A stretch of 64,000 bases of DNA from Candidatus Methylomirabilota bacterium. Lineage in GTDB: Bacteria > Methylomirabilota > Methylomirabilia > Methylomirabilales > JACPAU01. How positions within the stretch are numbered: position 1 is the first letter of the stretch; the number at the start of each line of letters is the position of its first letter. The notes below the pieces were generated by a model. It ran no database searches. It saw only the letters and a program-made list of their open reading frames with translations, and was not told the origin of the DNA. Positions 1 to 64,000 of the stretch are shown one piece after another. Both the position numbers and the translations under genes were made by a program. Location of the stretch: positions 16,555 to 80,554 of the forward strand of contig JAKEHP010000027.1 in the NCBI GenBank assembly GCA_022614955.1, read 5' to 3'.

Positions 1-267
1 GCTTCACGGCAATCCAGAGGACGAGGGCGCCCCCGACCGCGCTCAGGTACGGGATGGCCAGGAGCTGGACGGCGACGATGGTGATGGCCACCCGCATCCC
101 TACGGCTGCCAGGGCCCCCCAGAAGATGCCCTGGCGCCGCTGCCGCTCGGGGAGGCTCCGGACCGCCATGGCGATGACGACGGCATTGTCGCCGGCGAGC
201 ACGATGTCAATGGCGACGATCCGGAGAAAGCGCCCGAGGAAGTCCAGGGTGAAGTACTCCGCCATGA
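1..267 (-). CDS. TerC/YjbE-family integral membrane protein (N-terminal part; gene runs off left edge)
   Basis: Reverse-strand ATG at 267 reads MAEYFTLDFLGRFLRIVAIDIVLAGDNAVVIAMAVRSLPERQRR... The DIVLAGDNAVVIA motif is typical of the TerC family. Absent from the ORF track because there is no stop inside the window. Confidence 0.7.
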
Positions 268-292
268 TCCCCCTGCCTCCGCGGATGGGAGC

Positions 293-1936
293 TCAGTAGC
301 CGGCCGCCGCGCCGTCCCCCCGGGGGTCCGCGCCGCCGAACCGGACGCCGGTCTCGGGATCTATCACGATGCCCTGGGCGTGCCCCATGCTCTCGCTCCA
401 GTCGGGCAGGACGTGGACCGGGTGCCCCCGCCGTGCGAGTTCGGCGGCGGTGGCGGGGGAGAACCGCCCCTCAAGGTAGAGAGCGCGGGTTGGGAGACCC
501 CAGGTCCGCCCGTAGAGCCATCGGGGGGCCTCGATGGCCGCCTGGATGTCGTAGCCGAAGTCCACGACCCGGGTGACGAGGGCGGCCTGGGTCTGGGGCT
601 GGCCCTCCCCCCCCATGGTCCCGTAGACCAGGTAGGGGCGGCGCTCCGCCAGCAGCATCGCGGGGATCAGGGTGTGGAAGGTCTGCTTCCGGGGGGCCAG
701 CGCGTTGACGTGGCCCGGGTCCAGGGAGAAGAACGAGCCCCGGTTCTGCATCAGGACCCCGGTGTCCCCGGCGACGATGCCGGAGCCGAAGTCGAAGTAG
801 ATGCTCTGGATGAGGGAGACGGCGTTGCCGGCGCCGTCCACCGCGGCCAACGCGACCGTGTCCCCCCCGGTGACCCCGGGGGCGTAGGCGCTCTCGGCGC
901 GCGTCATGGAGATCTGGGCCGCCCGCTCGGCAGCGTAGCCCTTGTCCAGGAGGCGGGCGAGGGGGGCCTTGAGCCAGTCGGGGTCCGTGACCCAGCGGTC
1001 CCGATCGGCGAAGGCCAGCTTGGTCGCCTCCACCATCAGTTGCAGGTAGTCGGGTGACCCATCCCCGTAGAGCGTCAGGTCGTGGGTCTCCAGGAGGTTG
1101 AGGAGACTCAGGGCCGCCACGCCCTGGGTGTTGGGCGGCAGGCTGACGGCGGTGTAGCCTCGGTACGTGGTGTGGATCGGCTCCACCCAGGTGGAGGTGT
1201 GGGTGGCAAAGTCCTCCGCGGTCAGGGGGCTGCCGTGCCGCTGCAGGAACTCGGCGATCCGCCGCGCCAGGCTCCCCCGGTAGAAGGCCTCCGCCCCTTC
1301 TCGGGCCATCTCTCGGATGGTGAGAGCCAACGCCCGCTGGCGCATCACCTGACCCTGACCGACCGGCTGTCCGTCGGAGCGGAGGTACGTCTGCCGGAAG
1401 CCTTCGAAGCGCTGCAGGTGCCGGATCCAGTCGTCGGAGGGATCGAGGTTCTTCGCCGTGCACTCCTCCTGGCTCCGGGTCACCGGGAAGCCGTCGCCCG
1501 CGTAGTGGATAGCGTCCGCGAGGAGGTCCCCCCAGGGAAGGCGCCCCCCGAGGGCCTCCCGGCTGTAGTCGTAGGCCTTTGCCCAGCCGTCCACGCACCC
1601 CGGGACCGTGTTGGCCGCCAAAAACCCCCGCGGCGGGATGGCATCCGTGATTCCCTGCTCCCGGTACCAGCCGATCGTGGCGGCCGCGGCCGACCGGCCG
1701 GTGGCGTTCAAGCCCCGCACCTGACGGGTGGTGGCGTCGTAGATAAGCCAGACGTTGTCCCCCCCGAGGCTGTTCATGTGGGGGTAGACCACGGCGATGG
1801 TGGTGGCGGCGGCGACGGTGGCCTCCACCGCATTGCCTCCCTGCCGCAGGACGCGGAGACCGCTCTGGGTCGCCAGGGTGTGGGGGGTAGCCACCATCCC
1901 TCGGAGGGCCATGCTGACGGAGCGCCCCGTGTGCAT
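293..1936 (-). CDS. ggt: gamma-glutamyltranspeptidase family protein
   Basis: 547-aa ORF. Has GMVATPHTLATQSG N-terminus, the GGDTVALAAVDGAGNAVSLIQSIY autoprocessing-type segment, and a C-terminal GGADPRGDG. Confidence 0.9.
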   Translation of the reverse strand: MHTGRSVSMALRGMVATPHTLATQSGLRVLRQGGNAVEATVAAATTIAVVYPHMNSLGGDNVWLIYDATTRQVRGLNATGRSAAAATIGWYREQGITDAIPPRGFLAANTVPGCVDGWAKAYDYSREALGGRLPWGDLLADAIHYAGDGFPVTRSQEECTAKNLDPSDDWIRHLQRFEGFRQTYLRSDGQPVGQGQVMRQRALALTIREMAREGAEAFYRGSLARRIAEFLQRHGSPLTAEDFATHTSTWVEPIHTTYRGYTAVSLPPNTQGVAALSLLNLLETHDLTLYGDGSPDYLQLMVEATKLAFADRDRWVTDPDWLKAPLARLLDKGYAAERAAQISMTRAESAYAPGVTGGDTVALAAVDGAGNAVSLIQSIYFDFGSGIVAGDTGVLMQNRGSFFSLDPGHVNALAPRKQTFHTLIPAMLLAERRPYLVYGTMGGEGQPQTQAALVTRVVDFGYDIQAAIEAPRWLYGRTWGLPTRALYLEGRFSPATAAELARRGHPVHVLPDWSESMGHAQGIVIDPETGVRFGGADPRGDGAAAGY

Positions 1937-2068
1937 GGGCGCGTCAAACCCTCTGCGGCACCACCCGGCCCCGGATCCGGGCGGGGAGAGGGAGGAGGGC
2001 AGGGAGGAAGAAGCGGGTAAGCGCCGTCACGGGGAAAAGGATGGCGACGGGGAGGGGGGCGGTCCCAC

Positions 2069-2536
2069 CTATTCTCCGCTCCCTGCGCCGGCGCGTCGGG
2101 AGGCGCCGGGCGGGACATAGTGGATGTAGGCGGTGAGCATCCGGATCTCCTCGTCCTTCAGGGTCACTTCGAGGAGCAGCAGGTCGGGGAGGGAGGCCAT
2201 GCCGATTAACTGGTTGCCCTCCACGACCGGGAGGTGGCGGACGTTTTTCTGCTTCATCTTGGCCAGCGCCGTCTCCACGGCCTCGTCCGCCTCGCCGACC
2301 AGGATCTCCTTCGTCATTACCTGGCCGATCGGCGTGGTCTTCGGGTCCAGGCCCCGGGCCACCACGCGGCTCATGAGGTCGCGCTCGCTGAACATCCCGA
2401 CGAGCAGGTCCCCCTCCAGGACGGGGACCGCCCCCAGGTGGCGCTCCGCCATGTACCGGGCCGCCTCGAGACACGATGTCCCGCGTGGGAGGCAGAAGAC
2501 ACTCTGCCCCGCGATGATATCGCGGAGGCGCTTCAT
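2069..2536 (-). CDS. CBS-domain pair protein
   Basis: 155 aa with two CBS-like repeats (HLGAVPVLEGDLLVGMFSERDL, VRHLPVVEGNQLIGMASLPDLL). Confidence 0.85.
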   Translation of the reverse strand: MKRLRDIIAGQSVFCLPRGTSCLEAARYMAERHLGAVPVLEGDLLVGMFSERDLMSRVVARGLDPKTTPIGQVMTKEILVGEADEAVETALAKMKQKNVRHLPVVEGNQLIGMASLPDLLLLEVTLKDEEIRMLTAYIHYVPPGASRRAGAGSGE

Positions 2537-2684
2537 GGATGTACCCTCCGGCTGCTATGGCACTCAAGAGCATAGACATTAGCATCGCCATCACGCTGGC
2601 GGCAAGGGCAATCGGATGGCGGGGGAGCCTTGGAGGTGGGGGAGGCCCCGGGCCGGGGCCCGGCCCGGGGTCCTCGTCGTCGGG

Positions 2685-3692
2685 TTACTGGACGGCCAGG
2701 CGCAGTGCGGTCTTCTCCTCGGGGGTGAAGGGGATGACCCCGGGGATGAGCCACTTCTCCCACATCTCGTCGGTCTTCCGCTGGAAGAACTCGATGTCTT
2801 CCTCGATGAAGTGCGCGAAGCGACCCTGCCGCTCCAGGTACTCTCGCACCGGCTTGCGCTTCCGGCCGGCCGCGATGGCCTTCGACTTGGAGTAGAAGCG
2901 GAGCTTCCCGTCCTCGACCTCGTAGAGGGGCCAGATGCCCGTCTCCACCGCCAGCTCCCCCAGCTCGTGGGAGAGCATGGGGTCGTAGTCCCAGCCCTTG
3001 GGGCAGGGGTCCAGGGAGTGGATGAACGTAGGGCCACCGATGGAGAGGCTTTTGCGCACCTTGTTCATCATGTCCACGGCGAAGGAGGCGCACACGGTGG
3101 CCACGTACCGGCAGGTGGGATGCCCGGCCGCCAGCATCGCCGCCATGTTCTTCTTCCACCGGCGGTTCATGATCCGGTACTTCTTTCCCGGGGGGGAGAA
3201 GGTGGTGTTGACCCCCCAGGGGGAGGAGCCGGAGACCTGGATGTCGGTGTTAGCGTAGGACTCGTTATCGTAGCAGAGGATCAGCAGGTTGTACCCCTCG
3301 TGCATGAGGGTGGCGGAGATGGCCGAGAGGCCCATGTCCACCCCGCCCCCGTCCCCGCAGAAGGCGATGACGTTGATGGGCTCCTGCGGGATCTTGCCCT
3401 TCCGCATGAGCACCTTCAAGGCCGCGGCGGTGCCGAGGCCGGCCGACCCCGAGGAGCCGAGCTGGGTGTGCATCCAGGGGACGACCCAGGAGGTGCTGTA
3501 GTAGGTGGTGTTCGCCACGTACATGCACCCCGTGCTTCCCAGGACGACGGTGCGGGGCCCCGCCGCCTTCACCATCAGCTTCATGACCAGGGCCGACTCG
3601 CACCCCTGGCAGGTCCGGTGGCCGGAGGTGAAGTACTCCTCCTGGGTCACCTTCTTGACGCCCTTAAAGGGCTCGAGCTGCAGTGTCTGCAT
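2685..3692 (-). CDS. 2-oxoacid:ferredoxin oxidoreductase, beta (TPP-binding) subunit
   Basis: CQGCESAL N-terminal Cys motif and TPP motif FCGDGGGVDMG...CYDNESYANT. Directly downstream of the alpha subunit. Confidence 0.9.
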   Translation of the reverse strand: MQTLQLEPFKGVKKVTQEEYFTSGHRTCQGCESALVMKLMVKAAGPRTVVLGSTGCMYVANTTYYSTSWVVPWMHTQLGSSGSAGLGTAAALKVLMRKGKIPQEPINVIAFCGDGGGVDMGLSAISATLMHEGYNLLILCYDNESYANTDIQVSGSSPWGVNTTFSPPGKKYRIMNRRWKKNMAAMLAAGHPTCRYVATVCASFAVDMMNKVRKSLSIGGPTFIHSLDPCPKGWDYDPMLSHELGELAVETGIWPLYEVEDGKLRFYSKSKAIAAGRKRKPVREYLERQGRFAHFIEEDIEFFQRKTDEMWEKWLIPGVIPFTPEEKTALRLAVQ

Positions 3693-3697
3693 GGTGG

Positions 3698-4912
3698 TTA
3701 CCCCCTGACCCCGACCCAGGTGGTCGGCTTGTCAACGCGCCCCGTCTTAGCCGTCTTGACCGTTGTCTCCACCATCTCCACCACGTCCGGAATCGTGACC
3801 TCCCGCCCGCCCAGGCCGCAGATGAAGCCCAGGATCGGAGGCCGCGTGTCGGCCCCGTAGAGGGCGGACCGGATCTCGTTGTAGAGGACGCCGCCGTCGT
3901 TCGGCGAGCCGAAGGAGTAGTCGCGATCCACCACCCCGACCGCCTTGAAGCGCGAGAGGGTCTGGGTGATCTCCTCCGTGGGGAAGGGCCGGAGCCACTT
4001 CAGCCGGACGAAGCCCACCTTCTGCCCCTGCTCCCGGAGCTTCCGGACCGTCACCTTCACCGGCAGCCCCAGCGTCCCCTGGCCGATCAGGACCACCTCC
4101 GCGTCCTCGGTCATGTACTCCTCGAGCCAGGGGTCACCGCCGCGGCCGAAGATCCGCTTGAAGTCGCGGTTGGCCTCCACGATGACGCCCCGGGCTCGCT
4201 TCATCGCCTCGCTGTTCTGCATCCGGATCTCCATCAGCCAGTCCTCATTCACCTGCGGGGCGATGGTGATGGGGTTGTCCGGGTGCAGGCGCTTGTCCCC
4301 CCGGTCATAGGGGGGGAGGAACTCGGTCACCTGCTCCTTGGTGGGGAGCCGGACCAGGTGCTGGGAGTGGGTCAGGAAGGCCCCGTCCATCCCCAGAGCG
4401 CAGGGGAGGAAGACCTTGGGGTTCTCCGCCACCCGGTAGGCCATCAGAGCGGTATCCAGCGCCTCCTGCGCGCCCTCGATCCAGGTGAGCATCCAGCCGA
4501 GGTCCCGGACCGCCAGGGCGTCGTTGTGCTCGCACCCGAAGGCCCCGGGGTCGTCGAGGGCCCGGTTTCCCACCAGGGCGACCATCGGGAGGCGCAGCCC
4601 GGCGGTGACGGCCAGCGCCTCCATGGCGTAGAACCAGCCCACGCCCGAGGAGCCGACGAACACCCGGGCGCCCACGGCTGAGGCGTGCTTCACGATCTCG
4701 AACTGGGAGTGCTCGCTCTCCGCCACGATGTACTCGGCGTCGAGATCGCCGTTGGAGATCATCTTCGCGACCATCTGCATGACGGTGTCGTAGGGCCGGA
4801 TAGGGTAGGCTGTCACCACGTCAATGTCGGCCAGCCGGCAGGCGTGGGCGATGGCCTCACACCCGCTGATGAGCTCCTCCCGCTCCCCGGCCTTCGCAGT
4901 CAGTGCGCTCAC
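3698..4912 (-). CDS. 2-oxoacid:ferredoxin oxidoreductase, alpha subunit
   Basis: GTG start at 4912 preceded by GGAGGG. Reads MSALTAKAGEREELISGCEAIAHACRLADIDVVTAYPIRPYD..., PorA/KorA-like. The longer 602-aa track ORF has a low-complexity upstream extension. Confidence 0.85.
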   Translation of the reverse strand: MSALTAKAGEREELISGCEAIAHACRLADIDVVTAYPIRPYDTVMQMVAKMISNGDLDAEYIVAESEHSQFEIVKHASAVGARVFVGSSGVGWFYAMEALAVTAGLRLPMVALVGNRALDDPGAFGCEHNDALAVRDLGWMLTWIEGAQEALDTALMAYRVAENPKVFLPCALGMDGAFLTHSQHLVRLPTKEQVTEFLPPYDRGDKRLHPDNPITIAPQVNEDWLMEIRMQNSEAMKRARGVIVEANRDFKRIFGRGGDPWLEEYMTEDAEVVLIGQGTLGLPVKVTVRKLREQGQKVGFVRLKWLRPFPTEEITQTLSRFKAVGVVDRDYSFGSPNDGGVLYNEIRSALYGADTRPPILGFICGLGGREVTIPDVVEMVETTVKTAKTGRVDKPTTWVGVRG

Positions 4913-4980
4913 GAGTATCCCTCCTGTTTCGCCAGCCGCTGCGACACCGCGGCACCCCGCGATGCCGGTGCGCGGGATCT

Positions 4981-6180
4981 CTAGCCCGGCCCTGCCCCCG
5001 GCTCCTCGTTGATGATCGCCACCTCGCCGGCCGGTTCCGTCTTCCGCATCTCGGCTAGCTCTTGCTTGTACTGGGTCACGTGGCTGAAGCCGTGGGAGCG
5101 GGCAGGCCGATTGGTGATGATCTGCTGCACCCAGGTCCGGTACCCGTCCTCGTCCTTCTGCCACGCTTCCCATTGGGACGCGTTGTCCGGGAAGGCGGTC
5201 TCGTTGACCATGGTGATGCAGTTCTCCACCGGGCAGACGGCCTCGCAGACCCCGCACCCGCAGCAGGCCTGCATGTTGGCATCGTAGAGACCGTCCGGCG
5301 TGATGTCGAAGCAGGAGTCGGGGCACTGGAGCCAGCAGAGGGTGCACTTGGTGCACTTCTCGAAATCCACCACCGGCCGCATCGTCCGGGTGCTGAACTT
5401 CTTGAAGGTGGGGTTCCGGCCGGGGCGGTAGCCCCCGTCCCACCCCTCCACCTGTTCCCGGACCGGGATGGCCGGGATCACCAGCCCCTCCCGCATCTCC
5501 TGCCACTTGGGCATCTCGAAGGTGTAGGGGGTCTCGGGGTTGCCGGTGCCAGGCGCCACGAGGTGCTTTTGGGCCCGGTCATAGGTCTTGCGGGCCGACT
5601 TGACCTTCAGCTCATCCCCCCACTCCTCCAGGATCGCCTTTTCCACCGAGCCGATGCGGACCAGGTGCGGCGCCACTTTGGCCACCGCCCCCAGGACTCG
5701 CACGTCGGTGTGGTCATCCTTGTAGACCCAGAGGCCCGAGAAGGAGACGGTCCCCTTCACCACGGCGATGTGGTAGGGGACCTCCTTGCTATGGGCCATC
5801 GTGAGGAGCGCATCCGGCTCCTCCATGGAGGTGACCAGGAGGGTCCCGTCCTTCTTGAGGAGCTTGTTGATGGGCTGCAGCCCGTACCAGGCCCAGGACT
5901 CCACCCCCTTGCAGAGGGTGTCGTCCACCGCGATGCTGACGTCGGTCTCCTTGGGCTCGTACTGGGCCATGCTGATCTGGAGCTCCTCCTCGGTATCGGC
6001 CACGATGGCAAACTGCTTGGCCGGAATCCCGTTTCGCTCCGGTGAGTCGCCGTAGCGTCCGAAGGCGATCCCGCGCTTCCCCTCCTTGACCGCGGCCAGC
6101 ACGATCCCCCGGCAGATTTTCTGCGCGAGGTGCTTCTGGAAAATGCCGCGGTACACAACCTCCACCGAGTGCGTGCTCAT
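4981..6180 (-). CDS. 2-oxoacid:ferredoxin oxidoreductase, fused gamma + delta (2x[4Fe-4S] ferredoxin) subunit
   Basis: ATG 6180 preceded by AGGAGGG. N-terminal gamma-like domain, C-terminal CTKCTLCWLQCP and CCGCGVCEAVCP ferredoxin motifs. Confidence 0.85.
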   Translation of the reverse strand: MSTHSVEVVYRGIFQKHLAQKICRGIVLAAVKEGKRGIAFGRYGDSPERNGIPAKQFAIVADTEEELQISMAQYEPKETDVSIAVDDTLCKGVESWAWYGLQPINKLLKKDGTLLVTSMEEPDALLTMAHSKEVPYHIAVVKGTVSFSGLWVYKDDHTDVRVLGAVAKVAPHLVRIGSVEKAILEEWGDELKVKSARKTYDRAQKHLVAPGTGNPETPYTFEMPKWQEMREGLVIPAIPVREQVEGWDGGYRPGRNPTFKKFSTRTMRPVVDFEKCTKCTLCWLQCPDSCFDITPDGLYDANMQACCGCGVCEAVCPVENCITMVNETAFPDNASQWEAWQKDEDGYRTWVQQIITNRPARSHGFSHVTQYKQELAEMRKTEPAGEVAIINEEPGAGPG

Positions 6181-6211
6181 GGATCCCTCCTGGGGGTGGG
6201 CGGTCTCGCCG

Positions 6212-6955
6212 CTACGGGCGCGCAGCGCCGCTGGCGGCCTCACGCGACGGAGAAAAGATATTCTCCTCGATGCCTTCGATGTGCTCCCGCATCAGCCGCT
6301 CCGCCTCCTCCGGGTCTCCCTTCTTCAGGGCCTCCAGGATGTCCCGGTGCTTGAGGTAAGAGAGGCGGGGGCGATTCTCGGTCTGCAGGGACTTCTCCCG
6401 GCTCTGGTGGAGCAGATCCACGATCGCGTTCACCAGCCGGAGGAGGACAGCATTGCGGGCGGCCTCGGCGATGGCGAAGTGGAAGGCCGAGTCGGCGTCC
6501 ACCCCCGAGCCCCCCCCGGCAATCGCCCGCTCCTGGTCCGCCAGGATGACTTCCATTCGCGCAAGGTCCTCGGGCGTGGCCCGTTCCGCCGCTAGGGCGG
6601 CGAGCTCCGGCTCGATTATGCGGCGGGTTTCGAACAGCTCCACCTGGCTGCGCTTCTCGTGGAAGAGGGCGGATGCCATCGGCTGGATCAGGGATTCAAT
6701 GGAGGGGGCGGAGACGAAGGTGCCGTCCCCCGCGCGGGACTGGACTAGGCCCATGGACTCCAGGGCGCGGATCGCCTCCCGGACGGAGGTGCGGCTCACC
6801 TTGAAGGTCTCCGAAAGCTCCCGCTCGGCGGGGAGCTGATCCCCCGACTTGAGCCGGCCCTGGCTGATGAGGTCGGAGATCTGTGTGACGATGTCCTCGT
6901 AGACGCGAGTCTTCTTGACTGCGCGGAGTGCCGGCGGGTGCGCAGGTCTGGCCAT
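6212..6955 (-). CDS. GntR-family transcriptional regulator, FadR/FCD subfamily
   Basis: wHTH segment LPAERELSETFKVSRTSVREAIRALESMGLV plus a helical FCD-like C-terminal domain. In-frame alternative starts at 6967 and 7006. Confidence 0.8.
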   Translation of the reverse strand: MARPAHPPALRAVKKTRVYEDIVTQISDLISQGRLKSGDQLPAERELSETFKVSRTSVREAIRALESMGLVQSRAGDGTFVSAPSIESLIQPMASALFHEKRSQVELFETRRIIEPELAALAAERATPEDLARMEVILADQERAIAGGGSGVDADSAFHFAIAEAARNAVLLRLVNAIVDLLHQSREKSLQTENRPRLSYLKHRDILEALKKGDPEEAERLMREHIEGIEENIFSPSREAASGAARP

Positions 6956-7024
6956 CGCCCCCTCCATGCCGGTCAGCCGCTCCCTTACCACGCGAGACAT
7001 GGGCATGATGGTTTGAAGGTCTAG

Positions 7025-7034
7025 TGGTCTGACC
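7025..7034. promoter_or_regulatory. candidate FadR-type operator (TGGTCTGACC)
   Basis: Palindromic core GGTC-T-GACC resembles the E. coli FadR half-site pattern TGGTCnGAC. Lies between the predicted -10 and the GntR gene start. Confidence 0.3.
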
Positions 7035-7044
7035 GGTGAGCCTC

Positions 7045-7073
7045 ACGTTAGCCCTCGATCCCCAACGTGTCAA
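7045..7073 (-). promoter_or_regulatory. candidate sigma70 promoter of the GntR/oxidoreductase operon
   Basis: Reverse strand reads TTGACA-17 nt-TAACGT, preceded by an A/T-rich (UP-like) tract. One of the few AT-rich spots in the window. Confidence 0.4.
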
Positions 7074-7139
7074 GAAAAAAATTCCTCCTCCATTCGGCCG
7101 ATAGATTCATTAAAAGTAAGCAGTTATATCTACCAAATT

Positions 7140-7250
7140 GACTACGGCATGTACCACGTCCCCGAGACCTTCTTTATTGACTGGGAGGGGAGGATCGCCC
7201 ACAAGCACGTGGGGGAGATCCCGGTGGAGACGCTCACCCGCGTGCTCTGA
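7140..7250 (+). pseudogene. C-terminal remnant of a TlpA/ResA-like thioredoxin-fold protein
   Basis: Frame reads DYGMYHVPETFFIDWEGRIAHKHVGEIPVETLTRVL*, the typical C-terminal beta-alpha of redoxins. No N-terminal CxxC part or credible start. Upstream DNA is an AT-rich junction. Confidence 0.5.
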
Positions 7251-7340
7251 TGGCGGGACGCGCGGAAGGGGATCGGGGGGATCCGCACCGACCACCCTGG
7301 ACCGGCCCGCTCCACGGGCAAGGCGGTCGAGGCCTCCCGG

Positions 7341-8093
7341 TCAGAGGGCGCCGGCCATGAGGATCGGCCCGGCCGGGCGGTGGGCGACCGGGATCCGCTC
7401 CCGGGTGACCGCGAGCCCCCGGGCCGTGCTGAGGTCCGGCAGGCCGGTGAGGGTCAGGCGTGCGCTGCCGCGGGCGTCTGGAGAGAAGGCGGCCGCGGGG
7501 ACCATGTCCGTAGCCGTCTTGACCCACAGCCAGTAGGATTCCCCCTCGGCCAGCGGGGGGAGGTTGACCGCGAAGAGGCGCATGCCCCGCTGCTGGTTCC
7601 AAAGGGCCTGCGCCTCGGGGGGGGGGACCGGCTCGGCCCCGACCATCCGGATGATCCGGGTGCAGGGGTCGGTCATGATGGCCATGAGATCCTCGTGCTC
7701 GGCCAGGCGAACGTGGAGCCCCCGGATGAGCGCGGCCTGCTCCCGGACCTGTCCCCGGAGGGTCAGGCCGTAGGTGAGGCCGGCTACCGCTACTAGGGCT
7801 GCGGCTGCCCACGCCGCGGCCAGGCCCCAGGTGGGACGCCGGCGCACCGCGGGGGCTGTTGCCTGCTGGCCGGGGGCGGCCCGAGCCAGGACCCTTTCCC
7901 GGAGGACCGGCGGCGGGACCTTCGCCGCTGCGTCGTAGGCGAGGAGCGAGGCCACCTGCTCGAAGGCGCCCACGCCCGCCGTGCAGGTGGGGCACCCGCG
8001 GGCCAGGTGCTCCTCGAGCGGCTCCCGCTCCTCGGGCGGCAGCGCCCCCACCGCGTACAGGGCATACCGGTCCCGCAGCTCCTCGCAGGTCAT
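7341..8093 (-). CDS. anti-sigma factor (zf-HC2 N-terminus, single TM, RskA-like C-terminal domain)
   Basis: HLARGCPTC (H-x3-C-x2-C) motif and central hydrophobic helix. ATGA overlap with the upstream ECF sigma gene. Confidence 0.75.
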   Translation of the reverse strand: MTCEELRDRYALYAVGALPPEEREPLEEHLARGCPTCTAGVGAFEQVASLLAYDAAAKVPPPVLRERVLARAAPGQQATAPAVRRRPTWGLAAAWAAAALVAVAGLTYGLTLRGQVREQAALIRGLHVRLAEHEDLMAIMTDPCTRIIRMVGAEPVPPPEAQALWNQQRGMRLFAVNLPPLAEGESYWLWVKTATDMVPAAAFSPDARGSARLTLTGLPDLSTARGLAVTRERIPVAHRPAGPILMAGAL

Positions 8094-8665
8094 TCCCGAC
8101 CCTCCCCGAGGACAGGCCTGAGGAGCGCCCGCAGCTTCTCCATCCCGAGCCGCAGGCGTCCCTTTACCGTCCCCACGGGGTTCCCCGTCTGCATCGCGAT
8201 CTCGACGTGGGTGAGGCCCTCGAAATAGGCCAGTGCGATGGCGGTTCGCTGCTCCGGCGGGAGGAGCATGAGCGCCTTCCGGACGGCATCCCGCCGCTCG
8301 CGCTCCTCCAGGTCCCCCCCGGGGCCATCCCCGGGCTCCAGCGCCTCCTCCCCGGTCGACCCCGCCGCCTCATCCCAGCGCCGCCGCCGCCGCCGGTCAA
8401 TCGCCCGGCTCCTGGCGATGGTCAGGAGCCAGGTGCGGGGGGTGCCCCGCCCCGGGGCGTAGAGGGCCGCCTGAGCCCAGGTCTGGGTGAAGACATCCTG
8501 CAGCACCTCCTCGGCGTCCGCGGCGTTCCCGGTTACCCGGGCGGCGAGTCCGAACACCAGGGGGGCGTAGCGGTCGTAGAAGTCCGCGAGGGCACACGAA
8601 TCCCCTTGCGCCATCGCCCGGATCAGGCGCCCGTCGTCCACGCGCTCCGCCCTCGCGGCTCCCAC
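8090..8665 (-). CDS. ECF (group IV) RNA polymerase sigma factor
   Basis: Region 2 (FYDRYAPLVFGLAARVTGN..AEEVLQDVF) and region 4 (LPPEQRTAIALAYFEGLTHVEIA) are recognisable. Confidence 0.9.
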   Translation of the reverse strand: MGAARAERVDDGRLIRAMAQGDSCALADFYDRYAPLVFGLAARVTGNAADAEEVLQDVFTQTWAQAALYAPGRGTPRTWLLTIARSRAIDRRRRRRWDEAAGSTGEEALEPGDGPGGDLEERERRDAVRKALMLLPPEQRTAIALAYFEGLTHVEIAMQTGNPVGTVKGRLRLGMEKLRALLRPVLGEGRE

Positions 8666-9071
8666 CTCTTCACGCCGATATACGAGGCGACCCGCCCGGA
8701 AGGATCAGTCCGCCCCGCTCGCCCGGCGCCCGAGCTTATTCCGGGCGGCAGGGCCGCGTCAATGGGGGGCCCTCCGGGTGATCCGTGCGGTTCCCCGGTC
8801 CGTATTGGACGTCGAGGGGGGCCGTGCGCCGGGGTGCGCCCCCGTTCAGGGCGAGGCCTGAGTCGGTGAAGGGATTCCGCCGAGACCGAACGGATGATTC
8901 AGGGACTTCTGGGGGAAACGTCACAGCCGATTGTCCCGGAATTTGCGGCTTCCCCATCAGCATCCCTGGAACCCAGCGGGGTAGACTCCAGCCTCATGCG
9001 GTGGGACGTCCATCCTCAAAGAAGTCAATGCCATTCTTCGTTGAAATTGCGAAGCGACCTCAGTCATAGCG

Positions 9072-9362
9072 CTACGCAGTCTGGTCTCCCACTGTGATCT
9101 CCTTCGTCCGGATGTCCCCGTGGAGAGCGGCCCGCAGGAGCGGGACGGCGCCGTACCCCTTGACGCGGGGCAGGCGCGGCGCAATGTCCAGGAGCGCCGC
9201 GGCGAGCCAGCGGTGCTTCTGGTCCGAGGTGCGCCAGCGCGTGACCTTGTCGGTTCGCTGGGCGACGGGGGCGTTGATGGACTCGAGGCAGTTGAGGACA
9301 AGTTGGGAGGCGCCGAAAGAGTGACCGGTCGAGACAACGAGACGATGTATATCGGAAGACAC
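9072..9362 (-). mobile_element. possible IS transposase C-terminal fragment (family not assignable by eye)
   Basis: Reads LESINAPVAQRTDKVTRWRTSDQKHRWLAAALLDIAPRLPRVKGYGAVPLLRAAL. This resembles the conserved tail of a transposase family I recall from actinobacterial annotations. The N-terminal catalytic part is absent. Confidence 0.35.
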
Positions 9363-9385
9363 ATGAGGGAGAAGAGAGGGAGCGA

Positions 9386-9880
9386 ATGAAGAGTCCCAGA
9401 GTGTTTCTGCTATGGGGATTGGCCCTCCTCTTGGCCGGGGTGTTCCTTGTCCTTCCGGCGCCTGCTGGCCAGTCCTTGCCGGCGACGCCGCTTCCGCTGC
9501 TTGAGGGAGGCACGCTAAACCTGCAGAGTTTGGAGGGGAGCGTCGTGGTGATCCGCTTCCTGGCTTCGTGGTGACCGCACTGCCAACGGGAGGCTCCCGT
9601 TTTCGAGGAAGTGTACCAGCGGTATAAGGGGAAAGGCGTGGCTTTCGTGGGGATCTTTGTCGGGGATACTGAGGCCAACGCGCGGGCGTTTGTCAGGACT
9701 CACCGCGTCAGCTTTCCGAACGGATATGACTGGAAGTTGGCCGTGGCCAAGCCGCTGGGTTACCGGGCGATGCCCTACACGGTGGTAATCTCAAGGCAGG
9801 GAGAGGTCGCTCACCGGTTTCACGGGCCAGTGTCCAAGGCTGACTTGATCACCGCCATTGAGCGCCTTCTCACAGGTTAG
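9386..9880 (+). CDS. exported TlpA-like thioredoxin/redoxin with in-frame UGA (predicted Sec) in a UxxC motif
   Basis: ORFs 9386..9574 and 9611..9880 share a frame across a single TGA (9572-9574). Read-through gives FLASW-U-PHCQREAPVF, the canonical WCxxC position. Signal peptide at the N-terminus. AGGGAG RBS. Confidence 0.75.
9585..9601 (+). promoter_or_regulatory. candidate bacterial SECIS hairpin
   Basis: Perfect 7-bp stem AACGGGA / UCCCGUU with loop GGC, starting 10 nt after the UGA. Confidence 0.5.
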
Positions 9881-10025
9881 CCGGTCCAGCGCCTCGCTCC
9901 GTGTGTGACCGCCGATCGCCGGCAGAGGAGCAGGCGACCTGGAGAAACTAAAACGTGCATCCCTTTGACCGGTCCGATTGAGCCGAAGCCACCCTTGGGC
10001 TCGTTGGACCAGGGGAGGTGAAGCC

Positions 10026-11402
10026 ATGAGGAGGAAGAGGGAGTTTGTCCTGCTCGTCTTCTTCTCGCTCGTAGCGGTGGTACTCTTACCCGCCCCATTA
10101 GGAGCGCAAGTGGCACAAAAGCCATCGGTCGACTCCCTGGTGGCCGACCTGACCCACCCCGATGGCGCCGTCCGCACGGAGGCCTTGAGCAGGCTGGGAC
10201 AGCTCGGCGATCGATCGGCCATTCCCGCCCTGATCGAGCTCTTGCGGTTTGATCGGGCCCTCGAGCTCAACGTCCCCCCGGTGCTTGAGCGCCTTTCGGG
10301 ACAGAAGTTTGGCGATGATTGGGCGAAGTGGGTGGAGTGGCTCGAGAGGCAGAAGAACCTTCGGCCGAATCCAGGGTTTGTCGCGTGGAAGGGGACCCTG
10401 TTTCAGCTCATCGATCCCGCCTTTGGGGAGTTCTTATACCCGGGCGTGAAACACCGGGTCCGCATCGAGGAGATCGTGTGGGGCGGGGTGATCAAGGACG
10501 GGATTCCGGCTCTCACCAACCCGCGCCACGTCAAGCCGAGCGAGGCCACCTACCTGACCCCCGATGAGCTGGTCCTCGGCCTCTCCATCAAGGGGGACCA
10601 TCGCGCCTATCCATTGAGGATCATGGACTGGCATGAGATGGCCAACGACGTCGTCGGAGGGACTCCCCTGACGATCTCCTACTGAACGCTGTGTGGATCG
10701 GCGATCCACTACGAGACCACCGTGAGTGGTACCACATACGTCTTCGGATCCTCAGGGTTTCTCTTCAGGAGCAACAAGCTCATGTACGATCAGAGCACCA
10801 AGAGCCTCTGGCACAACCTGACCGGGGAACCTGTCGTCGGCCCGCTGGCTGACAGCGGGATCAAGCTGAAGGTCGGGCCGGTCGTGACCACCACCTGGCG
10901 CGACTGGCTCCAGGCTCATCCCGATACCGTGGTGCTGGACATCAACACCGGCTATCTGAGGGACTACACCCCGGGCAGACCCTACGGCCAGTACTTCGCG
11001 AGTCCCGACACCATGTTTCCTTCCTCGCCCCGGAGCGATCGGCTGAAAACAAAAGAGCATGTGTTTGTGCTGAGGCTCGGGGGGAAGGCGAAGGCGTATC
11101 CCCTGGAGGTGCTCGCCAAGGAGCCGGTGGTGAACGACGTCTTGGCGGGGACGAACCTCGTCATCGTCGCTACTGCGGCCACCCGGACCGTCAGGGCCTT
11201 CGAGCGAGGGTCACACCGGTTCCGCCGGGGGCAGGGGGTGATGGAGCTGGTCGACACGGCGACCGGCGAGGTCTGGTCCGTCCAAGAAGAGGCATTAGTA
11301 AACCCCGCCAGCGGGCAGCGGCTCGCTCGGCTCGGTGGTCACCTGGCCTACTGGTTTGGCTGGTTCGCCTTTTATCCGCACACGGAGGTCTATGGGAAGT
11401 GA
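10026..11402 (+). CDS. DUF3179-family protein with N-terminal signal peptide and HEAT-like repeat, and in-frame UGA (predicted Sec) in the family CPLC motif
   Basis: ORFs 9978..10685 and 10722..11402 share a frame across TGA 10683-10685. Read-through gives [19 protein letters not shown] where DUF3179 proteins have (T/S)YCPLC. The rest ([42 protein letters not shown]) matches the family. Confidence 0.7.
10693..10709 (+). promoter_or_regulatory. candidate bacterial SECIS hairpin
   Basis: Perfect 7-bp stem GUGGAUC / GAUCCAC with loop GGC, starting 7 nt after the UGA. Confidence 0.5.
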
Positions 11403-11607
11403 GCGAGACGAGTGGGCCGACGGTCGTTGTGCGGGAGAAAACACCCTCGGCTGAATTTCGACATCATTAGGCATGTTCCCTTCTACTGACGCGGATCTAT
11501 CGTCTTCGACCCCAGCCCATCTCTGCCTTCATTCCTGGCAGGATGCCCAAGGCTAGCCATAGCCACTCACGGCTCGAACTGATTTTTCCCCTATTTGGCC
11601 GAAGATA

Positions 11608-14442
11608 ATGGGCCCCCTCATGAGCTCCCAGAATCGCTTATTAAGGACAGGCCCTCCGGCCGGGGCGCTGGCCCCTTCTGGGGTACCTTGGATTACTCTG
11701 TGGCTCCAACCTTTCGGCGCTCTTTTGGCTTTTGTGCTCGTCTCCCTCTTTACCGCCGTCCAGAGCGAGCTCGGGAACCATATCTCCTCAGGAGAAAGTC
11801 CCTCCTTCGAATGGATCAGAACCCATATAACCGAGCTCCTTTGGTTCGGGTTCGCGTATCTCTTGCTCGCCTCTGGGGTACAGTATCTGGGGATCCAGCT
11901 CCGTCGCCAGGATTATCCCCACGAGATGGCGGCCCTGGCCGGGGTAGAACTCATTGCCGTTGGGATGCTAGTCACGGGTCTTCTCCATCGATGGGATGAG
12001 CTATTACTCTGGGGACACGCCTTGCTTCAAGTTTCCATTCTGCTGCAGGTCTTCGTGACCTTAGGGCGCTCCAGCGTGTCAGAGCAGGATGAATCCATCC
12101 ATATTCTTGACTTGAGGGACAGAAGCCATGTCCTGTTCCTCTCATCTCTCTTCTTCCTCGCAGCAGTCCCAGCTTCCCTCGATCCTTCCTGGCAGCGAAT
12201 GCGGCATTACGTGCAGTTGGAATCCAGCTTTGAGATCATCTTAAGTCACGTGCTCCCTGCGGTGCTGTCTGGCGTAACCGGTCTTTGGTTTGGGATGGGA
12301 ACCTTGGCTCTCTTGGCAAGCTTCAAGGTATTCTGGGTTAGGCTGGGAGGCCAATCGTCGTTTAAGGGAGGTGTCTCGTTTTTGCTCTTCCTTTCGATCT
12401 CCGGGCTTTATGCGGCGATATGTCTCGCATCACTGGCTTATGCAATTGGTTGGGAGCTGAGCACACTCCGCCTCAGAGGCGCCATGCTGCCCCTTTTCAT
12501 TCTTCTTTGCGGGGGTGGAGGTGCCTTGAGTTATGTCGCCTTTCGACGGCTGGCGCCCCATGCACGCCGGGGAAGCGGACAAAGTCTGATCGGAATGACG
12601 GCCCTCTCCATGGGGGCTGTGCTTCTGTTTCCGATCACGTGGCTTCTGACCCGTCAAGGCCGCGGCCGGTGGTCCTGGCGGTTTCTCCTGGCCTCTTCCT
12701 TTTTGGGGAGCCTGTTGTTGGGGTACTACGTCGTTCGTGGTGACCTCTTCAATCCCTGGTTTACGGTGTTTTCCTATTTGAAGGGGGTTATTTTGAAGAT
12801 CACAGCGGTGATAGCAGCGGGAATCCTCGTCTTGATCTTTGAGGAGCTACGGTCAGTGAGCTCAAGGCGCTCCTCAAAGGCACGGAGGCGATGGATTGTT
12901 GTCGCGGCCATTGGCCTTGCTGGGTTTCTTCCCTTCGGGGCCCTCGAACGATACCGGGAAACCAAGGCAGCAATCTTACAGTTCAACGAGCTCAGTATGG
13001 TCGACGCCACTTATGCGAGAGTGCTTTCCGACTTCTTGGGAGTGGGAAGATGGGTTCGCCTGGGGCAGGTTCCGAAGCCCAACAACCATCAAGAACGATG
13101 GCCCCTACCCTGGACCCTGGAAAAGACAGGTCCTTCGCTCCTTCCGAGAGACTTCAATCTCGTGGTGATCGTGGTGGATGCCTTGCGTGGGGATGCCTTC
13201 CACTCTGCCGGGTATCATCGGGATCTCACCCCCTTTTTGGATACGTGGGCCAGGGAGGAAGCCATTTCGTTTCGTCGAGCTTACAGTCAGGGGGGTGGGA
13301 CTTTCGCCGCCTTTCCCTTCCTGGTTGCTGGAAGAAGCCGTCTTACCCTTTACGGGCCCAACCTGCACCACGAGAACCTCTATTTCAAGATCGCTCAGGC
13401 CGAGGGAATCCACCAGGTCATGGTGGTGAAAGAGTTCGGGCCGAGAGCCGTACTCCCCCCTGACTTTCCTGTCATCGAGTTGGGTGGATCAAGAGCTGGC
13501 ACAGATCGACGCTCTGTCCCTGCCGACGAGGTGTTCGGCTGGGCCCAAGGCGTCATTGCTAAACTTCGCAAGGGAGAACGGTTTCTAGCCTTTCTCCATC
13601 TCATGGATGTGCACAATGATCTATGGAAGAAAGCAGATGGGAGAGACTTTGGCGACAACCCGAGGGACCTCTACGACCACAACGTGTCTTATGTGGACAG
13701 AGCCTTTAGCAGGTTCGTGGCCTGGCTCAAACAACAAGGCATTTACCATCGAACCGTCATCTTGCTGACCTCGGACCATGGGGAGCAGTTCTGGGAACAT
13801 GGGGCCAGCCTTCACGGCCATACCCTGTACGAAGAGGAAATCCGAATTCCCCTGATCCTGCTGGCCCATGGCATTCGTGGACGGGTGGAGGACGTTCCGG
13901 TTGTGGCCGCGGATATGGCCCCCACCTTAGTCGAGCTGGCAGGTTACTCGGTCCATCCGCCTTACGACGATCCCCACATGGGGATCTCGCTTGTTCCCCT
14001 GCTGCTCGAAAAGGAACGGGACCGGTATCTCAAGAGGGATATTGTCGGCAGAGCGTCCTTTAAGCCCCGGTACTTCCTGTACCGAAATTGGGAATGGAAG
14101 TTGATCTATTCTGCTGACTTCGATCTGTTACAGCTATTCAATACAGTCAAGGACCCCAGGGAGAGGACGAGCCTGCTGCAGCAACAGCCGGAGCTAGCGG
14201 CTGAACTGGAAAGGGAACTGATCGGATATCTCGAACGCACGGAGCGAAAATCCCACCACCCGCTTCTTTCCAGCACTTCGTCGCAGCGCGACGATTGCCA
14301 TGCTAGGGTCGGAGGGGCAGAAGGTCAGCGGGAAGCGATGGCGGATGGCGGCGTGCGCGCGCTCGTAGCGGAAGGCGAAGGCTGGTGGGATGCAGTCACC
14401 GGAGCCGCGAAGCCCGGTTGCGTGCGCCACCTGTCCCCATGA
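11608..14442 (+). CDS. polytopic membrane protein with C-terminal sulfatase/alkaline-phosphatase-superfamily domain (LtaS/PEA-transferase-like)
   Basis: About 450 aa of TM helices, then VVIVVDALRGDAF...LLTSDHGEQFWEHGASLHGHTLYEEEIRIPL. Markedly lower GC than the flanks. The last ~50 codons are GC-rich and may be read-through into host DNA. Confidence 0.8.
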   Translation: MGPLMSSQNRLLRTGPPAGALAPSGVPWITLWLQPFGALLAFVLVSLFTAVQSELGNHISSGESPSFEWIRTHITELLWFGFAYLLLASGVQYLGIQLRRQDYPHEMAALAGVELIAVGMLVTGLLHRWDELLLWGHALLQVSILLQVFVTLGRSSVSEQDESIHILDLRDRSHVLFLSSLFFLAAVPASLDPSWQRMRHYVQLESSFEIILSHVLPAVLSGVTGLWFGMGTLALLASFKVFWVRLGGQSSFKGGVSFLLFLSISGLYAAICLASLAYAIGWELSTLRLRGAMLPLFILLCGGGGALSYVAFRRLAPHARRGSGQSLIGMTALSMGAVLLFPITWLLTRQGRGRWSWRFLLASSFLGSLLLGYYVVRGDLFNPWFTVFSYLKGVILKITAVIAAGILVLIFEELRSVSSRRSSKARRRWIVVAAIGLAGFLPFGALERYRETKAAILQFNELSMVDATYARVLSDFLGVGRWVRLGQVPKPNNHQERWPLPWTLEKTGPSLLPRDFNLVVIVVDALRGDAFHSAGYHRDLTPFLDTWAREEAISFRRAYSQGGGTFAAFPFLVAGRSRLTLYGPNLHHENLYFKIAQAEGIHQVMVVKEFGPRAVLPPDFPVIELGGSRAGTDRRSVPADEVFGWAQGVIAKLRKGERFLAFLHLMDVHNDLWKKADGRDFGDNPRDLYDHNVSYVDRAFSRFVAWLKQQGIYHRTVILLTSDHGEQFWEHGASLHGHTLYEEEIRIPLILLAHGIRGRVEDVPVVAADMAPTLVELAGYSVHPPYDDPHMGISLVPLLLEKERDRYLKRDIVGRASFKPRYFLYRNWEWKLIYSADFDLLQLFNTVKDPRERTSLLQQQPELAAELERELIGYLERTERKSHHPLLSSTSSQRDDCHARVGGAEGQREAMADGGVRALVAEGEGWWDAVTGAAKPGCVRHLSP

Positions 14443-14649
14443 CCCTACTGACACGCGGAGACGGCCGGCCAGGCGAGCGCGTAGCGCATAAGAGACATAA
14501 AGGCTCTTCTCGGACGCGGCGAGCACGGCCGCGGCCTGCGGTCCTGCCGGAAGGGAGCTGAAGTGGGCCACCATCTGGGTCACTCCCTGATACGAATGAC
14601 TCAGCGAGTTGGCTTGCGGAGGACACCCGACTGTGCTATGTCTTCATGT

Positions 14650-15040
14650 CTAGCGGCGAACCGGAAGTCGCGCCCAGCATTTTCCACATCAAACGGGACA
14701 CAACCTCGGCGACCGCCCAGGCGCTGGATCGAGCCGGCCCCATCCCCCTCCTGGCTGCCGGGGCATCACCTACTCCTGGCTGGGAGACGATCTGGGCGGC
14801 TACCGATCTGGGGGCTACGAGGCCTATTGCCGGACCCCAAGCTTCGCTCGGGGACTGCGCCGGCTGGAAGCCCTGGGCGCCGGGAGCCCCACCGCGATCC
14901 TGTGCGCCGAGCGACTCCCCTGGCGGTGCCATCGCCGGTTCATCGCGAGTGCCCTCCGGCTCCGGGGGTGGGAGGTGGTTCACACCGTCGAACGGGACCG
15001 GACCTGCGCTCCCGCTGGGGGCCAGGAAGGATACGGCTAG
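14650..15040 (+). pseudogene. DUF488-family gene, frameshifted/decayed
   Basis: Frame ending at TAG 15038-15040 reads GITYSWLGDDLGGYRSGGYEAYCRTPSFARGLRRLEALGAGSPTAILCAERLPWRCHRRFIASALRLRGWEVVHTV (DUF488 C-terminal hallmark CAE..PWRCHR). It has no start codon. Upstream DUF488-like pieces (RKSRPAFS, AQALDRAG) lie in other frames. One shift sits at a G-run near 14759-14762. Confidence 0.55.
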
Positions 15041-15126
15041 CCGCGCTTCGAATCCGGCCGCGCCCCCCTTGCATCGAACCCGGAGAAGGCGAGCGGCGCC
15101 GGCGACCTCCCCCGAAGGAGAGACCC

Positions 15127-15639
15127 ATGACCACGCACCTGCCCGGCTGGCCGCTCGCCCTCTTTCGGATCGCCTTCGGGTTCCTTTACCTGGACATGGC
15201 TTTGCAAAAAGCCCCCTGGGTGGTGACCGACGGGCACCGGTTCGGCTGGCTGTACGGGTACATCGAGAAGGAAATCGCCCACCCCACCTTTGGGTGGTAC
15301 AAGGCCCTCCTGACGAACGTCATACTCCCGAACTTCACTTTCTTCGGCACCCTGACATTTCTGACCGAGGTCGCCCTGGGGGTGAGCCTACTCCTGGGCA
15401 TCTTCACTAGGCTCGGCGGCATGGCCGGCTTCCTCTGGCAGGTCAATATCGCGCTCGGGTCCTACAGCCTGCCGGGCGAATGGTTCTGGATCTGGCCCCT
15501 GCTCACCCTCCCGCAGTTCTGCTTCGCCTTCTGCGGGGCCGGGCGGGTCTGGGGGCTCGATGCCTGGCTGGATCCCGCCCTCAGCCGCCGGGCGGAGGGT
15601 GCCCCCGCCTGGGCACGCCTGCTCCGGTACGCCGTCTGA
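15127..15639 (+). CDS. DoxX-family membrane protein
   Basis: 170 aa, 4 TM, LALFRIAFGFLYLDMALQK N-terminus. GAAGGAG RBS. Confidence 0.65.
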   Translation: MTTHLPGWPLALFRIAFGFLYLDMALQKAPWVVTDGHRFGWLYGYIEKEIAHPTFGWYKALLTNVILPNFTFFGTLTFLTEVALGVSLLLGIFTRLGGMAGFLWQVNIALGSYSLPGEWFWIWPLLTLPQFCFAFCGAGRVWGLDAWLDPALSRRAEGAPAWARLLRYAV

Positions 15640-15658
15640 GGGCCGAGGGGGAGGCAAC

Positions 15659-17023
15659 GTGGGCAGGCGGTGGGACATCCGGATCGGTCTCGGGGGGCTC
15701 GGCCTGCTCAGCCTGCTTGGCTATGGCGTCGCCTTTCCGGCGCTCGCCGGGTCGGGGGCCCGGGGGCTGGGAGGCTACGTTGGGCTCTCGCTCGGTCTCT
15801 TCGTCCTCTACCTGCTGGCGGCATGGCTGGTTCTCCGTCGCCCATCCGGTGAGCGCACGGGCCTCGCGATGATCCTCGGGTTTGGGCTATTGTTTCGCCT
15901 TGTTCTCCTCCCGACGCCGGTAATGCTGTCCACCGATCTGTACCGCTACCTGTGGGATGGGCGAGTCCAGTGGGCGGGGATCAATCCCTATCGGTACGCC
16001 CCTGCGGCGGAAGAACTGGCGCCCCTCCGCGAGCCGGGGATCGCTCCGCTCATCAACCGGCCCACGAAGCACACCGTCTATCCGCCGGGTGCCCAGGCCG
16101 CCTTCGCGCTGGTCGCGGCCATCGCGCCGAACAGCATTCTTGGCTGGCGCCTGTTCGTGCTGGGCTGTGAGGTGGGAACGGTGGTGCTGCTCCTCGGCCT
16201 CTTGCGCCGGACGGGAGTTTCCCCCGCCGCGATTCTCCTGTACGCGTGGGCGCCGCTGGTCATCTTCGAGGGAGTGCAAGCCGGCCATGTGGACGTCACG
16301 CTCCTGCCGGCGCTTCTCCTGGCGCTTTCCTGGCGGCAGGAGGGGAAGATGGCCCGGGCCGGGGCGGCCCTCGGGGCCGCGATTCTCATCAAGCTGTATC
16401 CGGCCGTCCTGCTGCCGGCCTGGTGGCGGCGCGGGGAATGGCGGTTCCCGGCGGCCTGTGTGGCCGTGGTGGCGGCGGGCTATCTGCCGTACTCCCTGGG
16501 CGTTGGACGGGGCGTCGTCGGCTTCCTCCCCGAGTATTTCGGGAGCGCCGAGGACTTCAACGTCGGGCTGCGCTTTTTCCTGACCGAAGGGATCAGGCTC
16601 GAGGGGGAGGTGGCCCGTGGCATCGCCATGCTCCTGCTCTTCGGGGTCTTGCTCCTCGTGCTTCTCCTGATTGCGCGCGGGCGAACCGAGGACTCCCCGG
16701 GCATCTTTCGGGCGGGGATGGCCGCGGTGGCGGCGTATCTGGTCCTGGTCCCCACTGCGATGCATCCGTGGTACGCGGTCTGGATCGTGCCGTTCCTGGC
16801 GGTCCGGCCCTCCCCCGCCTTCCTCTGGTTGACCGGGGCCCTTGTCCTGTCCTATCTCAAGTACTTCTGGGAGCCGGCGGGGCTCCCCCTCTGGGCGCGG
16901 GCCGTGGAGTTTCTTCCGCTCTACGGTCTCCTGGTCTGGGAGTGGCGCACGGGTCGCGCCGCCTTGGCGTCCTCGGGCCACCGGCGGGGGTGGCGGCCGG
17001 GCGTCGCGCCGAACGCGCCGTAG
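15659..17023 (+). CDS. GT-C fold glycosyltransferase (DUF2029/GT87/PIG-M-like mannosyltransferase)
   Basis: GTG start after GGGGGAGG. Polytopic. STDLYRYLWDGRVQWAGINPYRY and HTVYPPGAQ motifs are typical of DUF2029 enzymes. Confidence 0.75.
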   Translation: MGRRWDIRIGLGGLGLLSLLGYGVAFPALAGSGARGLGGYVGLSLGLFVLYLLAAWLVLRRPSGERTGLAMILGFGLLFRLVLLPTPVMLSTDLYRYLWDGRVQWAGINPYRYAPAAEELAPLREPGIAPLINRPTKHTVYPPGAQAAFALVAAIAPNSILGWRLFVLGCEVGTVVLLLGLLRRTGVSPAAILLYAWAPLVIFEGVQAGHVDVTLLPALLLALSWRQEGKMARAGAALGAAILIKLYPAVLLPAWWRRGEWRFPAACVAVVAAGYLPYSLGVGRGVVGFLPEYFGSAEDFNVGLRFFLTEGIRLEGEVARGIAMLLLFGVLLLVLLLIARGRTEDSPGIFRAGMAAVAAYLVLVPTAMHPWYAVWIVPFLAVRPSPAFLWLTGALVLSYLKYFWEPAGLPLWARAVEFLPLYGLLVWEWRTGRAALASSGHRRGWRPGVAPNAP

Positions 17024-17044
17024 CAGGCCCGTGGGACCATACCC

Positions 17045-18526
17045 ATGTCCATGACCATTCAAGTCATCGTCGGTCTGCTGTACCTGGTCGCTCTGGTCGG
17101 GCTGTTCCTGTACGGGATGAACGCCTACGTCATGCTGGCGGTTCACTGGTGGAATCGTCGCCGGGCCCAGGCGGCGCGGCCACCAGGACCTCCGACGGTC
17201 TGGCCGGCCGTCACGGTCCAGCTCCCGCTCTACAACGAGCGGTACGTGGCGCGACGCCTGCTCGAGGCGGCGGGCGGGCTCGACTACCCGGCCGACCGGC
17301 TCGAGATCCAGGTGCTGGACGACTCCACCGATGAGACCACGGACGTCCTTGCCGAAACCGTGACACGGCTCCGGGACCAGGGACTCACCGTCACGCATCT
17401 CCGCAGGGGAGAGCGGACCGGCTTCAAGGCCGGCGCGCTGGCGGCCGGCCTCCGGGAGGCGCGCGGCGATTTCGTGGCTGTCTTCGATGCCGACTTTGTC
17501 CCGCCGCCGGACTTTCTCCGGAGGAGCATCCCGCACTTCGCCGAGCCGAAGGTGGCCGTGGTCCAGGCCCGTTGGGGCCATCTGAACCGCGACTATTCCC
17601 TCGTCACTGTGGCCCAGTCCCTCGGGATCGACGGCCACTTCGGCGTGGAGCAGTCGGCGCGCTGCTGGGGGAACCTGCTCCTGAACTTTAACGGGACGGC
17701 CGGCGTGTGGCGCACGACGGCCATCGAGGACGCGGGCGGGTGGGCGCACGACACGCTGACCGAGGATCTCGACCTGAGCTACCGGGCCCAGCTTCGCGGC
17801 TGGCGCATCCTCTACCTCCCCGAGCTGGTCTGCCCGGCTGAGCTGCCGGTGCTGATCACGGGATTCAAGTCGCAGCAGCGCCGCTGGGCCAAGGGCTCCA
17901 TCCAGACCGCGCTGAAGCTCCTGCCCAGTGTCCTGCGGGCTCCCCTATCCGCCTGGACCAAGTACCAGGCGTTCATCCACCTGACCTATTACATGATCCA
18001 CCCGTTGATGCTGGCCACCGTGCTCCTGTCCGTCCCCCTGCTCGTCCTCCGGGATCTCACCCCCTCGACGGCGACCCTGGTCGCGGTGAGTCTGGGGATC
18101 GGCCTGGCCACCTTCGGGCCGGGGACCATGCTGGTGTATGCGCAGCGCGTTCTGGAGCCGGCGTGGTGGCAGCGGGTCTGGCGGTTGCCGACGATCATGG
18201 TCATCGGGGTCGGCGTGGCCTGGAGTACGAGCCTGGCCGTTCTGGGCGCCTTCTGGAGCAAGGACCGGGAGTTCATCCGCACGCCGAAGTTTGCCATCGG
18301 GCCCGGAGGCGGCACGTGGCGGGGGAAGGCGTACGGGGATCGCCGTCCTTGGGGCGGCGTGATGGAGATCGGGCTGGGCCTCTACTGTGCCTGGACCACC
18401 TGGCTCTTCTGGCACCATGGACAGTACGGCGTCCTGCCCTTCTTGACCCTCTACACTGCGGGCTTCCTCACGGTGGGCACCCTGACTATCTTCCAGGCGG
18501 CGGCTCGGGGCAGCCGACCCGCTTAG
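17045..18526 (+). CDS. processive family-2 glycosyltransferase (CslA/cellulose-synthase-like)
   Basis: Has DDSTD, FDADF, TEDLDLS and QQRRWAKG (QxxRW) motifs, with flanking TM helices. Confidence 0.9.
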   Translation: MSMTIQVIVGLLYLVALVGLFLYGMNAYVMLAVHWWNRRRAQAARPPGPPTVWPAVTVQLPLYNERYVARRLLEAAGGLDYPADRLEIQVLDDSTDETTDVLAETVTRLRDQGLTVTHLRRGERTGFKAGALAAGLREARGDFVAVFDADFVPPPDFLRRSIPHFAEPKVAVVQARWGHLNRDYSLVTVAQSLGIDGHFGVEQSARCWGNLLLNFNGTAGVWRTTAIEDAGGWAHDTLTEDLDLSYRAQLRGWRILYLPELVCPAELPVLITGFKSQQRRWAKGSIQTALKLLPSVLRAPLSAWTKYQAFIHLTYYMIHPLMLATVLLSVPLLVLRDLTPSTATLVAVSLGIGLATFGPGTMLVYAQRVLEPAWWQRVWRLPTIMVIGVGVAWSTSLAVLGAFWSKDREFIRTPKFAIGPGGGTWRGKAYGDRRPWGGVMEIGLGLYCAWTTWLFWHHGQYGVLPFLTLYTAGFLTVGTLTIFQAAARGSRPA

Positions 18527-18586
18527 GCGCACGAGCGTCATGCGCGTGCTTGGACCTGCCCGGCGCAGCCGGAAAGGAGCAGAGGA

Positions 18587-20209
18587 GTGATGACACGGTG
18601 GACCAAGGTAGGGACGGCCCTGGGTCTGGTCGGAATCCTCGGAGCAGGCGCGGCGCTGGCAGTCCGGGCGCAGAGCGCATCGGTCCCCCCGGCTGCGACG
18701 GTGCCCCTCGCCCAGAGCCACTGGCCAAAGTACCGCCACGACCTCTGGAACACCGGCCGGAGCGCCGTGAGCGGGCCTAAGACCAACGCGCTAAAGTGGA
18801 CCTTCTCCACGGGCCGCGCGGAGAAAGACGGCGGCATCGAGACCGACCCGGTCATCGGCCCCGACGGGACGGTGTACCTCGGGGCTAACAACGGCATCCT
18901 GTACGGGCTGGACCCCGAGACCGGGGATGTCCGGTGGGCCTTCCCGAGCGGCTTCGACACGTTCGGCATCTACTCCACGCCGGCCATCCTGAAGGACGGG
19001 ACGGTCGTCTTCGGTGCCAAGGACGGGAAGGTGTACGGGGTCCGGCCCCCCACAGCCGGCCTGCTGGGGGATCTCCGCTGGAGCGTAGATCTCAAGACCA
19101 CCATCCAGACCTCCCCGGGGATCGGTCCGGATGGGACGGTCTACGTCGGCGCCGACGACTGGAAACTCTACGCCATCGCCCCACCCCAGGGCCAGGTCCC
19201 GGCCCGGATCAAGTGGAGCTTCCAGACACAGGGGGACATGATCTCCTCGCCGGCCGTCGGCCCGGACGGCACGATCTACGTCGGCTCGATGGACGGCAAA
19301 GTGTATGCCCTGCAGGAGCCGGCCTCCGGTCAGCGCGAGCCCAAGGTCCGCTGGACATTTGCCAGCGGGAGCACGGGGAAGACCGGGGGGTTCGAAAACG
19401 CCCCGTCCCTGGACGAGACCGGGCGCCTGGTGATCGGCGGCAACGACGGGCTGGTCTATGCCTTGAACGCTGCCACGGGGGAAAAACTGTGGACCTTCAA
19501 GAGCCAGTTCACGGAGTACGCCATCTTCTCGTCCGCCGCGATCGGGACGGACGGTACCGTCTACATCGGGCCGAAGGATGGTTTCCTCTACGCGCTGCGG
19601 GAGTCCCGGGGCATCTTCGGCACGAGCGGGAAAGCCGGCTGGAAGTACAGGATCGGGACGACCATCGAGACGTCCCCGGCTCTGGCGCCGGACGGCACGG
19701 TCTATCTGGGGGCCGACAATGGGAAGCTCTACGCCATCGCTCCTCCCGCGTCCGGAGAGGCCGGCCGGCTGCTCTGGGAGTTCCAGACGAAGGGGACCCT
19801 GATCTCCTCGCCGGTGATCGGCTCGGACGGCTCGCTCTACAGCGGCTCCATGGATGGGAAGGTTTACGCCTTCCACGACAAGAAGCGGGGGCAATCGTCG
19901 CAGGGCCCACTGGCTGGGACCTGGTACGGCAGCGTGAGGCTGGGCGGCCAGGAGCAGAAGCTGACGCTGGTGCTGGCCCAGCGCCAGAGCCAGGTGGATG
20001 GCGTCCTGCGCCTCCAGTCCACCCTGGCCGGTGGCCTGCGCGGAACCCTCCAGGGGGAGCAGCTCAGCTACACGGCGTCACTGCTGGGAGACTGCCGGGC
20101 CGAGCACCAGGGGGAAGCCTCGGCAAAGGCGCAGGAGATCCGCGGCACCTTCCAGGTGAAGGATTGCCAGGGGCGGAGCATCCAGGGGACGTTCCGGGCC
20201 ACGCGATAG
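18587..20209 (+). CDS. secreted PQQ-like (BamB-type) beta-propeller repeat protein
   Basis: Signal peptide, then about 8 repeats of the GPDGTVYVG..DGKLYA type, plus a C-terminal ~110-aa extra domain. Confidence 0.8.
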   Translation: MMTRWTKVGTALGLVGILGAGAALAVRAQSASVPPAATVPLAQSHWPKYRHDLWNTGRSAVSGPKTNALKWTFSTGRAEKDGGIETDPVIGPDGTVYLGANNGILYGLDPETGDVRWAFPSGFDTFGIYSTPAILKDGTVVFGAKDGKVYGVRPPTAGLLGDLRWSVDLKTTIQTSPGIGPDGTVYVGADDWKLYAIAPPQGQVPARIKWSFQTQGDMISSPAVGPDGTIYVGSMDGKVYALQEPASGQREPKVRWTFASGSTGKTGGFENAPSLDETGRLVIGGNDGLVYALNAATGEKLWTFKSQFTEYAIFSSAAIGTDGTVYIGPKDGFLYALRESRGIFGTSGKAGWKYRIGTTIETSPALAPDGTVYLGADNGKLYAIAPPASGEAGRLLWEFQTKGTLISSPVIGSDGSLYSGSMDGKVYAFHDKKRGQSSQGPLAGTWYGSVRLGGQEQKLTLVLAQRQSQVDGVLRLQSTLAGGLRGTLQGEQLSYTASLLGDCRAEHQGEASAKAQEIRGTFQVKDCQGRSIQGTFRATR

Positions 20210-21231
20210 GAGAGCATTCCAGCGGGAAGAGCCTTCGCTACCCGTCAAACCCGGCGAGCAGCGCCAGGAGGAGGACCCCCGGGAGAGGCCCCCGGTACCT
20301 GCTGGCCCTGGTCCTTGCCCTTGGCGGATGCCTGGGGAGCCGAGAGATTCCCAGGGTGGCAACGGTCCCCGTCGGGCAGTGGCCCGAGGATGTGGCCTTC
20401 GATCCCGGATCGGATCAACTCTTTGTCGCCGATGAGGGGAGCGCGACGGTCACTGTTTTGAGATCGAACGGGCAGCCGGTCAGCACGATCCGACTTGCGA
20501 CGAGGGCCCGGCATCTGGCCGTGGATCCGGGACTCAGCCATCTCTATGCGCCGAATGAGGGGAGTGCCTTCGTCGCCGCCTTCAACACCCGGGATCTCAC
20601 GGAGCGCTTCCGGGTTCCCGTGGGGCGGCAGCCCCATGGGATCGCGGTGGATGGCTCCTCGCATCGCGTCTTCATCGGCAATGAGGGGGAGGGCTCCCTC
20701 ACCGCCTTTGAAGGCCGGACGGGCCAGGTCCTCTTTACGGTCCCGGTGGGAGAGGGTCCCGGCGGGGTTGCCGTGGATCCTGCGACGGGGCGAGTGTTCG
20801 TGGTGAGCGTAAAAGAAGACCGCGTGATCGTGGTGGATGGAAGAACGGGGCTCGGTCTTGCTAAGATCCCGGTCGGGCGAGGCCCCACGCACCTGCGGGT
20901 CAATGGGGAGACGGGGGTCGTCTATGTTTTGAACACCGAGGCCGGCAGTGTGAGCGTTCTGGATGGCCGCCGGGCGCGTCCCCTCGTCACGCTCCCCGTC
21001 GGGAGCTACCCCATCGGCATTGCGCTGGATGAGCGAGCAGGTCGGGCCTACGTGGTGAACAACCGGGGCAACACCCTCTCCATCGTCGAGGAGGCCACTC
21101 TGACGGTCGTGGCGACACGGCGGATTCCTCGGAACGTCTCCAGCGTGGCGCTGAACCCCCGCGCCGGACTGCTCTATCTCGCCCTGAAGAGCGATGATCG
21201 AGCCGTCCTGGTCCGGATGCGTGACCTCTGA
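20164..21231 (+). CDS. YVTN-type beta-propeller repeat lipoprotein (start uncertain)
   Basis: Lipobox LALVLALGGC followed by repeated P.GIAVDP..GRVYV.N...SVSVID-type blades. No ATG/GTG between the upstream stop and the lipobox; TTG 20164 is the only candidate. Confidence 0.65.
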   Translation: MPGAEHPGDVPGHAIGEHSSGKSLRYPSNPASSARRRTPGRGPRYLLALVLALGGCLGSREIPRVATVPVGQWPEDVAFDPGSDQLFVADEGSATVTVLRSNGQPVSTIRLATRARHLAVDPGLSHLYAPNEGSAFVAAFNTRDLTERFRVPVGRQPHGIAVDGSSHRVFIGNEGEGSLTAFEGRTGQVLFTVPVGEGPGGVAVDPATGRVFVVSVKEDRVIVVDGRTGLGLAKIPVGRGPTHLRVNGETGVVYVLNTEAGSVSVLDGRRARPLVTLPVGSYPIGIALDERAGRAYVVNNRGNTLSIVEEATLTVVATRRIPRNVSSVALNPRAGLLYLALKSDDRAVLVRMRDL

Positions 21232-21914
21232 TGGGAAGCCGCGAGGTTGCGCCCGTCGCGGTCTCGATCATGGCCAAGGCGCCCCGCGCGGGCGAGGTCA
21301 AGACCAGACTCTGTCCTCCCCTCTCCGCCACGGAGGCGGCCGAGCTGTACCGCTGCTTTTTGCTCGACAAGATCGAGCAGGTGCGGGCGCTCGAAGCGGC
21401 AAGCCCGGCCATCGCCTACGCGCCGGACGAGGGACGAATCCTGTTCGAAGAGCTGGCACCGGGCTTCGCCCTTGTCCCTCAGCGGGGGGCCGATCTAGGG
21501 AGCAGGCTGGCAGACAGCTTCGATCAGTTCTTTGCGAAAGGCTATGCGGGGGCGTTGGCCATTGATAGCGACACACCCACGCTGCCCAGGGATTTTTTGC
21601 AGCGGGCCCTCGACCTCATTGCGGCGCCGCACATTGATGTGGTGTTGGGGCCGACCGAGGACGGTGGCTACTACCTGATCGGGCTGCGGAAGCTTTACCG
21701 GGAGTTGTTCGAGGGGATTGCGTGGAGTACTTCCAAGGTCTTTCCGGAGACCGTCCGGCGGGCTGAGGCGAAGGGGCTGAGGATCGCATGTCTTCCCCCC
21801 TGGTTCGACGTTGACACCCCCGACGATCTGGACCGCCTGAAGGCCTCGCTGGCGGGGATCGAGGGGGGAGGACCCCGGCATACGCGGCGATTTTTCAGGG
21901 AGCGTGCGCGGTGA
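21231..21914 (+). CDS. DUF2064 / CofC-like nucleotidyltransferase-fold protein (resembles TIGR04282-type transferase)
   Basis: MAKAPRAGEVKTRLCPPLS...ALAIDSDTPTL...GPTEDGGYYLIG are DUF2064 hallmarks. Confidence 0.8.
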   Translation: MGSREVAPVAVSIMAKAPRAGEVKTRLCPPLSATEAAELYRCFLLDKIEQVRALEAASPAIAYAPDEGRILFEELAPGFALVPQRGADLGSRLADSFDQFFAKGYAGALAIDSDTPTLPRDFLQRALDLIAAPHIDVVLGPTEDGGYYLIGLRKLYRELFEGIAWSTSKVFPETVRRAEAKGLRIACLPPWFDVDTPDDLDRLKASLAGIEGGGPRHTRRFFRERAR

Positions 21915-22474
21915 AGAAGCTCTCGGAGATTCCCTGGAAGACCCTGTCCACGAAGTCCATGTACGCCAACCGATGGCTCTCCCTCCGGGAGGACCTGGTG
22001 GAGCTGCCTGACGGGCGCACCACCATCTATGGCGTGGTCACCTGCGGGCAGTGCGTGGGCATTCTTCCTTTCCTCGATCCCGACACGGTCCTTCTGATCC
22101 AGCAATACCGGTACGTGGCCCACCGCATGACGTGGGAGATGCCCACGGGTGGGGTGCATGCCGGGGAGTCAATCGAGGAGGCGGCCCAACGGGAGCTCGC
22201 TGAGGAAATTGGCTATCGGGCTTGCCGACTCACCCACGCGAGCACCTACCACACCAGCAAGAGCGTCGTGGACGAAACGGCCCACCTGTTTCTGGGGGAG
22301 GCAATGGTCAAGCTGGAACTTCCGCCCGATGAGACGGAGTTCATCGAAGTCCGCCCCTTCCCCTTTCACGAAGTCCTTCAGATGGTCCTCTCGGGCGAAA
22401 TCGTGGACAGCATGACGATCATCGCCGTCCTTCACGCCGCCCGCCGAGCGCGTGGAGGAGCGGGGGACACCTGA
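21911..22474 (+). CDS. NUDIX hydrolase (ADP-ribose pyrophosphatase-like)
   Basis: Nudix box GGVHAGESIEEAAQRELAEEIGY. GTGA overlap with the upstream gene. Confidence 0.85.
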   Translation: MKKLSEIPWKTLSTKSMYANRWLSLREDLVELPDGRTTIYGVVTCGQCVGILPFLDPDTVLLIQQYRYVAHRMTWEMPTGGVHAGESIEEAAQRELAEEIGYRACRLTHASTYHTSKSVVDETAHLFLGEAMVKLELPPDETEFIEVRPFPFHEVLQMVLSGEIVDSMTIIAVLHAARRARGGAGDT

Positions 22475-22787
22475 ACGGGGAGGCTTTGCCGTCCGCCTCT
22501 CCGCGAGGGCGGGCCCGAATCTTCAGAAGCTCCCCGCGCATCTGACGAGCACCTGGAAAGGGGAGGGTGGTGGTACTCCGTGGGGGTTGCGAGGTGGCGA
22601 GACCCCGAGCAGGAGGCGACTGCGATGGAACGGATCAGTGCGATCGAACGGCCAGGATTCGCGATGCGCTCGGAGCCTTGCTGATTTTCCCCCGGCCCTC
22701 TCCGGTAACCGTTCACAGAACCGGACTGGCAAGCACTCCAGCAGGGAGATCCCGTCGTCAAGACCCGTTCGGTGGTACCCCTGGCCT

Positions 22788-23034
22788 GAAGTCAGAGTGT
22801 ACCGACGGATCGCTGCCTCCCCTGAAGAGGTGATGGCCGCCTATGCCGACTTCGAAAGCCAGGCTGGTTATCTCCCCAACCTGGTTGAAAGTCGCATCGT
22901 GAGGCCCCACGCGCAGGCAAATCCAAGAAACGGTTCAGGCCTTGGCAGCCCGTGTGGAGCGGCTCCGGACCGCGCAGCAGGAAAAGCTCAAGACGCTGAC
23001 CGACACCTTGCAGTTCATGCTTGACGAACCCTAG
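22788..23034 (+). pseudogene. remnant of an SRPBCC (cyclase/dehydrase-like) gene
   Basis: About 43 codons read EVRVYRRIAASPEEVMAAYADFESQAGYLPNLVESRIVR. The frame then degenerates. A different frame carries a helical tail to TAG 23032-23034. No start codon. Confidence 0.3.
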
Positions 23035-23090
23035 GACCTCGGGAGGCTTGACGACCCACCCGCCCCCTTCGTATCAATCGGGGTGTCGCG

Positions 23091-23942
23091 TTGCAGAAAA
23101 AGAAGGCCCCACCATCCTCAACACTGAGCTCACTCGTGTCCACTCCGATCTCGATTGCCTTTGCGAGAGGTGCCGCTGCGTATAAGGCGTACCTCGAAAG
23201 CCCTCATGGGCGCCTCCGGCTGGAGCTGATCTGGCATCAACTGTCGGGCTTCATGGGGAAGGCATGGGGAGCGGACCGGCGCCCGCTGCAGGTTCTCGAC
23301 ATCGGCTGCGGGACCGGAGAACTCTCCCTCCGGCTCGCTGCGCGGGGTCACGCGGTGGTCCTCCTCGATCCGGTGGAGGAGATGCTTCGCCTGGCCGAGG
23401 AGACCGCCCGGGCTCTGGAGTCTCCTCCGGTGATTCCACCGCGCTTCGTGCACGGATCGCTGGAGGTGGCGCCCGCTCTCTTCGGGAAAAGCACCTTCGA
23501 CCTCGTGCTCTGCCACACCCTTCTGGAATACCTCCCGGACCCCCGCAGTGTGCTGGCTCTCCTCCGAACCTTGCTGACCCCAGGAGGATTCCTCTCCCTC
23601 GTTGCCTTGAACCGCGGGCAGGAGCCTCTCCGCCTGGCCATCCGGGATGGCAAATTCGAAGAGGCGAGGAGGGCCCTCGCCGGGGACGTGCCGATGGATT
23701 CCCTCTTTGGTCTTCCGCGAAATGGGATGCTGAAGGACCAACTGCAAGCGCAACTGGAGGCGGCTGGGATCAACAGCGTCGCCCACGCGGGGATCTTCGT
23801 GTTCGCCGACTATCTCCCGGCGGGGAGGCTGGAGGATCCCGCCTCCTTTGCTCCTCTCCTCCGCCTGGAACTGGAAGCCGGAGGCCTCTCGCCCCTCCGA
23901 GAGATCGCTCGCTATCTTCACCTGTGGGGAAGGCGGGCATGA
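23091..23942 (+). CDS. class I SAM-dependent methyltransferase (SmtA/CmoM-like)
   Basis: Motif I VLDIGCGTGELSL, post-I LLDPVEEML, and LTPGGFLSLV. TTG start as in the track; start uncertain. Confidence 0.85.
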   Translation: MQKKKAPPSSTLSSLVSTPISIAFARGAAAYKAYLESPHGRLRLELIWHQLSGFMGKAWGADRRPLQVLDIGCGTGELSLRLAARGHAVVLLDPVEEMLRLAEETARALESPPVIPPRFVHGSLEVAPALFGKSTFDLVLCHTLLEYLPDPRSVLALLRTLLTPGGFLSLVALNRGQEPLRLAIRDGKFEEARRALAGDVPMDSLFGLPRNGMLKDQLQAQLEAAGINSVAHAGIFVFADYLPAGRLEDPASFAPLLRLELEAGGLSPLREIARYLHLWGRRA

Positions 23943-23960
23943 TGGCCAGAGGGGAAGCTC

Positions 23961-24641
23961 ATGCGAATCGCGGTCGTTATTCCCGCCTTGGATGAGGAGG
24001 CGGCCATCGGTGAGGTAGTCAGGGGGGTCCCCAGGGACCTGGCGGGGGAGATCATCGTGGTGGATAACGGCAGCATGGATCGCACGGCGGAGGTGGCCCG
24101 CGCTGCCGGCGCCCGGGTGATCCCGGAGCCGATGCGGGGCTACGGGGCGGCCTGTCTGGCCGGAGCGATGGCAGCCCGCGATGCCGACATTCTCGTGTTC
24201 CTGGACGGCGACCGGAGCGATGATCCCGCCGAGATGCCGCTCCTCCTCCGACCGATTCTGAGTGGTCAGGCCGATCTGGTAGTCGGCTCACGCATTGCCG
24301 GCTTCGTTGAAGACGGAGCGTTGACCTCCCACCAGCGGTTCGGCAATCGGCTGGTCACCTGGATGCTTCGGGTGCTCTACGGCCTCACGCTGACCGACAT
24401 CGGACCCTTTCGGGCCATCCCGGCGCGCGTTCTCCGTGATCTCGGGATGGAGCACAAGACCTATGGCTGGCCTGTCGAGATGATCGTCAAGGCGGCCAAG
24501 AAGGGCTACCGGGTTGTGGGGGTCCCTGTGAGTTGTCGCAAGCGGGTCGGGCGTTCGAAGGTGGCGGGAACGCTGAAAGGGAGCCTCCTGGCGGGCTATC
24601 ACTTGCTCTTCACCACGTTGCGGTATGCCTGGAGGAGGTAG
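23961..24641 (+). CDS. family-2 glycosyltransferase (DPM1-like; resembles TIGR04283-type transferase)
   Basis: VVIPALDEE...VVDNGSMDRT...FLDGDRSDDP motifs. C-terminal amphipathic/TM tail. Confidence 0.85.
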   Translation: MRIAVVIPALDEEAAIGEVVRGVPRDLAGEIIVVDNGSMDRTAEVARAAGARVIPEPMRGYGAACLAGAMAARDADILVFLDGDRSDDPAEMPLLLRPILSGQADLVVGSRIAGFVEDGALTSHQRFGNRLVTWMLRVLYGLTLTDIGPFRAIPARVLRDLGMEHKTYGWPVEMIVKAAKKGYRVVGVPVSCRKRVGRSKVAGTLKGSLLAGYHLLFTTLRYAWRR

Positions 24642-24645
24642 CGCG

Positions 24646-25638
24646 ATGGCATTCTCCGTTGGCATCGGCCTCACCAACGAATGCAATCTCCGGTGTCCCC
24701 ATTGCTACCGCCCGGATATGGTGATTGACCGCCTGACCTTCCAGGACGTGAAGCAGGTCTGCGAGAGCATTCCCGTGAGGTCAATGAACCTCGGCGTCGG
24801 GGAGAATGGTCTCCACCCCGAATACCAGGCCATCCTGGCGTACCTCGGCGCCCGGGAAATCAAGACGAGCATCACCTCCAACGGCCTGAGCATTCAGGTG
24901 CTCGCAGACGAGGCGCTCAAACGGTTCCACAGCGTGGAGTTCTCCCTGGATTTCCCCACGGAGCGGGAACATGACGCTTTCCGGGGGCAAGGAAACTGGC
25001 GGGCGGTGATGGCAGCCTTGGAGCGGTGCGCCGCCCTCGGCCTCCGGGTCACGGTGACCTCAGTGATGATGAGCATCAACTCCGACAGGTTGGCGGACCT
25101 CGCCCGGGTGGCTTCCGCGCGCGGCGCCAACCTCCGGGTCAATATCTATCAACCCGCGAAGACCGATCGGTTCACCCTGACGTACGCGCAATTCTGGGAT
25201 GGGTTCAGGCAGCTCTCGGCCTGCACGCGCCTGGTGGCCACCACCGAGCCCGTCCTGGCAGCGGTGCTGGGGCTGGAGGGGTTCGCGGGGCCGGGGTGTG
25301 GCCGCTCCACGGTCCGGGTTGCCCCGGACGGCCGGGTTCTCCCCTGTACCTACTGGCCGAAAAGTCGCCTGACCCTTGCCGACCTCAACGCGCTGGGAGA
25401 GGGGATCCTCCAGACACCGGAATTCCTCGAGGCCAGGCGGGTGCCTGCGGCGTGCGACGGGTGCCCCTGTCGGGGAGGCTGCGCGGGCAGGCGGGCCTTG
25501 GTAGGGAGTCTGGAGGACCCCGATCCGTACTGCCCCTTTGTGAGGAGAGAGAGAATCGTCATGGACTGGGAGCAGGCGATGGGGGAAGACCTCCCGAAGG
25601 TGGGGAGCGCCTGTACCACCGTGGTCTCGGCGAGGTAG
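24646..25638 (+). CDS. radical SAM protein with C-terminal SPASM-like Cys-rich domain
   Basis: CNLRCPHC (Cx3Cx2C) at residues ~12-19. C-terminal CGRS...C...CDGCPCRGGCAG...YCPF. GGAGGAGG RBS. Confidence 0.85.
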   Translation: MAFSVGIGLTNECNLRCPHCYRPDMVIDRLTFQDVKQVCESIPVRSMNLGVGENGLHPEYQAILAYLGAREIKTSITSNGLSIQVLADEALKRFHSVEFSLDFPTEREHDAFRGQGNWRAVMAALERCAALGLRVTVTSVMMSINSDRLADLARVASARGANLRVNIYQPAKTDRFTLTYAQFWDGFRQLSACTRLVATTEPVLAAVLGLEGFAGPGCGRSTVRVAPDGRVLPCTYWPKSRLTLADLNALGEGILQTPEFLEARRVPAACDGCPCRGGCAGRRALVGSLEDPDPYCPFVRRERIVMDWEQAMGEDLPKVGSACTTVVSAR

Positions 25639-25659
25639 GCCTTCGCCCGGAGGAGCGAG

Positions 25660-26667
25660 ATGGAAGAACCGACGCGTCCCCCCGTTGTTGCGACGTTACC
25701 CCGGACCCTCTATCTCGAGACGACCAATCGCTGTGACTCGAAATGTCAGACGTGCATTCGCACCTTTCAGACCCTGGAGCCTCCCAAGGACCTCACCCTG
25801 GCTGAGCTGAAAGGGATCGTGGAGCAGTTTCCCGTCCTGGACAGGGTTATTCTGCATGGAATCGGCGAGCCGCTCCTCAACCGGGAGCTGTTCGAGATGA
25901 TCGCGTACCTGAAGGCCAGGGGCGCGACGGTCCTCTTCAACTCCGATGCCATCACGCTCACCCCGAAGCGGGCAGGCCAGCTCATCGAGAGCGGCCTGGA
26001 TGAGTTCCGGGTCTCGATGGATGCGGCAACCAGAGAAATGTTTGCGAAAGTCCGGGGGGTGGATCAGTTTGATCGGGTGGTGGGAAACGTGGAGCACCTG
26101 GTAGAACTGCAGCGGAGGCTGGAGCGACAGACCCCTCGGGTCTCCCTCTGGTTTACCGCCATGAAAGCCAACCTCGACGAGCTGCCTGCCTTCGTGCGCC
26201 TCGCCGCCAGGGTCGGGGTGCCGGAGGTCTATGTCCAGCGCCTCGTCTTCTACGGCCAAGGGTTGGCCGTGCAGGAGCAGTCGCTTCACGGAGCGGTCCG
26301 AGAGCGGGAACAGTGCCTGATCGAAGAGGCGGAGGGGCTGGCCCGGGCCTCTGGCATCGCCTTCAAGGCCTCGGGCCTGACCGCGCCCCTGGCGAGCCTC
26401 AAGGGCACGGAGCTGGGCAGACGGCCCTGGTCTGGCTGCCAGCGCCCGTGGACCTTGAGCTACGTCACGGCCAACGGCAACGTCCTTCCCTGCTGCATCT
26501 CCCCCTGGACGGCGAAGGACTATCGGGGGGCCGTTCTGGGCAATGCCTTCACACAGGATTTTTCGGCCATCTGGAACGGGGAGCGGTACCAGCAGTTCCG
26601 AAAGGACTTCGAGACGGACATCCCTCCCGATCCCTGCCGGGGGTGCGGACTGCTCTGGAGCATCTGA
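25660..26667 (+). CDS. radical SAM/SPASM domain protein (MoaA/NifB/PqqE superfamily)
   Basis: CDSKCQTC cluster motif, GIGEPLL, and C-terminal CQRPW...VLPCCISPW...CRGCGLLW. Confidence 0.85.
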   Translation: MEEPTRPPVVATLPRTLYLETTNRCDSKCQTCIRTFQTLEPPKDLTLAELKGIVEQFPVLDRVILHGIGEPLLNRELFEMIAYLKARGATVLFNSDAITLTPKRAGQLIESGLDEFRVSMDAATREMFAKVRGVDQFDRVVGNVEHLVELQRRLERQTPRVSLWFTAMKANLDELPAFVRLAARVGVPEVYVQRLVFYGQGLAVQEQSLHGAVREREQCLIEEAEGLARASGIAFKASGLTAPLASLKGTELGRRPWSGCQRPWTLSYVTANGNVLPCCISPWTAKDYRGAVLGNAFTQDFSAIWNGERYQQFRKDFETDIPPDPCRGCGLLWSI

Positions 26668-26753
26668 CGAGCAGGCGTTGGGCGTCGCTCGACGTGGCCT
26701 CGGAAAAGGCTCCCGTGGCCGTGCAAGAAGAGCGAGCGCCCCCTCGGGTAGCC

Positions 26754-28586
26754 ATGCCCACACGCAGTCCCCGTCCCTGGCAGCGCCTCAGCGTTCGGGT
26801 GGCGGCGTTCTTCGTGGCCGTCACCCTGCTCGGGATCGGTCTCGTCGGGTCGCTCATCTACCAGCAACTGAAGCGGGAGGTGGAGGAGACCCTCGGGACC
26901 TTCCTCCTGAACATCGCGCGCACCGGGGTGCTGCTGATTGATCCGGCGCTCCACGACGAGGTCGAGGCCACTTTGGCCCAGGACTCGGACGCGTACCGTC
27001 GCCTCCGCACCACCCTCGCGGCGATTCAGGACGAGAACGGCGTCGAGACGCCCATTTACACCCTCACCGGCTTCGATGCCGGGGCGCGCATGGCTCGCTT
27101 CATGGTGACGAGCCGGGGGCCGGGGCTCCCGGGTGAAGCCTACGCGCTTGTCCCCGCACTCCTCGACCCGATCGGGCGGACCTTCCGCGAGGGGATCGCC
27201 TCTCGCACGCACGTCTATTCCAACGAGCACGGCACCTGGATCACGGCCTTCGCCCCGATCCGGGGGGCCGGCGGGGGCGTCCGGGCCGTCCTCGATGTAG
27301 ACTATCGGGTTGACGTCTATCAGGAGCGGCTGGCGGGACTTCGCCAGACGGTTGTCGGGACTTCCCTGTTCGGGGGACTCGTCGCGCTCCTCGCCGGAGT
27401 GCTCTTCGCCCGTCGGGTCACCGGACCGGTCAGTGCTCTCACCCGCGGTGTGGCCCGAGTGGCAGAGGGAGACCTCTCGCAGTCGCTCCCGGTCCGCTCG
27501 CAGGATGAGGTGGGACACCTGACGCGCGCCTTCAACGAGATGCTGGAAGGCCTCCGCCAGCGGGACTTCATCCGGGATACCTTGGGCCGCTACGTCTCGC
27601 CCGAGGTCGCCCGGACTCTCCTGGAGTCGCCCGAGGGGCTCAGCCTGGGCGGTGAGAAGCGGGAGGTCACGATCCTGATGTCGGACCTGCGTGGCTACAC
27701 GCGGTTCGCGGAGGAGGGCGACCCGGCCGTCGTGATGCAGGTTCTCAATGGGTATCTGGCGCGGATGACCGAGATCATCATCGAGCACGGCGGCACCGTC
27801 AACGAGTTCATCGGCGACGCGATCTTTGCCATCTTCGGCGCGCCGCTGGCCCACCCGGACCACGCCGAGCGCGCCGCCGCGTGCGCCATCGCCATGCAGT
27901 GCGCGATGGAGGAGGTGAACCGGCTCCACGTGTCCCGCGGCCTGCCACGGCTCGAGATGGGGATCGGCGTCAACACCGGCGAGGCGGTCGTGGGAAACAT
28001 CGGCTCCGAGAAACGCGCCAAGTACGGCGTGGTGGGAAGCGCCGTGAACCTCGCGGCTCGCGTGGAGGGCTGCACGGTCGGTGGCCAGGTCCTCTTGAGC
28101 CCGTACACCTACGATCGGATTCGCACAATTGCTGAGGTTGGCCCGCCCCTCCCTATCGAAGTCAAGGGGATCCGCGAGCCCCTCCTCCTCTACGAGCTCC
28201 GGGCGCTGGCCGGGCTCCATGCCCAACGCCTCCCTGAAGCCGCCACAGACGCTGGCCCCGATGTGCCCGCAGTCCTGCCGCTTTTCTGCTGGGTAATCGA
28301 GGGCAAGGCCGTCCATCCGGACCGCGTGAGCGGGGAGGTGCTTCGGCTCGGTTCGCGGCGGCTCGAGGCGCGGCTCGATCGCCACCTCCCCCCGCTGACA
28401 AACGTCCGCCTCCGCCTCCACTATCCAGCGCTCGCACAGGACTCCGCCGACCTCTACGGGAAGGTGCTGGCCATTGACGAGCAGGCCGGCGCGTGGGTTG
28501 CTCGGATCGGGCTGACGTCGGTGGATGCCGCCGACCAGCAGATCCTGGAGACGTTTCTCAGGGCGGGTGGCCCCCTTCCTCTCTGA
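26754..28586 (+). CDS. membrane class-III adenylate/guanylate cyclase with periplasmic sensor, HAMP domain and C-terminal PilZ-like extension
   Basis: TM, ~150-aa extracytoplasmic region, TM, HAMP (PVSALTRGVARVAEGDLSQ). Cyclase core VTILMSDLRGYT...GDAIFAIFGAP...GVNTGEAVVGNIGS..R.KYGVVGSAVNLAAR. About 110 extra C-terminal residues. Confidence 0.85.
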   Translation: MPTRSPRPWQRLSVRVAAFFVAVTLLGIGLVGSLIYQQLKREVEETLGTFLLNIARTGVLLIDPALHDEVEATLAQDSDAYRRLRTTLAAIQDENGVETPIYTLTGFDAGARMARFMVTSRGPGLPGEAYALVPALLDPIGRTFREGIASRTHVYSNEHGTWITAFAPIRGAGGGVRAVLDVDYRVDVYQERLAGLRQTVVGTSLFGGLVALLAGVLFARRVTGPVSALTRGVARVAEGDLSQSLPVRSQDEVGHLTRAFNEMLEGLRQRDFIRDTLGRYVSPEVARTLLESPEGLSLGGEKREVTILMSDLRGYTRFAEEGDPAVVMQVLNGYLARMTEIIIEHGGTVNEFIGDAIFAIFGAPLAHPDHAERAAACAIAMQCAMEEVNRLHVSRGLPRLEMGIGVNTGEAVVGNIGSEKRAKYGVVGSAVNLAARVEGCTVGGQVLLSPYTYDRIRTIAEVGPPLPIEVKGIREPLLLYELRALAGLHAQRLPEAATDAGPDVPAVLPLFCWVIEGKAVHPDRVSGEVLRLGSRRLEARLDRHLPPLTNVRLRLHYPALAQDSADLYGKVLAIDEQAGAWVARIGLTSVDAADQQILETFLRAGGPLPL

Positions 28587-28674
28587 CTCGCCGTGTGCCC
28601 GCGCCCCCGCCCCGCCCGGAAGACTGGGGGGTGACCGCAGAGGGTGAAGACGAGGGAAACAGGGAGGGGGTGGC

Positions 28675-29286
28675 GTGAGGGAGACGCTCCGCCGTCTCAG
28701 CCGGATGCAGGGCCTGCTTCAGGTGATGGCGGTGGCCTACCTGGTGCCGATGCTGCTCGCAGCGAGCCTGGTGGTCGCCGGCGCCCCGGGCTTCCGTGAG
28801 CTCCAGGGCGAGGCCGAGGCTCGCGTTGTCCAGGCGGAGCCGATTGCGACCATCGCCCGTCTCCTCGGCGAGAGACGCCTGCTGGCCGCCATCGCCGTCA
28901 CTTTCGCCTGGAACTTTGGCGTGGCCGCCTGCCTGGGCTCCACGGCGGTCGGGGTGCTCTTTCCGCTCCCCCCGCTCCTCGGGGCCCTGAGGGGTTTCCT
29001 CATCGGGGTCGTCTTCGCGGGGCGAGTCCGGCTCTTCTCTTTCCACGGCCTGGTGATGGGCGGGACCTTCCTTCTCGAGATCGGCGCGTACATCCTGGCC
29101 GGGGCCCTCGGGATGCGGGTCGGTCTCGCTCTCTTGCCGCGCCGGGGGGAGGCGCCTCCTCTGCGGGCGCGCGTGGCCGAGCCCCTCGCGGATCTCCGCC
29201 GCCTGCTCCCTGTGGTGGCCCTCCTCCTGCTGCTCGGGGCCGTCTGGGAGAATGCCGGGCTCTTCCTGCTGGCGCGGCCTCCCTAA
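28675..29286 (+). CDS. SpoIIM-like (DUF95) membrane protein
   Basis: 203 aa, 5-6 TM helices. Pattern resembles stage II sporulation protein M family. Weak call. Confidence 0.5.
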   Translation: MRETLRRLSRMQGLLQVMAVAYLVPMLLAASLVVAGAPGFRELQGEAEARVVQAEPIATIARLLGERRLLAAIAVTFAWNFGVAACLGSTAVGVLFPLPPLLGALRGFLIGVVFAGRVRLFSFHGLVMGGTFLLEIGAYILAGALGMRVGLALLPRRGEAPPLRARVAEPLADLRRLLPVVALLLLLGAVWENAGLFLLARPP

Positions 29287-30254
29287 GGAGGAAGGCGGAC
29301 CGGCTGGCCCTCCGCCGCCGATCGGGCACAGGCCGCCGCCACGGCCACGGCTCGGTATCCTTCCTCGGCCGTCACCGGGACCGGCTTTCCCTCCTGGAGC
29401 GCCTGGACGAAGGCCCGCAACACCTCCCGCACCGTCGGGGCGGAGGGAGGGAGCGGGACCGGCGTCCGTTCCCGGCCCCGGATCAGGGTGAGCGTCCCCG
29501 CGGCAAAGTCCCCCGCCAGTTGGCCCGCCTGACCCACCGCCACGATGCGGCCCGACCGCCCGCCGGCGGCGCGGCTGTCCACTACCACGGCGAGGCCGGG
29601 CGGTCCGGAGAGCGTCAGGACCGCGGCGAAGGTGTCTTCCATCTCCAGGGACTGGGCGCGGGCGGTCCGGCAGACCACCTCCACCACCTCCTGTCCCGTC
29701 AGGAACCGGACGAGGTCGAAGCCGTGGACCCCGATGTTGAGCAGGGCCCCTCCGACCCCGGAGGCATCTCCCCACGCTTGACCGGAAGGCTCGGCCATCT
29801 GGTCGAGGGTGAGGAGGGTGAGGGGACCGATTGCGGAAAGGCTGGCGCGGAGAGCCTGGATGACGGTGTCGAACCGGAGAGTGTGGGCGACCATGAGCGG
29901 GCTGGAGGCCCCGCGCGCGGCCGCCACAATGGTCCGGGCCCCTTCCGCGTCGGTGGCAAGCGGCTTCTCCACCAGGACCGGCTTGCCAGCGGCGAGCGCG
30001 GCCGGTACTAGAGCAGGGTGGAGGTTGGGAGGGACAGCCAGCACGATGGCGTCCACGCCGGGGTCGGCGAAGAGGAGGCCCGGGTCGGCGTGGGTGGTGA
30101 TCCCCCGCGGTGCGGCGAACGCCCGAGCTGCCGCCGCATCCCTGCGGCACACGGCGCCGAGGCAGGCGTCGGGCACGTCTCCGGCCACGAGGTGTGTGGC
30201 ATACCGCGTGCCGTGGCGCCCCAGTCCAACCAGGCCGAAGCGGAGGGGGGGCAC
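29283..30254 (-). CDS. Gfo/Idh/MocA-family NAD(P)-dependent oxidoreductase
   Basis: N-terminal Rossmann motif LRFGLVGLGRHG and EKPLA motif (VLVEKPLATD). Confidence 0.8.
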   Translation of the reverse strand: MPPLRFGLVGLGRHGTRYATHLVAGDVPDACLGAVCRRDAAAARAFAAPRGITTHADPGLLFADPGVDAIVLAVPPNLHPALVPAALAAGKPVLVEKPLATDAEGARTIVAAARGASSPLMVAHTLRFDTVIQALRASLSAIGPLTLLTLDQMAEPSGQAWGDASGVGGALLNIGVHGFDLVRFLTGQEVVEVVCRTARAQSLEMEDTFAAVLTLSGPPGLAVVVDSRAAGGRSGRIVAVGQAGQLAGDFAAGTLTLIRGRERTPVPLPPSAPTVREVLRAFVQALQEGKPVPVTAEEGYRAVAVAAACARSAAEGQPVRLPP

Positions 30255-30264
30255 GGGTGTGCTC

Positions 30265-31380
30265 TCAGCGGGCCAGGAAGGCCCGCAGGGTGTCGGCGGC
30301 TTTCTCGATCTCCAGCACGCCGGCCAGGTGTCCCCCGTCGCTGGCCAGCTGCGCGAGGGTGACGGTCACGCCGGCCCGCTCGAGGGCAGCCGCCAGCCTG
30401 ACCGTCTCGGTGGGGGGGAGGAAGAGGTCACTCCGGCAGGGGAGGAGGAGGCACCGGGCCCGGATCCGCCGGAACGCCTCCTCCACGGGGAAAAGGCCGG
30501 AGCCCGGCTCGTAGGCGGCGTTGGCACGGGCCAGGTACAGGTAGTGGTTGGCATCCATGAGTGCTGCCCGTGTCCGGGCCAGCGCGTCCAGCTCCGCCTC
30601 GATCAGGAAGCGGCCGGTCGGCGAGGAGTCGGGAGGCGCTGCGGGGTCCGCCGGGCGGCGACCGTAGGTCGCGTCAGCCCAGGCAGGGCAGCGGGCGATT
30701 GCGGAGACGATCTTCAGGGCCAGCACGAGCCCCTCGGTCGGCTCGGCCTTGCCGTAGTAGTCCCCGCCGTTCCAGCGGGGGTCGAGCCGGATCGCCTCGG
30801 TGGCGGCGTGTCCCGGCATCATGAGGGTCCAGGGGCCTAGGCTTGCTACGCTGGTCACCGAGAGCATCCGCGCGACCCGCTCGGGGTAGGCGATGGCCCA
30901 CTCGAGCGCCTGGAGGCCCCCCATTGACGGCCCGGCGACCGCCACGACCCGCTGGATCCCCAGGGCGTCGAGGAGGAGCCGCTGGACCTCCACGAAGTCC
31001 CGGATCGCCACCGGCGGAAAGGTCATCCCGTAGGGGGTGCCCGTCGCCGGATTCACCGTGGCCGGGCCTGTTGTCACGACGCGGGGGTCCTTCACGTTGA
31101 GGTTGCAGAGGCTGTCCACGCTCAGGACGAAGCAGTGCGTCGTGTCGAAGGGCTTCCCGGGGCCGATGACCGCGTCCCAGTAGCCGGGCAGCGCCTCTTC
31201 GGGGCTGTAGCGACCGGCGGCGTGCGAGGTCCCGGAGAAGTAGTGGCATATGAGGACGGCGTTGTCCCGGGCCGGGCTGAGCGTCCCGTAGCTCTCGTAT
31301 CCGACCGCGACCTCCGGAAGGGTGACGCCGCAGTGGAGACGAAACTCGCGCACCCGGAAGGTCTCTTTTCTCACCAGCAT
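30265..31380 (-). CDS. metX: homoserine O-acetyltransferase
   Basis: NAVLICHYFSGTSHAAG, GPSMGGLQALEW nucleophile elbow, and overall MetX/MetXA length (371 aa). Confidence 0.9.
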   Translation of the reverse strand: MLVRKETFRVREFRLHCGVTLPEVAVGYESYGTLSPARDNAVLICHYFSGTSHAAGRYSPEEALPGYWDAVIGPGKPFDTTHCFVLSVDSLCNLNVKDPRVVTTGPATVNPATGTPYGMTFPPVAIRDFVEVQRLLLDALGIQRVVAVAGPSMGGLQALEWAIAYPERVARMLSVTSVASLGPWTLMMPGHAATEAIRLDPRWNGGDYYGKAEPTEGLVLALKIVSAIARCPAWADATYGRRPADPAAPPDSSPTGRFLIEAELDALARTRAALMDANHYLYLARANAAYEPGSGLFPVEEAFRRIRARCLLLPCRSDLFLPPTETVRLAAALERAGVTVTLAQLASDGGHLAGVLEIEKAADTLRAFLAR

Positions 31381-31565
31381 GGGGCGGGCTTTGGAAGGGC
31401 TGTGCTCATGGTGTTACAAAAGGCCTCGCTATGCGGGTGAGGGGAGAAGAGGGAAGGCGGGCGGCACGAAAGCGGGGGAATTCCGGCTCTTGAGGGCGGG
31501 CTGGCATGGAATCTGCTAAGCCAGCCAAGGGATCGCGTGTCCGGCGTCACGGGAAGGCAAGCCGC

Positions 31566-31916
31566 ATGGAGAGCATGGTCCAGAACGACAAGCGCGCCCC
31601 CGTCCGGATTCAGATCGAATACGGGAGCGGGGGACCCTTCTTCTCGGCCCAGTCCCTGAACCTCAGCCGAGGGGGAGTCTTCCTTCAGACCGAGTTCCTC
31701 CTCCCGCCCGGCCGCGCCGTCCAGCTCATCTTCAACATCCCGGCCAAGCCCCGCCTCTCGCTCCTGGGTCGGGTTGTCTGGACACGGGGCCCCGGGGACC
31801 CGCGGGGGCCGGCCGGCATTGGCATCCAGTTCGAGACGGTCGCCCCGGAGGTGCTCCGGGTGATCGAGGAATTACTCCAGAATCACAACAGGACCAACGT
31901 CCCCGCTCCCTCCTAG
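31566..31916 (+). CDS. single-domain PilZ protein
   Basis: RAPVR (RxxxR) followed by NLSRGG (D/NxSxxG) and a beta-rich remainder. Confidence 0.75.
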   Translation: MESMVQNDKRAPVRIQIEYGSGGPFFSAQSLNLSRGGVFLQTEFLLPPGRAVQLIFNIPAKPRLSLLGRVVWTRGPGDPRGPAGIGIQFETVAPEVLRVIEELLQNHNRTNVPAPS

Positions 31917-31917
31917 C

Positions 31918-32976
31918 TCAGGGGACCACCTGGATCTTCCCCGCCGGCCCCGCCGTCACCTCGCCGATCCGCGCCGCAGCCAGCACCCCTTTGGTGTTGC
32001 TCAAGCGCCGGAGCATCTCCTGACTCTTCGCCTTCCCCACGGCCATGAGGAGGCCCCCCGAGGTCTGGGCGTCGGAGAGGACGAGGCGGACGTCCTCGCC
32101 CATCCCGGGAGCCCATTCCACGTTCCCCTCCAGCGATTTCAGGTTCCGGCGTGTCCCGCCGGGGCAGATCCCCTCGCGGACCAACTTCCAGGCCTCGGGG
32201 AGGACGGGCACAGCCCGAAGCGAGATCGTCGCCCCCACCCGGCTGGCGGCGGCGACCTCGCGCAGATGACCCAGGAGGCCGAACCCGGTGATGTCCGTGC
32301 AGGCGTGAACACCCCCGACCGCCTCCATGACCTCGGCGGCATAGCGGTTCAGCGTGCTCATCGTGGCCACCGCCAAATCCACCGTGGCCGCCTCCACCTT
32401 CTGGCGCTTGATCCCGGTGGTGATGATCCCCATGCCGAGTGGCTTCGTCAGGATGAGATCGTCCCCGACCCGGGCCCCAGCGTTTGTCAAGATCTTTTCG
32501 GGATGCACGACCCCCGTTACCACCAGGCCGTACTTCGGCTCGGGGTCGTCAATGCTGTGCCCGCCGACGATGGACGCCCCTGCCTCCACCACCTTGTCTG
32601 CCCCTCCCTTCATGATGGCCTCCAGGACCGACAGGGGGAGGGTGCCGGTGGGAAAGCCGACCACGTTCAGGGCGAACAGTGGGCGCGCCCCCATGGCGTA
32701 GATGTCGCTCAGGGAGTTGGCCGCCGCCACCGCCCCGCAGGCGTAGGCATCGTCCACGACGGGGGTGATGTAGTCCACCGACTGGACGATGGCCAGCTCG
32801 GGTGTCAGGCGGTACACCGCCGCGTCGTCGGAGGTCTCCGGCCCCACGAGGACGTTCGGATCGGTGATCTTGGGCAGCTGGCCCAGGACCTGGGCCAGGT
32901 CCGACGGACTGATTTTGCAGGCTCACCCCGCCCCGTGGGAGAGACTGGTGAGCCGGACGGGCTCCTCGGTGGGCAT
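31918..32976 (-). CDS. selD: selenide, water dikinase (selenophosphate synthetase) with in-frame UGA (Sec) in the N-terminal glycine-rich loop
   Basis: Track ORF 31918..32847 starts inside the gene. Extending upstream in frame across TGA (32925-32923) to ATG 32976 (AGGAGA RBS) gives MPTEEPVRLTSLSHGAG-U-ACKISPSDLAQVL...GPETSDDAAVYRL, the SelD GxG(C/U)xxK motif. Confidence 0.85.
32886..32902 (-). promoter_or_regulatory. candidate SECIS hairpin in selD
   Basis: 7-bp stem GGACCUG / CAGGUCC with loop GCC, starting 20 nt after the UGA. Confidence 0.4.
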
Positions 32977-33036
32977 TTCCGTATCTCCTGAGCGGGCCGC
33001 CGCGGAAGAGGCCTGACCTGCCTTTTCGATGCGCCC

Positions 33037-33549
33037 TCAGCGGCGCCGTTTCTCCTGGAGGGCCTTATCCGCCGCCTGGACCTTCTCTGCCAGAACCTGA
33101 CGGGCAGCCTCCAGCCGCCCGCGGAGAGCCGGGTCCGCCGTGGCCAGGATGGCCAGGGCGAGCAGCGCGGCGTTTCGGGCTCCGGCCTTCCCGATCGCCA
33201 CGGTCGCCACGGGGACCCCCGCCGGCATCTGGACCGTCGCGAGGAGGGCATCGAGGCCCTGCAAGGGGGAGGAGTCGAGGGGAACGCCGATCACCGGAAG
33301 GACGGTCCCGGCCGCCAGGGCGCCGGCCAGGTGAGCCGCGCCGCCGGCCCCGGCGATGAGCACCTTCAGCCCGCGCCCCGCTGCTTTCCGGGCGTAGGCG
33401 GCGGCCTGCTCCGGGGTCCGGTGGGCGGAACAGATCCGGACCTCGTGGGGGATCCCGTTCTCCTCCAGGACCCTCGCCGCCTCCTCCATCACCGGGAGGT
33501 CCGACTCGCTCCCCATCAGGATCCCGACCAACGGTGTCTCTCCGGCCAC
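33037..33549 (-). CDS. purE: N5-carboxyaminoimidazole ribonucleotide mutase
   Basis: GTG 33549 after [20 protein letters not shown]...ICSAHRTP...AGGAAHLAG...GVP motifs. Confidence 0.9.
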
Positions 33550-33560
33550 AGAGGTTTCTC

Positions 33561-34838
33561 CTATCGAGGATACCGAAGCGCCTTGGCCCCGATGTCGCTC
33601 CGGAAGTGGGCCCCCTCCCAGGTGATCCGTCGAACCGCCTCGTAGGTCCGCGCGATCGCCTCCCGCACGTCCCGGCCCCGCCCGGTGACCCCCAGGACGC
33701 GCCCGCCGTCGGTCACGAGGTGGGCCCCCCGCCGAGCCGTCCCGGCATGGAAGATCACAACCCCGTCCACCTTCGCCGCCTCCTCGAGACCGTGGATGAC
33801 CTTTCCCTTCTGGTAGGTGCCGGGGTAGCCGCCCGAGGCCATCGCCACGCAGACGGCAGCGTCTTCCTTCCATTGAAGGGTGACCTCGTGGAGGCGGCCG
33901 TCGAGCACCGCCTCCAGGACCGGCACCAGGTCGTTGTCCATCCGGAGAAGCAGGGGTTGGGCCTCCGGGTCGCCGAAGCGCGCGTTGAACTCCAGAACCT
34001 TCGCCTCCCCGTCCTTGATCATGACGCCGGCGTAGAGCACGCCCCGGTAGGGCCGGCCCTCGGCCGCCATGGCCCGGACGGTGGGGACCATGACCCGGTC
34101 CATGATCTGGCGATGGAGCGCTGCGCTCACCACGGGGGCGGGGGAGTAGGCCCCCATCCCCCCGGTGTTAGGCCCCTCGTCATTGTCGTAGATCGGCTTG
34201 TGATCCTGAGCCGAGGCGAGCGGTAGCACTGTCTTCCCGTCGGTGAAGGCCAGGAAAGACGCCTCCTCCCCCTCCAGGCACTCCTCCACGACGACCCGGT
34301 CTCCCGCCTCCCCGAAGGCCCGTTGCTCCATGATGAGACGGACGGCGGCCACAGCGTCCGCCAGCGTCCGGCAGACCAGGGCCCCCTTTCCGGCGGCGAG
34401 CCCGTCCGCCTTGACCACGATCGGGACGCGCCGTTCCCGGACGTAGGCGAGGGCGGCGTCCGGCTCGCTGAACTCCCGAAAGGCGGCCGTGGGGATGCCG
34501 TACTTGACCATCAGAGCCTTGGCGAAGGCCTTGCTCCCCTCGATCTGGGCGGCAGCCCGGGAGGCGCCGAAGGCCCGGAGGCCCCGGCGGTGAAGCTCGT
34601 CCACCAGGCCTAACGTGAGGGGCACCTCCGGCCCGACCACCGTGAGGTCAATCCTTTCCTTCTCGGCGAAGAGCGCCAGGGCGGGCACGTCCGTGGCTCC
34701 CACCGGGACGCACTCGGCCTGCTCAGCGATGCCGGCGTTGCCGGGGGCGGCGTAGAGCAGCTTCACGCGGGGACTCTGGGCCAGTTTCCAAACGAGCGCG
34801 TGCTCCCGGCCCCCCGAGCCGACCACCAAGATCTTCAT
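33561..34838 (-). CDS. purD: phosphoribosylamine--glycine ligase
   Basis: [19 protein letters not shown]...; ATP-grasp core; 425 aa. Confidence 0.95.
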
Positions 34839-34856
34839 CGCCGGTCCCCCCTGCTC

Positions 34857-36398
34857 CTAGTGACGGAAGTGCCGCATTCCCGTGAAGACCATCGCCATCC
34901 CATGCTCGTCGGCCGCCTGGATGACCTCGGTGTCCCGGACGGAGCCGCCCGGCTGGATGACGGCCGTGGCCCCGGCCTCTGCGGCCGCGTCCAGGGCGTC
35001 CCGGAACGGGATAAAGGCGTCGGAGGCGACAACGCTCCCTTTGGTCGGGAAACAGGCTTTTATCACCGCGAGGCGACAGGCGTCCACCCGGCTCATCTGC
35101 CCGGCCCCCACCCCCACCGTGGCTCCGTCATGGGCGAAGACGATGGCGTTCGACTTCACGTGCTTGACCACGATCCACGCGAAGCGCAGGTCGGCCATCT
35201 CTTGCGTCGTGGGGGCACGCCGCGTCACGGCCCTGAGCGCCTGCTCCTCAAGGGTCGCCCGGTCAGCCTCCTGGAGCAGGAGGCCGCCCCCCACGCTCCG
35301 GAGCTCCTGGCGCGTCAGTTCTCCTTCCGGCACCACCAGGAGGCGGAGGTTCTTGCGGCCCTTGAGCGCGGTCAGGGCGCCTTCGGTATAGCCCGGCGCC
35401 ACCACCACCTCCACGAACGTCTGGGCGATCTCAACGGCTGCGGGCGCCTCGAGCGGCCGATTGAACCCCAGGATCCCACCGTAGGCGGAGGTGGGGTCGG
35501 TGTCCCGCCCCCGACGGTAGGCCTCGACCTGAGACGGCCGCAGCGCGGCGCCGCAGGGGTTCGTGTGCTTCACGACGACACACCCGGCGCCTGGCAGGTC
35601 GTGGGCGGCCGCCCACGCTGCGTCGCAGTCCAGGAGGTTGTTGTAGGAGAGCTCCTTGCCCTGGAGCTGCCGGGCTTGCCCCAGACCCCCGAGCCCTGGC
35701 ACGCGGTAGAAGGCGCCCGCCTGGTGCGGGTTTTCGCCGTACCGCAGGTCCTGGACTTTCTCGGCGGCCAGCGCCAGGACCGAGGGAAACGGTGAAGCTT
35801 CCTCCTGCGCCAGGTGAGTGGCGATGGCGGCATCGTAGAGCGCGGTGTGCCGGAAGGCCTCGGCAGCCAGCGCCGCCCGGGTGGGATCGGAGAGAGCCCC
35901 GCCGCTCGCCGTGAGCTCGGCCAGGATGGCGGCGTAGCGCTCCGGGTTCACCACGACGGCGACGGCTGGATGGTTCTTGGCCGCCGACCGGAGGAGGGCG
36001 GGGCCGCCGATGTCAATCTGCTCCAGGGCCTCCGCGGTACTCACACCAGGGTGAGCCACCGTCTCGCGGAACGGGTACAGGTTCACGCAGACCAGGTCAA
36101 TGGGGACGATGCCGGCCGCCTCAAGCTCTCGCTGGTGTGCCGGCAGGTCACGGCGGGCCAGGATAGCCCCGTGGATGGCGGGGTGGAGGGTCTTGACGCG
36201 GCCATCCAGCATCTCGGGAGAGCGGGTGACCTCGCTGACCTCGGTCACCGGCACCCCGGCCTCCCTGAGCGCCCTCGCTGTGCCGCCGGTGGAGAGGAGC
36301 GTGATCCCCCAGGCGGCTAAGGCCCGGGCGAACTCGGCCAGGCCCCGCTTGTCGGAGACACTCAGGAGCGCGCGGCGGACTTTCACGAGCTCTCCCAT
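34857..36398 (-). CDS. purH: bifunctional AICAR formyltransferase / IMP cyclohydrolase
   Basis: [12 protein letters not shown]...GGTA...[11 protein letters not shown]-type N-terminus and C-terminal FTGMRHFRH. Confidence 0.95.
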
Positions 36399-36400
36399 GG

Positions 36401-37066
36401 TCAGGGGTTGAGGCCGCCGAAGTCCGGCGGCGTCCCGCCGTCGGGGGCGGGCGCGCAGATGACTCGTCGCCCCCGGACCTGAAGGCGACCTTCCGCGAAG
36501 AGCTGGATTGCCCGCGCATATATATGATGCTCGTAGCGGAGGATCCGCACGGAGAGGGCCTCCTCCGTGTCGTCGTTGAGCACCGGGACGACCGCCTGGA
36601 TGATGATGGGGCCGGTGTCGGTCCCTTCGTCCACGAAGTGGACGGTGCAGCCGGTGAACTTGACCCCGTGCTGCAGGGCCTTCCGCTGGACGTGCAATCC
36701 CGGGAAGGCCGGGAGGAGGGCGGGGTGGATGTTCATGATCCGGTGCCGGTAATGGGCCACGAAGGCGGGAGTCAGGAGACGCATGAACCCGGCCAGGCAG
36801 ACCAGATCCACCCGGTGCTGCTCGAGGTGGCCGATGAGGGCCTTGTCAAAGGCCTCCCGGGTGGGATGGGCCTTCGGGTCCTCGAAGAGGGCCGGGATGT
36901 TGCGCTGGCGCGCGCGCTCGAGGGCGTAGGCGTCGGCCACGTCGGACAGGACCACCACCACGTCGGCGCTGAGGCGCCCGGCAGCGCTGGTGTCCAGGAT
37001 CGCCTGCAGGTTGGACCCGCGCCCCGAGACCAGGACCCCCACGCGCAGGCGCCGGGCGACCGTCAT
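36401..37066 (-). CDS. purN: phosphoribosylglycinamide formyltransferase
   Basis: ATG 37066. VLVSGRGSNLQAIL, NIHPALLPAF, GCTVHFVDEGTDTGPII motifs. The track's 476-aa version is an upstream shadow extension. Confidence 0.9.
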   Translation of the reverse strand: MTVARRLRVGVLVSGRGSNLQAILDTSAAGRLSADVVVVLSDVADAYALERARQRNIPALFEDPKAHPTREAFDKALIGHLEQHRVDLVCLAGFMRLLTPAFVAHYRHRIMNIHPALLPAFPGLHVQRKALQHGVKFTGCTVHFVDEGTDTGPIIIQAVVPVLNDDTEEALSVRILRYEHHIYARAIQLFAEGRLQVRGRRVICAPAPDGGTPPDFGGLNP

Positions 37067-38112
37067 CCCCGCGCCCCCTGCCGGTGACGCACGTCCACGC
37101 CGCGCTCTCCGGCCACGATGCGGCCGATGCGGGCCGCGACCTCTCCGGCACCTGCCAGCAGGCTCAGCGCCCGCCCGGCGTCCGCTTCCGCCACGACCAG
37201 AACGAAGCCGATCCCCAGGTTGAAGACCCGCAGCATCTCCTCGGCCGGCACATCCCCGGCCCGCTCGATGAGGCCAAAGACGGGCGGCTCCGGCCAGGCG
37301 GAGGCGTCCAGGACCGCGCGGCAGCCGGCGGGCAGGACGCGCGGGAGGTTGCCCACCAGGCCGCCTCCCGTGATGTGGGCCATCGCCTTCACCGGGAGCG
37401 CCTCCAGCAAGTGGCGGATGGCGCGGACGTAGATCCGGGTGGGCGTCAGCAACTCGTCTACCAGCGGGCGCGCCAGGGGGGCAAGGACGGCGTCCAGCGC
37501 GTAGCCGGCCCGCTCCAGGAGGGCGCGGCGGGCGAGGCTGAACCCGTTGCTGTGCAGGCCGCTGCTCGGCAGACCTAGGACCACGTCCCCGGGAACGACC
37601 GTTCGCCCATCCACGACCCGCTCCCGCTCCACCACCCCCACCAGGAAGCCGGCCAGGTCGTACTCTCCAGCACCGTAGCAGTCGGGCATCTCGGCCGTCT
37701 CGCCCCCCAGGAGGGCGCACCCGGCCTCGCAGCACCCCTCGGCGACCCCGGCCAGGATCTCCTCGGCAACGGACGGCTCCAACTGACCGGTGGCGAGATA
37801 GTCCAGGAAGAAGAGAGGCTCGGCGCCGCACACCAGGACATCGTTGGCTGACATCGCCACCAGGTCAATCCCGATTGTCCGGTGCCGGCCGGCCTGCTGG
37901 GCGATCTTCAGCTTGGTGCCGACGCCGTCTGTGGAGGCGACCAGGACGGGGCTCCGGTATCGGGAGGGGAGAGCGAAGAGGCCGGCGAAGCTCCCGATGT
38001 CGGCCAGGACCTCGGGTCGCCGGGTTTTCGCGGCCAGTCCCTTGATCCGCTGGACGAACGCCTCCGCGCCGGCGAGATCCACACCAGCCTGTTTGTAGGT
38101 GAGGGGCCCCAT
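37063..38112 (-). CDS. purM: phosphoribosylformylglycinamidine cyclo-ligase (AIR synthetase)
   Basis: ATG 38112. LTYKQAGVDLAGAE...STDGVGTKL...GGETAEMP...HSNGFSL motifs. Confidence 0.95.
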   Translation of the reverse strand: MGPLTYKQAGVDLAGAEAFVQRIKGLAAKTRRPEVLADIGSFAGLFALPSRYRSPVLVASTDGVGTKLKIAQQAGRHRTIGIDLVAMSANDVLVCGAEPLFFLDYLATGQLEPSVAEEILAGVAEGCCEAGCALLGGETAEMPDCYGAGEYDLAGFLVGVVERERVVDGRTVVPGDVVLGLPSSGLHSNGFSLARRALLERAGYALDAVLAPLARPLVDELLTPTRIYVRAIRHLLEALPVKAMAHITGGGLVGNLPRVLPAGCRAVLDASAWPEPPVFGLIERAGDVPAEEMLRVFNLGIGFVLVVAEADAGRALSLLAGAGEVAARIGRIVAGERGVDVRHRQGARG

Positions 38113-38122
38113 TGGCGTCGGG

Positions 38123-38776
38123 TCAGGCCGGCGTGGCACGGGGGGGTTCCGCTTCGCCGAAAACCTCGGCCGTGAAGATGTGGAGCTCGGCTCCCTGCCG
38201 CCAGGCATCCGCGGCGAGCAGGGCCTTCCGGCAGGCAAAGTCCAGGAATGTCTCCCGGTCCCACCCCTGCTCGGTGGCCACCTGCGGGAGGAGGACCCCC
38301 CGTTGCTCGCCGGCGTTCACGCAGACCCCATGGGTCCCGGGGATCAACTGCACCACGTTCTCCAGGGGCTGCAAGGCGGAGAGGATCGAGATCTCGATGG
38401 TGAGCCGGCCCAGCTCGTCAGGGACGACAGGGGGAAAGCGGGGGTCGGAGGTGGCGGCGGAGACCACGCAGTGCGCAATCGTGGCGGCCAGGGTTTTCGT
38501 GGGCTCCAGAGACCCGACGCAGCCGCGCAGATCGCCCCCCGAGCGGAGGGTCACAAAGGCTGCCCCGGGCTGGTCCAGGGAGGGCGAAATCTCCGGCAGC
38601 CCGCCGGAAACGCTCCCGAGCAGGTGCTCTTCCAGGGCCCGCCGGGCCATCGTGAGCAATGCCGCCCGCTCATCCGGCGTCAACGGCGCATGCCCCTCCC
38701 CGCCCCGGCTGCGGCCCCGGAGGCCCGGGGGGCCGGTGCTGGCCAGAGTATACGGAGCGCTCCGGAGACCTGTCAA
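38123..38776 (-). CDS. AMMECR1-domain protein
   Basis: GAAFVTL...LRGCVGSLEP...DPRFPPV...GVLLPQV motifs. Confidence 0.8.
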   Translation of the reverse strand: MTGLRSAPYTLASTGPPGLRGRSRGGEGHAPLTPDERAALLTMARRALEEHLLGSVSGGLPEISPSLDQPGAAFVTLRSGGDLRGCVGSLEPTKTLAATIAHCVVSAATSDPRFPPVVPDELGRLTIEISILSALQPLENVVQLIPGTHGVCVNAGEQRGVLLPQVATEQGWDRETFLDFACRKALLAADAWRQGAELHIFTAEVFGEAEPPRATPA

Positions 38777-38844
38777 TTGGAAAGGCCGGCGCGTGAAGGG
38801 GTTCGGTCGTCCAGGATGTCGCAGGTTGGCCGAGAAAAAGCCGC

Positions 38845-38890
38845 TTGACAGGGATCAAGAGCCAATGCTAATTGTTGATCAAATCAATAG
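38845..38890 (+). promoter_or_regulatory. candidate promoter plus AT-rich palindromic operator upstream of the Rrf2 gene
   Basis: TTGACA (38845-38850), 18 nt, TGcTAATTG-type extended -10. This is followed by ATTGTTGATCAAATCAAT, which contains the perfect palindrome TTGATCAA. It is an AT-rich island in GC-rich DNA. Confidence 0.35.
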
Positions 38891-38943
38891 GGAAGGTCGT
38901 GTTCTGAGTTTTGGATCTCGCCCACAGGGCGAGGGGGAAGGTC

Positions 38944-39393
38944 ATGAGGATCTCGGCGAAAGGGGATTACGCCACCCGGGCCATGCAGGAACTGGCGATG
39001 AACTATAACCGGGGACCCCTCCCGATCGAGGCAATTGCCAAGCGCCGGCATATCCCCGTCCGCTACCTGGAGCAGCTCCTCCTGATCCTGAAGCGGGCCG
39101 GCTTCCTGGAGAGTAAGCGCGGCGTGAAGGGCGGCTACTACCTGGCCAAGCCGCCGGGCCAGATCACGGTCGGGGAGATCGTCCGGCTGATGGACGGCTC
39201 TCCGGCCCCGATCTTCTGTGTGGACCCCACCAGCCATGACAAGTGCCCGGTGGAGCCGATCTGCGGCTTCCAGAGCGTCTGGGACGAGGTCTACCAGGCG
39301 ATCGCCAACATCATTGACAAGACCACGCTCGAGGACATCTGCCACCGCGCCATGCTGAAGATCGCACCGGGCGCCGTCAGCTACCGGATCTAG
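38944..39393 (+). CDS. Rrf2-family transcriptional regulator (IscR/CymR-like, three C-terminal Cys)
   Basis: MRISAKGDYATRAM...IPVRYLEQLLLILKRAGFLESKRGVKGGY wHTH. C-x8-C-x5-C cluster (FCVDPTSHDKCPVEPIC). Confidence 0.85.
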   Translation: MRISAKGDYATRAMQELAMNYNRGPLPIEAIAKRRHIPVRYLEQLLLILKRAGFLESKRGVKGGYYLAKPPGQITVGEIVRLMDGSPAPIFCVDPTSHDKCPVEPICGFQSVWDEVYQAIANIIDKTTLEDICHRAMLKIAPGAVSYRI

Positions 39394-39424
39394 CCGGATC
39401 TAGCCGGACCGACGGAGGGAACGC

Positions 39425-40339
39425 ATGGCTCGGGTTGCCCGGAACGCGCTAGATCTCATCGGCGGGACACCTCTGGTCGCCCTCCCTCGGCTGAGCCCTC
39501 GAGGCGGGGCCCGCATCCTCGGGAAGCTGGAGTCGGTCAACCCGGGGGGCAGCGTGAAGGACCGGATCGCCCTGTCCATGGTGGAGGCGGCGGAGCGGGA
39601 CGGGCTTCTCAAACCCGGCGCGACGATCGTGGAGCCCACGTCGGGCAACACCGGGATCGGCTTGGCTCTGGTCTGCTCCGTGAAGGGGTATCAGCTCATC
39701 CTCACAATGCCGGACGACATGAGCGTGGAGCGGCGAACGCTCTTGGCCCGTTTCGGGGCGGAGGTGATCCTGACGCCGGCCATCGAGGGGATGACGGGGG
39801 CGGTGTACGCCGCGGAGGAGCTCTGCCGGGAGCACCCGGACTACTTCATGCCCCAGCAGTTTGAGAACCCCGCAAACCCGGAGATCCACCGCCAGACCAC
39901 GGCGCGGGAGATTCTGGAGGCCACCGGGGGCGACCTGCACGCGTTCGTGGCTGGCGTCGGGACCGGGGGGACCATCACCGGGGTGGGGGAGGTCCTCAAG
40001 CGAGAGGTCCCGGGGGTCCGGGTAGTGGCCGTGGAGCCGGCCCGGTCCCCGGTCCTGCAAGGGGGGAAGGCCCGTCCCCACGCCATCCAGGGGATCGGCG
40101 CCTCCTTCGTCCCCGGGGTCCTGAACCGTGCCGTCCTGGACGAGATCATCGCGGTGGCCGACGACGATGCCCTGAAGATGACGGGGCGCCTGACCCGGGA
40201 GGAAGGGCTGTTGCTGGGGGTCTCGGCGGGGGCGAATGTCTTCGCCTCCGTGAAGGTGGCCCGAGAGCTGGGCGCCGGCAAGGTAGTGGTCACGGTGCTC
40301 CCCGACACGGGCGAGCGCTACCTGAGCGTCCCCCTGTAA
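39425..40339 (+). CDS. cysK: cysteine synthase (O-acetylserine sulfhydrylase family)
   Basis: IGGTPLV, PLP-lysine motif GGSVKDR, TSGNTGIGLA, GVGTGGTITG. Confidence 0.9.
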   Translation: MARVARNALDLIGGTPLVALPRLSPRGGARILGKLESVNPGGSVKDRIALSMVEAAERDGLLKPGATIVEPTSGNTGIGLALVCSVKGYQLILTMPDDMSVERRTLLARFGAEVILTPAIEGMTGAVYAAEELCREHPDYFMPQQFENPANPEIHRQTTAREILEATGGDLHAFVAGVGTGGTITGVGEVLKREVPGVRVVAVEPARSPVLQGGKARPHAIQGIGASFVPGVLNRAVLDEIIAVADDDALKMTGRLTREEGLLLGVSAGANVFASVKVARELGAGKVVVTVLPDTGERYLSVPL

Positions 40340-40383
40340 GGCGCGGCGCGCCTGGAGACAGGTCGAACGAGGAGAGGCAAGGC

Positions 40384-41475
40384 ATGCCCGTGACGGTGTA
40401 CATCCCCACCCCATTCCGGAAGCTGACGGGGAACATCGCCCAGGTGGAGGCGGAGGCGGCCGACCTGGCCGGTCTCCTCGCCGTCCTGGAGGACCGTTTC
40501 CCCGGCCTCCGGGAACGGGTCGTGGACGAGCTGGGGGCCATCCACCGCCACGTGAACGTCTACGTCAACGACCGGGCGGTGGAGGACCTGGGGGGGGCCC
40601 GGACCCCCTTGCGAGACGGGGACGAGGTAGCCCTGATCCCGGCCATCGCCGGCGGTGCTTTGCCATTCAGCGAGGAGCAGATCCGGCGGTACAGCCGCCA
40701 CATTATTCTCCCGGAGATGGGCGGGAAGGGGCAGCGGAAGCTCTTGAACAGCAGCGTCCTCCTGGTCGGGGCGGGGGGACTGGGCTCCCCGGCCGGCCTG
40801 TACCTGGCGGCTGCGGGGGTAGGACGGATCGGGATCGTGGACTTCGACCGGGTGGACCTGAGTAACCTGCAGCGGCAGCTCCTCCACCGGACGAAGGACG
40901 TGGGGCGGCTCAAGGTGGACTCGGCGGCGGACACCATTGCCGAGATCAATCCGGACGTGAAGGTGGAGGCCCATCCGGTCCAGCTCTCGAGTGCCAACGT
41001 GAAGGAGATCCTGCAGGCCTACGACGTGGTGGTGAACGGCTGCGATAACTTCCCCACCCGCTACCTGCTGAACGACGCCTGCGTTTTCCTGAAGAAGCCT
41101 CTCGTGGACGGGAGCCTCTTCCGGTTCGAAGGGCAGGCCGCGGTCTTTCTCCCCGGTCAGGGCTGTTACCGGTGCCTCTATCCCTCCCCGCCGCCGCCAG
41201 GCCTCGTCCCCTCCTGCCAGGAGGCCGGGATCCTCGGGGTCCTGTGCGGGATCATCGGGTGCATCCAGGGAATCGAGGCGATCAAAGTCCTGCTCGGGAT
41301 CGGAGAGTCGCTGGCCGGACGCATGCTCTTCTTTGACGCGATGACCATGGAGTTCCGCCAGGTCCAGTTCCGCCGGGATAAGGCCTGCCCGGTCTGCGGC
41401 GATGCCCCGACGATCACGGACTTGCTTGACTACCACGAGTTCTGCGGGGTCCCCGCGGGGCAGAGGGTGAGCTAG
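40384..41475 (+). CDS. fusion protein: N-terminal MoaD/ThiS-like ubiquitin-fold sulfur carrier (ending ...PAIAGG) joined directly to a MoeB/ThiF-type E1 adenylyltransferase
   Basis: Residues 1-92 are paralogous to the two free MoaD-like genes in this window and end in AIAGG. The E1 domain follows after a two-residue (Ala-Leu) linker (ALPFSEEQIRRYSRHIILPEMG, VGAGGLGS, CYRC...CPVC zinc site). No stop or frameshift at the junction. Confidence 0.85.
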   Translation: MPVTVYIPTPFRKLTGNIAQVEAEAADLAGLLAVLEDRFPGLRERVVDELGAIHRHVNVYVNDRAVEDLGGARTPLRDGDEVALIPAIAGGALPFSEEQIRRYSRHIILPEMGGKGQRKLLNSSVLLVGAGGLGSPAGLYLAAAGVGRIGIVDFDRVDLSNLQRQLLHRTKDVGRLKVDSAADTIAEINPDVKVEAHPVQLSSANVKEILQAYDVVVNGCDNFPTRYLLNDACVFLKKPLVDGSLFRFEGQAAVFLPGQGCYRCLYPSPPPPGLVPSCQEAGILGVLCGIIGCIQGIEAIKVLLGIGESLAGRMLFFDAMTMEFRQVQFRRDKACPVCGDAPTITDLLDYHEFCGVPAGQRVS

Positions 41476-41808
41476 ATGACGTTCGGCTTTCTCCTGACCA
41501 CCTCGCCCGAGCGGGCCGATGCCCGGACGGTCATCCGGCTCGCAGAGGCGGCGCTCGAGACCGGCCACCGCGTGGAGCTGTTCCTGATGAACGACGGGGT
41601 CTACAACGTCGTGGCGGCGCCCAAGCACCCGGTGAGCGGCGACTTCGTCCGCCTGATGGAGTTCGGTGCGGCGATCACCCTGTGCGCGACGAGCGCGGGA
41701 CCCCGGGGAGTGACGAAGGAGAACGCCCTCCCGGGCGTGCGCTTCGGCAGCCAGCATGACCACGCCCAGATGGTCGCCCGGGCCGACCGGGTGCTGACCT
41801 TCTGCTGA
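41476..41808 (+). CDS. DsrE/TusD-family sulfur-relay protein
   Basis: 110 aa with FLMNDGVY and active-site-type LCATSAGPRG. Confidence 0.8.
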   Translation: MTFGFLLTTSPERADARTVIRLAEAALETGHRVELFLMNDGVYNVVAAPKHPVSGDFVRLMEFGAAITLCATSAGPRGVTKENALPGVRFGSQHDHAQMVARADRVLTFC

Positions 41809-41812
41809 GGGG

Positions 41813-42166
41813 ATGATGGGTAAGCAGGTGACGGTCCTCATCCGGCGGCCGCCGCTCACCTCGGAGAAGACGGCCGAGGCGTTGCGGGTTGCCGTGGGCT
41901 ATACGCTGGCCGGGGGGCAGCGCGTAACCGCGTGCTTCGTCGGGGACGGGGTCTATGCCGTCGGTACCTTGCGGCCCGCTGTGGCCGGCGCTCCGGACCT
42001 GGAGAAGCACCTCGTAGCCCTCAAAGCGCTCGGCCAGCGCCTGGTGGCCGACGCCGCCGCCGTGCGCCAGCGACCGGGCCTCACCCTGCGGCCTGATGTC
42101 GAGGCCCTGGAGCTCGGAGAGATTCTGAACCTGCTCACCGACGCGGACATGGTCGTCCCGTTCTAG
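41813..42166 (+). CDS. DsrF/TusC-family sulfur-relay protein
   Basis: 117 aa; FVGDGVYAV...DADMVVPF pattern; position between the DsrE- and DsrH-like genes. Confidence 0.7.
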   Translation: MMGKQVTVLIRRPPLTSEKTAEALRVAVGYTLAGGQRVTACFVGDGVYAVGTLRPAVAGAPDLEKHLVALKALGQRLVADAAAVRQRPGLTLRPDVEALELGEILNLLTDADMVVPF

Positions 42167-42181
42167 GCCGGAAGAAAGCCG

Positions 42182-42439
42182 ATGCGGATCCTCCACATCA
42201 TCCGGCACCCGAGGGAGGAGATGGGCTGGCAGGTGGCCGAGGCTCAGGCCGGGCGCCACGAGGTGGCGGTCCTGCTCCTGCAGGACGGCGTGCTCTCCCG
42301 GCGCGAGACGGCCCTGCCCCTGTACGCCTCGGCGGTGGACCTCGAGGCCCGCGGGCTTCCCGCGGACCGGGGCAAGCCCCTGAGTGACGCCGAGATCGTG
42401 GAGGTGCTCGCCGCCCACGACCGGCTCGTCACCTGGTAG
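42182..42439 (+). CDS. DsrH/TusB-family sulfur-relay protein
   Basis: 85 aa; LLLQDGV...YASAVDLEARGL...LVTW terminal pattern. Confidence 0.65.
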   Translation: MRILHIIRHPREEMGWQVAEAQAGRHEVAVLLLQDGVLSRRETALPLYASAVDLEARGLPADRGKPLSDAEIVEVLAAHDRLVTW

Positions 42440-42448
42440 GAGAGACGC

Positions 42449-43465
42449 GTGCTCAAGGCGCTCATCCTGGGACTGCCGGTGGGGCTGGCCTTCGGCTACG
42501 CCCTGCAGCGGGGACGCTTCTGCCTGAACACCGCCTTCCGGGATGTCTTCCTCATTCGCGACTCGACGCTGGTCCGGGCGTGGGCGCTGGCGCTGCTCAT
42601 CCAGATGGCCGGGGTCCATGCCCTGGCGGGACTCGGCTGGTTCCAGATGGGGATGGCCCCCTTCTGGTGGCAGGCCGCGCTCCTGGGCGGCCTCGTCTTC
42701 GGCTGGGGGATGGTCCTCTCGGGCGGGTGAACGACGGGCGTCTCCTACCGGTCGGGTGAGGGGATGGTGGCCTCGTGGATCAGCCTGGTGGGATTTGGCC
42801 TCGGGATCATGATGACGAGCGGCGGCCTCCTCGAGCCCCTGCAGCATCGGCTGCGAACCGCGGTCATCGGCGAAGGCCCACCGGCCACGGCGGCCAGCCT
42901 GCTCGGTCTCAGCCCGTGGATCGTCATCGCGGCCTTCGCCCTCCTGGTCGGCTTCTGGTTCCTCCGGAGGCCGGCCAGGGTGGCGTACCAGGGAGGCTGG
43001 ACCTGGCCTGTGACCGGACTCGCCATCGGCCTCATCGCGCTTGCCGCCTGGCCGCTCTCCGCGCTAACCGGCCGGCAGTTCGGGCTTTCGGTCACGGAGC
43101 CCGTCTATTCCTATATGCGGGTGGCCCTCCTGGGCCAGGTGGAGGCCCTGAACTGGGCGAGCGTCATGTGGCTGGGGATCCCCCTGGGCTCGTACGTCTC
43201 GGCCCGCTGGCACGGCGAGTTCAAGTGGCGGAGCCCTGGGCCCCAGCGCCTCCTCCAGGCCCTCGGGGGCGGGGTGGTGATGGGAATCGGCGCCGCGATC
43301 GGCGGCGGTTGTACCGTGGGACACAGCCTGACCGGGTTTTCCACCCTGGCTATGTCGAGCATCGCGGCGACGGCCGGGATCGTAGCGGGGGTCTGGTCCG
43401 CGACCCTCATTCTCTTTGGTGACGTGCTGGTCGGAAGGAGCGTGCGACATGCGGAGCGAGCGTAG
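42449..43465 (+). CDS. YeeE/YedE-family (TsuA-like) sulfur/selenium transporter with in-frame UGA (predicted Sec) replacing a conserved Cys
   Basis: ORFs 42449..42730 and 42764..43465 share a frame across TGA 42728-42730. Read-through gives VLSGG-U-TTGVSYRSGEG (family motif GGCxxG). The second-half motif GGGCTVGHSL retains Cys. About 9 TM in total. Confidence 0.7.
42742..42763 (+). promoter_or_regulatory. candidate SECIS stem-loop in the YeeE-like gene
   Basis: CUCCUACC / GGU(G)AGGGG stem with one bulged G and loop GGUCG, starting 11 nt after the UGA. Confidence 0.35.
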
Positions 43466-44396
43466 CAGACGGGCCAGCGTGGCTGTGGTGGCGGTGGCCC
43501 TCCTCCTGGCGTGGCCAGCCGGTGTGCTGGCGCAGTGCTGGGGACAGGAGGCGGCCAAGGAGAGGTTCGCCAATCCCCGTCTTCTGGCGGAGACGAAAGA
43601 AGTCGCCGACCATGTGGGGGACCTCCAGCAGCGGCTGGTGGACCTCCGGCTCAAGGCCGACCCGGAGGGCCGGGAGGCATACCGGAAGGGGCACGTCCCC
43701 GGAGCCGTCTATGTGGCCTGGCGGGAGCTGGACGATGTCCCGTCCAACCGGCAGGGCTTCCCGATGCCGCCGGCGAAGGCCGAGGCTCTCTTCAGCCGGC
43801 TCGGGATTGATGGCTCGGTACACGTGGTCGCCTACGATGATGCCGGCGGGCTTTTGGCGGCCCGGCTCGTCTACGTCCTGGACTTCTTCGGCCACACCAA
43901 GGCCTCCGTCCTGAACGGCGGCCTCACGAAGTGGACGAAGGAGGGACGGGCGCTCACGACCGACGAGCCCAAGGTGGCTCCCCGGAAATTCGTGGCCAGG
44001 CCGAACCCGGACCTGATCGTGACGGCCGACTGGCTGAAGAAGAACCTGAAGGAAAAATCGTTTGCCCTGGTGGACTCCCGGAGCACGGCGGAGTACGCGG
44101 GCACGAACGAGGACCCCGACATCAAGGCCAAGGGGCATATCCCGGGGGCGGCGCACCTCGACTGGGCGAGCACGATCACCGAGGAGAAGACCTTCAAGTC
44201 GCCGGAGGAACTGAAGAAGCTCTTCGCCGGGGCCGGGGCCAAGCCCGGGACGCCCGTCATCACCTACTGCCGGACCGGCGTGCGGTCGGCCCATAACTGG
44301 TTCGTGGCCAAGCTCCTGGGCTACGCCGACGTGAAGAATTACGACGGCTCCTGGATTGACTGGGGCAACGACCCCACGGCACCCGTGGAGCGGTAG
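43449..44396 (+). CDS. exported two-domain rhodanese (thiosulfate sulfurtransferase)
   Basis: Signal peptide MRSERSRRASVAVVAVALLLAWPAGVLAQ. Active-site loop YCRTGVRSAH. C-terminal DGSWIDWG. Confidence 0.85.
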   Translation: MRSERSRRASVAVVAVALLLAWPAGVLAQCWGQEAAKERFANPRLLAETKEVADHVGDLQQRLVDLRLKADPEGREAYRKGHVPGAVYVAWRELDDVPSNRQGFPMPPAKAEALFSRLGIDGSVHVVAYDDAGGLLAARLVYVLDFFGHTKASVLNGGLTKWTKEGRALTTDEPKVAPRKFVARPNPDLIVTADWLKKNLKEKSFALVDSRSTAEYAGTNEDPDIKAKGHIPGAAHLDWASTITEEKTFKSPEELKKLFAGAGAKPGTPVITYCRTGVRSAHNWFVAKLLGYADVKNYDGSWIDWGNDPTAPVER

Positions 44397-44406
44397 GGGG
44401 GGCTGC

Positions 44407-44655
44407 ATGACGGAGAAGGCCGAGACGGCCCCTGCCACGGTACTGGATACCCGGGGAGAGATTTGCCCGTACCCGCTCATCATGGCCCAACGGGCCATGA
44501 CGGCGCGGGCTCCGGGAGAGCGGCTACGGGTGCTGGTGGACTACCCGATGTCGGTGGAGGACATCCCCCGCTGGGCGGAGGGAGCTGGGCACCGGGTGCT
44601 CCGGGTCGAAAAAACGGGAAATGCGCTGTGGGAGATCGAGATCGAGAAGCGGTGA
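44407..44655 (+). CDS. TusA/SirA-family sulfur carrier
   Basis: LDTRGEICPYPL (CPxP motif); 82 aa. Confidence 0.8.
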   Translation: MTEKAETAPATVLDTRGEICPYPLIMAQRAMTARAPGERLRVLVDYPMSVEDIPRWAEGAGHRVLRVEKTGNALWEIEIEKR

Positions 44656-44681
44656 ATGGGTCGGTGAAATGGGGAGGGCCT

Positions 44682-45719
44682 ATGCGCGCGCCAATGACGA
44701 GCCAGGGATGGGCAGCGATGTTCCTCGGGGTGCTTGTGGTGACGGCCGGCTGCGGGACGCTGGCCGGGGCGGGAGGCTCCGGCTACGAGGTCTGGGTGGC
44801 GAACCAGGCGATCAACAAGGTCCAGATCCTGGACGGGAAGACCCTCGAAGTCATCGCCGAGGTCCCTGCCGGGACAAAGCCGCACAACGTGACCTTCACC
44901 GCCGATGGGAAATCCGCCTGGGTGGCCAACGTCGGCTCCAGCAATGTGACGGTCATTGACACGGCGAGCCGGAAGACGGTGGCAATTATCCCAGCCGGGA
45001 AGACCGCCCACGCCGTCACCTTCTCGCCGGACGGGAAGCGGGCCTACGTGGCCAATCCGGGGGATGGGACGGTCAGTGTTGTTGACGCCCTCAAGCACGA
45101 CCTGGTTAAGACCATCTCGGTCGGCAAGGCCCCGGCCCTGGTCGTCTTCTCCCAGGACGGCAAGAAGGCATACGTCTCCAACGGCGGGGATGCGACGCTC
45201 TCCGTGATTAATACGGCCACGCTCGAGGTGACCAAGACGGTCCCGAACGTCGGCAAGGGGGCGATGGGGATGGTCCGCAGCACCGATGGGGGGCGTCTCG
45301 TCGTCACCGGGGGTGGGGAGAACAAGGTCTCCATCGTGGACACCCGAGAGGACGCGGTGATCAAGGATCTGGTTCACGGGAAGGAGGCCCACGGGATAGC
45401 CCTCACGGCCGACGGGAGGCAGGCGTGGGTCCCGAACCGCCAGTCCGGGGACATCTCCATCATTGACGTGGCGACCGGCGGTCTCGTCGCCACGATCCCG
45501 AACGTGGGGGACAAGACGGACATCATCGCCTTCTCCCCGGACGGGACGCGCGCCTTCGTCACGACGCGCGGGCAGGCGCAGACCGGCGATCCCCAGCTTG
45601 TCACCGGGAAGGAGCCGGGCATTTCCGTCATTGACGTCGCCTCGCGCAGCGTGATCAAGAAGGTGCCCCTGGTAGGCGGCGATCCCCACGGGGTGGCAAC
45701 CCGTCGCGTGGGCCCGTAG
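44682..45719 (+). CDS. YVTN-type beta-propeller repeat lipoprotein
   Basis: Lipobox LVVTAGC. Seven or so repeats of the P..VTFSPDGK.AYVAN...VSVID type. Confidence 0.8.
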   Translation: MRAPMTSQGWAAMFLGVLVVTAGCGTLAGAGGSGYEVWVANQAINKVQILDGKTLEVIAEVPAGTKPHNVTFTADGKSAWVANVGSSNVTVIDTASRKTVAIIPAGKTAHAVTFSPDGKRAYVANPGDGTVSVVDALKHDLVKTISVGKAPALVVFSQDGKKAYVSNGGDATLSVINTATLEVTKTVPNVGKGAMGMVRSTDGGRLVVTGGGENKVSIVDTREDAVIKDLVHGKEAHGIALTADGRQAWVPNRQSGDISIIDVATGGLVATIPNVGDKTDIIAFSPDGTRAFVTTRGQAQTGDPQLVTGKEPGISVIDVASRSVIKKVPLVGGDPHGVATRRVGP

Positions 45720-45764
45720 GTGGCGTTGCCCGAGCGGGAGCCCCCGGGTCCTGAGGAGTGCGGG

Positions 45765-46007
45765 ATGTGCGAGTCCGTGCAAGTGGACGGGGAGCTGAAC
45801 CTCCGGGGGGAGGTCTGCCCCTACACCTTTGTCAAGTCGAAGCTGGCCCTGGAGGACCTGGAGCCGGGCAAGGTCCTCCGGGTGATCGTGGACAACCCCG
45901 AGTCGGCGGAGAACGTCCCGGCGAGCCTGGTCAGCGAGGGGAACGAGGTGTTAGCCGTGGGCCCGCTCGGGGGGGAGGCCTGGAGCATCCTGGTCAAGAA
46001 GCGCTGA
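45765..46007 (+). CDS. TusA/SirA-family sulfur carrier (second copy)
   Basis: LNLRGEVCPYTF motif; 80 aa; GAGGAG RBS. Confidence 0.8.
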   Translation: MCESVQVDGELNLRGEVCPYTFVKSKLALEDLEPGKVLRVIVDNPESAENVPASLVSEGNEVLAVGPLGGEAWSILVKKR

Positions 46008-46106
46008 GGGCGGAAAATGGAATCCGGTTGACTTCTGGAAGTCGCTGCGCTACGTGTCAGCGTCGCACCCTTCTTGGGGCGCGCCGGGATAATGAGGAGC
46101 GGCAGG

Positions 46107-46391
46107 ATGGCGACCATTGAGGTCCACGTCCCTCAGATTTTGCGGAAGCACACGGCCGGCGCCAAGACCCTGAGGGCGTCCGGGCGGACCGTCCGGGAGG
46201 CGCTGGAGGACCTGGAGCGGCAGCATCCGGGCTTCCGGGAGCGGGTGCTGGAGGACGGCGGCCGTCTGCACCGCTTCGTGAACATCTACGTGAACGACGA
46301 GGACGTCCGCTTCATCCAGGCCCTGGACACGCCGCTGAAGGATGGGGACGTTCTCTCCATCCTGCCGGCCGTGGCTGGCGGATGGGCCTGA
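46107..46391 (+). CDS. MoaD/ThiS/CysO-like ubiquitin-fold sulfur carrier (ends ...AVAGG-WA)
   Basis: 94 aa, paralogous to the N-domain of the 40384 fusion and to 62370..62711. Directly upstream of a CysM-like gene. Confidence 0.8.
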   Translation: MATIEVHVPQILRKHTAGAKTLRASGRTVREALEDLERQHPGFRERVLEDGGRLHRFVNIYVNDEDVRFIQALDTPLKDGDVLSILPAVAGGWA

Positions 46392-46437
46392 GCAGCGCCG
46401 GCCGGCCGGGCGGAAGCCCCTCCGGCGCGGGGGAGTA

Positions 46438-47373
46438 ATGTCCGAGCGGGACATCGTCAGTGCCATCGGGAACACGCCTCTGGTGGAGCTCCCGCGGATG
46501 AGCCCGAAGCCATCCGTCCGGATTTTCGCCAAGCTGGAGGGGCACAATCCCACCGGGAGCCTGAAGGACCGGATCGCCAAGTACATGATCGAGGAAGCAG
46601 AGCGGACCGAGGGTCTGACACCGGCGAAGACGCTCCTCGAGCCGACCAGCGGGAACACCGGGATCGCCCTGGCGATGATCGGGCGGCTGAAGGGCTACAA
46701 GGTCCGGGTGGTCACGCCCGAGAATATCACCGAGGAGCGGAAGCAGCTCCTCGCCCTCTACGGGGCCGAGATGATCTTCTCGGAGGCAAAGCGGGGGACG
46801 AACGGCTCGATCGAAATGGCCAAAGCGCTGGCCGCCGCGGACGCGACGTACCATCTCCTCTACCAGTATGGCAATCAGGCGAACCCGAAGGCGCACTATG
46901 AGACCACCGGTGCGGAGATCCTCCGCGACATGCCGGAGGTGGACGTGCTCGTAGCGGGCCTGGGCACCGGCGGGACCCTGATGGGGGTCGGCCGGCGACT
47001 CCGGGAGGCAAACCCGCGGGTAAAGATCATCGCCACGGAGCCGCACCCCGGAGACACGGTCCAGGGACTTCGGAGCCTGGACGAGGGGTTCATCCCGCCG
47101 ATCCTCGACCAGAGCCTGCTCGACGGAAAGATCATAGTGGACTCCCGGACAGCCTTCACCATGACCAAGGAGCTGACCCTAAAAGAGGCGATCTTTGCGG
47201 GGGTCTCCTCAGGGGCCGTGCTCTATGGCGCGATCCGGACGGCCCTCAAGATGGACCGGGGCACCATCGTGTGCGTGTTCTGCGATGGGGGGTGGAAGTA
47301 CATGAGCCTCGGCATCTGGCAGAAGGAGGTCGCGGAGTACGAGGAGGGGGTCCAGGCTCATGTGTGGTGGTAG
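46438..47373 (+). CDS. cysM: cysteine synthase B-like (CysM-type; likely carrier-thiocarboxylate dependent)
   Basis: IGNTPLV, TGSLKDR, TSGNTGIALA, GLGTGGTLMG. Gene order carrier-then-CysM as in CysO/CysM systems. Confidence 0.85.
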   Translation: MSERDIVSAIGNTPLVELPRMSPKPSVRIFAKLEGHNPTGSLKDRIAKYMIEEAERTEGLTPAKTLLEPTSGNTGIALAMIGRLKGYKVRVVTPENITEERKQLLALYGAEMIFSEAKRGTNGSIEMAKALAAADATYHLLYQYGNQANPKAHYETTGAEILRDMPEVDVLVAGLGTGGTLMGVGRRLREANPRVKIIATEPHPGDTVQGLRSLDEGFIPPILDQSLLDGKIIVDSRTAFTMTKELTLKEAIFAGVSSGAVLYGAIRTALKMDRGTIVCVFCDGGWKYMSLGIWQKEVAEYEEGVQAHVWW

Positions 47374-47502
47374 GCGGGAGCCTCGGAGGGGATCAGTGGG
47401 GAGGCGCCCGGTGGTTTGGACGGGGCAGGGTGCAGCGTTAAGGGATTTTTTTGTGGGGCAATGTTGAGTACTCCGATTGACATTCTCAAGAGGAGGTCCA
47501 GG

Positions 47503-48576
47503 ATGAGACAGCACCGGAGAACGTCAGCGGTCCTGGCGGTTTGCATCCTTCTTCTGGGTCTGGCCGGCCCGTCGGCCCCTGCGGCGGCGGCCGAGAAAGA
47601 CAAGATCTCCGTCGGCGTCGCGCTTCCTCCGCACGCCGCCAGCGGTCACGGCCACCACAAGTTAGACCTGGCCTTCTGCAGCCAACTGCTCTGCGTCATC
47701 CCCTTCGAGGTGGCCCGGGCAAAGGGCTTCTTTGCCGAGGAGGGGCTGGACGTCCAGCTCATCTACATGAAGGGGGGTCCGCCGGCGGTGGGGGCCCTGC
47801 AGGCCAAGAGCGTGGACTTTATCGGGACGACGATGGATCTGGTCGTCAAGAGCACCGCGGGGGGGAAGCCGATCGTGATGGTGGCCTCGACCGCCCGCCT
47901 GCCCTTCTTCGCCCTGGTGGTCGCGCCGGGGGAGGCTGGCCGGATCACCGGCCCGGAGCACCTGGTCGGGAAGAAGGTCGGCGTGGGAAACCTGGGAGCA
48001 ACGGATCACCTCCTGGTGCAGCTCCTTCTCCGGAAAAGCGGGATCGATCCGGAGAAGGTCTCCTTCGTCTCCCTAGGCCCGAACATCCTTCAGACGCTCC
48101 TGGTCGGACAGGTTGAGGCCGCCATGGTTCAGGAGCCGGCCCTCACCCTGGCGTCCCGGAAGGGCGCACGCATCCTGGTGAACTTCATGGACCAGCACCA
48201 GGCGCAGACCGTCCTCGGGGGCCAGTACCAGTTCATGGGACTCATCACCCGCCCGGACGTTATCGCCGGCAACCCATCCCTCGTCCAGCGGATGAGCAAC
48301 GCGATCGTGAAAGCCAATCGCTTTATCAGTAAGGAGCCGGGTCCCACCATCGCGGGGTTGATCCCCGAGTCCCTCCTGGTGGGGGGCGACCCGGCCCTGC
48401 TGGGCGAGATCCTGGACCAGTTCAAGGGGCACCTCTACCCCGCGGACGGGAGGATCCAGTCGGAAGACGTGACCCGGGTCATCGAGGCCCAGCGGAGCTC
48501 CGGGCTGCTGCCGGCGGCGGGCGGGCCCGATCTCTCCCTGCTCTTCACCAACGAGTTCGTCGAACGGAGCCGATGA
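47503..48576 (+). CDS. ABC transporter substrate-binding protein (NitT/TauT, NMT1-like)
   Basis: Signal peptide, then an SsuA/NMT1-like fold pattern. Adjacent to the cognate ATPase and permease. Confidence 0.75.
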   Translation: MRQHRRTSAVLAVCILLLGLAGPSAPAAAAEKDKISVGVALPPHAASGHGHHKLDLAFCSQLLCVIPFEVARAKGFFAEEGLDVQLIYMKGGPPAVGALQAKSVDFIGTTMDLVVKSTAGGKPIVMVASTARLPFFALVVAPGEAGRITGPEHLVGKKVGVGNLGATDHLLVQLLLRKSGIDPEKVSFVSLGPNILQTLLVGQVEAAMVQEPALTLASRKGARILVNFMDQHQAQTVLGGQYQFMGLITRPDVIAGNPSLVQRMSNAIVKANRFISKEPGPTIAGLIPESLLVGGDPALLGEILDQFKGHLYPADGRIQSEDVTRVIEAQRSSGLLPAAGGPDLSLLFTNEFVERSR

Positions 48577-49385
48577 CAGCGGTCTCTCTACAGCGGGTCT
48601 CCAAGGTCTTCCCCGGGACGGATGGTTCTCCCTTCCCGGTCCTGGAGGAGACCAGCCTCGAGGTCCCATCCGGGAGCTTCACCGCCATCGTGGGGCCCAG
48701 CGGGTGCGGAAAGTCCACCCTGCTGCGGCTGGTGGCGGGCCTGGCCCCGGTCTCGGCCGGGACGGTCACCATCAACGGGGCACTCGTCCGCGGGGTCCAG
48801 AACACGATCGGGTTTCTCTTTCAACACGATGCTCTGCTGCCCTGGAAGACGACCTTCGACAGCGTGGCCCTGGGGCTGCGGTTCCGTGGGGTCCGGGAGG
48901 AGGAGGTGCGGGAGCGCTGCCAGGACTGGATCGCCCGGGTCGGGCTGAAGGGCTTCGAGCGCCACTACCCCGCGCAGCTCTCCGGGGGCATGCGGAAGCG
49001 GGCCGCCCTGGCGCAGATGCTGGTGTGCGACCCGGACCTTCTGCTCATGGACGAGCCCTTCGCCTCCCTCGACGCGCAAACCCGGGTCCTCCTCCAGCAG
49101 GACCTCCTCCTGCTGTGCGGCGGCGGGACCAAGACCATCCTCTTCGTCACCCACGACCTGGAGGAGGCCGTGGCCCTAGCGGACACCATCGTGGTGATGC
49201 GGGCAGGCCCCCGGAGCGGCGTGAAGGCGACGTACCCCACGGGCCTACCGCGGCCCCGGGATGTGCTGCAGGTCAAGAGTCACCCCCGCTTCGCGGCGCT
49301 CTGCCGGATGGTGTGGCGCGACCTGGCTGAGGAGGTCACGAAGATCTATGGGGACCGAGACGCTATCCCATCCTGGAACATCTAG
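48573..49385 (+). CDS. ABC transporter ATP-binding protein (NitT/TauT family)
   Basis: Walker A GPSGCGKST, signature LSGGMRKR, Walker B LLLMDEPF. Confidence 0.9.
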   Translation: MTAVSLQRVSKVFPGTDGSPFPVLEETSLEVPSGSFTAIVGPSGCGKSTLLRLVAGLAPVSAGTVTINGALVRGVQNTIGFLFQHDALLPWKTTFDSVALGLRFRGVREEEVRERCQDWIARVGLKGFERHYPAQLSGGMRKRAALAQMLVCDPDLLLMDEPFASLDAQTRVLLQQDLLLLCGGGTKTILFVTHDLEEAVALADTIVVMRAGPRSGVKATYPTGLPRPRDVLQVKSHPRFAALCRMVWRDLAEEVTKIYGDRDAIPSWNI

Positions 49386-50151
49386 GGCTCCGTCGGCCCG
49401 GCTCCTGGCTGCCCTGCGCCTCCTCCTGGCCATGGCCGCCCTGGGTCTTTGGGAGGTGAGCGCCCGTCAGGGGTGGGTGGACCGCTTTTTCTTCAGCGCT
49501 CCCTCCGATGTGGGCCGGACCCTCTGGACCCTGGTGGCCACCCAAGCCCTGTACCCGCACCTCCTGACCACGATCCAGGAGGCCCTCAGCGGGCTCATCC
49601 TGGGCTTCATCGCGGGAGCCGCCCTCGGCTGGGGGCTCGCCCAGCACCGGCTCCTAGGAGAGCTCATCGAGCCGGTCATGGTCCTCCTCAATGCTATCCC
49701 CCGGATCATCCTGGCCCCCCTCTTCATCATGTGGTTCGGCATCGGGGTGGGCTCGAAGGTGGCCCTCAGTTTCGTCCTGGTCTTTGTCGTGGTTTTCTTC
49801 GCGGTGTACAGCGGCATCCGGGAGGTGGATGGCCGTCTCGTGGACGGGGTGCTGATCCTCGGCGCGACCCGGCGGGACCTCCTGGTCCATGTCCATATCC
49901 CGGCCATTGCCGCCTGGGTCTTCGGCAGCCTGCGGGTGACGGTCGGCTTTGCCTTCACCGGTGCGGTGGTCGGGGAGTTCATCGCCGCGAGCCGGGGGTT
50001 GGGCTACCTCCTGAACTTTGCGCAGAACACCTTCAACGCCAGCCTGATGATGGCGAGCCTGGTTATCATCGTGGGATTCATTCTGCTGATTTTCAGTGGC
50101 CTCAAGGTGGTGGAGGAGAAGCTCACACCCTGGAAGGTCCCGGCGACGTAG
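49348..50151 (+). CDS. ABC transporter permease (NitT/TauT family)
   Basis: 6 TM with an EAA-like loop (GATRRDLLVHVHIPA). Start uncertain (49348 or 49432). Confidence 0.8.
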   Translation: MGTETLSHPGTSRAPSARLLAALRLLLAMAALGLWEVSARQGWVDRFFFSAPSDVGRTLWTLVATQALYPHLLTTIQEALSGLILGFIAGAALGWGLAQHRLLGELIEPVMVLLNAIPRIILAPLFIMWFGIGVGSKVALSFVLVFVVVFFAVYSGIREVDGRLVDGVLILGATRRDLLVHVHIPAIAAWVFGSLRVTVGFAFTGAVVGEFIAASRGLGYLLNFAQNTFNASLMMASLVIIVGFILLIFSGLKVVEEKLTPWKVPAT

Positions 50152-50259
50152 GCGCTGTCATGCCCCTCATCATCGGATCGTCTTCGGACCCCTGGAACCC
50201 CGGCGTTTGCCATTCGGCTGCCCACGCGGGCGCGGCCTCCAGGGGGAGAGGAGAGGAGC

Positions 50260-51963
50260 ATGAGCGAGCAGACTAAGGAAACCAAGGCGCAGCGCGTGGA
50301 GCGCCTCAAGCGGGAGAAGAATCCCTGGGAGTGCCTGGAGGAGATCCAGCGGTTCGCCCGCGAAGGCCACGAGTCCATCCCGCCGGAGTGGTTGGGCACC
50401 TACTTCCGGTGGTGGGGGGTCTATACGCAGGGCGACGGTATCGGCGCGGTGGGGGGCAAGGGGGGCGAAGGGAAGGCGGTCCCCTACTTCATGGTGCGCA
50501 TCCGCATCCCCAACGGCTTCCTCCTCTCCCACCAGCTCCGCACCATCGCGGACGTGACCGCCAAATACGCCAGGGGAATCGGCGACATCAGCGTCCGCCA
50601 GAACATCCAGCTCCACTGGGTCACCATTGAAGATTTGCCCATGATCCTCGCCAGCCTCTGGCGGTGTGGGCTCACGAGCATGGGCTCCTGCGGGGACGAC
50701 ACCCGCAACATCACCGGCTGCCCCCTGGCCGGGGTGGATCCCGACGAGATCGTGGATGCTTCCCCCCTCAACCACGCCGCGACCCGGATGCTGAACGGGA
50801 ACCCGGCATTCTACAACCTGCCCCGCAAGTACAAGATCTGCATCACCGGCTGCCGGGTCTGGTGCTCCTACCCGGAGATCAATGACGTTGGCCTGACCGC
50901 CATCACCCGGACCCAGAACGGGGAGCCGGAGGTCGGCTTTTCGGTCCGCGTCGGCGGGGGGCTCTCCACGGACCCGCATCTGGGGGTGCGCCTTAACGCC
51001 TTCGTGCGCTGGAACCAGGTCCTCCCCGTCGTCCGGGGCATCACGGAGATCTTCCGAGACTCCGATGTCCTGCGGCAGAACCGCGAGCGGGCGCGCCTCA
51101 AGTTCCTGTTCAAGCGCGAGGGCTGGACGGCGGAGCGCTTCCAGAAGGAGCTGGAGGAGCGGATCGGCTTCCCCCTCGACCCCGCCGCGCCCGAGGAGCC
51201 GCCGGATGACGTCTACCGCGACCATGTCGGCATCCACCCGCAGCGCCAGGAGGGCTACTCCTACGCGGGCATCGCGGTGATGCGCGGGCGGATCACCGCG
51301 GAGCAGATGGCCCGCGTTGCCGACCTCGCTGACCGATATGGGACCGGTGAACTGCGGACGACCACCATGCAGAACCTCCTCATCCTCAACATCCCGACGC
51401 GTCACGTGGACGCGCTCTCCAAAGACATCGAGGCTGCCGGGTTGCGTCTGGCCGCCTCCCCCTTCTGGCGGGGGGCTGTCGCCTGCACCGGGACCGAGTT
51501 CTGCAAGCTGGCCATCACTGAGACCAAGAGCTATGCCCGCTGGCTGGTTGAAGAGCTGGAAGAACGCCTGCCCGGCTTCGCGCAGCACCTCAAGATTCAC
51601 ATCACCGGGTGCCCGAATAGCTGCGGGCAGCACTGGATCGCGGACCTGGGGATCGAGGGCAAAAAGATGAAGGTGGACGGGAAGCTGGTGGAGGCTTATT
51701 ACTTCTGCGTGGGCGGAGCGGTCGGGAAGCATCAGGCCATCGCCCGCCCCGTCGGGTACCGCTGCCCCGCGACCGACGTGCCCGAGGCCATTGCGCGGCT
51801 GCTCGGAGGCTACCTCCGGGACCGGGCGGATGGCGAGAGCTTTCGCCAGTTCTCCGCCCGCCACAGCGAAGAGGCGTTGCGGGCCCTCTTGGCGGGGGCC
51901 GAGGTCGCCCCAGTGGCGCGGGACCCCTCCCCGGGCAGGTCGCCTCATGGCATCGAGGGGTAA
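50260..51963 (+). CDS. sir: ferredoxin-dependent assimilatory sulfite reductase (siroheme/[4Fe-4S])
   Basis: Two NIR_SIR repeats. Cluster/siroheme Cys motifs CTGTEFCKLA and TGCPNSCGQH. Confidence 0.9.
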   Translation: MSEQTKETKAQRVERLKREKNPWECLEEIQRFAREGHESIPPEWLGTYFRWWGVYTQGDGIGAVGGKGGEGKAVPYFMVRIRIPNGFLLSHQLRTIADVTAKYARGIGDISVRQNIQLHWVTIEDLPMILASLWRCGLTSMGSCGDDTRNITGCPLAGVDPDEIVDASPLNHAATRMLNGNPAFYNLPRKYKICITGCRVWCSYPEINDVGLTAITRTQNGEPEVGFSVRVGGGLSTDPHLGVRLNAFVRWNQVLPVVRGITEIFRDSDVLRQNRERARLKFLFKREGWTAERFQKELEERIGFPLDPAAPEEPPDDVYRDHVGIHPQRQEGYSYAGIAVMRGRITAEQMARVADLADRYGTGELRTTTMQNLLILNIPTRHVDALSKDIEAAGLRLAASPFWRGAVACTGTEFCKLAITETKSYARWLVEELEERLPGFAQHLKIHITGCPNSCGQHWIADLGIEGKKMKVDGKLVEAYYFCVGGAVGKHQAIARPVGYRCPATDVPEAIARLLGGYLRDRADGESFRQFSARHSEEALRALLAGAEVAPVARDPSPGRSPHGIEG

Positions 51964-52101
51964 AAACGGGAGAGGAAAGCGGGGCGTGAGCCTGCGGCTC
52001 CACGAGCGGCTGTGACCGCCCGGGCCGATGCGCTCCGGCGAGCCAAGGCGGAGGGAGCGCTGATCACCAAGCTGGGGGCAACCCCGTGAAAGGAGGAGGC
52101 G

Positions 52102-52944
52102 ATGGCAGCGTATGCAAATCCTGAGGTTCTGGTTTCGACGCAGTGGGCGGATGATCATCGAGGCGATCCGAAAGTCAGGATCGTCGAGGTGGATGTGGAC
52201 ACGAAGGCATACGAGGAGGGACATATCCCTGGAGCCATCGGGTGGTCCTGGAATACGCAACTGTGCGACACGGTCCAGCGGGACATCATTCCCAAGGGTC
52301 CCTTCGAGAAACTCATGGCCGCGTCTGGAATCGGCAACGCCACCACCGTGGTCCTCTATGGAGACAACAACAACTGGTTCGCCGCATGGGCCGTCTGGCA
52401 GATGAAGATCTACGGCCACGCGGATGTGCGCCTGATAAACGGGGGGCGCAAGAAGTGGATCGAGGAGAAGCGGGAGCTGACGAAGGACGTGCCCAAGCCG
52501 CCGACCAAGACCTACCGGGCGAAGGAAGCAGACTTCTCGATCCGATCCTTTCTCCCTGACGTCCAGAAGGCTGTGGCGCAGAAAAAGGTCGAGCTAGTTG
52601 ACGTGCGCAGCCTGCAGGAGTTCACGGGGGAACTGTTATCGCCGCCCGGCCTCCCCGAGACCTGCCAGCGGGGCGGACACATCCCCGGGGCGAAGAGCAT
52701 TACTTGGTCCAAAGCCTGCAACGAGGATGGGACCTTCAAGAGCCGCGACGACCTGGCCAAGCTCTACCGGGATGCGGGGATCACCGGGGCCAAGCCCGTC
52801 ATCGCCTACTGCCGGATCGGCGAGCGCTCCAGCCACTCTTGGTTCGTCCTGAAGTACCTGCTGGGATTCAAAGAGGTCAGGAACTACGACGGAAGCTGGA
52901 CGGAGTGGGGCAACCTGGTCGGAGCGCCGGTCGAAAAACCGTAA
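52102..52944 (+). CDS. cytoplasmic two-domain rhodanese (thiosulfate/3-mercaptopyruvate sulfurtransferase)
   Basis: Active-site loop YCRIGERSSH; DGSWTEWG. Confidence 0.9.
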   Translation: MAAYANPEVLVSTQWADDHRGDPKVRIVEVDVDTKAYEEGHIPGAIGWSWNTQLCDTVQRDIIPKGPFEKLMAASGIGNATTVVLYGDNNNWFAAWAVWQMKIYGHADVRLINGGRKKWIEEKRELTKDVPKPPTKTYRAKEADFSIRSFLPDVQKAVAQKKVELVDVRSLQEFTGELLSPPGLPETCQRGGHIPGAKSITWSKACNEDGTFKSRDDLAKLYRDAGITGAKPVIAYCRIGERSSHSWFVLKYLLGFKEVRNYDGSWTEWGNLVGAPVEKP

Positions 52945-53028
52945 CGGGGCAGTGCCTGGAGCCGGGCGCCGATGGGGGACACCGGACCGTCCGAAGCGGC
53001 CGGAGATGGGCATGCTGGGGAAACGCCG

Positions 53029-53247
53029 ATGAAGCCGGAAGAGTACTCGCGCAGACAGCAGGAGGTCGGCCGCTGGAAGATCAATATTATTAGCTTCAAG
53101 CTGGGCGACCGGTACTACTGCACGGTGGATAACGTGGAGCCGGGAGCCTGGCTTGCTCGGGCGGAGGGCGGGACGCGGGCGGAGGCGGAGAGGACCGCCA
53201 TCGAGAAGGCCACCGCGAAGCTCTCCCGAACCCGCGTCACGGGCTGA
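53029..53247 (+). CDS. small hypothetical protein
   Basis: 72 aa with non-repetitive composition (WKINIISFKLGDRYYCTVDNVEPGAW). No family recognised. Confidence 0.4.
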   Translation: MKPEEYSRRQQEVGRWKINIISFKLGDRYYCTVDNVEPGAWLARAEGGTRAEAERTAIEKATAKLSRTRVTG

Positions 53248-53318
53248 GGAGCCCTATGGTCGCCAGGCCATCGAGCCGGGGGGGCTCCCCGGGCCGGGGG
53301 GTAGCCCACAGAGAACGC

Positions 53319-54377
53319 CTAGCGCTGGAGGAGGGCCCCGAGCGACGGCCGGAGGATTCCCCGCTCCCAGGCCGCCAGGTTCTGTGGGTCGGATTTCCCC
53401 CACACGAAGAAGAGCGCCATCGCCCCGTAGAAGGGCAGGTGCCCCACCAGCTCCTCTGCACCGAAGATGCCCAGGGTCAGGTTGAAGGGGAACCAGGCGA
53501 TGACGATGATGTCCCGGAGGAAGGTCCCGCTCAGGATGCAGAGGCCGACCAGGAGTTCCACCGCACCGATCATCAGCACGAACTGGGCATCCGTGAGGGG
53601 GATGCCGAGTGCGGGGAGGAAATTCAGGGGGTACTCCGCCAGGAAGTCCACGGCCATCGGGACGTTGAGAAGCTTCTCGGTGAAGGCGACGACGATCAGG
53701 CTCAGGCCGATCCCCACGCGCAGCATCGGGACGGCCCGCACGACGAGGGCCGGGCTCGGCTCCCACTTCGGGAAGAGCGCCCGGTCCACGGCAAGGGGTC
53801 CCCGCCCTGCACAGACGAAAAAGGCGCTGAAGCCCAGGATGTGGATCGCCTCCAGCATCGGTTCGACCCCAATCACGAAGAGACCGGCCCCCCACATCAG
53901 GGCCAGGAGGAGGGCGCAGAGGCGGGTGCCCGAGCCATACAAGAGGCCGAGCATCACCCCGATCTGCCCCAGGGTGAACAGATGGGCCCACATCCCCCCC
54001 AGGCCGTTGTTGGGGCTGAAGAGGGTGTGGTCCAGACCGTTTACCATCAGGGGGACGCCGAGATGAACGGCAAGGACGAGAGGCATAAAGGCGTACAGCG
54101 CATCTCGTGTCCCGGGCGTGCCGCCGAGGTCGTGGGGGCCGGGGATGACCGAGCGCTGCCCCCGCCATCGCCAAAGGAGCAGCCCCACCGCCCAGAGCGC
54201 GATCGGTCCCCCGATCGCCAGCCACGTCCAGGGGTCCGCGAGCGCCTCGGCGCGAAGCGGGTAGGCCTCGGCGTCGAGGAACCACTTTTCGTGCGCTTCG
54301 GCAGGGTGCCCCAGGGCAAACACAATTCCCGGCCCCCCGAGGAGCATTGCGCAAAGGACCTTCCGATCAGCTCTCAT
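53319..54377 (-). CDS. polytopic membrane protein of unknown function (DoxX-like C-terminal half)
   Basis: 352 aa, about 9 TM, signal-like N-terminus. Coding-like hydrophobic periodicity. Confidence 0.6.
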   Translation of the reverse strand: MRADRKVLCAMLLGGPGIVFALGHPAEAHEKWFLDAEAYPLRAEALADPWTWLAIGGPIALWAVGLLLWRWRGQRSVIPGPHDLGGTPGTRDALYAFMPLVLAVHLGVPLMVNGLDHTLFSPNNGLGGMWAHLFTLGQIGVMLGLLYGSGTRLCALLLALMWGAGLFVIGVEPMLEAIHILGFSAFFVCAGRGPLAVDRALFPKWEPSPALVVRAVPMLRVGIGLSLIVVAFTEKLLNVPMAVDFLAEYPLNFLPALGIPLTDAQFVLMIGAVELLVGLCILSGTFLRDIIVIAWFPFNLTLGIFGAEELVGHLPFYGAMALFFVWGKSDPQNLAAWERGILRPSLGALLQR

Positions 54378-54610
54378 GACGGTACCCCCGTGGCGAACGT
54401 GTTGGGCCCCAGCCGGCGCGGCTCTCTCTGGGCGGCACCGGTGTCGCTGGCCAACCGTGTACCGGGCTTTGGTCCAGCGGGGACATCTCAGCCGCTCCGC
54501 CGGGCCACCATGCTACCACTGCCGGTGCATGGTGGGAACCGAGGCCGCCCGGGACCCCTCGCCGGGCGGGCCGCCGCACAGGCTGGAGGGGTGGGAAAGC
54601 GGGGTCTCCG

Positions 54611-55546
54611 TTGACGCGGCTCCTGGGTCTGACCGTGGCAATCACCGGCAGCCGGAGAGCGTCGGAGCTCGCCCATCTCATCGCGAATTTCGGCGGCGTC
54701 CCGTATGTGGCCCCGACGGTGGGAATTGATGTGCAGGAGGAGCTGGGCCCCCAGGTGGACGGGTTGGTGCAGCGGATCGTCGGCGGCGAATGTGATTATG
54801 CGGTCTTCATGACGGGCCCGGGCGTGTATCTGCTGATGGCGCAGGCGGAGAAACTCGCGGTGCAACGCGAGGTGGTGGACAGGCTGAACTGTCTCTCCGT
54901 CGTTGCCAGGAGCCAGAAGCCGCAGAAGGTGTTGGAGAAGTACGGCGTGCGGGTGAGCCTGGTGCCATCGGACAATACGGCGGAAGGGATCGCCGCGGAG
55001 ATGGGGAAGCTCGATCTTCAGGGGAAGCGCGTGGCCGTCCTCTGGCATGGGGCCCCTGCGGCGATCCTCCGCCAGGAGCTGGAGAGAAGGGGAGCGGACG
55101 TCTTCGAGGCCCAGGCGTACCACTATTCGCCGGAGCTCGAGAGGAGCGGCGCAGAGGTGCTTGGAGCCCTGGGCTTTCAGTACGTAGCGCCCGAACACCG
55201 GAAGGTCCTCCAACTTATCCACGATGTCCTGGAGAGGAAAATTCACATCGTGACCTTCACCAGCCCGCCCTCCGCCAGGAATCTCTTTCAAATGGCAGAG
55301 GAGCACGGCCTGCACGCGGAGTTGTGCAGACAGATGGACGCGAACGTGCTGGTCGTCGCGGTTGGCCCCCCGACGAGGCGGGCCATCGAGGAACACGGTG
55401 TCAGCGTGGATGTCATGCCAGCGGTCTACAAGCTCGGGCCGATGGTGCGGGTGATCGCGGACTATTTCGCTCTCCCGCTCCCCTCGCAGAAGAAACGGTT
55501 CCTCGCGGGGACTGCCCCCGGGAAAGAGGGTGACGGTCGTGGCTAG
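54611..55546 (+). CDS. hemD: uroporphyrinogen-III synthase
   Basis: HemD-like two-lobe pattern (GLTVAITGSR...; TFTSPPSARN). TTG start as in the track. Sits with cobA and cbiX. Confidence 0.75.
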   Translation: MTRLLGLTVAITGSRRASELAHLIANFGGVPYVAPTVGIDVQEELGPQVDGLVQRIVGGECDYAVFMTGPGVYLLMAQAEKLAVQREVVDRLNCLSVVARSQKPQKVLEKYGVRVSLVPSDNTAEGIAAEMGKLDLQGKRVAVLWHGAPAAILRQELERRGADVFEAQAYHYSPELERSGAEVLGALGFQYVAPEHRKVLQLIHDVLERKIHIVTFTSPPSARNLFQMAEEHGLHAELCRQMDANVLVVAVGPPTRRAIEEHGVSVDVMPAVYKLGPMVRVIADYFALPLPSQKKRFLAGTAPGKEGDGRG

Positions 55547-55943
55547 CCCAAAGACAACCGATATGGATGTCCTCCTGCAACTCTATCAGATCTATGACCG
55601 GAACCGCGAAGCGCTTCTCTGGTTCCTGCACGACCTCGCGGCAAAGGACTACTCCGAGTACAAGGCCAAGTACGCAGGCACTTCAAAAGAACGCGTCTCC
55701 TTCACCTCGGTGTGCGGCTTCTTCGAGCTGTCCGGTGTCCTGGTCAACAGGAAACTGCTCAGCGCCGACCTGTTCTTCGATGTCTTCAACCCCACGCCCT
55801 ACTGGGAGCGTGCGAAGCCCATCGTGGAGGGCATGCGCAAGGCGAGGCCCCACATCTACGAGAATTTCGAACGCCTCGATGCAGAGCGAAGGCAGTGGGC
55901 AGAAAAGCGTCCGCCGAAGATCAGGCCGAAGACGCGGAAGTAG
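55530..55943 (+). CDS. hypothetical protein (no family recognised)
   Basis: 137 aa, lower GC than its neighbours, balanced composition. Alternative start 55563. Confidence 0.5.
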
Positions 55944-56023
55944 CTCGTCCCTATGCCGGCAGATCATCACACGAACTCCGGCCGCGCCGCGCGGTGGCGC
56001 GGCCCGGGGCGCAGGGCTCGCTG

Positions 56024-56809
56024 ATGCAAACGAAGGGGAAGGTCTACCTGATCGGGGCGGGGCCGGGGGACCCGGGCCTGCTCACGCTGAAGGGGGCCCG
56101 GTGCCTGGGCGAGGCGGATGTCGTTCTGTACGACTACCTGGCCAACCCTGCCCTCCTGGGGCACACCCGGCCCGAGGCGGAGGTCGTGTACGTGGGCAAG
56201 CAGGGAGACGGAGAGCACACTCCCCAGGAGTGGATCACCCGCCTCCTCGTCCAGCGCGCGCGGGCCGGGCAGGTCGTGGCCCGCCTGAAAGGGGGCGACC
56301 CCTTCGTTTTCGGGCGGGGGGGAGAGGAGGCGGAGGCCCTGGCGAAGGCGGGCATCCCGTTCGAGGTCGTCCCGGGGGTGACGGCGGCGGTGGCGGTTCC
56401 AGCCTACGCCGGCATCCCCCTCACCCATCGGGACTGCGCGTCCAGCGTGGCGATCGTCACGGGGACGGCGGCGGCCGATCGGGAGGCACCCGGGATCGCC
56501 TGGGACAAACTCGCCACGGCTGTTGGCACGCTGGTCGTCCTGATGCCGGTCCGACGGCTTCCCGAGATCGCCCGCCGTCTGCTCGCGCACGGCCAGCCAG
56601 CCAGCACCCCGGCGGCCCTGATTCGATGGGGTACCAAACCCGAGCAGCGGACGCTGGTAGGCACCCTCGGAGATATCGCGCAGCGGGCGGCGGCGGCCCG
56701 CATTCAGCCGCCGGCCACACTGGTCGTCGGCGAAGTCGTCCGGCTGCGCGAGATGCTGAGGTGGTTCGAGGAGGGAGCGGACTATGAAGACGGTCCTGCT
56801 TCTGGTTGA
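56024..56809 (+). CDS. cobA: uroporphyrin-III C-methyltransferase
   Basis: [41 protein letters not shown] motifs. Confidence 0.9.
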
Positions 56810-56823
56810 CCGGGGGTGACGGG

Positions 56824-57591
56824 ATGGACCTGGGGATTTCCCTGCTGGGTTTCGTCGTGGGCATCCTGGTCGGCATGACGGGTGTCGGGAGCGGGTCAGT
56901 CATGACCCCCGTGCTCATCCTGGCCGGCGTCCGGCCGACGGTGGCCGTGGCCAGCGACCTCCTCTACGCCGCGATCACCAAGGGCGTCGGCGCCATCCAG
57001 CACCTCCGGCAGGGGACGGTGAACCTGTCCGTGGTTTTCTACCTGAGCCTGGGGAGCGTCCCGGCAGGCCTGTTGGGGGCGAAGCTCTTCACCGATCTGG
57101 AGCAGGGGCTTGGCCCCACGCTGGATGTGTGGGTCACCAGGATGGTGGCGGTTCTTCTGATTCTTCTCTCGGCCCTGACCCTGGTGGGTCTCCTGCGGCC
57201 CCGAAGCGACGGGCCGCGGAAGCCGCCCCTCCCCCGGACGGGTTCCGTGAAACTGCTGACGGTCCTCGCGGGCGCAGGGGTCGGCTTCCTCGTGAGCATT
57301 ACCTCCATCGGGAGCGGCTCCATTGTGGCGGCCCTCCTCCTGTACCTGTACCGGCTTCCCGCTGGCCAGGTTGTGGGCTCGGATATCGTCCAGGCTTTCT
57401 TCTTGGCCGGCGCGGCCGGGCTGGCCCACGCGGCCGGCGGACGGGTGGACCCCTGGCTTGTCGGGAACTTGCTGCTCGGCTCCATCCCCGGCGTGCTGGT
57501 GGGGAGTACCCTCTGCCCCAGGATGCCTCAGCGGGCCCTGCGGGGGGCCGTGGCGATGGCGATCCTGTACGCAGGTGTCAGGCTTCTCTAA
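56824..57591 (+). CDS. TauE/SafE (TSUP) family anion transporter
   Basis: 8 TM; G.L.G..G.GGG-type motifs (GILVGMTGVGSGSV; SITSIGSGSI). Confidence 0.85.
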   Translation: MDLGISLLGFVVGILVGMTGVGSGSVMTPVLILAGVRPTVAVASDLLYAAITKGVGAIQHLRQGTVNLSVVFYLSLGSVPAGLLGAKLFTDLEQGLGPTLDVWVTRMVAVLLILLSALTLVGLLRPRSDGPRKPPLPRTGSVKLLTVLAGAGVGFLVSITSIGSGSIVAALLLYLYRLPAGQVVGSDIVQAFFLAGAAGLAHAAGGRVDPWLVGNLLLGSIPGVLVGSTLCPRMPQRALRGAVAMAILYAGVRLL

Positions 57592-57609
57592 CCGGTGGGA
57601 GGATATTTG

Positions 57610-58413
57610 ATGACTGAGGCTGCGGAGGGCCGCGAGACGGCCGGCCGGGGTGTGCGTGAATCCGAGGGGGCGGCGGCGGAGGCGACGGGGGAAGTGGGAG
57701 GCATGCCAGAGCGGCTGCGGGCATACCCCGAGGAACGCCCGGCCGCGGAGGTCCTCGACTGGGCCATCCGGGCCTTCCAGCCCCGAATCGCTCTCGCCTC
57801 GAGCTTTGGCGCAGAGGACGTCGTCCTCATTGACATGTGGTGGCGGGCTGACCGGGAGGTTCGGGTCTTCACCCTGGACACAGGGCGCCTGCCGGAGGAG
57901 ACGTACGAGGTGATGGACCGGATCCGCGAGCGGTACGCGATCGCCATTGCGTCGTACTTTCCGGAGAGGGCGGCGGTGGAGGTGCTGGAGCGGGAGCGGG
58001 GGTTCTACTCCTTCCGCCGGAGCGTGGCGGATCGGAAACACTGCTGCGGCATCCGGAAGGTGGAGCCGCTCGGCCGCGCCCTGGCCGGCCTGGAGGCCTG
58101 GGTGACGGGGCTTCGCCGCGAGCAGGCCGAGACCCGATCGGCCGTCCAGCAGGTGGAGCGTGACCCGGCCCTCGGGGGGATCCTGAAGGTCAATCCGCTG
58201 GCCGATTGGACCACTGAGGATGTGTGGCGGTACGTCCGGACCCACGACGTCCCGTACAACCGCCTCCACGACCGGGGCTATCCCAGCATTGGCTGCGCGC
58301 CCTGCACCCGCGCTGTCCTGCCCGGGGAGGACCTTCGCGCGGGGCGGTGGTGCTGGGAGCGACCGCAGACCAAGGAGTGCGGCCTCCACCCGGTGCCTGG
58401 AAAGGGGGCCTGA
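57610..58413 (+). CDS. cysH: assimilatory adenylylsulfate (APS)/PAPS reductase, Fe-S type
   Basis: [27 protein letters not shown] and C-terminal ECGLH. The CC...CxxC set suggests the APS-reducing [4Fe-4S] subtype. Confidence 0.9.
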
Positions 58414-58414
58414 G

Positions 58415-59596
58415 ATGGGCGAGGCGGTCACGCCTCACGGGGGATCCCTCGTGGACCGGGTTGCGCCGCCCGAGGCGCGGGCGGCCCTCCGGGAGCGGGC
58501 CCGCCACCTGCCGGCGCTCCCGCTCAATGTGCGCAGCCGGGCTGATCTGATCCTGCTAGCGACCGGGGCCTACAGCCCGCTGTCCGGCTTCCTGGGGGAG
58601 GCCGATTACCGCCGGGTTGTGTCGGAGATGCGCCTGGCGAGCGGCCTTCCCTGGTCCCTCCCCATCACGCTCGCCGTGGCCCGGGAGCGGGGAACAGTCT
58701 TGCGCGCCGGAAGGGAGGTGGTCCTCCTCGACGAGGGCGGGGAGTCGCTGGGGCTTCTCGAGGTGGCCGAGGTCTACCACTACGACCGGGAGGGAGAGGC
58801 GAAGGAGGTTTTCCGGACCACCGACCCGACCCATCCAGGCGTGGCTGCCCTGAACCGCCAGGGGGAGCTGCTCGTCGGCGGCCGGGTCACGCTCCTCCGT
58901 GATCCCCCGGCCGACCCGCCCGGCCCCTTTCCCCGCTACCCGGCGGAGACGCGTCGGGCCGTCCAGGAGCGGGGGTGGCAGACAGTCGTGGGGTTCCAGA
59001 CCCGCAACCCCGTCCACCGTGCCCACGAGTACCTCCAGAAGTGCGCCCTCGAGATGGTGGACGGCCTCCTGCTGCACCCGCTAGTCGGGGAGACGAAGGG
59101 GGATGACATTCCCGGGCCGGTCCGGCTCGCCTGCTACCAGGTCCTCCTGGAGGGCTACTTCCCCAAGGACCGGGTCCTGCTGGGGCTCTTGCCGGCGGCC
59201 ATGCGGTACGCGGGGCCCCGGGAGGCGATCTTCCACGCGCTCGTGCGCAAGAACTACGGCTGCACCCACTTCATCGTGGGGCGGGACCACGCGGGGGTCG
59301 GGAACTACTATGGGAGCTACGACGCCCACCGGATCTTCGCGGCCTTCACGCCGGAGGAGCTGGGCATCATCCCCCTCTTCTTCGAGCACGCCTTCTATTG
59401 CCGGCGCTGTGGCGGCATGGCGACGGCGAAAACCTGCCCGCACGAGGGCGCCGAACACGTCGCCCTCTCCGGGACCCGGGTCCGGGAGATGCTCACCCGG
59501 GTCGAGCTCCCCCCGCCGGAGTACACCCGCCCCGAGGTGGCCCAGGTGCTCATCCAGTGGGCGACCGAGGGGGGGTACCAACGCTACGAGATCTAG
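58415..59596 (+). CDS. sat: sulfate adenylyltransferase (ATP sulfurylase)
   Basis: [26 protein letters not shown]-terminus; 393 aa. Confidence 0.95.
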
Positions 59597-59816
59597 TGTG
59601 ACTCCAACGAATTGTGCTTAACGCTCACGCGACAGGGGGGGTGCCGGGCCAAATGACGAGCATCACGAGGCCCGAGGGAGGAGGCGGCCGGAGGCGTACG
59701 CTCTGGTACGTTGAGGACCGCCGACGATCGAGAACAAAGTGAGGCGAAGTGAGGTGGACCGGCACTAGCAGGCTCAGGCGGGCGCTGCCTTTGACAGGGG
59801 GAGGAAGGAGCGAACC

Positions 59817-60215
59817 ATGAAGACGGCCCTGCTTCTGATTGACCACGGGAGCGCCCGCGCGAAGGCGAACGAGCTACTGGCGGAAGTCGCCCTCCTGGTT
59901 CGCGCCCTGTCAGGTCTCGAAGTGGTCGAATACGCCCACATGGAGCTCGCCGAGCCCACCATTGCCCAGGCGTTTGAGGCCTGCGCGCGGGCCGGGGCGG
60001 ATCTGGTCATCGTTCACCCGTATTTCCTGGCACCCGGGAACCACTCGACGCAGGACATCCCGCGCCTGGCGGGCGAAGCGGCGGCCCGCCACCCCCGCCT
60101 TCGGTACCGCGTGACGGAACCCCTTGGGCTGCATGCCAAGATCGCCGAGGTCGTTCTCGAGCGTACCGGCCTCCCGTCGGTGCGCGACCAGCCGAAAGTG
60201 ACGCCGGCGGCATGA
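59817..60215 (+). CDS. cbiX: short CbiX-type sirohydrochlorin chelatase
   Basis: LLLIDHGSAR...IVHPYFLAPGNH pattern; 132 aa. Confidence 0.8.
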   Translation: MKTALLLIDHGSARAKANELLAEVALLVRALSGLEVVEYAHMELAEPTIAQAFEACARAGADLVIVHPYFLAPGNHSTQDIPRLAGEAAARHPRLRYRVTEPLGLHAKIAEVVLERTGLPSVRDQPKVTPAA

Positions 60216-60239
60216 GGGGCAGCAGGCGAGCCCCGCCCT

Positions 60240-60268
60240 TTGACAGGGGGAGCAGGCAGGGGTATACT
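60240..60268 (+). promoter_or_regulatory. candidate sigma70 promoter
   Basis: TTGACA-17 nt-TATACT, about 48 nt upstream of the NIL gene start. Confidence 0.5.
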
Positions 60269-60316
60269 CCCCGGCATACGACGGCGGCCTGGAGTCGGCG
60301 GCCGCGCGAGGGAGCC

Positions 60317-60556
60317 ATGGCGAAGCGGCGCGTGCACCTGACGTTCCCGGGGAAGCTGGCCGACGAGCCCATCCTCTGGCAGCTCAGCCAGACGTTCGAC
60401 CTGATCTTCAACATCCGCCAGGCGGATTACACCGAGGGCCTCGGCTGGATGATGACCGAGCTGGAGGGGACCGCGGCCAACCTGGAGGCGGGGCTCCGGT
60501 GGCTGGAGGGGCAGGGGGTGCGTGTGGCTCCGATCGAGCAGGACGTGCTCCACTGA
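60317..60556 (+). CDS. stand-alone NIL-domain protein
   Basis: 79 aa. VHLTFPGKLADEPILWQLSQTFDLIFNIRQA resembles the MetN C-terminal NIL fold. Confidence 0.7.
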   Translation: MAKRRVHLTFPGKLADEPILWQLSQTFDLIFNIRQADYTEGLGWMMTELEGTAANLEAGLRWLEGQGVRVAPIEQDVLH

Positions 60557-60569
60557 CCCGCTTTTCCAC

Positions 60570-60598
60570 TTGACAAGGCGGGGGCCCTCTGCTCTACT
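60570..60598 (+). promoter_or_regulatory. candidate promoter of the riboswitch-led transcript
   Basis: TTGACA-17 nt-TCTACT, about 40 nt upstream of the aptamer P1. Confidence 0.35.
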
Positions 60599-60637
60599 AC
60601 GCGAAATTCGCTCTCTGACAATCGACCGATTGCCCGC

Positions 60638-60753
60638 TTCTCATCTAGAGTGGCTGAGGGACTGGCCCTGTGAAGCCACGGCAACGGGCGGCCGCTGTGT
60701 GAGCCGCCGACGTGCCAACTCCTGCAGTCGGGGGACCGGCTGAGAGATGAGAA
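60638..60753 (+). promoter_or_regulatory. SAM-I (S-box) riboswitch aptamer
   Basis: UUCUCAUC-UAGAG-UGGCUGAGGGACUGGCCCUGUGAAGCCACGGCAAC...GUGCCAACUCCUGCAG...GAGAUGAGAA matches the S-box consensus (AUCnAGAG, GAGGGAcUGGCCC, UGAAnCC, GCAAC, GUGCnAAnUCC). P1 closes as UUCUCAUC/GAUGAGAA. Confidence 0.9.
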
Positions 60754-60781
60754 GGGGAGACGCGCCTGCTGCCAGTGTGCT

Positions 60782-60820
60782 GAGCCCCTTCTCAAACGAT
60801 GAGAAGGGGCTTCGATTTTT
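60782..60820 (+). terminator. intrinsic terminator (riboswitch expression platform)
   Basis: 11-bp stem AGCCCCUUCUC / GAGAAGGGGCU, 7-nt loop, then UCGAUUUUU. The P1 3' strand plus downstream GAGAAGGGG can alternatively pair with the terminator 5' arm (antiterminator). Confidence 0.8.
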
Positions 60821-60831
60821 CCGGAGGGAGA

Positions 60832-61050
60832 ATGCCGACGCGGCGGGTGACGCTCACTTTCCCCAAGACGCTGGTGACGGAGCCGGTAATCTGGCGGGTG
60901 TCGAAGGAGTTCGGCCTGGTCCCGAACATCCGGAAAGCCAGGGTGACGGTGGAGGCGGGGGAGGTGGTCCTGGAGTTAACCGGGACCGCCGACGCCCTGG
61001 ATCGAGGGATGGCCTACCTCAGGACGCTGGGCATCCAGGTCACGACGTGA
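60832..61050 (+). CDS. stand-alone NIL-domain protein (second copy)
   Basis: 72 aa. VTLTFPKTLVTEPVIWRVSKEFGLVPNIRKA, paralogous to 60317..60556. GGAGGGAG RBS. Confidence 0.7.
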   Translation: MPTRRVTLTFPKTLVTEPVIWRVSKEFGLVPNIRKARVTVEAGEVVLELTGTADALDRGMAYLRTLGIQVTT

Positions 61051-61087
61051 GAGGGGGCCGCGCCGCGCGGAGCCCCAGGAGGGACGG

Positions 61088-62338
61088 ATGGCGCACGTGA
61101 AGGGCCTGAAGTGCCGGGAGTGTCACCGGCCCTACCCCGCGAAGCCGCTCCACGTCTGCGAGTTCTGCTTCGGGCCGCTCGAGGTGGACTACGACTACGC
61201 GGCGCTGCGCCGCGTGGCGACCCGCCGGGCGATCGAGGCCGGTCCCCCCAGCATCTGGCGCTACCAGGCCCTCCTCCCGGTGGAGGGGGAGGCCGCCGTC
61301 GGGCACGCCTGCGGGATGACCCCCCTCCTCCCGGCCAAAAACCTCGGGGCGGCACTGGGGGTGCGCGAGTGCTACCTGAAGAACGACGCCGTCTGCCATC
61401 CCACCCTCTCCTTCAAGGACCGGGTGGTGGCGGTCGCCGTGACCAAGGCGCTGGAGTTCGGCTTCCCGGTGGTGGCCTGCGCCTCGACGGGCAACCTGGC
61501 TAACTCGGTGGCCGCGCACGCCGCCGAGGCCTCCCTCCGGAGCGTGATCTTCGTCCCCGCCGACCTGGAGCAGGGGAAGATCGTGGGGACGCTGGTCTAC
61601 CGCCCGACCCTGGTGGCGGTGGACGGCAACTACGACGAGGTGAACCGCCTCTGCAGCGAGGTGGCGGACAAGTACGGCTGGGCCTTCGTGAACATCAATA
61701 TCCGCCCCTACTATGCAGAGGGCTCCAAGACCTTCGGCTTCGAGATCGCTGAGCAGCTCGGCTGGCGGGCGCCCCGGCACATCGTGGTCCCGGCGGCGGG
61801 GGGCTCCCTGGTGACCAAGATCTGGAAGGGGCTCAAGGAACTCCAGGCCCTGGACCTGATCCCGGAGGTTTCCACCCGGATGTACGTGGCGCAGGCGTCG
61901 GGGTGCGGGCCCATCGTCAACGCCATCAAGGCCGACTCGGAGACCATCCGGCCGGTGAAGCCGAAGACCATCGCCAAGTCGCTCGCTATCGGCAACCCGG
62001 CGGACGGCTACTACGCCTTCAAAGCGGTCAAGGAGAGCGGGGGGGGCGCCGAGCACGCCACCGACGAGGAAATCCTCGAGGGGATCCAGCTCCTCGCTGC
62101 CACTGAGGGGATCTTTACCGAGACGGCAGGGGGTGTGACCGTGGCGGCGGCCCAGAAGCTCATTGCGCAAGGGGTGATCCCGCGGGACGAGAGCCTGGTG
62201 ATCTCCATTACTGGTAACGGCCTGAAGACGCAAGAGGCGCTCACCGGGGTGCTGCCCGCCGGGTTGACCATCAAACCGACACTTAAGGCCTTCGACGAGG
62301 CGCTGGCCGCCCACGAAGCGGAAACAAGTGGTGCCTGA
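61088..62338 (+). CDS. threonine-synthase-family PLP enzyme with N-terminal zinc-ribbon (candidate MetM-type homocysteine synthase)
   Basis: CRECHRPY...CEFC ribbon, PLP lysine motif TLSFKDR, ASTGNLANS. Context: SAM riboswitch upstream, MoaD-like carrier downstream. Confidence 0.8.
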   Translation: MAHVKGLKCRECHRPYPAKPLHVCEFCFGPLEVDYDYAALRRVATRRAIEAGPPSIWRYQALLPVEGEAAVGHACGMTPLLPAKNLGAALGVRECYLKNDAVCHPTLSFKDRVVAVAVTKALEFGFPVVACASTGNLANSVAAHAAEASLRSVIFVPADLEQGKIVGTLVYRPTLVAVDGNYDEVNRLCSEVADKYGWAFVNINIRPYYAEGSKTFGFEIAEQLGWRAPRHIVVPAAGGSLVTKIWKGLKELQALDLIPEVSTRMYVAQASGCGPIVNAIKADSETIRPVKPKTIAKSLAIGNPADGYYAFKAVKESGGGAEHATDEEILEGIQLLAATEGIFTETAGGVTVAAAQKLIAQGVIPRDESLVISITGNGLKTQEALTGVLPAGLTIKPTLKAFDEALAAHEAETSGA

Positions 62339-62369
62339 GCGACGGCGAGCCGGGGAGGGAAAGACAGGG

Positions 62370-62711
62370 ATGAGCGTGCTCGTGCGGATCCCGACCCCCC
62401 TGCGGAATCTTACGCAAGGGCAGGCGGAGGTGAAGGTCGAGGGGACCTCCATCGGGGAGCTGATCGAGCGGCTGGACGCCAAGTACGCCGGGCTGAAGGA
62501 CCGCCTCTGCGAGGGCAACGGCGCAATCCGCCGGTTCATCAATATCTACGTGAACGAGGAGGACATCCGATTCCTCCAGGGCCCGGCGACGCCCCTGAAG
62601 GCGGGGGATGCGGTCTCCATTGTCCCCGCTATTGCGGGCGGGGGACCAGAGACCGGCACCACCTTCGCGAGGCCGTCCCGCAGAAGGCCCGTGAAGGAAG
62701 CCGTCCATTAA
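62370..62711 (+). CDS. MoaD/ThiS-like sulfur carrier with 23-residue extension after the Gly-Gly (candidate MetO-type carrier)
   Basis: MSVLVRIPTPLRNLT...FINIYVNEEDIRF...VSIVPAIAGG, then GPETGTTFARPSRRRPVKEAVH. Confidence 0.75.
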   Translation: MSVLVRIPTPLRNLTQGQAEVKVEGTSIGELIERLDAKYAGLKDRLCEGNGAIRRFINIYVNEEDIRFLQGPATPLKAGDAVSIVPAIAGGGPETGTTFARPSRRRPVKEAVH

Positions 62712-62976
62712 TCAGGCTTCGCCAGGCCCGCCACCCGCACACCTTGCTCCACTCGTTCGCGACCCCCTTGCTCGAAGACGGCTCCCGTGAGTGCTCTCTT
62801 CAGAGCCGCTCTTGGGGTGGACACCGCCGGTGTCGCGGAATGAGGCCCGGCAGGCACGGCAACAGTGTCTTTGTGGTGGGATGGCGCGGCCGAACAAGGC
62901 ACTGAAGCTGACGGGGCTCCGTCACCCGCAGGTTCGCGCCATCGCGTCAGGCGGCGTGACGTCGCGGGAGGATCCT

Positions 62977-63513
62977 GTGAAGTGGCAGGCCCTTCTTCTT
63001 TGCCTCGTTCTCACCGGTTCCGCAGGAGGCGTTTCCGCTCAGGAGCATGGTGACCCGAAATGGGTCGGGGCAGCGCTTACTTTGATTGCTCGGCTGTCCA
63101 AGCATGCACCACGGGACCAGCACGGTTTCCTCGAGAGGCGCTATCACCTCAGCGATCTCAACCAAGACGGCATCATGGAGGTGCTCGAAATCATCCCGTA
63201 TTACGAGGGGAGGCTCGAGTTTATGAATGCAGAACTCGGTCCTGCATTCGAATGGATCAACATCTACCAGTATCAGGACCGGGACTACCGCGAAGCTACA
63301 GTGCAGTACCCGTTCTTCCTCACGAAAAGGCGGATTGGATACGAGTTCTGGCTAAGGCTCATCGACAACCCCGTCAACCTCACCCCGGATAGCCGTGGCG
63401 TGATTCGTGCGAACCGAGATGAATTTCTCGGTATCCTGAACGGATACCTCGCCAAGATCGACAGGCTCAGGTCCACTCCGCTGCCCAAGAAGAGCATGGA
63501 GCCGCCCCGGTAG
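62977..63513 (+). CDS. secreted hypothetical protein
   Basis: GTG after GGGAGGA. Signal peptide WQALLLCLVLTGSAGGVSAQ. Lower GC. No family recognised. Confidence 0.5.
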   Translation: MKWQALLLCLVLTGSAGGVSAQEHGDPKWVGAALTLIARLSKHAPRDQHGFLERRYHLSDLNQDGIMEVLEIIPYYEGRLEFMNAELGPAFEWINIYQYQDRDYREATVQYPFFLTKRRIGYEFWLRLIDNPVNLTPDSRGVIRANRDEFLGILNGYLAKIDRLRSTPLPKKSMEPPR

Positions 63514-63538
63514 AGCGCGCGGCTCAGGCCTGACCATT

Positions 63539-64000
63539 ATGACACGTTCAACTGCGGATGTGGTGATCTGTGGCGCCGGGATGGCCGGCGTTGCCGCAGC
63601 CTATCACCTGGCGGTCAGGCACGACGTCACCAACGTGGTCCTGGTGGATGAGCGGCCGCCCCTCACGCTCACCAGCGATAAGGGCACGGAGGCCTATCGC
63701 AACTGGTGGCCCGGCCCCGGCGACACGATGGTCCGGTTCATGAACCGCAGCATTGACCTGCTGGAGGAATTGGCGGGCGAGAGCAACAACTGTTTCCAGT
63801 TGAACCGGCGGGGGTACGTCTTTCTCACAGCCAGACCCGAGCAGATCGCCAGGATGAGAGACACTGCCACCGCGATCTCCGCGCTCGGCGCCGGACCGCT
63901 GCGCGAGCACCCTTGCCCGTCCCCCTACGTTCCCTCCAAACCTCAGGGCTTTGACGATCTCCCGACCGGCGCCGACCTTGTCTTGGATCGCGCGCGCATC
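63539..64000 (+). CDS. FAD-dependent oxidoreductase (DAO-like), N-terminal part; runs off right edge
   Basis: ATG 63539. ADVVICGAGMAGVAAAYHL dinucleotide-binding motif followed by VLVDE. Confidence 0.7.
   Translation, partial: MTRSTADVVICGAGMAGVAAAYHLAVRHDVTNVVLVDERPPLTLTSDKGTEAYRNWWPGPGDTMVRFMNRSIDLLEELAGESNNCFQLNRRGYVFLTARPEQIARMRDTATAISALGAGPLREHPCPSPYVPSKPQGFDDLPTGADLVLDRARI

What the first reader, a model, noticed from the sequence alone, without database searches (positions are those of the whole stretch)
21231..26667. DUF2064 + NUDIX + methyltransferase + GT2 + two radical-SAM/SPASM enzymes: a compact modification cluster of unknown product
The DUF2064 (CofC-like) and DPM1-like GT2 pair resembles the TIGRFAMs pair that I recall being named 'rSAM/selenodomain-associated transferase 1 and 2'. 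In other genomes that pair accompanies a radical-SAM protein with a Sec/Cys-rich domain (ArsS-type).

Here the partner position is occupied by two different SPASM-type radical SAM enzymes, plus a SAM methyltransferase and a NUDIX hydrolase. No precursor-peptide ORF is evident.

The combination (nucleotidyl activation, glycosyl transfer, methylation, two radical steps) points to an undescribed small-molecule, lipid or sugar product. The organism also uses selenium.
Basis: partly seen in the sequence, partly recalled or inferred. Interest (0 to 1): 0.6.

Follow-up and report, generated by a model that had tools for sequence, protein, structure and literature searches.

The report
Conserved radical-SAM envelope glycosylation cluster
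The six genes are real and belong to a larger, uncharacterised gene set found in at least five bacterial phyla that most likely builds an unusual, radical-enzyme-modified sugar on a lipid carrier and attaches it to the cell envelope, which means the 'arsenosugar' label carried by one of its genes is probably wrong here.

Summary
All six ORFs sit at the stated coordinates. The DUF2064 protein passes the TIGR04282 cut-off (184.5 vs 134 bits). The small GT2 fails TIGR04283 (46 vs 182 bits) and resembles polyprenyl-phosphate sugar synthases (DPMS, ArnC, AglJ). Neither radical SAM enzyme reaches the cut-off of any curated family.

The cluster is larger than reported, about 15127-26667. It also includes a DoxD-like small membrane protein, a GT-C glycosyltransferase (GT87/MptA_B; best fold match PimE) and a cellulose-synthase-like GT2. 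In a closed 5.6 Mb relative these genes form one tightly packed same-strand run.

The core (GT2 + DUF2064 + rSAM2, a BtrN-like Twitch radical SAM enzyme, ± GT-C) recurs in five phyla: Methylomirabilota/Rokuibacteriota, Chloroflexota (including cultured Ktedonobacter), Acidobacteriota, Alphaproteobacteria and Eremiobacterota. Natural fusions join GT-C::DUF2064, DUF2064::rSAM2, GT2::rSAM2 and GT-C::methyltransferase.

Best reading (0.5): a lipid-carrier-dependent envelope glycosylation system whose sugar is tailored by radical chemistry. It parallels the ArsS triad in architecture but is not part of it. No precursor peptide was found. The product and acceptor are unknown.

The parts
15127..15639 (+). 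DoxD/DoxX-like small membrane protein (170 aa). It lies directly upstream of the GT-C gene. Candidate flippase or redox partner; this role is inferred only.
   Evidence: Pfam DoxD 31.4 bits. tblastn finds it in 48 related loci, usually between rSAM2 and the GT-C gene. Annotated DoxD in L112, L113 and L114.
15659..17023 (+). GT-C fold membrane glycosyltransferase (GT87 / MptA_B family, 454 aa).
   Evidence: Pfam GT87 39.5 bits. Precomputed PF26314 MptA_B_family + PF09594 on all orthologues, and P0121 is 100% identical over 454 aa, which fixes the start at GTG 15659. AF2 model pLDDT 80. The best Foldseek matches, in order, are PimE, ALG6, GPI mannosyltransferase I, ALG9, ArnT and ALG3. Occurs fused to DUF2064 or to a methyltransferase in other genomes.
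17045..18526 (+). Membrane GT2 with a cellulose-synthase-like fold (493 aa). Accessory; mainly in Methylomirabilota/Rokuibacteriota.
   Evidence: Pfam Glyco_tranf_2_3 92 bits. Similar to CelA, PgaC and MftF, all below cut-off. PDB matches BcsA and PcManGT 6yv7. Present in 22 of 104 loci.
18587..20209 (+). Beta-propeller protein of the PQQ/BamB type (540 aa), with an N-terminal hydrophobic stretch read by eye as a signal peptide. Syntenic only in close relatives.
   Evidence: Pfam PQQ_2 and Beta-prop_ACSF4. Synteny.
20356..21231 (+). YVTN/NHL beta-propeller protein. The start is uncertain (TTG 20164 or GTG 20356). A lipobox-like LALGGC lies upstream of 20356. Not conserved elsewhere in the cluster, apart from one weak match in L044 (48% identity).
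   Evidence: TIGR02276 repeat 96 bits. Start-codon scan.
21231..21914 (+). DUF2064 / TIGR04282 CofC-like (nucleotidyl)transferase (227 aa).
   Evidence: TIGR04282 184.5 bits against 134; CofC 36.6 bits below cut-off. PDB 3cgx, E 1e-29. Invariant P18-x2-G-x2-KTRL, D114-x-P116 (DSDxP in most sequences) and GPxxDGGYYLxG motifs across phyla. Partners in other phyla also pass the cut-off.
21911..22474 (+). NUDIX hydrolase (187 aa), of the NDP-sugar / ADP-ribose pyrophosphatase type.
   Evidence: Pfam NUDIX 71.7 bits; NudE 77.8 and YffH/AdpP 42.5 bits, both below cut-off. The orthologue in L114 carries PF28549 NDPSase_N.
22475..23090 (.). 616-bp non-coding junction with a short SRPBCC (Polyketide_cyc2) remnant. 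Probably a rearrangement scar where the MT-GT2-rSAM1-rSAM2 block was joined.
   Evidence: No ORF with high third-position GC. Weak Polyketide_cyc2 hit at 23.5 bits. The same junction is 124 bp in L002, and the gene order differs in L001 and L114.
23091..23942 (+). Class I SAM methyltransferase (283 aa; the start could be later). Travels with rSAM1.
   Evidence: Methyltransf_25/11/12. CmoM-like over its full length, 100.6 bits, below cut-off. MT-rSAM1 are adjacent in L070, L086, L097 and L109.
23961..24641 (+). Small soluble GT2 (226 aa, no TM segment). Polyprenyl-phosphate sugar synthase-like catalytic domain.
   Evidence: AglJ 135.9, dolichyl-P hexose transferase 84.4 and PpgS 66.9 bits, all below cut-off; TIGR04283 46.3 bits against 182. 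The family profile matches P. furiosus DPMS (74.5 bits) and ArnC (52 bits) over full length, but GpgS only over the N-terminal 100 aa. A GT2::rSAM2 fusion exists, P0242.
24646..25638 (+). rSAM1: radical SAM enzyme with a canonical seven-Cys SPASM domain (330 aa). Accessory module.
   Evidence: CX3CX2C plus conserved C225, C241, C280, C282, C286, C303 and C330. Best HMMs are MftC at 86 bits (cut-off 265) and GeoRSP at 70.6. PDB profile matches SkfB, PqqE, GDGT-MAS, BlsE and anSME. Present in 23 of 44 loci.
25660..26667 (+). rSAM2: radical SAM enzyme with a Twitch-like single auxiliary cluster (335 aa). The conserved core enzyme.
   Evidence: Invariant C25/C29/C32 and C260/C278/C326/C329 across phyla. 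TIGR04311 134.7 bits against 400; TIGR04317 129.8 against 380. The closest solved sequence is BtrN, over both the core and the Twitch region. Fold matches include SkfB, SuiB, DesII, viperin, BlsE and MoaA. 516 clusters (50% identity) at E<=1e-30.
11608..14442 (+). Possible accessory: 944-aa polytopic membrane protein with a C-terminal sulfatase-superfamily domain (LtaS/EptA/OpgB-like architecture). Lower GC than its surroundings (window 12001-14000 is 56% GC).
   Evidence: Pfam Sulfatase 105.6 bits. Weak EptA and LtaS hits. Syntenic downstream of the cyclase gene in L003, L006, L007, L008 and L010. GC profile.
26754..28586 (+). HAMP-domain adenylate/guanylate cyclase. A syntenic neighbour in close relatives; possible regulator. 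Not part of the cross-phylum core.
   Evidence: Pfam HAMP + Guanylate_cyc. Synteny.

Best explanation
The six genes are part of a conserved, membrane-associated glycosylation system. Its cross-phylum core has four or five parts:
1. A soluble DPM1/AglJ/ArnC-like GT2.
2. A TIGR04282 DUF2064 (CofC-like) transferase.
3. A BtrN-like Twitch radical SAM enzyme (rSAM2).
4. A GT-C fold glycosyltransferase of the GT87/MptA_B type.
5. Usually a DoxD-like small membrane protein.

Proposed mechanism (inferred):
- On the cytoplasmic face, DUF2064 activates or transfers a nucleotide-linked precursor.
- rSAM2 abstracts a hydrogen atom from the sugar and so re-tailors it (oxidation or epimerisation type chemistry). 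The sugar could be nucleotide-linked or already polyprenyl-phosphate-linked.
- The small GT2 loads the sugar onto polyprenyl phosphate.
- The lipid-linked sugar is flipped; the DoxD-like protein is a candidate for this step.
- The GT-C enzyme transfers it to an envelope acceptor outside the membrane.

In this window and its relatives, an accessory module adds further tailoring and polymerisation. It consists of SPASM rSAM1, a methyltransferase, an NDP-sugar-type NUDIX hydrolase and a cellulose-synthase-like GT2.

Shown: gene content, family assignments, conservation, gene fusions and the GT-C fold. Inferred: order of steps, substrate, flippase role and acceptor.
For: Conservation:
- 104 loci carry an rSAM2 orthologue. 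Of the 44 with at least 5 kb on both sides, 39 have DUF2064, 39 have the small GT2, 32 have the GT-C protein and 23 have rSAM1.
- The hosts span five phyla: Methylomirabilota/Rokuibacteriota, Chloroflexota, Acidobacteriota, Alphaproteobacteria and Eremiobacterota. Chloroflexota includes cultured Ktedonobacter racemifer, K. robiniae, Ktedonospora formicarum and Dictyobacter species.
- Gene order varies while gene content is kept.
- In Blastocatellia and Stellaceae the flanking genes are unrelated housekeeping genes, so the module is self-contained.
- In a closed 5.6 Mb genome the genes form one tightly packed same-strand run, which I read as an operon: GT2-rSAM1-rSAM2-DoxD-GT-C-GT2-propeller-DUF2064-NUDIX.

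Fusions (Rosetta-stone evidence):
- GT-C::DUF2064 in at least 7 clusters.
- GT-C::methyltransferase.
- DUF2064::rSAM2 in 4 separate 50%-identity clusters.
- GT2::rSAM2 (P0242).
- Partial GT-C::rSAM2.

Component identities:
- The GT-C fold is confirmed. The best Foldseek matches, in order, are PimE, ALG6, GPI-MT-I, ALG9, ArnT and ALG3, all lipid-phosphate-sugar-dependent enzymes. Pfam MptA_B_family is also present.
- The GT2 family profile matches dolichol-P-mannose synthase and ArnC over full length.
- The closest solved relative of rSAM2 is the carbohydrate-oxidising Twitch enzyme BtrN. It has exactly one conserved four-Cys auxiliary site plus a spare adjacent Cys.
- DUF2064 keeps its transferase motifs.
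- The NUDIX protein is of the NDP-sugar hydrolase type.
- In Ktedonobacteraceae the triad sits beside a MurJ-family flippase gene and an M23 peptidase gene.
Against: - No biochemical function is known for any TIGR04282 member.
- All family-level hits of the GT2 and of both radical SAM enzymes are below curated cut-offs.
- The GT2 lacks the transmembrane helices of GtrB and DPMS.
- No recognised GtrA, Wzx or ArnE/F flippase is in the cluster.
- No sugar-nucleotide biosynthesis gene or obvious acceptor gene is conserved.
- 12 of 44 well-flanked loci, mostly Ktedonobacteraceae, lack the GT-C gene within 10 kb.
- The structural neighbours of rSAM2 also include peptide-modifying enzymes (SkfB, SuiB), and the AF2 model is of only moderate quality, pLDDT 74.5.
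- No expression data exist; only DNA metagenomes hold the sequence.
Confidence: 0.5

Rival explanations
1. It is a divergent version of the ArsS-type pathway (TIGR04167 + TIGR04282 + TIGR04283). In this reading rSAM2 would attach a 5'-deoxyadenosyl-derived unit to arsenic, selenium or another heteroatom or carbon. The two transferases would then process that nucleoside-like product into an arsenosugar-like or selenosugar-like compound or lipid.
For: - DUF2064 passes the TIGR04282 cut-off here and in all partner loci tested.
- The same three-part architecture is present: small GT2 + DUF2064 + radical SAM enzyme.
- From memory, the TIGRFAM description of that pathway also lists a phosphoesterase; here a NUDIX hydrolase is present.
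- The organism encodes a Sec-containing SelD 5 kb away.
- The methyltransferase has faint ArsM-type hits of 22-24 bits.
Against: - rSAM2 does not list ArsS among its best 25 hits. rSAM1 scores 29 bits against a cut-off of 300.
- No third radical SAM gene is present in the window.
- The GT2 fails TIGR04283 (46 and 39 bits against 182).
- selD is absent from the 111 related loci held when it was searched.
- No ArsM-grade methyltransferase or arsenic resistance gene is conserved.
- The tight linkage and fusion to a GT-C glycosyltransferase is unexplained by arsenosugar chemistry.
Confidence: 0.12
2. The two radical SAM enzymes mature a peptide or protein. This would be RiPP-like or anSME/QhpD-like, for example acting on the neighbouring secreted beta-propellers. 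The glycosyltransferases would then decorate that protein.
For: - The best structural neighbours of rSAM2 are SkfB and SuiB.
- The best HMMs and PDB matches of rSAM1 are MftC, SkfB, PqqE and anSME.
- Secreted propeller genes lie inside the cluster in the window and in close relatives.
Against: - No conserved small ORF lies next to either enzyme in about 100 loci.
- No N-terminal RRE/PqqD domain is present; the radical SAM motif starts at residue ~20 of rSAM1 as listed (about residue 13 from the corrected start) and ~25 of rSAM2. No PqqD-like gene turned up among the neighbouring genes scanned against Pfam.
- The propellers are absent from most loci (PQQ-type in 11 of 104).
- rSAM2 is fused to DUF2064, the GT2 and the GT-C protein rather than to peptide-handling domains.
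Confidence: 0.1
3. The module makes a glycosylated soluble or membrane redox cofactor, analogous to mycofactocin or F420: a CofC-like activation step, an MftC-like radical SAM enzyme, an MftF-like GT2 and an MftM-like methyltransferase. The neighbouring DoxD-like or sulfite-oxidase-like proteins would use it.
For: - DUF2064 is CofC-related.
- rSAM1's best HMM is MftC, and the large GT2 hits MftF at 85.8 bits.
- The DoxD-like protein is found in 48 loci.
- A membrane protein with a sulfite-dehydrogenase-like molybdenum domain lies next to the GT-C gene in 11 loci, 10 of them Chloroflexota.
Against: - All mycofactocin and F420 HMM scores are far below cut-off.
- No MftA/B/D/E or CofD/E/G/H genes are present.
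- rSAM1, the large GT2 and the methyltransferase are accessory, not core.
- A GT-C glycosyltransferase has no role in known cofactor pathways.
Confidence: 0.08
4. The genes are neighbours by chance or by shared regulation only, with no common pathway.
For: - The window copy is rearranged relative to its relatives and contains a 616-bp non-coding junction.
Against: - Co-occurrence holds in five phyla with shuffled gene order.
- Multiple independent gene fusions exist.
- The genes form a tightly packed same-strand run in a closed genome.
Confidence: 0.02

Closest known systems
ArsS-associated triad (NCBIfam TIGR04167 ArsS + TIGR04282 + TIGR04283; formerly 'rSAM/selenodomain-associated transferases 1 and 2')
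   Same: Same three-part layout: a small GT2, a DUF2064 protein and a radical SAM enzyme. The DUF2064 protein meets the TIGR04282 cut-off.
   Different: The radical SAM partner is a BtrN-like Twitch enzyme, not ArsS. The GT2 is DPM1/AglJ/ArnC-like, not TIGR04283. The system is linked, and in places fused, to a GT-C glycosyltransferase and a DoxD-like protein. No arsenic genes are present.
Three-component lipid-carrier glycosylation systems (GtrA/GtrB/GtrC; ArnC/ArnE-F/ArnT; Ppm1/PimE-MptA/B; PpgS/Rv3779; CsbB/YfhO). Named from established knowledge.
   Same: A GT2 polyprenyl-phosphate sugar synthase-like enzyme is paired with a GT-C transferase. The GT2 profile matches DPMS and ArnC. The GT-C model's best match is PimE, and ArnT is also among the top matches.
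   Different: The GT2 has no membrane anchor. No known flippase family is present. Two extra cytoplasmic enzymes (DUF2064 and a radical SAM enzyme) are obligatory partners and are sometimes fused to the GT-C protein. I know of no described system of this class that uses a radical SAM enzyme, and a targeted literature search found none.
Radical SAM carbohydrate-tailoring enzymes: BtrN (Twitch dehydrogenase), DesII, BlsE; and NeoN (epimerase), recalled from memory
   Same: rSAM2's closest solved sequence is BtrN, over both the core and the auxiliary-cluster region, with one four-Cys auxiliary site. DesII and BlsE are among its fold neighbours.
   Different: Sequence similarity is low (about 50 bits). 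The substrate is unknown. The context is envelope glycosylation rather than antibiotic biosynthesis.
Mycofactocin pathway (MftC radical SAM, MftF GT2, MftM methyltransferase)
   Same: The combination of a SPASM radical SAM enzyme, a GT2 and a methyltransferase. MftC is rSAM1's best HMM, and MftF is a weak hit for the 493-aa GT2.
   Different: All scores are below cut-off. There is no precursor peptide, MftB, MftD or MftE. These three genes are the accessory part of the system, not the core.

Membership tests
TIGR04282 (DUF2064, 'arsenosugar biosynthesis glycosyltransferase') | HMM score above the curated cut-off (134 bits) | tested here: met
   184.5 bits for window 21231-21914. 156.5-194.7 bits for partners in Ktedonobacter, Stellaceae, Blastocatellia, Baltobacteraceae and NC10.
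TIGR04282 (DUF2064, 'arsenosugar biosynthesis glycosyltransferase') | Genomic association with ArsS (TIGR04167) and TIGR04283, which is the basis of the family name | tested here: not met
   Only two radical SAM motifs occur in the 64-kb window, and neither protein is ArsS. The partner GT2 fails TIGR04283.
TIGR04283 (GT2, 'arsenosugar biosynthesis glycosyltransferase') | HMM score above the curated cut-off (182 bits) | tested here: not met
   46.3 bits, N-terminal 84 residues only. 39.2 bits for the Ktedonobacter orthologue.
ArsS (TIGR04167) | HMM score above the cut-off (300 bits) | tested here: not met
   rSAM1 scores 29 bits. rSAM2 does not list ArsS among its best 25 hits.
Radical SAM superfamily, SPASM/Twitch subgroup | CX3CX2C motif plus a C-terminal Cys-rich auxiliary-cluster domain | tested here: met
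   rSAM1 has the seven-Cys SPASM pattern (CX2CX5CX3C in relatives). rSAM2 has one four-Cys Twitch-like site, invariant across 23 diverse sequences. Pfam SPASM 58 bits and N_Twi_rSAM 54 bits.
Characterised SPASM families (AhbC, AhbD, NirJ, PqqE, MftC, anSME, tungsten-enzyme maturase TIGR04317) | Score above each curated cut-off | tested here: not met
   Best scores: rSAM2 with TIGR04311 134.7/400, TIGR04317 129.8/380, AhbD 67.6/500; rSAM1 with MftC 86.2/265.
Polyprenyl-phosphate sugar synthases (DPM1/DPMS, AglJ, ArnC, PpgS, GtrB) | Full-length GT-A catalytic-domain similarity, including a DXD motif | tested here: met
   The profile matches DPMS 5mlz at 74.5 bits over positions 1-214 and ArnC at 52 bits over 1-202. 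A 'FLDGD' motif is present in the sequence.
Polyprenyl-phosphate sugar synthases (DPM1/DPMS, AglJ, ArnC, PpgS, GtrB) | Curated equivalog cut-off, membrane anchor, and demonstrated transfer to polyprenyl phosphate | tested here: not met
   AglJ 135.9/325, dolichyl-P hexose transferase 84.4/375, PpgS 66.9/370. The protein is 226 aa and, by my reading of its length and its alignment to the DPMS catalytic domain, has no transmembrane segment (no TM predictor was run). Enzyme activity is not testable here.
GT-C glycosyltransferases (GT87 / MptA_B) | GT-C fold with a conserved acidic motif in the first external loop | tested here: met
   Pfam GT87 and MptA_B_family. Foldseek to PimE gives TM-score 0.64 (target-normalised), probability 1.00, followed in order by ALG6, GPI-MT-I, ALG9, ArnT and ALG3. 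D93, D100, G101 and R102 are invariant and S92 nearly so, within the LSTDLYRYLWDGR stretch.
Three-component lipid-carrier glycosylation system | Dedicated flippase (GtrA, ArnE/F, Wzx or GtcA type) | tested here: inconclusive
   No such family was detected. A conserved small DoxD-like membrane protein is adjacent, and MurJ is adjacent in Ktedonobacteraceae. The flippase role is only inferred.
RiPP or protein-maturase system | Precursor peptide and an RRE/PqqD recognition element | tested here: not met
   No conserved small ORF was found in about 100 loci. Neither enzyme has an N-terminal extension. No PqqD-type Pfam hit was found in the cluster proteins scanned.
Mycofactocin system | MftA/B/C/D/E/F gene set with scores above cut-off | tested here: not met
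   MftC 86/265 and MftF 85.8/280. No other Mft genes are in the cluster.

The most novel reading that the evidence does not exclude
A previously unrecognised pathway, present in at least five phyla, in which a Twitch radical SAM enzyme and a DUF2064 transferase are physically coupled to a polyprenyl-phosphate sugar synthase and a GT-C glycosyltransferase. In some genomes they are fused. The pathway would install a radical-tailored sugar on the cell envelope. It would be the first radical-SAM-dependent member of the lipid-carrier glycosylation systems. It would also mean that a large share of proteins annotated 'TIGR04282 arsenosugar biosynthesis glycosyltransferase' have nothing to do with arsenic.
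Probability: 0.4. Interest if true: 0.75.

Novelty: new variant of a known kind. Interest (0 to 1): 0.62.

Why it matters
- It gives DUF2064/TIGR04282, a family with no tested function, a concrete and testable context. The family is already being read in the literature as an arsenic gene on the strength of its name alone.
- It proposes radical SAM chemistry as a way to make unusual envelope sugars in lineages whose envelopes are almost unstudied: Rokuibacteriota, NC10, Ktedonobacteria and soil Acidobacteriota.
- Several hosts are cultured (Ktedonobacter, Ktedonospora, Dictyobacter). The Ktedonobacter version is a three-gene GT2-DUF2064-rSAM2 run, so the question is experimentally tractable.
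- The gene fusions define which proteins should be studied together.

Tried and rejected
- Rfam and tRNA scans of the window found nothing in the cluster; the only hit is a SAM riboswitch at 60638-60753.
- The promoter and terminator scan was no better than shuffled sequence.
- A search for conserved small ORFs found only out-of-frame shadows of real genes. This search did, however, reveal the DoxD-like gene.
- Literature searches for DUF2064, 'selenodomain-associated', radical SAM + GT-C/polyprenyl, and radical SAM + DoxX returned nothing relevant. The TIGR04282 papers only repeat the family name.
- A sequence search of the PDB with the GT-C protein found nothing. The fold search was needed instead.
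- The aminotransferase::rSAM2 fusion in Chloroflexia locus L042 looked like a BtrS/BtrN-type clue. It is unique to that one long-read MAG, its domain is a class I/II rather than a sugar aminotransferase, and the C-terminus of that gene looks frame-shifted. It was not used as evidence.
- The idea that a radical SAM enzyme matures the neighbouring sulfatase-family protein (anSME-like) was rejected. By my reading of the sequence, that protein has a Thr-type site (GGGTF) rather than a C/S-x-P-x-R motif. It is syntenic only in a few NC10 loci.
- selD linkage was rejected: selD is absent from the related loci.
- No RNA data exist for this organism.
- The 191-aa gene that follows NUDIX in L114 has no counterpart in the window's 616-bp gap.

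Full report
OBSERVATION

The window is high-GC. Its closest relatives are Methylomirabilales and Rokuibacteriota MAGs, with up to 90% protein identity. Only sediment and groundwater DNA metagenomes hold the sequence.

- DUF2064, 21231-21914
- NUDIX, 21911-22474
- methyltransferase, 23091-23942
- GT2, 23961-24641
- rSAM1, 24625/24646-25638
- rSAM2, 25660-26667

They have the third-position GC bias of real genes. Gaps between them run from -4 to 21 bp, apart from one 616-bp gap after NUDIX.

HMM searches give the following:
- DUF2064: Pfam 109 bits, and TIGR04282 184.5 bits against a cut-off of 134.
- NUDIX: NudE/YffH-like, below cut-off.
- A class I methyltransferase, CmoM-like over its full length, below cut-off.
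- A GT2 whose best models are AglJ (135.9), dolichyl-phosphate hexose transferase (84.4) and PpgS (66.9). TIGR04283 scores only 46.3 bits against 182.
- Two radical SAM proteins that reach no curated cut-off. rSAM1 scores MftC 86/265. rSAM2 scores TIGR04311 135/400, TIGR04317 130/380 and AhbD 68/500.

The other is not met: the radical SAM enzymes are not AhbC/AhbD or any other named family.

THE UNIT IS LARGER AND REARRANGED

I ran tblastn with the window proteins against 49 loci, then 111 loci, fetched around rSAM2 homologues. The same gene set recurs, with this usual order in Methylomirabilota/Rokuibacteriota:

[MT]-GT2-rSAM1-rSAM2-(small gene)-GT87-like-GT2(493 aa)-PQQ-type propeller-DUF2064-NUDIX

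The small gene came to light through a conserved 'intergenic' block. It is a 170-aa DoxD/DoxX-like membrane protein at window 15127-15639 and is found in 48 loci.

In a closed 5.6 Mb relative the whole set forms one tightly packed same-strand run, which I read as an operon, followed by a 191-aa gene and then the same HAMP-cyclase gene that follows rSAM2 in the window. The window is therefore a permuted copy. The MT-GT2-rSAM1-rSAM2 block now sits after NUDIX. The 616-bp gap, with its SRPBCC remnant, is best read as the junction scar. The functional unit in the window spans about 15127-26667.

A 944-aa membrane protein of the sulfatase superfamily lies upstream at 11608-14442. Window 12001-14000 is 56% GC, lower than the surroundings. 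It is syntenic in five NC10 loci and may be an accessory.

CROSS-PHYLUM CORE

A profile scan found rSAM2 orthologues at about 50% identity in:
- Ktedonobacteria, including cultured K. racemifer DSM 44963, K. robiniae, Ktedonospora formicarum, Dictyobacter alpinus and D. arantiisoli
- Anaerolineae and Chloroflexia
- Blastocatellia and other Acidobacteriota
- Stellaceae and other Alphaproteobacteria
- Baltobacteraceae

Of 44 loci with at least 5 kb on both sides:

| Neighbour of rSAM2 | Loci (of 44) |
|---|---|
| DUF2064 | 39 |
| small GT2 | 39 |
| GT87-like protein | 32 |
| rSAM1 | 23 |
| NUDIX | 12 |
| large GT2 | 11 |
| methyltransferase | 8 |

In Ktedonobacteraceae the unit is a bare GT2-DUF2064-rSAM2 gene run, beside a MurJ-family gene and an M23 peptidase gene. 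In Blastocatellia and Stellaceae the flanks are unrelated housekeeping genes, so the module is self-contained. rSAM1 travels with the methyltransferase and often with NUDIX as a second module (L066, L070, L086, L097, L109). All DUF2064 partners tested pass TIGR04282, and their GT2 partner fails TIGR04283.

GENE FUSIONS

Homologue searches exposed natural fusions:
- GT87::DUF2064: P0146, P0147, P0149, P0171, P0213, P0223 and P0229, 620-676 aa, from several MAGs.
- GT87::methyltransferase: P0202.
- DUF2064::rSAM2: P0262, P0264, P0270 and P0276, four different 50%-identity clusters.
- GT2::rSAM2: P0242.
- GT87 C-terminal part::rSAM2: P0289 and P0333, both partial.

This is strong evidence that the four proteins act together at the membrane. 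rSAM2 and DUF2064 are expected to work in the cytoplasm: rSAM2 needs an Fe-S cluster and SAM, and DUF2064, if it is a CofC-like nucleotidyltransferase, needs nucleotides. The C-terminus of the GT-C protein must then be cytoplasmic. This is an inference. It agrees with what I recall of the PimE structure.

COMPONENTS

GT87-like protein:
- It carries Pfam GT87 and MptA_B_family.
- Its AF2 model has pLDDT 80.
- Its best PDB matches, in order, are PimE, ALG6, GPI mannosyltransferase I, ALG9, ArnT and ALG3, with Emb proteins further down. All are GT-C enzymes that use lipid-phosphate-sugar donors.
- D93, D100, G101 and R102 are invariant and S92 nearly so, within the LSTDLYRYLWDGR stretch.

Small GT2:
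- The family profile matches P. furiosus dolichol-phosphate mannose synthase and ArnC over full length.
- It matches GpgS only over the nucleotide-binding half.
- It has the DXD motif but, by my reading of its length and alignment, no membrane segment.

rSAM2:
- It has the radical SAM triad plus one invariant four-Cys auxiliary site and a 96%-conserved adjacent Cys.
- Its closest solved sequence is BtrN, which oxidises a carbohydrate-type alcohol. The match covers both the core and the Twitch region.
- Fold neighbours mix peptide enzymes (SkfB, SuiB) with enzymes that act on nucleotides or nucleotide-linked sugars (DesII, viperin, BlsE, MoaA).
- The family has 516 clusters (50% identity) at E<=1e-30.

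rSAM1 is a canonical seven-Cys SPASM protein. Its weak relatives are SkfB, PqqE, GDGT-MAS, BlsE and anSME.

DUF2064 keeps a CofC-type P-x2-G-x2-KTRL signature, a DSDxP motif and GPxxDGGYYLxG. It matches PDB entry 3cgx.

MECHANISM

Shown: the gene set, its conservation, the fusions, the GT-C fold and the family-level resemblances.

Inferred: a lipid-carrier glycosylation route. A nucleotide-activated precursor is made or handled by DUF2064, and its pool is edited by the NDP-sugar-type NUDIX hydrolase. The precursor is re-tailored by hydrogen abstraction at rSAM2, giving oxidation or epimerisation. This happens either before or after the small GT2 loads the sugar onto polyprenyl phosphate. The lipid-linked sugar is then flipped, and the DoxD-like protein is a candidate for that step. 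Finally the GT-C enzyme transfers it to an envelope acceptor.

In the window's lineage, rSAM1 and the methyltransferase add further tailoring, and the cellulose-synthase-like GT2 may build or extend the acceptor glycan.

I put 0.5 on this general model, and much less on any individual step.

RIVALS

- ArsS-like organo-arsenic or organo-selenium pathway: 0.12.
- Peptide or protein maturation: 0.10.
- Glycosylated cofactor: 0.08.
- Chance neighbourhood: 0.02.

The evidence for and against each is in the Rival explanations section. The key discriminators are:
- absence of ArsS, TIGR04283 and arsenic genes
- absence of a precursor peptide and recognition domain
- the fusions to a GT-C enzyme

selD, with an in-frame Sec codon, is present 5 kb away. 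The organism therefore does use selenium. But selD is not linked to the cluster elsewhere.

COMPARISON AND NOVELTY

The system works like the three-component lipid-carrier glycosylation systems (Gtr, Arn, Ppm1/PimE, PpgS/Rv3779). It mirrors the layout of the ArsS triad. It is a member of neither:
- It fails the TIGR04283 and ArsS tests.
- It lacks a known flippase and a membrane anchor on the GT2.
- It adds two obligatory cytoplasmic enzymes.

Seven full-text searches turned up no paper describing such a system or any function for DUF2064. The two papers that mention TIGR04282 treat it as an arsenic gene by name only. I rate it a new variant of a known kind.

LIMITS

No chemistry, acceptor or expression data are available. 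Many assignments rest on sub-threshold HMM scores. The rSAM2 model is only of moderate confidence.

Noticed in passing
window 31918-32976 (-): selD (TIGR00476, 351 bits) with an in-frame TGA in the N-terminal GAG-U-ACK motif, so this is a selenocysteine-containing SelD. It confirms selenium use. It is not syntenic with the cluster in any of the 111 related loci held when it was searched.
   Followed up: yes
window 60638-60753 (+): SAM (S-box) riboswitch, 92.8 bits, upstream of a PLP-dependent (PALP family) enzyme gene at 61088-62338.
   Followed up: partly
window 9978-10685 and 10722-11402 (+): Two consecutive ORFs together make up one DUF3179 protein. The first has HEAT repeats plus DUF3179 positions 1-64; the second has positions 81-292. 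This is a split gene, either a frameshift/pseudogene or an assembly error.
   Followed up: no
window 11608-14442 (+): A 944-aa polytopic membrane protein with a sulfatase-superfamily domain, in a region of clearly lower GC than its flanks (window 12001-14000 is 56% GC against 66-69% further out). It is syntenic with the cluster in several NC10 loci. Possibly an LtaS/EptA/OpgB-like transferase acting on the same envelope product.
   Followed up: partly
window 22475-23090: Non-coding gap with a short SRPBCC/Polyketide_cyc2 remnant. It looks like the scar of the rearrangement that moved MT-GT2-rSAM1-rSAM2 behind NUDIX.
   Followed up: partly
L079 7804-9567; also L042, L085, L089, L090, L093, L095, L098, L110, L075, L028: In Chloroflexota the GT-C gene is often followed by a ~590-aa protein with an unassigned N-terminal ~290 aa and a SoxC/SorA-like sulfite-dehydrogenase molybdenum domain. 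Together with the DoxD-like protein elsewhere, this hints at a redox or sulfur link that the model does not explain.
   Followed up: partly
L042 8768-10900: A single case of a class I/II aminotransferase domain fused to rSAM2, in a Chloroflexia long-read MAG. The C-terminus of the gene looks frame-shifted. The fusion was not found in any other locus.
   Followed up: yes
L084 11907-13457 (-) and 13792-14982 (+), and 7 other Ktedonobacteraceae loci: A MurJ-family flippase gene and an M23 peptidase gene lie directly next to the GT2-DUF2064-rSAM2 genes in Ktedonobacteraceae.
   Followed up: partly
window 38123-38776 (-): AmmeMemoRadiSam system protein A (TIGR04335, 163 bits against 99). No third radical SAM motif exists in the window, so its usual radical SAM partner is not adjacent.
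   Followed up: no
window 39425-41475 (+): cysK (TIGR01139, 426 bits) is followed by a MoeB/MoeZ-type adenylyltransferase whose N-terminus resembles a SAMP1/MoaD ubiquitin-like sulfur carrier (52 bits, just below cut-off). This may be a fused carrier-E1 protein for thiocarboxylate-dependent cysteine synthesis.
   Followed up: no
L046 3741-10952; proteins P0291, P0307, P0336, P0350, P0355, P0385: Distant rSAM2-like domains (23-31% identity) occur as three tandem paralogues in a Planctomycetia contig. They also occur as giant proteins of 779-1444 aa with two or three radical SAM domains.
   Followed up: no

Follow-up and report, generated by a model that had tools for sequence, protein, structure and literature searches.

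Sulfur uptake and relay genes set within a predicted carrier-protein cysteine-synthesis operon of Methylomirabilota

We describe a block of 13 co-directional genes on the plus strand (38944-47373 of the window, the whole 64-kb stretch of DNA analysed) from a bacterium of the Methylomirabilota (NC10/Rokubacteria-type). Here a carrier-protein cysteine-synthesis operon of the Mycobacterium type has genes for sulfur uptake and relay, including that of a selenocysteine (Sec)-containing YeeE transporter, inserted in its middle part (Table 1). From gene families, gene order and operators, we infer that this Rrf2-controlled operon probably makes cysteine from external thiosulfate or sulfane sulfur, which would travel bound to proteins and not as free sulfide. 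A first-pass annotation of this DNA had proposed that three systems are joined here, namely uptake of the TsuA/TsuB type, a relay of the TusA/DsrEFH type and cysteine synthesis by CysO/CysM/E1, and its author knew of no described system that wires them all together. All three do lie in one conserved unit; its parts are all known, and full-text literature searches found no paper combining uptake, relay and carrier-dependent cysteine synthesis terms. HMM searches bore out the family assignments. The co-direction and the short or overlapping junctions also stand, the spacing between genes running from -17 to +84 nt and no terminator above chance being found within the block, but the original count of 14 genes falls to 13, because YeeE had been split into two ORFs by reading its UGA as a stop.

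Table 1. Positions of the features discussed in the text, numbered from the first letter of the window.
Feature	Position	Strand	Evidence
Promoter and 27-nt palindromic operator, 5' of Rrf2 gene	38845..38901	+	-35 TTGACA 38845-38850; operator 38875-38901
Rrf2-family regulator, Fe-S type	38944..39393	+	PF02082 6.7e-37
CysK, O-acetylserine sulfhydrylase A	39425..40339	+	TIGR01139, 426 bits, above cutoff of 351
ThiS/MoaD-like carrier domain fused to MoeB/ThiF-type E1	40384..41475	+	PF02597 and PF00899
DsrE-like subunit	41476..41808	+	PF02635 7.5e-18
DsrF-like subunit	41813..42166	+	PF02635 1.1e-7
DsrH-like subunit	42182..42439	+	only TIGR03011, sub-threshold, 28.9 vs 49.2 bits
YeeE/TsuA-family transporter with Sec	42449..43465	+	PF04143 2.7e-77; in-frame TGA 42728-42730
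SECIS-like hairpin	42744..42761	+	6-bp stem, bulged G, 5-nt loop GGNNN; RNAalifold consensus
Exported two-domain thiosulfate sulfurtransferase (rhodanese)	43449..44396	+	PF00581, two domains; active-site loop CRTGVRS
TusA/YeeD-like protein 1	44407..44655	+	PF01206 1e-22; active-site motif CPYP
Exported YVTN beta-propeller	44682..45719	+	TIGR02276 repeats 5.3e-50
TusA/YeeD-like protein 2	45765..46007	+	PF01206 3.2e-20; active-site motif CPYT
CysO-type sulfur carrier	46092..46391	+	PF02597; end ...AVAGG-WA (blocked GG)
CysM, M. tuberculosis (O-phosphoserine/CysO-thiocarboxylate) type	46438..47373	+	PF00291
Second operator copy, after cysM	47464..47490	+	position-weight-matrix score 27.5 bits
Second co-regulated unit	47504..52944	+	SsuABC-like ABC transporter, sulfite reductase, cytoplasmic rhodanese; Pfam and NCBIfam
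Assimilatory sulfite reductase	50260-51963	+	inside 47504..52944 unit; Pfam and NCBIfam
Cytoplasmic two-domain rhodanese	52102-52944	+	inside 47504..52944 unit; Pfam and NCBIfam
MetO-like carrier	62370-62711		ThiS-type

Is this gene order accidental? A survey of neighbourhood conservation, suggested with the first-pass annotation, recovered the same order in about 30 independent Methylomirabilota contigs at 50-98% identity, and because it recurs in this way the order is beyond chance. A base cassette Rrf2-cysK-thiS::E1-cysO-cysM-JAMM (JAB) is found with no insert in one locus (L096). Candidatus Methylomirabilis (L091, L093) carries yeeE-tusA-tusA inserted exactly between E1 and cysM, the exported rhodanese and the beta-propeller are added to the operon in L023-L036, and dsrEFH-like genes lie directly 3' of E1 in the window and in L012, L014, L018, L002 and L017, the window's E1 stop codon abutting the dsrE-like start codon. 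Several lineages use the same insertion point, and the operon variants are nested, which shows stepwise insertion into the base cassette. The JAMM protease gene found 3' of cysM in relatives is absent from the window, and no JAMM/Mec+ protease gene was found anywhere in the 64 kb. The cysteine-pathway model requires this protease to unblock the carriers, so that the earlier description of the relay as unusually complete was overstated.

A promoter of the form TTGAC-N17-TAnAAT, together with the operator, is kept 5' of the Rrf2 gene in 16 loci and occurs there in every operon variant. The operator upstream of Rrf2 in the window scores 26.4 bits with the position-weight matrix, and the best site remaining after this one and the copy that follows cysM reaches 13.7 bits. 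That second copy is directly 5' of an ssuA-like gene's ribosome-binding site and start codon (ATG, 47504), and its equivalent after cysM/JAB is present in 8 relatives that were outside the set used to build the matrix. Judged from its sequence, the block is a single regulatory unit flanked on both sides by the same operator. In NCBIfam the Rrf2 protein matches CymR and IscR best, each under its own cutoff, and its three cysteines are invariant among 15 orthologues. A sulfur-assimilation supercluster of about 24 kb (38.9-62.7 kb) has this block as its first unit.

The ThiS::E1 fusion belongs to the MoeB subfamily (PRK05690, 311 bits, above the cutoff of 266) and is kept in more than 120 protein clusters; a protein 100% identical to it is assigned by name to a MAG of a 'candidate division NC10 bacterium'. 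Its GG motif is internal, the carrier domain ending in ...PAIAGG at residues 85-91. In contrast to MoeZ, which performs the sulfur step with its own rhodanese domain, Pfam and NCBIfam profile searches found no rhodanese domain in the fusion, and the E1 would therefore need a sulfur donor acting in trans. M. tuberculosis CysM and CysO are the closest counterparts of the window's CysM and CysO. The carrier matches M. tuberculosis CysO (3DWG_C 1e-25; 4N6E_B 1.9e-27), with C-terminal tails that differ between orthologues, and CysM aligns end to end with 3DWG_A, C-terminal extension included (4.7e-88, compared with 5e-68 for E. coli CysM), and retains an arginine at the aligned position of Arg220, which binds O-phosphoserine. 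A translational fusion of CysO with CysM, present in some relatives, links the carrier to cysteine synthesis. Each of the window's three ThiS-type carriers has a blocked GG end.

Selenoproteins of the YeeE/YedE type have already been catalogued (PMC13188914, PMC9312934). In the YeeE of this block, residue 94, encoded by the in-frame TGA, falls in the alignment on the central Cys91 of S. thermophila YeeE (6LEO), and the TGA is kept in 22 non-redundant loci. The loop GG of the SECIS-like hairpin occupies nucleotides 23-24 counting from the U of UGA. Synonymous sites of the hairpin are fixed in Sec-type yeeE (CGG in 22/22, GGT in 19/22), a constraint missing from Cys-type yeeE and from the rest of the Sec-type genes. 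Because the same core operon has Cys at this position in Candidatus Methylomirabilis, Sec in YeeE is best read as a catalytic-residue swap, with no sign of selenium as cargo.

The exported rhodanese, whose signal peptide is kept across orthologues, has 1UAR (5e-46) and bovine rhodanese (1.6e-42) as its top structures. Both TusA proteins are nearer to YeeD than to E. coli TusA, the first matching S. thermophila YeeD at 1.9e-11 and E. coli TusA at 1e-6, and the second matching YeeD at 1e-9. YeeD breaks thiosulfate down to Cys-persulfide, its downstream acceptors being stated as unknown (PMC11073785). The gene first annotated as a beta-propeller lipoprotein does encode a YVTN propeller (top structure 1L0Q, 8e-46) with a signal peptide kept in orthologues, but its lipoprotein nature is uncertain, as the lipobox Cys occurs in the window and L002 only; no functional precedent for it was found. 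As to the genes called DsrE, DsrF and DsrH, the family-level assignment holds and a canonical DsrEFH does not. Characterised DsrEFH and TusBCD are only remote relatives of the trio: the DsrE-like protein matches YchN, TusD and DsrE structures remotely (E 5e-4 to 0.07), and the DsrH-like subunit, which has zero cysteines, stays below threshold, its L002 orthologue giving a weak PF04077 DsrH match. In the DsrE-like protein, Cys70 (within LCATSAGPRG) falls on the active-site Cys78 of TusD, and TusA-to-DsrE transfer has been demonstrated with a DsrEFH encoded by yeeE-linked genes (PMC13293266). The trio is dispensable, several lineages having the same operon without it (L016, L021, L023-L036, L091, L093), so that it might have been inserted for a different acceptor.

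In the pathway that we favour, whose every sulfur-transfer step, like the identity of the substrate and the part played by the propeller, is deduced from these families and their arrangement, the exported rhodanese would mobilise sulfane sulfur from thiosulfate or polysulfide in the periplasm, possibly with help from the exported propeller. YeeE, its central Cys replaced by the more nucleophilic selenocysteine, would carry the substrate across the membrane, be it thiosulfate, polysulfide or some other form of sulfur. At the cytoplasmic face a YeeD-like TusA would accept and decompose it to TusA persulfide and sulfite, and the persulfide would pass to the second TusA and Cys70 of the DsrE-like subunit, and on to the MoeB-type E1. 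The E1 would adenylate a ThiS-type carrier (its own fused domain and/or CysO), which would become a thiocarboxylate for CysM to condense with O-phosphoserine. The JAMM protease, encoded after cysM in relatives and not in the window, would first unblock the GG ends of the carriers and would also release cysteine. CysK would use free sulfide, including that made from sulfite by the reductase of the adjacent unit, which carries the same operator.

Could the inserted genes serve another purpose? The first-pass annotation raised a combined sulfur and selenium route. On this reading, YeeE/YedE-like, TusA/YedF-like and rhodanese proteins would supply both SelD with selenium and cysteine synthesis with sulfur. 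The literature connects YedE and YedF with selenium metabolism (PMC9312934), YeeE here contains Sec, YedF is the top NCBIfam match of both TusA proteins (about 53 bits, under the cutoff of 79), and the exported rhodanese matches ExtH weakly and partially (58 bits against a cutoff of 200). However, these selenium-specific matches all lie far under their cutoffs, and YeeE scores 230 and 188 bits with TsuA models (under the equivalog cutoffs, 230 against 400) compared with 97 and 46 for the selenium-linked YedE/FdhT models. The selD gene reported about 6 kb upstream is real, Sec-containing and kept in position in Sec-type relatives (L016, L018, L021, L026), but it lies on the opposite strand, past a purine operon, behind five unrelated genes (AMMECR1, purM, purN, purH and purD) and without the operator. 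The exchange of Sec for Cys in an otherwise identical core operon is, moreover, usual for a catalytic residue and not for cargo, and we regard this route as very unlikely. A dissimilatory role appears quite unlikely. The dsrEFH-yeeE-rhodanese-tusA genes would then form an oxidation or disproportionation module akin to YTD/DsrEFH type II clusters or to sHdr-associated transferases, only incidentally placed in a cysteine operon and passing its sulfur on to DsrC/DsrAB or sHdr with genes elsewhere. Clusters of yeeE-tusA-dsrEFH (type II) have been described as sulfur-oxidation markers (PMC13293266), Rokubacteria dsrEFH genes have been interpreted as a sign of sulfur oxidation (PMC6018805), a proposal for SoxT has sulfur processed in the periplasm and then imported in a YeeE-like manner (PMC11582611), and the window's DsrE-like protein shares 27-32% identity with the DsrE of YTD-type loci (e.g. 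L055, L058, L066, L075). Against it, the module sits between E1 and cysO-cysM inside the two-operator unit, at an insertion point shared by several lineages, and Candidatus Methylomirabilis has the yeeE-tusA-tusA core in the same operon without any DsrEFH. The sulfur genes of the 64-kb window are, besides, all assimilatory (sat, cysH, sir, siroheme synthesis and ssuABC-like), and no dsrAB, dsrC, sHdr or sox gene was found within it, although the genome beyond these 64 kb may hold dissimilatory sulfur genes.

The uptake and relay genes might instead feed a general thiocarboxylate hub with cysteine as one output among several, the E1 charging CysO, the MetO-like carrier and the domain fused to itself for homocysteine, molybdenum cofactor, thiamin or thiouridine synthesis. 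The window holds three ThiS-type carriers and a single E1, and downstream of the block lies a SAM-riboswitch-controlled NIL/ThrC-like/ThiS-like unit resembling MetM/MetO. TusA is also pleiotropic and affects molybdenum cofactor synthesis. Yet the relay genes are inserted specifically between E1 and cysO/cysM, the CysO-CysM fusions tie the carrier to cysteine, and the relay genes share their operator with cysteine and sulfate-assimilation genes whereas the MetM/MetO-like unit has its own riboswitch. A hub of this kind seems unlikely, and it would overlap with the cysteine-operon explanation, the two not being mutually exclusive.

Between 38.9 and 47.4 kb of the window (GC ~68%), the frames with high third-position GC form a single unbroken series of genes on the plus strand, separated by gaps of -17 to +84 nt (see table). 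The Pfam and NCBIfam searches bore out every family that the first-pass annotation had named from the sequence, and its co-directional series stands, except that the series holds 13 genes and not the 14 then counted. A 'candidate division NC10 bacterium' MAG has a protein 100% identical to the E1 fusion, and the close relatives all come from Methylomirabilota or Methylomirabilales MAGs. The contig with the 100% identical E1, CDHKUS010000014.1 (GCA_975200995.1; related locus L098), stops ~9.4 kb past that gene, from which it follows that the window belongs to another assembly of this population or of one almost identical to it.

Features of the window: the sulfur block, its operators and the neighbouring genes
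Feature	Position	Strand	Remarks
Low-GC segment	10000-14500		GC 0.56-0.61, against ~0.68 elsewhere
944-aa ORF	11608-14442		sulfatase domain
selD	31918-32976	-	AIRS domains; TGA at 32923-32925, motif SHGAG-U-ACK; ~6 kb upstream of the block
Operator, copy 1	38875-38901		before Rrf2
Rrf2 regulator	38944-39393	+	Pfam/NCBIfam
CysK	39425-40339	+	exceeds TIGR01139 cutoff
ThiS/MoaD domain fused to MoeB/ThiF E1	40384-41475	+	internal GG (...PAIAGG-ALPF...), without rhodanese domain
DsrE/F/H-like, three small genes	41476-42439	+	
YeeE/TsuA-family transporter	42449-43465	+	TGA interruption at 42728-42730
Rhodanese, two-domain	43449-44396	+	signal peptide
TusA (first)	44407-44655	+	
YVTN beta-propeller	44682-45719	+	signal peptide
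TusA (second)	45765-46007	+	
ThiS-type carrier	46092-46391	+	GG followed by WA
Cysteine synthase (second)	46438-47373	+	
Operator, copy 2	47464-47490	+	TTGAGTACTCCGATTGACATTCTCAAG
91-aa ORF	52972-53247		no match
352-aa multi-pass membrane ORF	53319-54377	-	no Pfam match
SAM riboswitch and three-gene unit headed by it	60638-62711	+	RF00162, 92.8 bits
NIL-domain gene	60799-61050	+	
Zinc-ribbon threonine-synthase-like PLP enzyme	61088-62338	+	
Third ThiS-type carrier	62370-62711	+	GG followed by 23-aa tail

A scan for promoter and terminator consensus sequences returned nothing above chance inside the block and missed the real promoter, which was recovered by phylogenetic footprinting. In an alignment of the regions upstream of Rrf2, a TTGAC-N17-TAnAAT promoter is conserved, and a 27-nt palindromic element comes after it. 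When a weight matrix built from these Rrf2-upstream sites was run over the window, one other strong site was found (27.5 bits; the next scored 13.7), a near-perfect palindrome that matches the operator and lies right after cysM, directly 5′ of the ribosome-binding site and ATG of an ssuA-like gene. Throughout 846 kb of related loci, strong matches occur almost only at these two positions, and the second operator is found after the JAMM gene or cysM and before rhd2, sir or ssuA in eight loci (L002, L005, L016-L018, L025, L027 and L028). With operator copies at both ends, the block delimited in the first-pass annotation corresponds to one operator-bounded unit; its neighbour, ssuABC/sir, shares the operator and thus belongs to the same regulon. 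As far as these shared sites tell, the genes proposed to act as a single unit are under related regulation. Three cysteines of the Rrf2 protein do not vary across 15 orthologues, which we take to fit the Fe-S-binding branch of Rrf2 regulators and not CymR.

The neighbourhood is conserved, and its conservation is informative about how the block was built. When one YeeE fragment was used to scan a genome collection, only four relevant loci came up, and an alignment-based metagenome scan was much more useful; 98 related loci were annotated against the window's proteins, and among them the block recurs as nested forms. The simplest, Rrf2-cysK-thiS::E1-cysO-cysM-JAMM, has no insert (L096). In Candidatus Methylomirabilis (L091, L093) the order is Rrf2-cysK-thiS::E1-yeeE(Cys)-tusA-tusA-cysM-JAMM, without a separate cysO, and three loci (L026, L029, L035) keep this order with a selenocysteine (Sec) in yeeE. 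In the remaining members of L023-L036 the exported rhodanese and the propeller are present in addition; L016 and L021 have both of these plus a CysO::CysM translational fusion; the window, L012-L014, L018, L002 and L017 further contain the dsrEFH-like trio directly after the E1. In L005 the trio is present and the propeller absent. These nested orders indicate that a single site, between the E1 and carrier/cysM, has repeatedly received the uptake and relay genes; the trio and the propeller are accessory genes.

The yeeE gene of the block (PF04143, 2.7e-77) is interrupted by an in-frame UGA. When this codon is read through, its residue corresponds to Cys91 of Spirochaeta thermophila YeeE, the central one among three conserved cysteines; the other two, C22 and C293, are aligned and conserved. 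The nearest YeeE homologues in the protein database (62-93% identity) are without exception C-terminal fragments, 219-233 aa long, as expected of gene callers that take a conserved UGA for a stop, and in the DNA itself 22 non-redundant yeeE loci of 51-98% amino-acid identity have TGA. TGC or TGT stands at this position in 40 more distant YeeE genes, and the Methylomirabilis YeeE proteins of the same operon appear in gene calls at full length and uninterrupted, hence with no stop there. A hairpin lies 3′ of the UGA (nt 17-34; 6-bp stem, bulged G, GGNNN loop), with the loop GG at nt 23-24 from the U of the UGA (RNAalifold), a spacing that equals that of the SECIS in E. coli fdhF. The single-sequence fold after the UGA was no better than that of shuffled sequences (z = -0.49), covariation in the hairpin was almost nil by RNAalifold, and an Rfam scan of the window at gathering thresholds returned no SECIS family, the SAM riboswitch being the only match. 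Given the weak fold score and scant covariation, the case for a SECIS rests on synonymous-site constraint, with the Cys-type homologues and the remaining codons of the same genes as the baseline. The arginine codon at +7 after the UGA is CGG in all 22 Sec-type genes (39% elsewhere in the same genes), whereas the Cys-type genes mostly have CGC; the glycine codon at +9 is GGT in 19 of the 22 (11% elsewhere; mostly GGC in the Cys-type) and the glutamate codon at +10 is GAG in 21 of the 22 (82% elsewhere; mostly GAA in the Cys-type). We conclude from this comparative sequence evidence that the UGA of yeeE is a selenocysteine codon.

The window's selD carries an in-frame TGA of its own, so that SelD is a selenoprotein too, which indicates that the organism uses Sec. 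The site of selD beyond the pur genes is kept in the Sec-type relatives L016, L018, L021 and L026. Membership of selD in the operon was rejected, because the gene is encoded on the other strand and no operator accompanies it. Neither selA nor selB was seen in the 64-kb window, which has no tRNA gene either. The presence of Sec in a YeeE-family protein is a real feature and not a new one, since recent reviews already catalogue selenoproteins of the YeeE/YedE family (PMC13188914, PMC9312934). By a motif-level comparison, the catalogued proteins (GUxSG; e.g. WP_012471001.1) likewise belong to PF04143 and have Sec within a G-U-x-x-G motif, but here the motif is GUTTG or GUASG, and the reviews mention neither the context of carrier-dependent cysteine synthesis nor the Methylomirabilota lineage.

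How close is the block to the known YeeE/YeeD (TsuA/TsuB) uptake systems of E. coli and S. thermophila? The transporter has the same fold and keeps the first and third cysteines, and the block likewise encodes TusA-family partners downstream, with the conserved cysteine and S. thermophila YeeD-like. Both TusA proteins have the CP(Y)x motif, and S. thermophila YeeD is a better match to them (1.9e-11 and 1e-9) than E. coli TusA is; in the minimal operons the tusA pair directly follows yeeE. Unlike those systems, the block has Sec in place of Cys91, two TusA paralogues and candidate acceptors in the same operon, interleaves an exported rhodanese and a propeller with yeeE and tusA, and scores below the TsuA equivalog cutoffs (NF052577, 230 vs 400 bits; NF041049, 188 vs 645). 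Thiosulfate transport by this YeeE is a prediction from its family membership. The rhodanese is of the conventional thiosulfate sulfurtransferase kind (1UAR, 5e-46; bovine rhodanese, 1.6e-42; loop CRTGVRS). Its predicted mature N-terminus (window 43449-43560) reads QCWGQ(E/Q)A(A/K)K, cysteine included, a sequence common to orthologues at 57-96% identity and missing in a group at 45-48% identity. Sequence searches of the propeller against solved structures gave generic matches only (YVTN, hydrazine-synthase-beta, YncE). A second YVTN-like propeller of ~327 aa, ~40% identical to that of the window, is found between sir and cysH in Methylomirabilis-type clusters (L091, 16150-17133; L093, 16177-17160; L023, L025, L026, L028, L029, L035), so that the family is recurrent in the sulfur-assimilation supercluster.

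The three small genes after the E1 are more distant from their namesakes. The DsrE-like protein finds YchN, TusD and DsrE as remote matches (E 5e-4 to 0.07), and its Cys70 (LCATSAGPRGV) aligns with the active-site Cys78 of A. vinosum DsrE and TusD, in the TusD motif ICVAAALRRGV. A homologue search with it gave 20 close matches only, all of the Methylomirabilota type. The E-like and F-like proteins exceed the Pfam DsrE cutoff of 22.7 (65 and 32 bits), the DsrH-like protein has a family match below threshold (28.9 vs 49.2) and zero cysteines, and the TusD/C/B equivalog scores of the trio are all far under the cutoffs. Type I DsrEFH, by contrast, has a conserved Cys20 in DsrH. Because the relation of the DsrE-like protein is remote and the DsrH-like protein combines a sub-threshold match with the lack of cysteine, the trio should, on these profile scores, be called DsrEFH-like and not DsrEFH. 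Type II DsrEFH has one conserved functional motif, the DsrE cysteine (PMC13293266, 2026).

At the other end of the block, the second cysteine synthase has its best structure match in Mycobacterium tuberculosis CysM (3DWG_A, 4.7e-88), aligned through the C-terminal extension, and a weaker one in E. coli CysM (5e-68). An E. coli-type, thiosulfate-using CysM was rejected for this gene on account of the better match to the M. tuberculosis enzyme. The arginine at the Arg220 position (chain index 222), a feature of the O-phosphoserine/CysO-thiocarboxylate type of CysM, is kept. For the carrier encoded before it, M. tuberculosis CysO (1e-25) and the CysO-like chain of 4N6E are the closest matches; the protein ends in GG plus two extra residues (WA). 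Among its orthologues the tail varies or is replaced by a fusion with CysM (...LPAVAGG-linker-CysM); the translational fusion is seen in L005 (3715-4938), L016 (13048-14319) and L021 (13050-14321), and we know of no earlier description of this architecture. The E1 has a MoeB/ThiF domain (PF00899, 4.7e-85) and an N-terminal ThiS domain, with no C-terminal rhodanese domain (MoeZ model, 369 bits vs a cutoff of 647).

The GG is blocked in all three carriers of the window, by the fused E1 in one and by the extra residues WA or a 23-aa tail in the others, which implies maturation by a JAMM protease. A JAMM gene with intact HxH...S..D motif directly follows cysM in many relatives (L002, L005, L016-L018, L021, L023-L029, L035, L091, L093, L096). 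No JAB/JAMM gene was found in any frame of the 64-kb window, by tblastn or with an HMM built from 15 orthologues in relatives; the gene must therefore be located in another part of the genome. JAMM proteases unmask the GG end of carriers in the HcyS/HcyD/HcyF/MetY system of Wolinella succinogenes and in QbsE/QbsD of Pseudomonas. The window's carriers resemble those of these systems in having residues beyond GG that imply such proteolytic maturation, whereas the end products differ and the carriers of the block are also masked by fusion to the E1 or CysM. Compared with the CysO/CysM/MoeZ/Mec+ pathway of M. tuberculosis and other Actinobacteria, the block shares a CysM closest to the M. tuberculosis enzyme along its entire length, C-terminal extension included, a carrier closest to M. 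tuberculosis CysO, a MoeB-type E1 in the same operon and, in relatives, the JAMM gene after cysM. It differs in the E1, which has an N-terminal ThiS domain instead of the rhodanese domain; in the carrier GG, which is always blocked, either through a short tail or because the carrier is fused to the E1 or CysM; in the transporter and persulfide carriers inside the operon; in the inclusion of cysK and an Fe-S-type Rrf2 in the unit; and in the window's lack of JAMM.

The best-supported reading of the block is an assimilatory relay to cysteine, each transfer step of which we infer. The exported rhodanese would process thiosulfate or sulfane sulfur, which YeeE(Sec) would import; the YeeD-like TusA would take over the imported substrate and split it; the second TusA and Cys70 of the DsrE-like protein would relay the sulfur to the rhodanese-less E1, where it would be fixed as a carrier thiocarboxylate from which CysM would make cysteine. 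CysK and the neighbouring sulfite reductase may handle free sulfide and the sulfite half of thiosulfate. Such a model accounts for the two cysteine synthases, the absent rhodanese domain and the insertion point. Published biochemistry supports analogous steps only, namely thiosulfate decomposition by YeeD (PMC11073785, Ikei et al. 2024) and TusA-to-DsrE sulfur transfer in type II complexes (PMC13293266). A stronger version, a complete protein-bound 'sulfane-sulfur wire' leading from the periplasm to cysteine through the exported rhodanese, a selenosulfide at the central Sec of YeeE that would carry the sulfur across the membrane, YeeD-like TusAs, an assimilatory DsrEFH-like complex and the E1/carrier thiocarboxylate, is possible, and we consider it rather unlikely as a whole.

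Could the relay genes instead be a dissimilatory module of the YTD type, that is, of the yeeE-tusA-dsrEFH type II clusters? As in the Allochromatium vinosum TusA-DsrEFH-DsrC system and the YTD clusters of sulfate reducers and cable bacteria, three consecutive small DsrE/F/H-like genes adjoin yeeE and tusA, and the DsrE-like subunit of the window has a single conserved cysteine; its DsrH-like subunit has none, which recalls type II. The DsrE-like protein is only 27-32% identical to DsrE of YTD-type loci (L055, L058, L066, L075) and matches TusD and type I DsrE at E values of 0.01-0.07. The operon structure and the assimilatory context weaken this reading. The trio sits inside a cysteine-biosynthesis operon and precedes yeeE, whereas YTD clusters run yedE-tusA-dsrE plus two small conserved genes, and its likely acceptor would be the E1/carrier adenylate and not DsrC. 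No dsrAB, dsrC, sHdr or sox gene was seen within the 64-kb window, nor DsrC/TusE among its annotated ORFs. Selenium trafficking, which the first-pass annotation had raised as part of a combined S/Se route, is weakened as well by the interchange of Sec and Cys in YeeE, by the better fit of YeeE to TsuA than to YedE and by the location of selD on a separate strand. The third alternative, a general thiocarboxylate hub, is compatible with the assimilatory relay and in part overlaps it.

Every component family and each sub-pathway of the block is known already. What is new is their union in one operon, along with the ThiS::E1 architecture, the systematic blocking of the carriers and the assimilatory setting of the DsrEFH-like trio. 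Full-text literature searches, of incomplete coverage, returned no paper joining thiocarboxylate with YeeE, or CysO with CysM and TusA, and none tying Methylomirabilis to the genes of the block. The sulfur source of CysO-type thiocarboxylates is poorly defined, and here candidate donors share an operon with a rhodanese-less E1. According to Ikei et al. 2024 (PMC11073785), the acceptors of YeeD-bound sulfur have yet to be identified, and the block offers testable candidates. The natural swap of Sec for Cys91, with Cys in the sister lineage, argues for nucleophilic chemistry at this residue and bears on the proposed transport mechanism. Since dsrEFH/yeeE/tusA genes of this sort are used as markers of sulfur oxidation (PMC6018805, PMC13293266), the occurrence of a DsrEFH-like trio with yeeE and tusA in an assimilatory cysteine operon calls for caution with such markers. 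If the complete wire were true, the role of the central Cys/Sec in YeeE transporters would be covalent chemistry and not a hydrogen-bond relay alone; both the long-sought acceptors of YeeD sulfur and the sulfur donor of CysO-type thiocarboxylates would be identified; and yeeE-tusA-dsrEFH in metagenomes would be a dissimilatory marker only after a check of context. Enrichment cultures of Candidatus Methylomirabilis exist, and its minimal operon is an experimental entry point.

Downstream of the block, nearly all on the plus strand, follow ssuABC-like genes, an assimilatory sulfite reductase and a cytoplasmic rhodanese, and further on hemD, a uroporphyrinogen methyltransferase-like ORF, TauE, cysH, sat and cbiX. 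The unit of NIL-domain, threonine-synthase-like and ThiS-type genes headed by the SAM riboswitch looks like the MetM/MetO carrier-dependent homocysteine route. Amid this otherwise plus-strand sulfur supercluster, the 352-aa multi-pass membrane ORF lies on the minus strand, beside the 91-aa ORF. Far upstream, the low-GC segment that contains the ORF with the sulfatase domain may have been acquired horizontally.

Follow-up and report, generated by a model that had tools for sequence, protein, structure and literature searches.

Introduction

The structural papers on YeeE propose that three cysteines lead thiosulfate through the membrane via S-H-S hydrogen bonds. The cysteine C91/C94 is essential, cannot be substituted by serine and is linked to C22 by a disulfide (PMC7449682), and the relay goes on to C17 of YeeD (PMC11073785). 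A selenocysteine (Sec)-containing YeeE/YedE protein has already been catalogued, with 5 sequences in 5 genomes given in supplementary file 4 of Peng et al. 2016 (PMC5029168), and appears in two reviews of 2022 and 2026 (PMC9312934, PMC13188914) under PF04143 with the motif GUxSG and the exemplar WP_012471001.1. The 2008 GOS paper, cited by these reviews for the Sec-containing YeeE/YedE, does not name the family in its main text, and a functional or structural reading of the catalogued entries was not found in the searchable papers.

Here we describe a YeeE/TsuA-type gene with an in-frame UGA from a Candidatus Methylomirabilota bacterium. It lies in a window of 64,000 nt, by which we mean the whole stretch of DNA that was analysed. 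A sequence-only reading of this locus had proposed a candidate new selenoprotein and knew of no Sec-containing member; the catalogue and both reviews show that the family as such is not new.

Results

Reading frame and transporter family

The features of the gene are as follows.

42438..42442, + strand: Shine-Dalgarno sequence AGGAG, 6 nt 5' of the GTG start (sequence reading)
42449..43465, + strand: YeeE/TsuA-type (PF04143) membrane transporter gene, 338 aa, very probably with Sec at residue 94 (Pfam and 6LEO alignment)
42521..42523, + strand: TGC, Cys25, equivalent to C22 of StYeeE, the cytoplasmic end of the relay beside TusA/YeeD (alignment; PMC7449682, PMC11073785)
42728..42730, + strand: TGA, very probably Sec94, equivalent to C91 of StYeeE, the central essential cysteine (alignment)
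42740..42765, + strand: SECIS-like hairpin, core −12.0 kcal/mol (folding)
43310..43312, + strand: TGT, Cys288, equivalent to C293 of StYeeE, the periplasmic substrate-binding cysteine (alignment)

The segment 42449..43465 is one frame of 339 codons ending with TAG, and its sole internal stop is the TGA at 42728-42730, just as had been read from the two open reading frames into which an ORF finder divides it (42449..42730, 93 aa, GTG start; 42764..43465, 233 aa, ATG start). The read-through protein matches the Pfam model PF04143 (Sulf_transp) over positions 1-309 of 310 with 260.8 bits (cutoff 27, E 2.7e-77), in agreement with the 338-residue YeeE/YedE-type protein originally suggested. It also aligns through residues 7-324 with StYeeE from Spirochaeta thermophila (PDB 6LEO, E 6.6e-48), and this 318-residue alignment predicts a nine-TM hourglass fold. 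The best NCBIfam matches are the TsuA models (NF052577, 230.1 bits vs cutoff 400; NF041049, 188.4 vs 645), and since these scores are under the equivalog cutoffs, we call the protein TsuA-like, uncertified as an equivalog. The YedE/FdhT models gave partial matches only (NF033796, 96.3 bits vs cutoff 350; TIGR04112, 47.2 vs 200).

The Shine-Dalgarno AGGAG overlaps the TAG stop of the upstream DsrH-like gene. The GC content of the sequence at the locus is 69%. The downstream piece had been thought to possess no usable ribosome-binding site, which has to be reworded: an SD-like, purine-rich GGUGAGGGG directly precedes ATG 42764, but with 0-2 nt spacing it is too close to the start codon.

The UGA codon and the three relay positions

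C25 (RGRFCLN), U94 and C288 (GGGCTVGHSL) are the only Cys/Sec residues of the window protein, and they align with C22, C91 and C293 of StYeeE, i.e. with all three relay positions. [quoted passage not shown] The translation confirmed the peptide VLSGG-U-TTGVSY around the UGA and the cysteines previously placed at about residues 25 and 288. Alignment with homologues, which had been proposed as a check, put the UGA in the column of C91, where homologues have Cys.

Sec-type orthologues were gathered from JGI, Logan, ENA and NCBI assemblies, comprising Methylomirabilota/NC10/Rokuibacteriota MAGs from independent metagenomes. All 32 distinct sequences (51-98% identity) carry the same TGA codon, and because it recurs at an identical position in each of them, its recurrence is far beyond chance. 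Every full-length database match has GGC in the UGA column and the Cys homologues read GGC[AG]SG. TGC or TGT is found at the UGA position in loci L026, L028, L045, L047, L049 and L051, and such Cys-form orthologues fill the same syntenic slot of the same sulfur operon. Over the 11 codons from the TGA to the next ATG the protein is conserved (TTG[VIL][ST]YRxGEG) and synonymous changes are still present. ATG 42764 itself is replaced by CTG, TTG or GTG in L021, L025, L042 and L043. The sister Methylomirabilales orthologues L040-L042 have GG-U-ASG, which fits the published GUxSG exactly, while the window has GUTTG. Orthologues truncated at this site and devoid of the hairpin, which the sequence-only reading had named as evidence that would speak against it, were not encountered.

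The SECIS-like hairpin

The hairpin consists of a 5' arm (42740-42749), the apical loop GGUCG (42750-42754) and a 3' arm (42755-42765) with bulged G 42758, and ATG 42764 of the 'second ORF' lies inside the 3' arm. With the U of UGA as nt 1, it covers nt 13-38, and it starts 10 nt past the stop codon; a bulged stem-loop had indeed been seen there, at an offset given as 11 nt. The bSECIS criteria (PMC13188914) are an apical loop of 3-9 nt with G in the first two loop positions, an upper stem of 4-16 bp, a distance of 16-37 nt from the UGA and MFE ≤ −7.5 kcal/mol. The window hairpin, with a 5-nt loop starting GG, a 10-bp bulged stem, 19-nt spacing and −12.0 kcal/mol, falls within these ranges, and in 4 of 28 orthologues the hairpin core is a little less stable (−6.8 to −7.3 kcal/mol). 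The fold energies of Sec forms (−6.8 to −13.4 kcal/mol) contrast with those of five Cys-form genes (−2.3 to −6.1 kcal/mol).

In the Sec forms, the synonymous sites of the stem codons are frozen (TAC 32/32, CGG 32/32, GGT 29/32, GAG 32/32, with the loop codon free), and in the five Cys-form genes they are variable; synonymous codon entropy in the Sec forms has its minimum in windows that begin at codons −1 to +7. Compared with synonymous recodings, the native sequence folded better in 7 of 11 loci and showed no excess stability in the other 4. Cys forms share part of the 3' arm (GGUGAGGG), since the conserved GEG peptide is encoded there. A search for compensatory covariation in 27 sequences (RNAalifold and pair counting) found none, with a single double change and shuffles scoring equally or better; as the hairpin is nearly invariant, this test is uninformative rather than negative. 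The hairpin MFE did not differ significantly from that of dinucleotide shuffles of this GC-rich sequence (z −0.49).

Selenium machinery and other selenoproteins

A gene of selenium metabolism is present in the same window.

31918..32976, − strand: selD (selenide, water dikinase), itself Sec-containing (TIGR00476)

It scores 396.7 bits against TIGR00476 (cutoff 125) and is interrupted in frame by TGA 32923-32925, within the motif SHGAG-U-ACKISP. In four other MAGs (L002, L032, L034, L037), selD with the same TGA is located next to the Sec-type YeeE gene. The window also holds the gene of a Sec-containing DUF3179 protein (TGA 10683-10685) with the UxxC motif, and DUF3179 with UxxC is a catalogued selenoprotein family. 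The phylum Methylomirabilota is reported to be very selenoprotein-rich (PMC13188914). No tRNA-Sec was found by ARAGORN in the window and 17 loci, and no selA or selB by Pfam and NCBIfam searches of about 50 window genes and the fetched flanks; the 10 kb past the left edge of the window, taken from a closely matching NCBI contig (GCA_975200995.1), likewise yielded no selA, selB or tRNA-Sec.

Reassignment of TGA was ruled out, since TGA serves as the stop of 17 of 45 supported genes. Apart from DUF3179, the ORF pairs bridged by a TGA elsewhere in the window proved to be same-frame adjacent genes or antisense shadows of annotated genes.

The sulfur-assimilation gene cluster

The transporter gene is surrounded by the following genes.

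38911..39393, + strand: Rrf2-family regulator, head of the conserved cluster (annotation; conserved synteny)
39425..40339, + strand: cysteine synthase A, CysK (TIGR01139, 426 bits vs cutoff 351)
40384..41475, + strand: fusion of a MoaD/ThiS-like domain with an E1 adenylyltransferase of the MoeB/MoeZ type, for the activation of sulfur carriers
41476-41808, 41813-42166 and 42182-42439, + strand: three small DsrE/DsrF/DsrH-like (TusDCB-like) sulfur-relay genes
43449..44396, + strand: two-domain rhodanese (thiosulfate/3-MP sulfurtransferase-like), active-site loop YCRTGVRS
44682..45719, + strand: beta-propeller of the YncE type, leader lipoprotein-like (…LVVTAGC), predicted start
45765..46007, + strand: TusA/YeeD-like sulfur carrier, Cys in CPYT, start inferred (PF01206, 5.5e-20)
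46074-46391, + strand: ThiS/CysO-like carrier
46342-47373, + strand: CysM-like cysteine synthase

The conserved order of the cluster is Rrf2-CysK-MoeZ-...-CysO-CysM-sulfite reductase-ATP sulfurylase. In orthologous loci the fused ThiS/E1 gene has Pfam ThiS and ThiF domains. The DsrE/F/H-like genes gave weak, sub-threshold NCBIfam matches in the window, and Pfam DsrE/DsrH matches in L001 and L049. The rhodanese gene overlaps the YeeE stop by 17 nt. Its product is weakly similar to ExtH-type rhodaneses of selenite/tellurite reduction operons and is apparently exported, as judged by eye from the signal-peptide-like N-terminus MRSERSRRASVAVVAVALLLAWPAGVLA. The TusA/YeeD-like carrier is likely to be the cytoplasmic acceptor; its gene is situated two genes downstream of the window YeeE and adjacent to YeeE in Cys-form orthologues.

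Discussion

A probable single selenoprotein gene

Sequence comparison strongly supports the assignment of the locus to the YeeE/YedE family with a UGA-encoded Sec at the central conserved cysteine: the TGA is conserved, homologues have Cys in its place, the SECIS-like hairpin shows synonymous constraint, and a Sec-type SelD is encoded in the window as well. The locus is thus very probably a single selenoprotein gene for a YeeE/TsuA-type sulfur importer, in which UGA codon 94 would be recoded via the SECIS hairpin, and we infer that selenium is incorporated at residue 94.

The gene callers of JGI, NCBI, ENA and Logan present the locus in another way, namely as two polypeptides, one stopping at UGA 42728 (93 aa) and the other restarting at ATG 42764 (233 aa), which would form a split PmpB/PmpA-like transporter. 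Half-size YeeE members do exist, as PmpA and PmpB demonstrate (PMC11582611), and a purine-rich stretch precedes the ATG. The known half-size members, however, divide near mid-protein and retain the C91-equivalent cysteine (PMC11582611), whereas division here would cost the protein its essential central Cys/Sec and 11 conserved residues that evolve as coding sequence. Moreover, the SD-like sequence abuts the ATG, and the ATG itself is not kept in four of the orthologous loci. We therefore consider two polypeptides very improbable. A pseudogene, a sequencing or assembly error, or a strain-level nonsense mutation of a Cys codon would need just one base to turn TGC or TGT into TGA, and MAG assemblies do carry errors (the N-terminal region of L017 is garbled). 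This explanation is effectively refuted by the 32 distinct sequences, which stem from many independent samples and different assemblers and all have the TGA, with frames intact and both flanks conserved.

It is also highly unlikely that the UGA is read without selenium, for instance through suppressor or near-cognate decoding that inserts Cys or Trp, and that the hairpin is just a stimulator of read-through. The failure to find selA, selB and tRNA-Sec in the window and flanks would be compatible with it, but genes for a Sec-type SelD and for a DUF3179 protein with the published UxxC motif lie in the same window, the hairpin fits the bSECIS consensus, the UGA stands for a redox-active Cys as in a classic Sec/Cys pair, and the phylum is documented as Sec-rich. 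Somewhat less improbable, yet still unlikely, is a true selenoprotein that imports a selenium species (selenite, selenosulfate or selenide) in the manner of YedE and feeds SelD. YedE members have been tied to selenium metabolism (PMC5322559), as has a YedE-like protein of M. maripaludis (PMC11097638), selD is 10 kb off, and the rhodanese has a weak likeness to the ExtH type of selenite/tellurite reduction operons. The sequence-only reading had likewise brought up the selenium link of YedE. Against this, the window protein is TsuA-like (230 bits, compared with 96 and 47 for YedE/FdhT, far under their cutoffs), its gene belongs to a conserved sulfur-assimilation cluster, Cys-form orthologues reside in the same sulfur operon, and selD is on the opposite strand beside purine genes and not co-transcribed.

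Proposed mechanism

For the preferred reading, a Sec-containing sulfur importer, we propose the following course of events. UGA codon 94 would be translated as Sec by means of the SECIS hairpin located 10-35 nt downstream inside the coding sequence, and the Sec machinery would use selenophosphate from the Sec-containing SelD encoded 10 kb away. Three chalcogen residues would line the narrow centre of the hourglass, with C288 towards the periplasm, U94 in the middle and C25 towards the cytoplasm. In analogy to the YeeE that has been characterised, thiosulfate, or sulfane sulfur from thiosulfate, would be taken from the periplasmic side and passed from C288 to U94, from there to C25 and on to a cytoplasmic TusA/DsrEFH-type carrier, which may feed MoeZ/CysO-CysM and CysK cysteine synthesis encoded in the same operon. 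Thiosulfate is the presumed substrate on the grounds of homology and gene context.

Compared with Cys, Sec is a better nucleophile and a better leaving group and has a low pKa. Because of these properties and a possible selenenylsulfide with C25, Sec may improve the relay step of the window YeeE; the U94-C25 selenenylsulfide would be the counterpart of the C22-C91 disulfide of StYeeE. Whether the argument can be carried further is doubtful, and we offer it tentatively: Sec at the C91-equivalent position might speak against a hydrogen-bond relay and suggest covalent chalcogen exchange in YeeE-type transport. Under covalent exchange, the exported rhodanese would hand sulfane sulfur or thiosulfate to C288, the constriction would be crossed as a transient Se-S adduct on U94 before delivery to TusA/DsrEFH, and the U94-C25 selenenylsulfide would represent a resting or reset state. 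If this were true, the Methylomirabilota clade would possess a Sec-dependent transmembrane sulfur relay and would be a natural experiment on the YeeE mechanism.

Significance

To our knowledge, selenoproteins are rare among membrane transporters. A lineage with fixed Sec at an essential middle position and repeated Sec/Cys switching provides a natural variant of YeeE, and such a Sec/Cys variant could distinguish covalent or nucleophilic chemistry from a relay by hydrogen bonds. Public pipelines fragment the YeeE, selD and DUF3179 genes of the window, and a conserved sulfur-uptake gene of Methylomirabilota/NC10 is consequently systematically mis-annotated. The advance is incremental, the family having been catalogued and the phylum having been known as Sec-rich before.

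Comparison with known systems

The published Sec-containing YeeE/YedE proteins share with the window protein the Pfam family, a single Sec and the loop motif G-U-x-x-G, the Sec column being equated with that of WP_012471001.1 by the motif GUxSG only. They differ in that the window clade has GUTTG, with Thr in place of the published Ser, and in that the window gene comes from Methylomirabilota, unlike the organism of the exemplar accession. What may be new is this clade and the placing of Sec on the central relay cysteine.

The TsuA/YeeE proteins of E. coli and S. thermophila (6LEO, 6LEP, 8J4C) are homologous to the window protein over the full length, with the three relay positions kept, a TusA/YeeD-like partner gene nearby and a cysteine-biosynthesis context. 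In contrast to them, the window protein has, very probably, Sec for the central Cys91 and scores under the TsuA equivalog cutoffs, its TusA gene is two genes downstream and not adjacent, and further genes of its operon code for a rhodanese that is apparently exported, a beta-propeller of lipoprotein-like appearance and proteins of the DsrE/F/H type. YedE/FdhT (NF033796, TIGR04112) belongs to the same superfamily PF04143 and also has a tie to selenium biology. The selenium link of YedE, however, was derived from gene context, with YedE not described as Sec-containing, whereas the window protein matches these models weakly and in part and is found in a sulfur-assimilation context. SoxT and PmpAB (PMC11582611) are YeeE-like proteins that share the conserved cysteines and have been proposed as sulfur importers supplying TusA-dependent pathways of the cytoplasm; they differ from the window protein in serving sulfur oxidation or signalling and in carrying Cys, and PmpAB consists of half-size subunits.

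Reading frame and conservation of the UGA codon

The YeeE-type gene at 42449-43465 (+) is a single frame of 339 codons with a terminal TAG and one internal stop, TGA 42728-42730; its GTG start has a canonical AGGAG 6 nt upstream. The 338-residue read-through product matches Pfam PF04143 (Sulf_transp, YeeE/YedE family) at model positions 1-309 of 310 (E 2.7e-77), reads VLSGG-U-TTGVSY around the UGA and has C25, U94 and C288 as its only Cys or Sec residues. The sequence-only reading, which had described one frame, a single TGA and a YeeE/YedE-type read-through product, was accurate, as frame, PF04143 match and local motif agree.

A protein search with this gene gave two sorts of match: dozens of separate clusters, 204-240 residues long, that were confined to the C-terminal 56-69% of the query (57-93% identity), and full-length matches, all ≤58% identical. 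Orthologue DNA for the partial-match clusters was taken from JGI, Logan, NCBI and GTDB-representative assemblies, the loci originating from Methylomirabilota/NC10/Rokuibacteriota MAGs. Upstream reading in every fetched partial-match locus revealed an in-frame 93-codon N-terminal piece and then TGA at the identical codon, within the motif GG-U-TTG or, in three more distant Methylomirabilales loci, GG-U-ASG. The resulting Sec-form set comprises 32 distinct sequences with 51-98% protein identity. At the UGA column, Cys is present in all full-length database homologues and in six DNA loci (L026, L028, L045, L047, L049 and L051), and Cys and Sec forms share a syntenic slot (Rrf2, CysK, MoaD-MoeB, YeeE, TusA, then CysM, JAB, TauE and sulfite reductase). 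The orthologous metagenome locus L017 is garbled at about positions 60-200, towards the N-terminal end of the gene, and has an additional stop there (CMNTANTYARSNV, stop, SRNKKMSRKAVLIQ); a chimeric assembly or disruption of this copy is the probable cause.

Sequencing error or pseudogene formation at the window-gene TGA was ruled out by the conserved TGA, the Cys homologues, the synteny and the coding conservation past the TGA. Termination at the UGA and a restart at the downstream ATG, yielding two polypeptides, is very unlikely, because the TGA is conserved, Cys forms occupy the same slot, the 11-codon stretch from the TGA to the next ATG is kept as protein while synonymous changes accumulate, and this ATG is replaced by CTG, TTG or GTG in several orthologues. 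Genome-wide reassignment of UGA was rejected since TGA terminates 17 of the 45 family-supported genes in the window. Taken as a whole, the window gene is very probably a genuine selenoprotein gene.

In a rough neighbour-joining tree, the window gene falls in a large Sec-only clade of the GG-U-TTG type. In its sister group, GG-U-ASG Sec forms (L040, L041 and L042) interleave with Cys forms (P0006 and P0008-P0017; GGCASG/GGCGSG), all being the same positional orthologue in one Methylomirabilales subgroup. This interleaving suggests repeated Sec/Cys switching in Methylomirabilales.

SECIS-like hairpin

With the U of UGA as nt 1, the hairpin stem is formed by nt 13-22 and nt 28-38 (one bulged G; window 42740-42765) and closes on the apical loop GGUCG (nt 23-27); the core energy is -12.0 kcal/mol. 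The published bacterial SECIS model (loop of 3-9 nt, stem of 4-16 bp, G in the first two loop positions, spacing of 16-37 nt, MFE ≤ -7.5 kcal/mol; PMC13188914) accommodates this hairpin. The stem-loop noted after the UGA in the sequence-only reading is consistent with the model and with low entropy at synonymous stem sites. The covariation proposed as a check was uninformative, the element being almost invariant. The hairpin MFE in this GC-rich gene was not unusual against dinucleotide shuffles.

Since the arms lie in codons of the conserved peptide (S/T)YRxGEG, RNA and protein constraint were separated by synonymous codon entropy, comparison with Cys forms and synonymous recoding. Entropy (32 sequences, 12-codon windows) was lowest at starts -1 to +7, with 0.59-0.69 bits versus about 1.0 elsewhere. 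The Sec-form stem uses TAC, CGG (six-fold degenerate Arg) and GAG in 32/32 sequences each and GGT in 29/32, GGT being rare at other Gly columns, whereas the loop codon varies freely among the 32. Cys-form genes (n=5) differ at the same codons (TAT/TAC, CGG/CGA, GGT/GGC/GGG, GAG/GAA), and their cores fold at -2.3 to -6.1 kcal/mol compared with -6.8 to -13.4 in Sec forms (n=28). In 7 of 11 loci the native sequence gave a more stable fold than its synonymous recodings (z -1.6 to -2.8), and in four of these no other window of the gene was as extreme; the other 4 of the 11 had no excess stability. These sequence comparisons provide good but not conclusive evidence for a functional SECIS.

Position of the predicted Sec in the transporter and operon context

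In a solved-structure search, residues 7-324 aligned with Spirochaeta thermophila YeeE (6LEO, E 6.6e-48), U94 falling in the column of Cys91 and of the Ala in the C91A mutant entry 6LEP. YeeE residues C293, C91 and C22 line the constriction of the hourglass-shaped transporter at intervals of about 7 Å. C91 (E. coli C94) is indispensable, Ser does not substitute for it, and a C91-C22 disulfide is present in the crystal (PMC7449682). From YeeE, the relay leads on to Cys17 of its TusA-like partner YeeD (PMC11073785). Because U94 aligns with C91, which has this published role, the UGA takes the place of the essential chalcogen at the centre of the conduction path. The proposal that it lies at the central conserved Cys of the family was borne out, full-length homologues having Cys there.

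By NCBIfam, the protein is TsuA-like: the TsuA models rank first with 230 and 188 bits, which stay under the equivalog cutoffs, and the YedE/FdhT models follow at a clear distance with 96 and 47 bits. The gene lies inside a conserved sulfur-assimilation cluster with the order Rrf2 regulator, CysK, MoaD-MoeB fusion, three DsrE/F/H-like proteins, YeeE(Sec), two-domain rhodanese, YncE-type beta-propeller, TusA, ThiS/CysO-like carrier and CysM, followed further downstream by sulfite reductase, a second rhodanese, TauE and ATP sulfurylase.

Selected genes of the sulfur cluster
40384-41475 (+), MoaD/SAMP-like domain fused to MoeB/MoeZ E1 enzyme
43449-44396 (+), two-domain rhodanese adjoining YeeE; Tat/Sec-like signal peptide MRSERSRRASVAVVAVALLLAWPAGVLA, judged by eye
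44682-45719 (+), YncE-like beta-propeller; lipoprotein-like leader LVVTAGC, judged by eye
46074-47373 (+), separate ThiS/CysO-like carrier and CysM

The signal-peptide-like N-terminus of the rhodanese and the lipoprotein-like leader suggest extracytoplasmic sulfur processing upstream of the transporter. From the carrier genes, a cysteine pathway of the protein-thiocarboxylate (CysO-CysM) type seems to exist beside CysK; orthologous loci additionally contain a JAB/Mec+ protease. The best-supported function we infer is import of thiosulfate or sulfane sulfur for cysteine synthesis. Sec is a stronger nucleophile and a better leaving group than Cys and is deprotonated at physiological pH. It would act as the middle relay residue of the importer, and Sec94 could form a selenenylsulfide with C25.

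Two window ORFs with good coding signal stand apart: 53319-54377 (-), 352 aa, has no Pfam or NCBIfam match, and 14563-15639 (+), 358 aa, has only a weak DoxD match.

Sec machinery and other selenoprotein genes

The 64-kb window contains no tRNA, and selA and selB were not found among its genes by Pfam/NCBIfam annotation. Two further genes carry in-frame TGA codons.

Further genes with in-frame TGA
31918-32976 (-), selD (selenophosphate synthetase SelD, itself Sec-containing); TIGR00476 396.7 bits, cutoff 125; TGA 32923-32925, SHGAG-U-ACKISP
~10026-11402 (+), DUF3179 (PF11376) gene split by TGA 10683-10685, SY-U-TLCG (UxxC)

Each of these UGAs is followed by a hairpin with a G-containing apical loop at nt 18-23; in DUF3179 its stem has 7 perfect base pairs and its loop is GGC (nt 11-27 downstream of the UGA). 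The selD gene adjoins purine genes. Four other MAG loci (L002, L032, L034 and L037) keep this arrangement, with a Sec-type selD that has the same TGA and is some 8 kb away from Sec-YeeE. Both ORF finders and public gene calls shorten selD to about 309-325 aa. DUF3179 with the motif UxxC/T is a listed selenoprotein family; the NCBI annotation of the near-identical L052 (GCA_975200995.1, CDHKUS010000014.1), an 84-kb MAG contig collinear with the left part of the window, has it as two genes.

Relation to known selenoproteins

The assumption of the sequence-only reading that no Sec-containing YeeE/YedE member had been described was wrong. A 'YeeE/YedE family' selenoprotein was reported by Peng et al. 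2016 (5 sequences from 5 genomes; PMC5029168, supplementary file 4) and is listed under PF04143 in reviews of 2022 (PMC9312934) and 2026 (PMC13188914). The latter places it among 'transporter subunits predicted to contain Sec', with the motif GUxSG and WP_012471001.1 as exemplar, and also describes a MAG of Methylomirabilota for which 63 selenoprotein genes were predicted. Neither of the two papers on YeeE structures (PMC7449682, PMC11073785) mentions selenocysteine, and in the literature searched no statement was found that Sec replaces the central relay cysteine of the solved transporter. The window gene is of value for correcting annotation and as a naturally occurring Sec variant with which the transport mechanism of YeeE can be tested. 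Compared by motif, the published GUxSG matches the column found here (GGC[AG]SG in Cys homologues, GGUASG in the sister orthologues). Both the selenoprotein family and the richness of the phylum in Sec were already on record; the window gene adds a new clade or member to that family and is no new kind of system.
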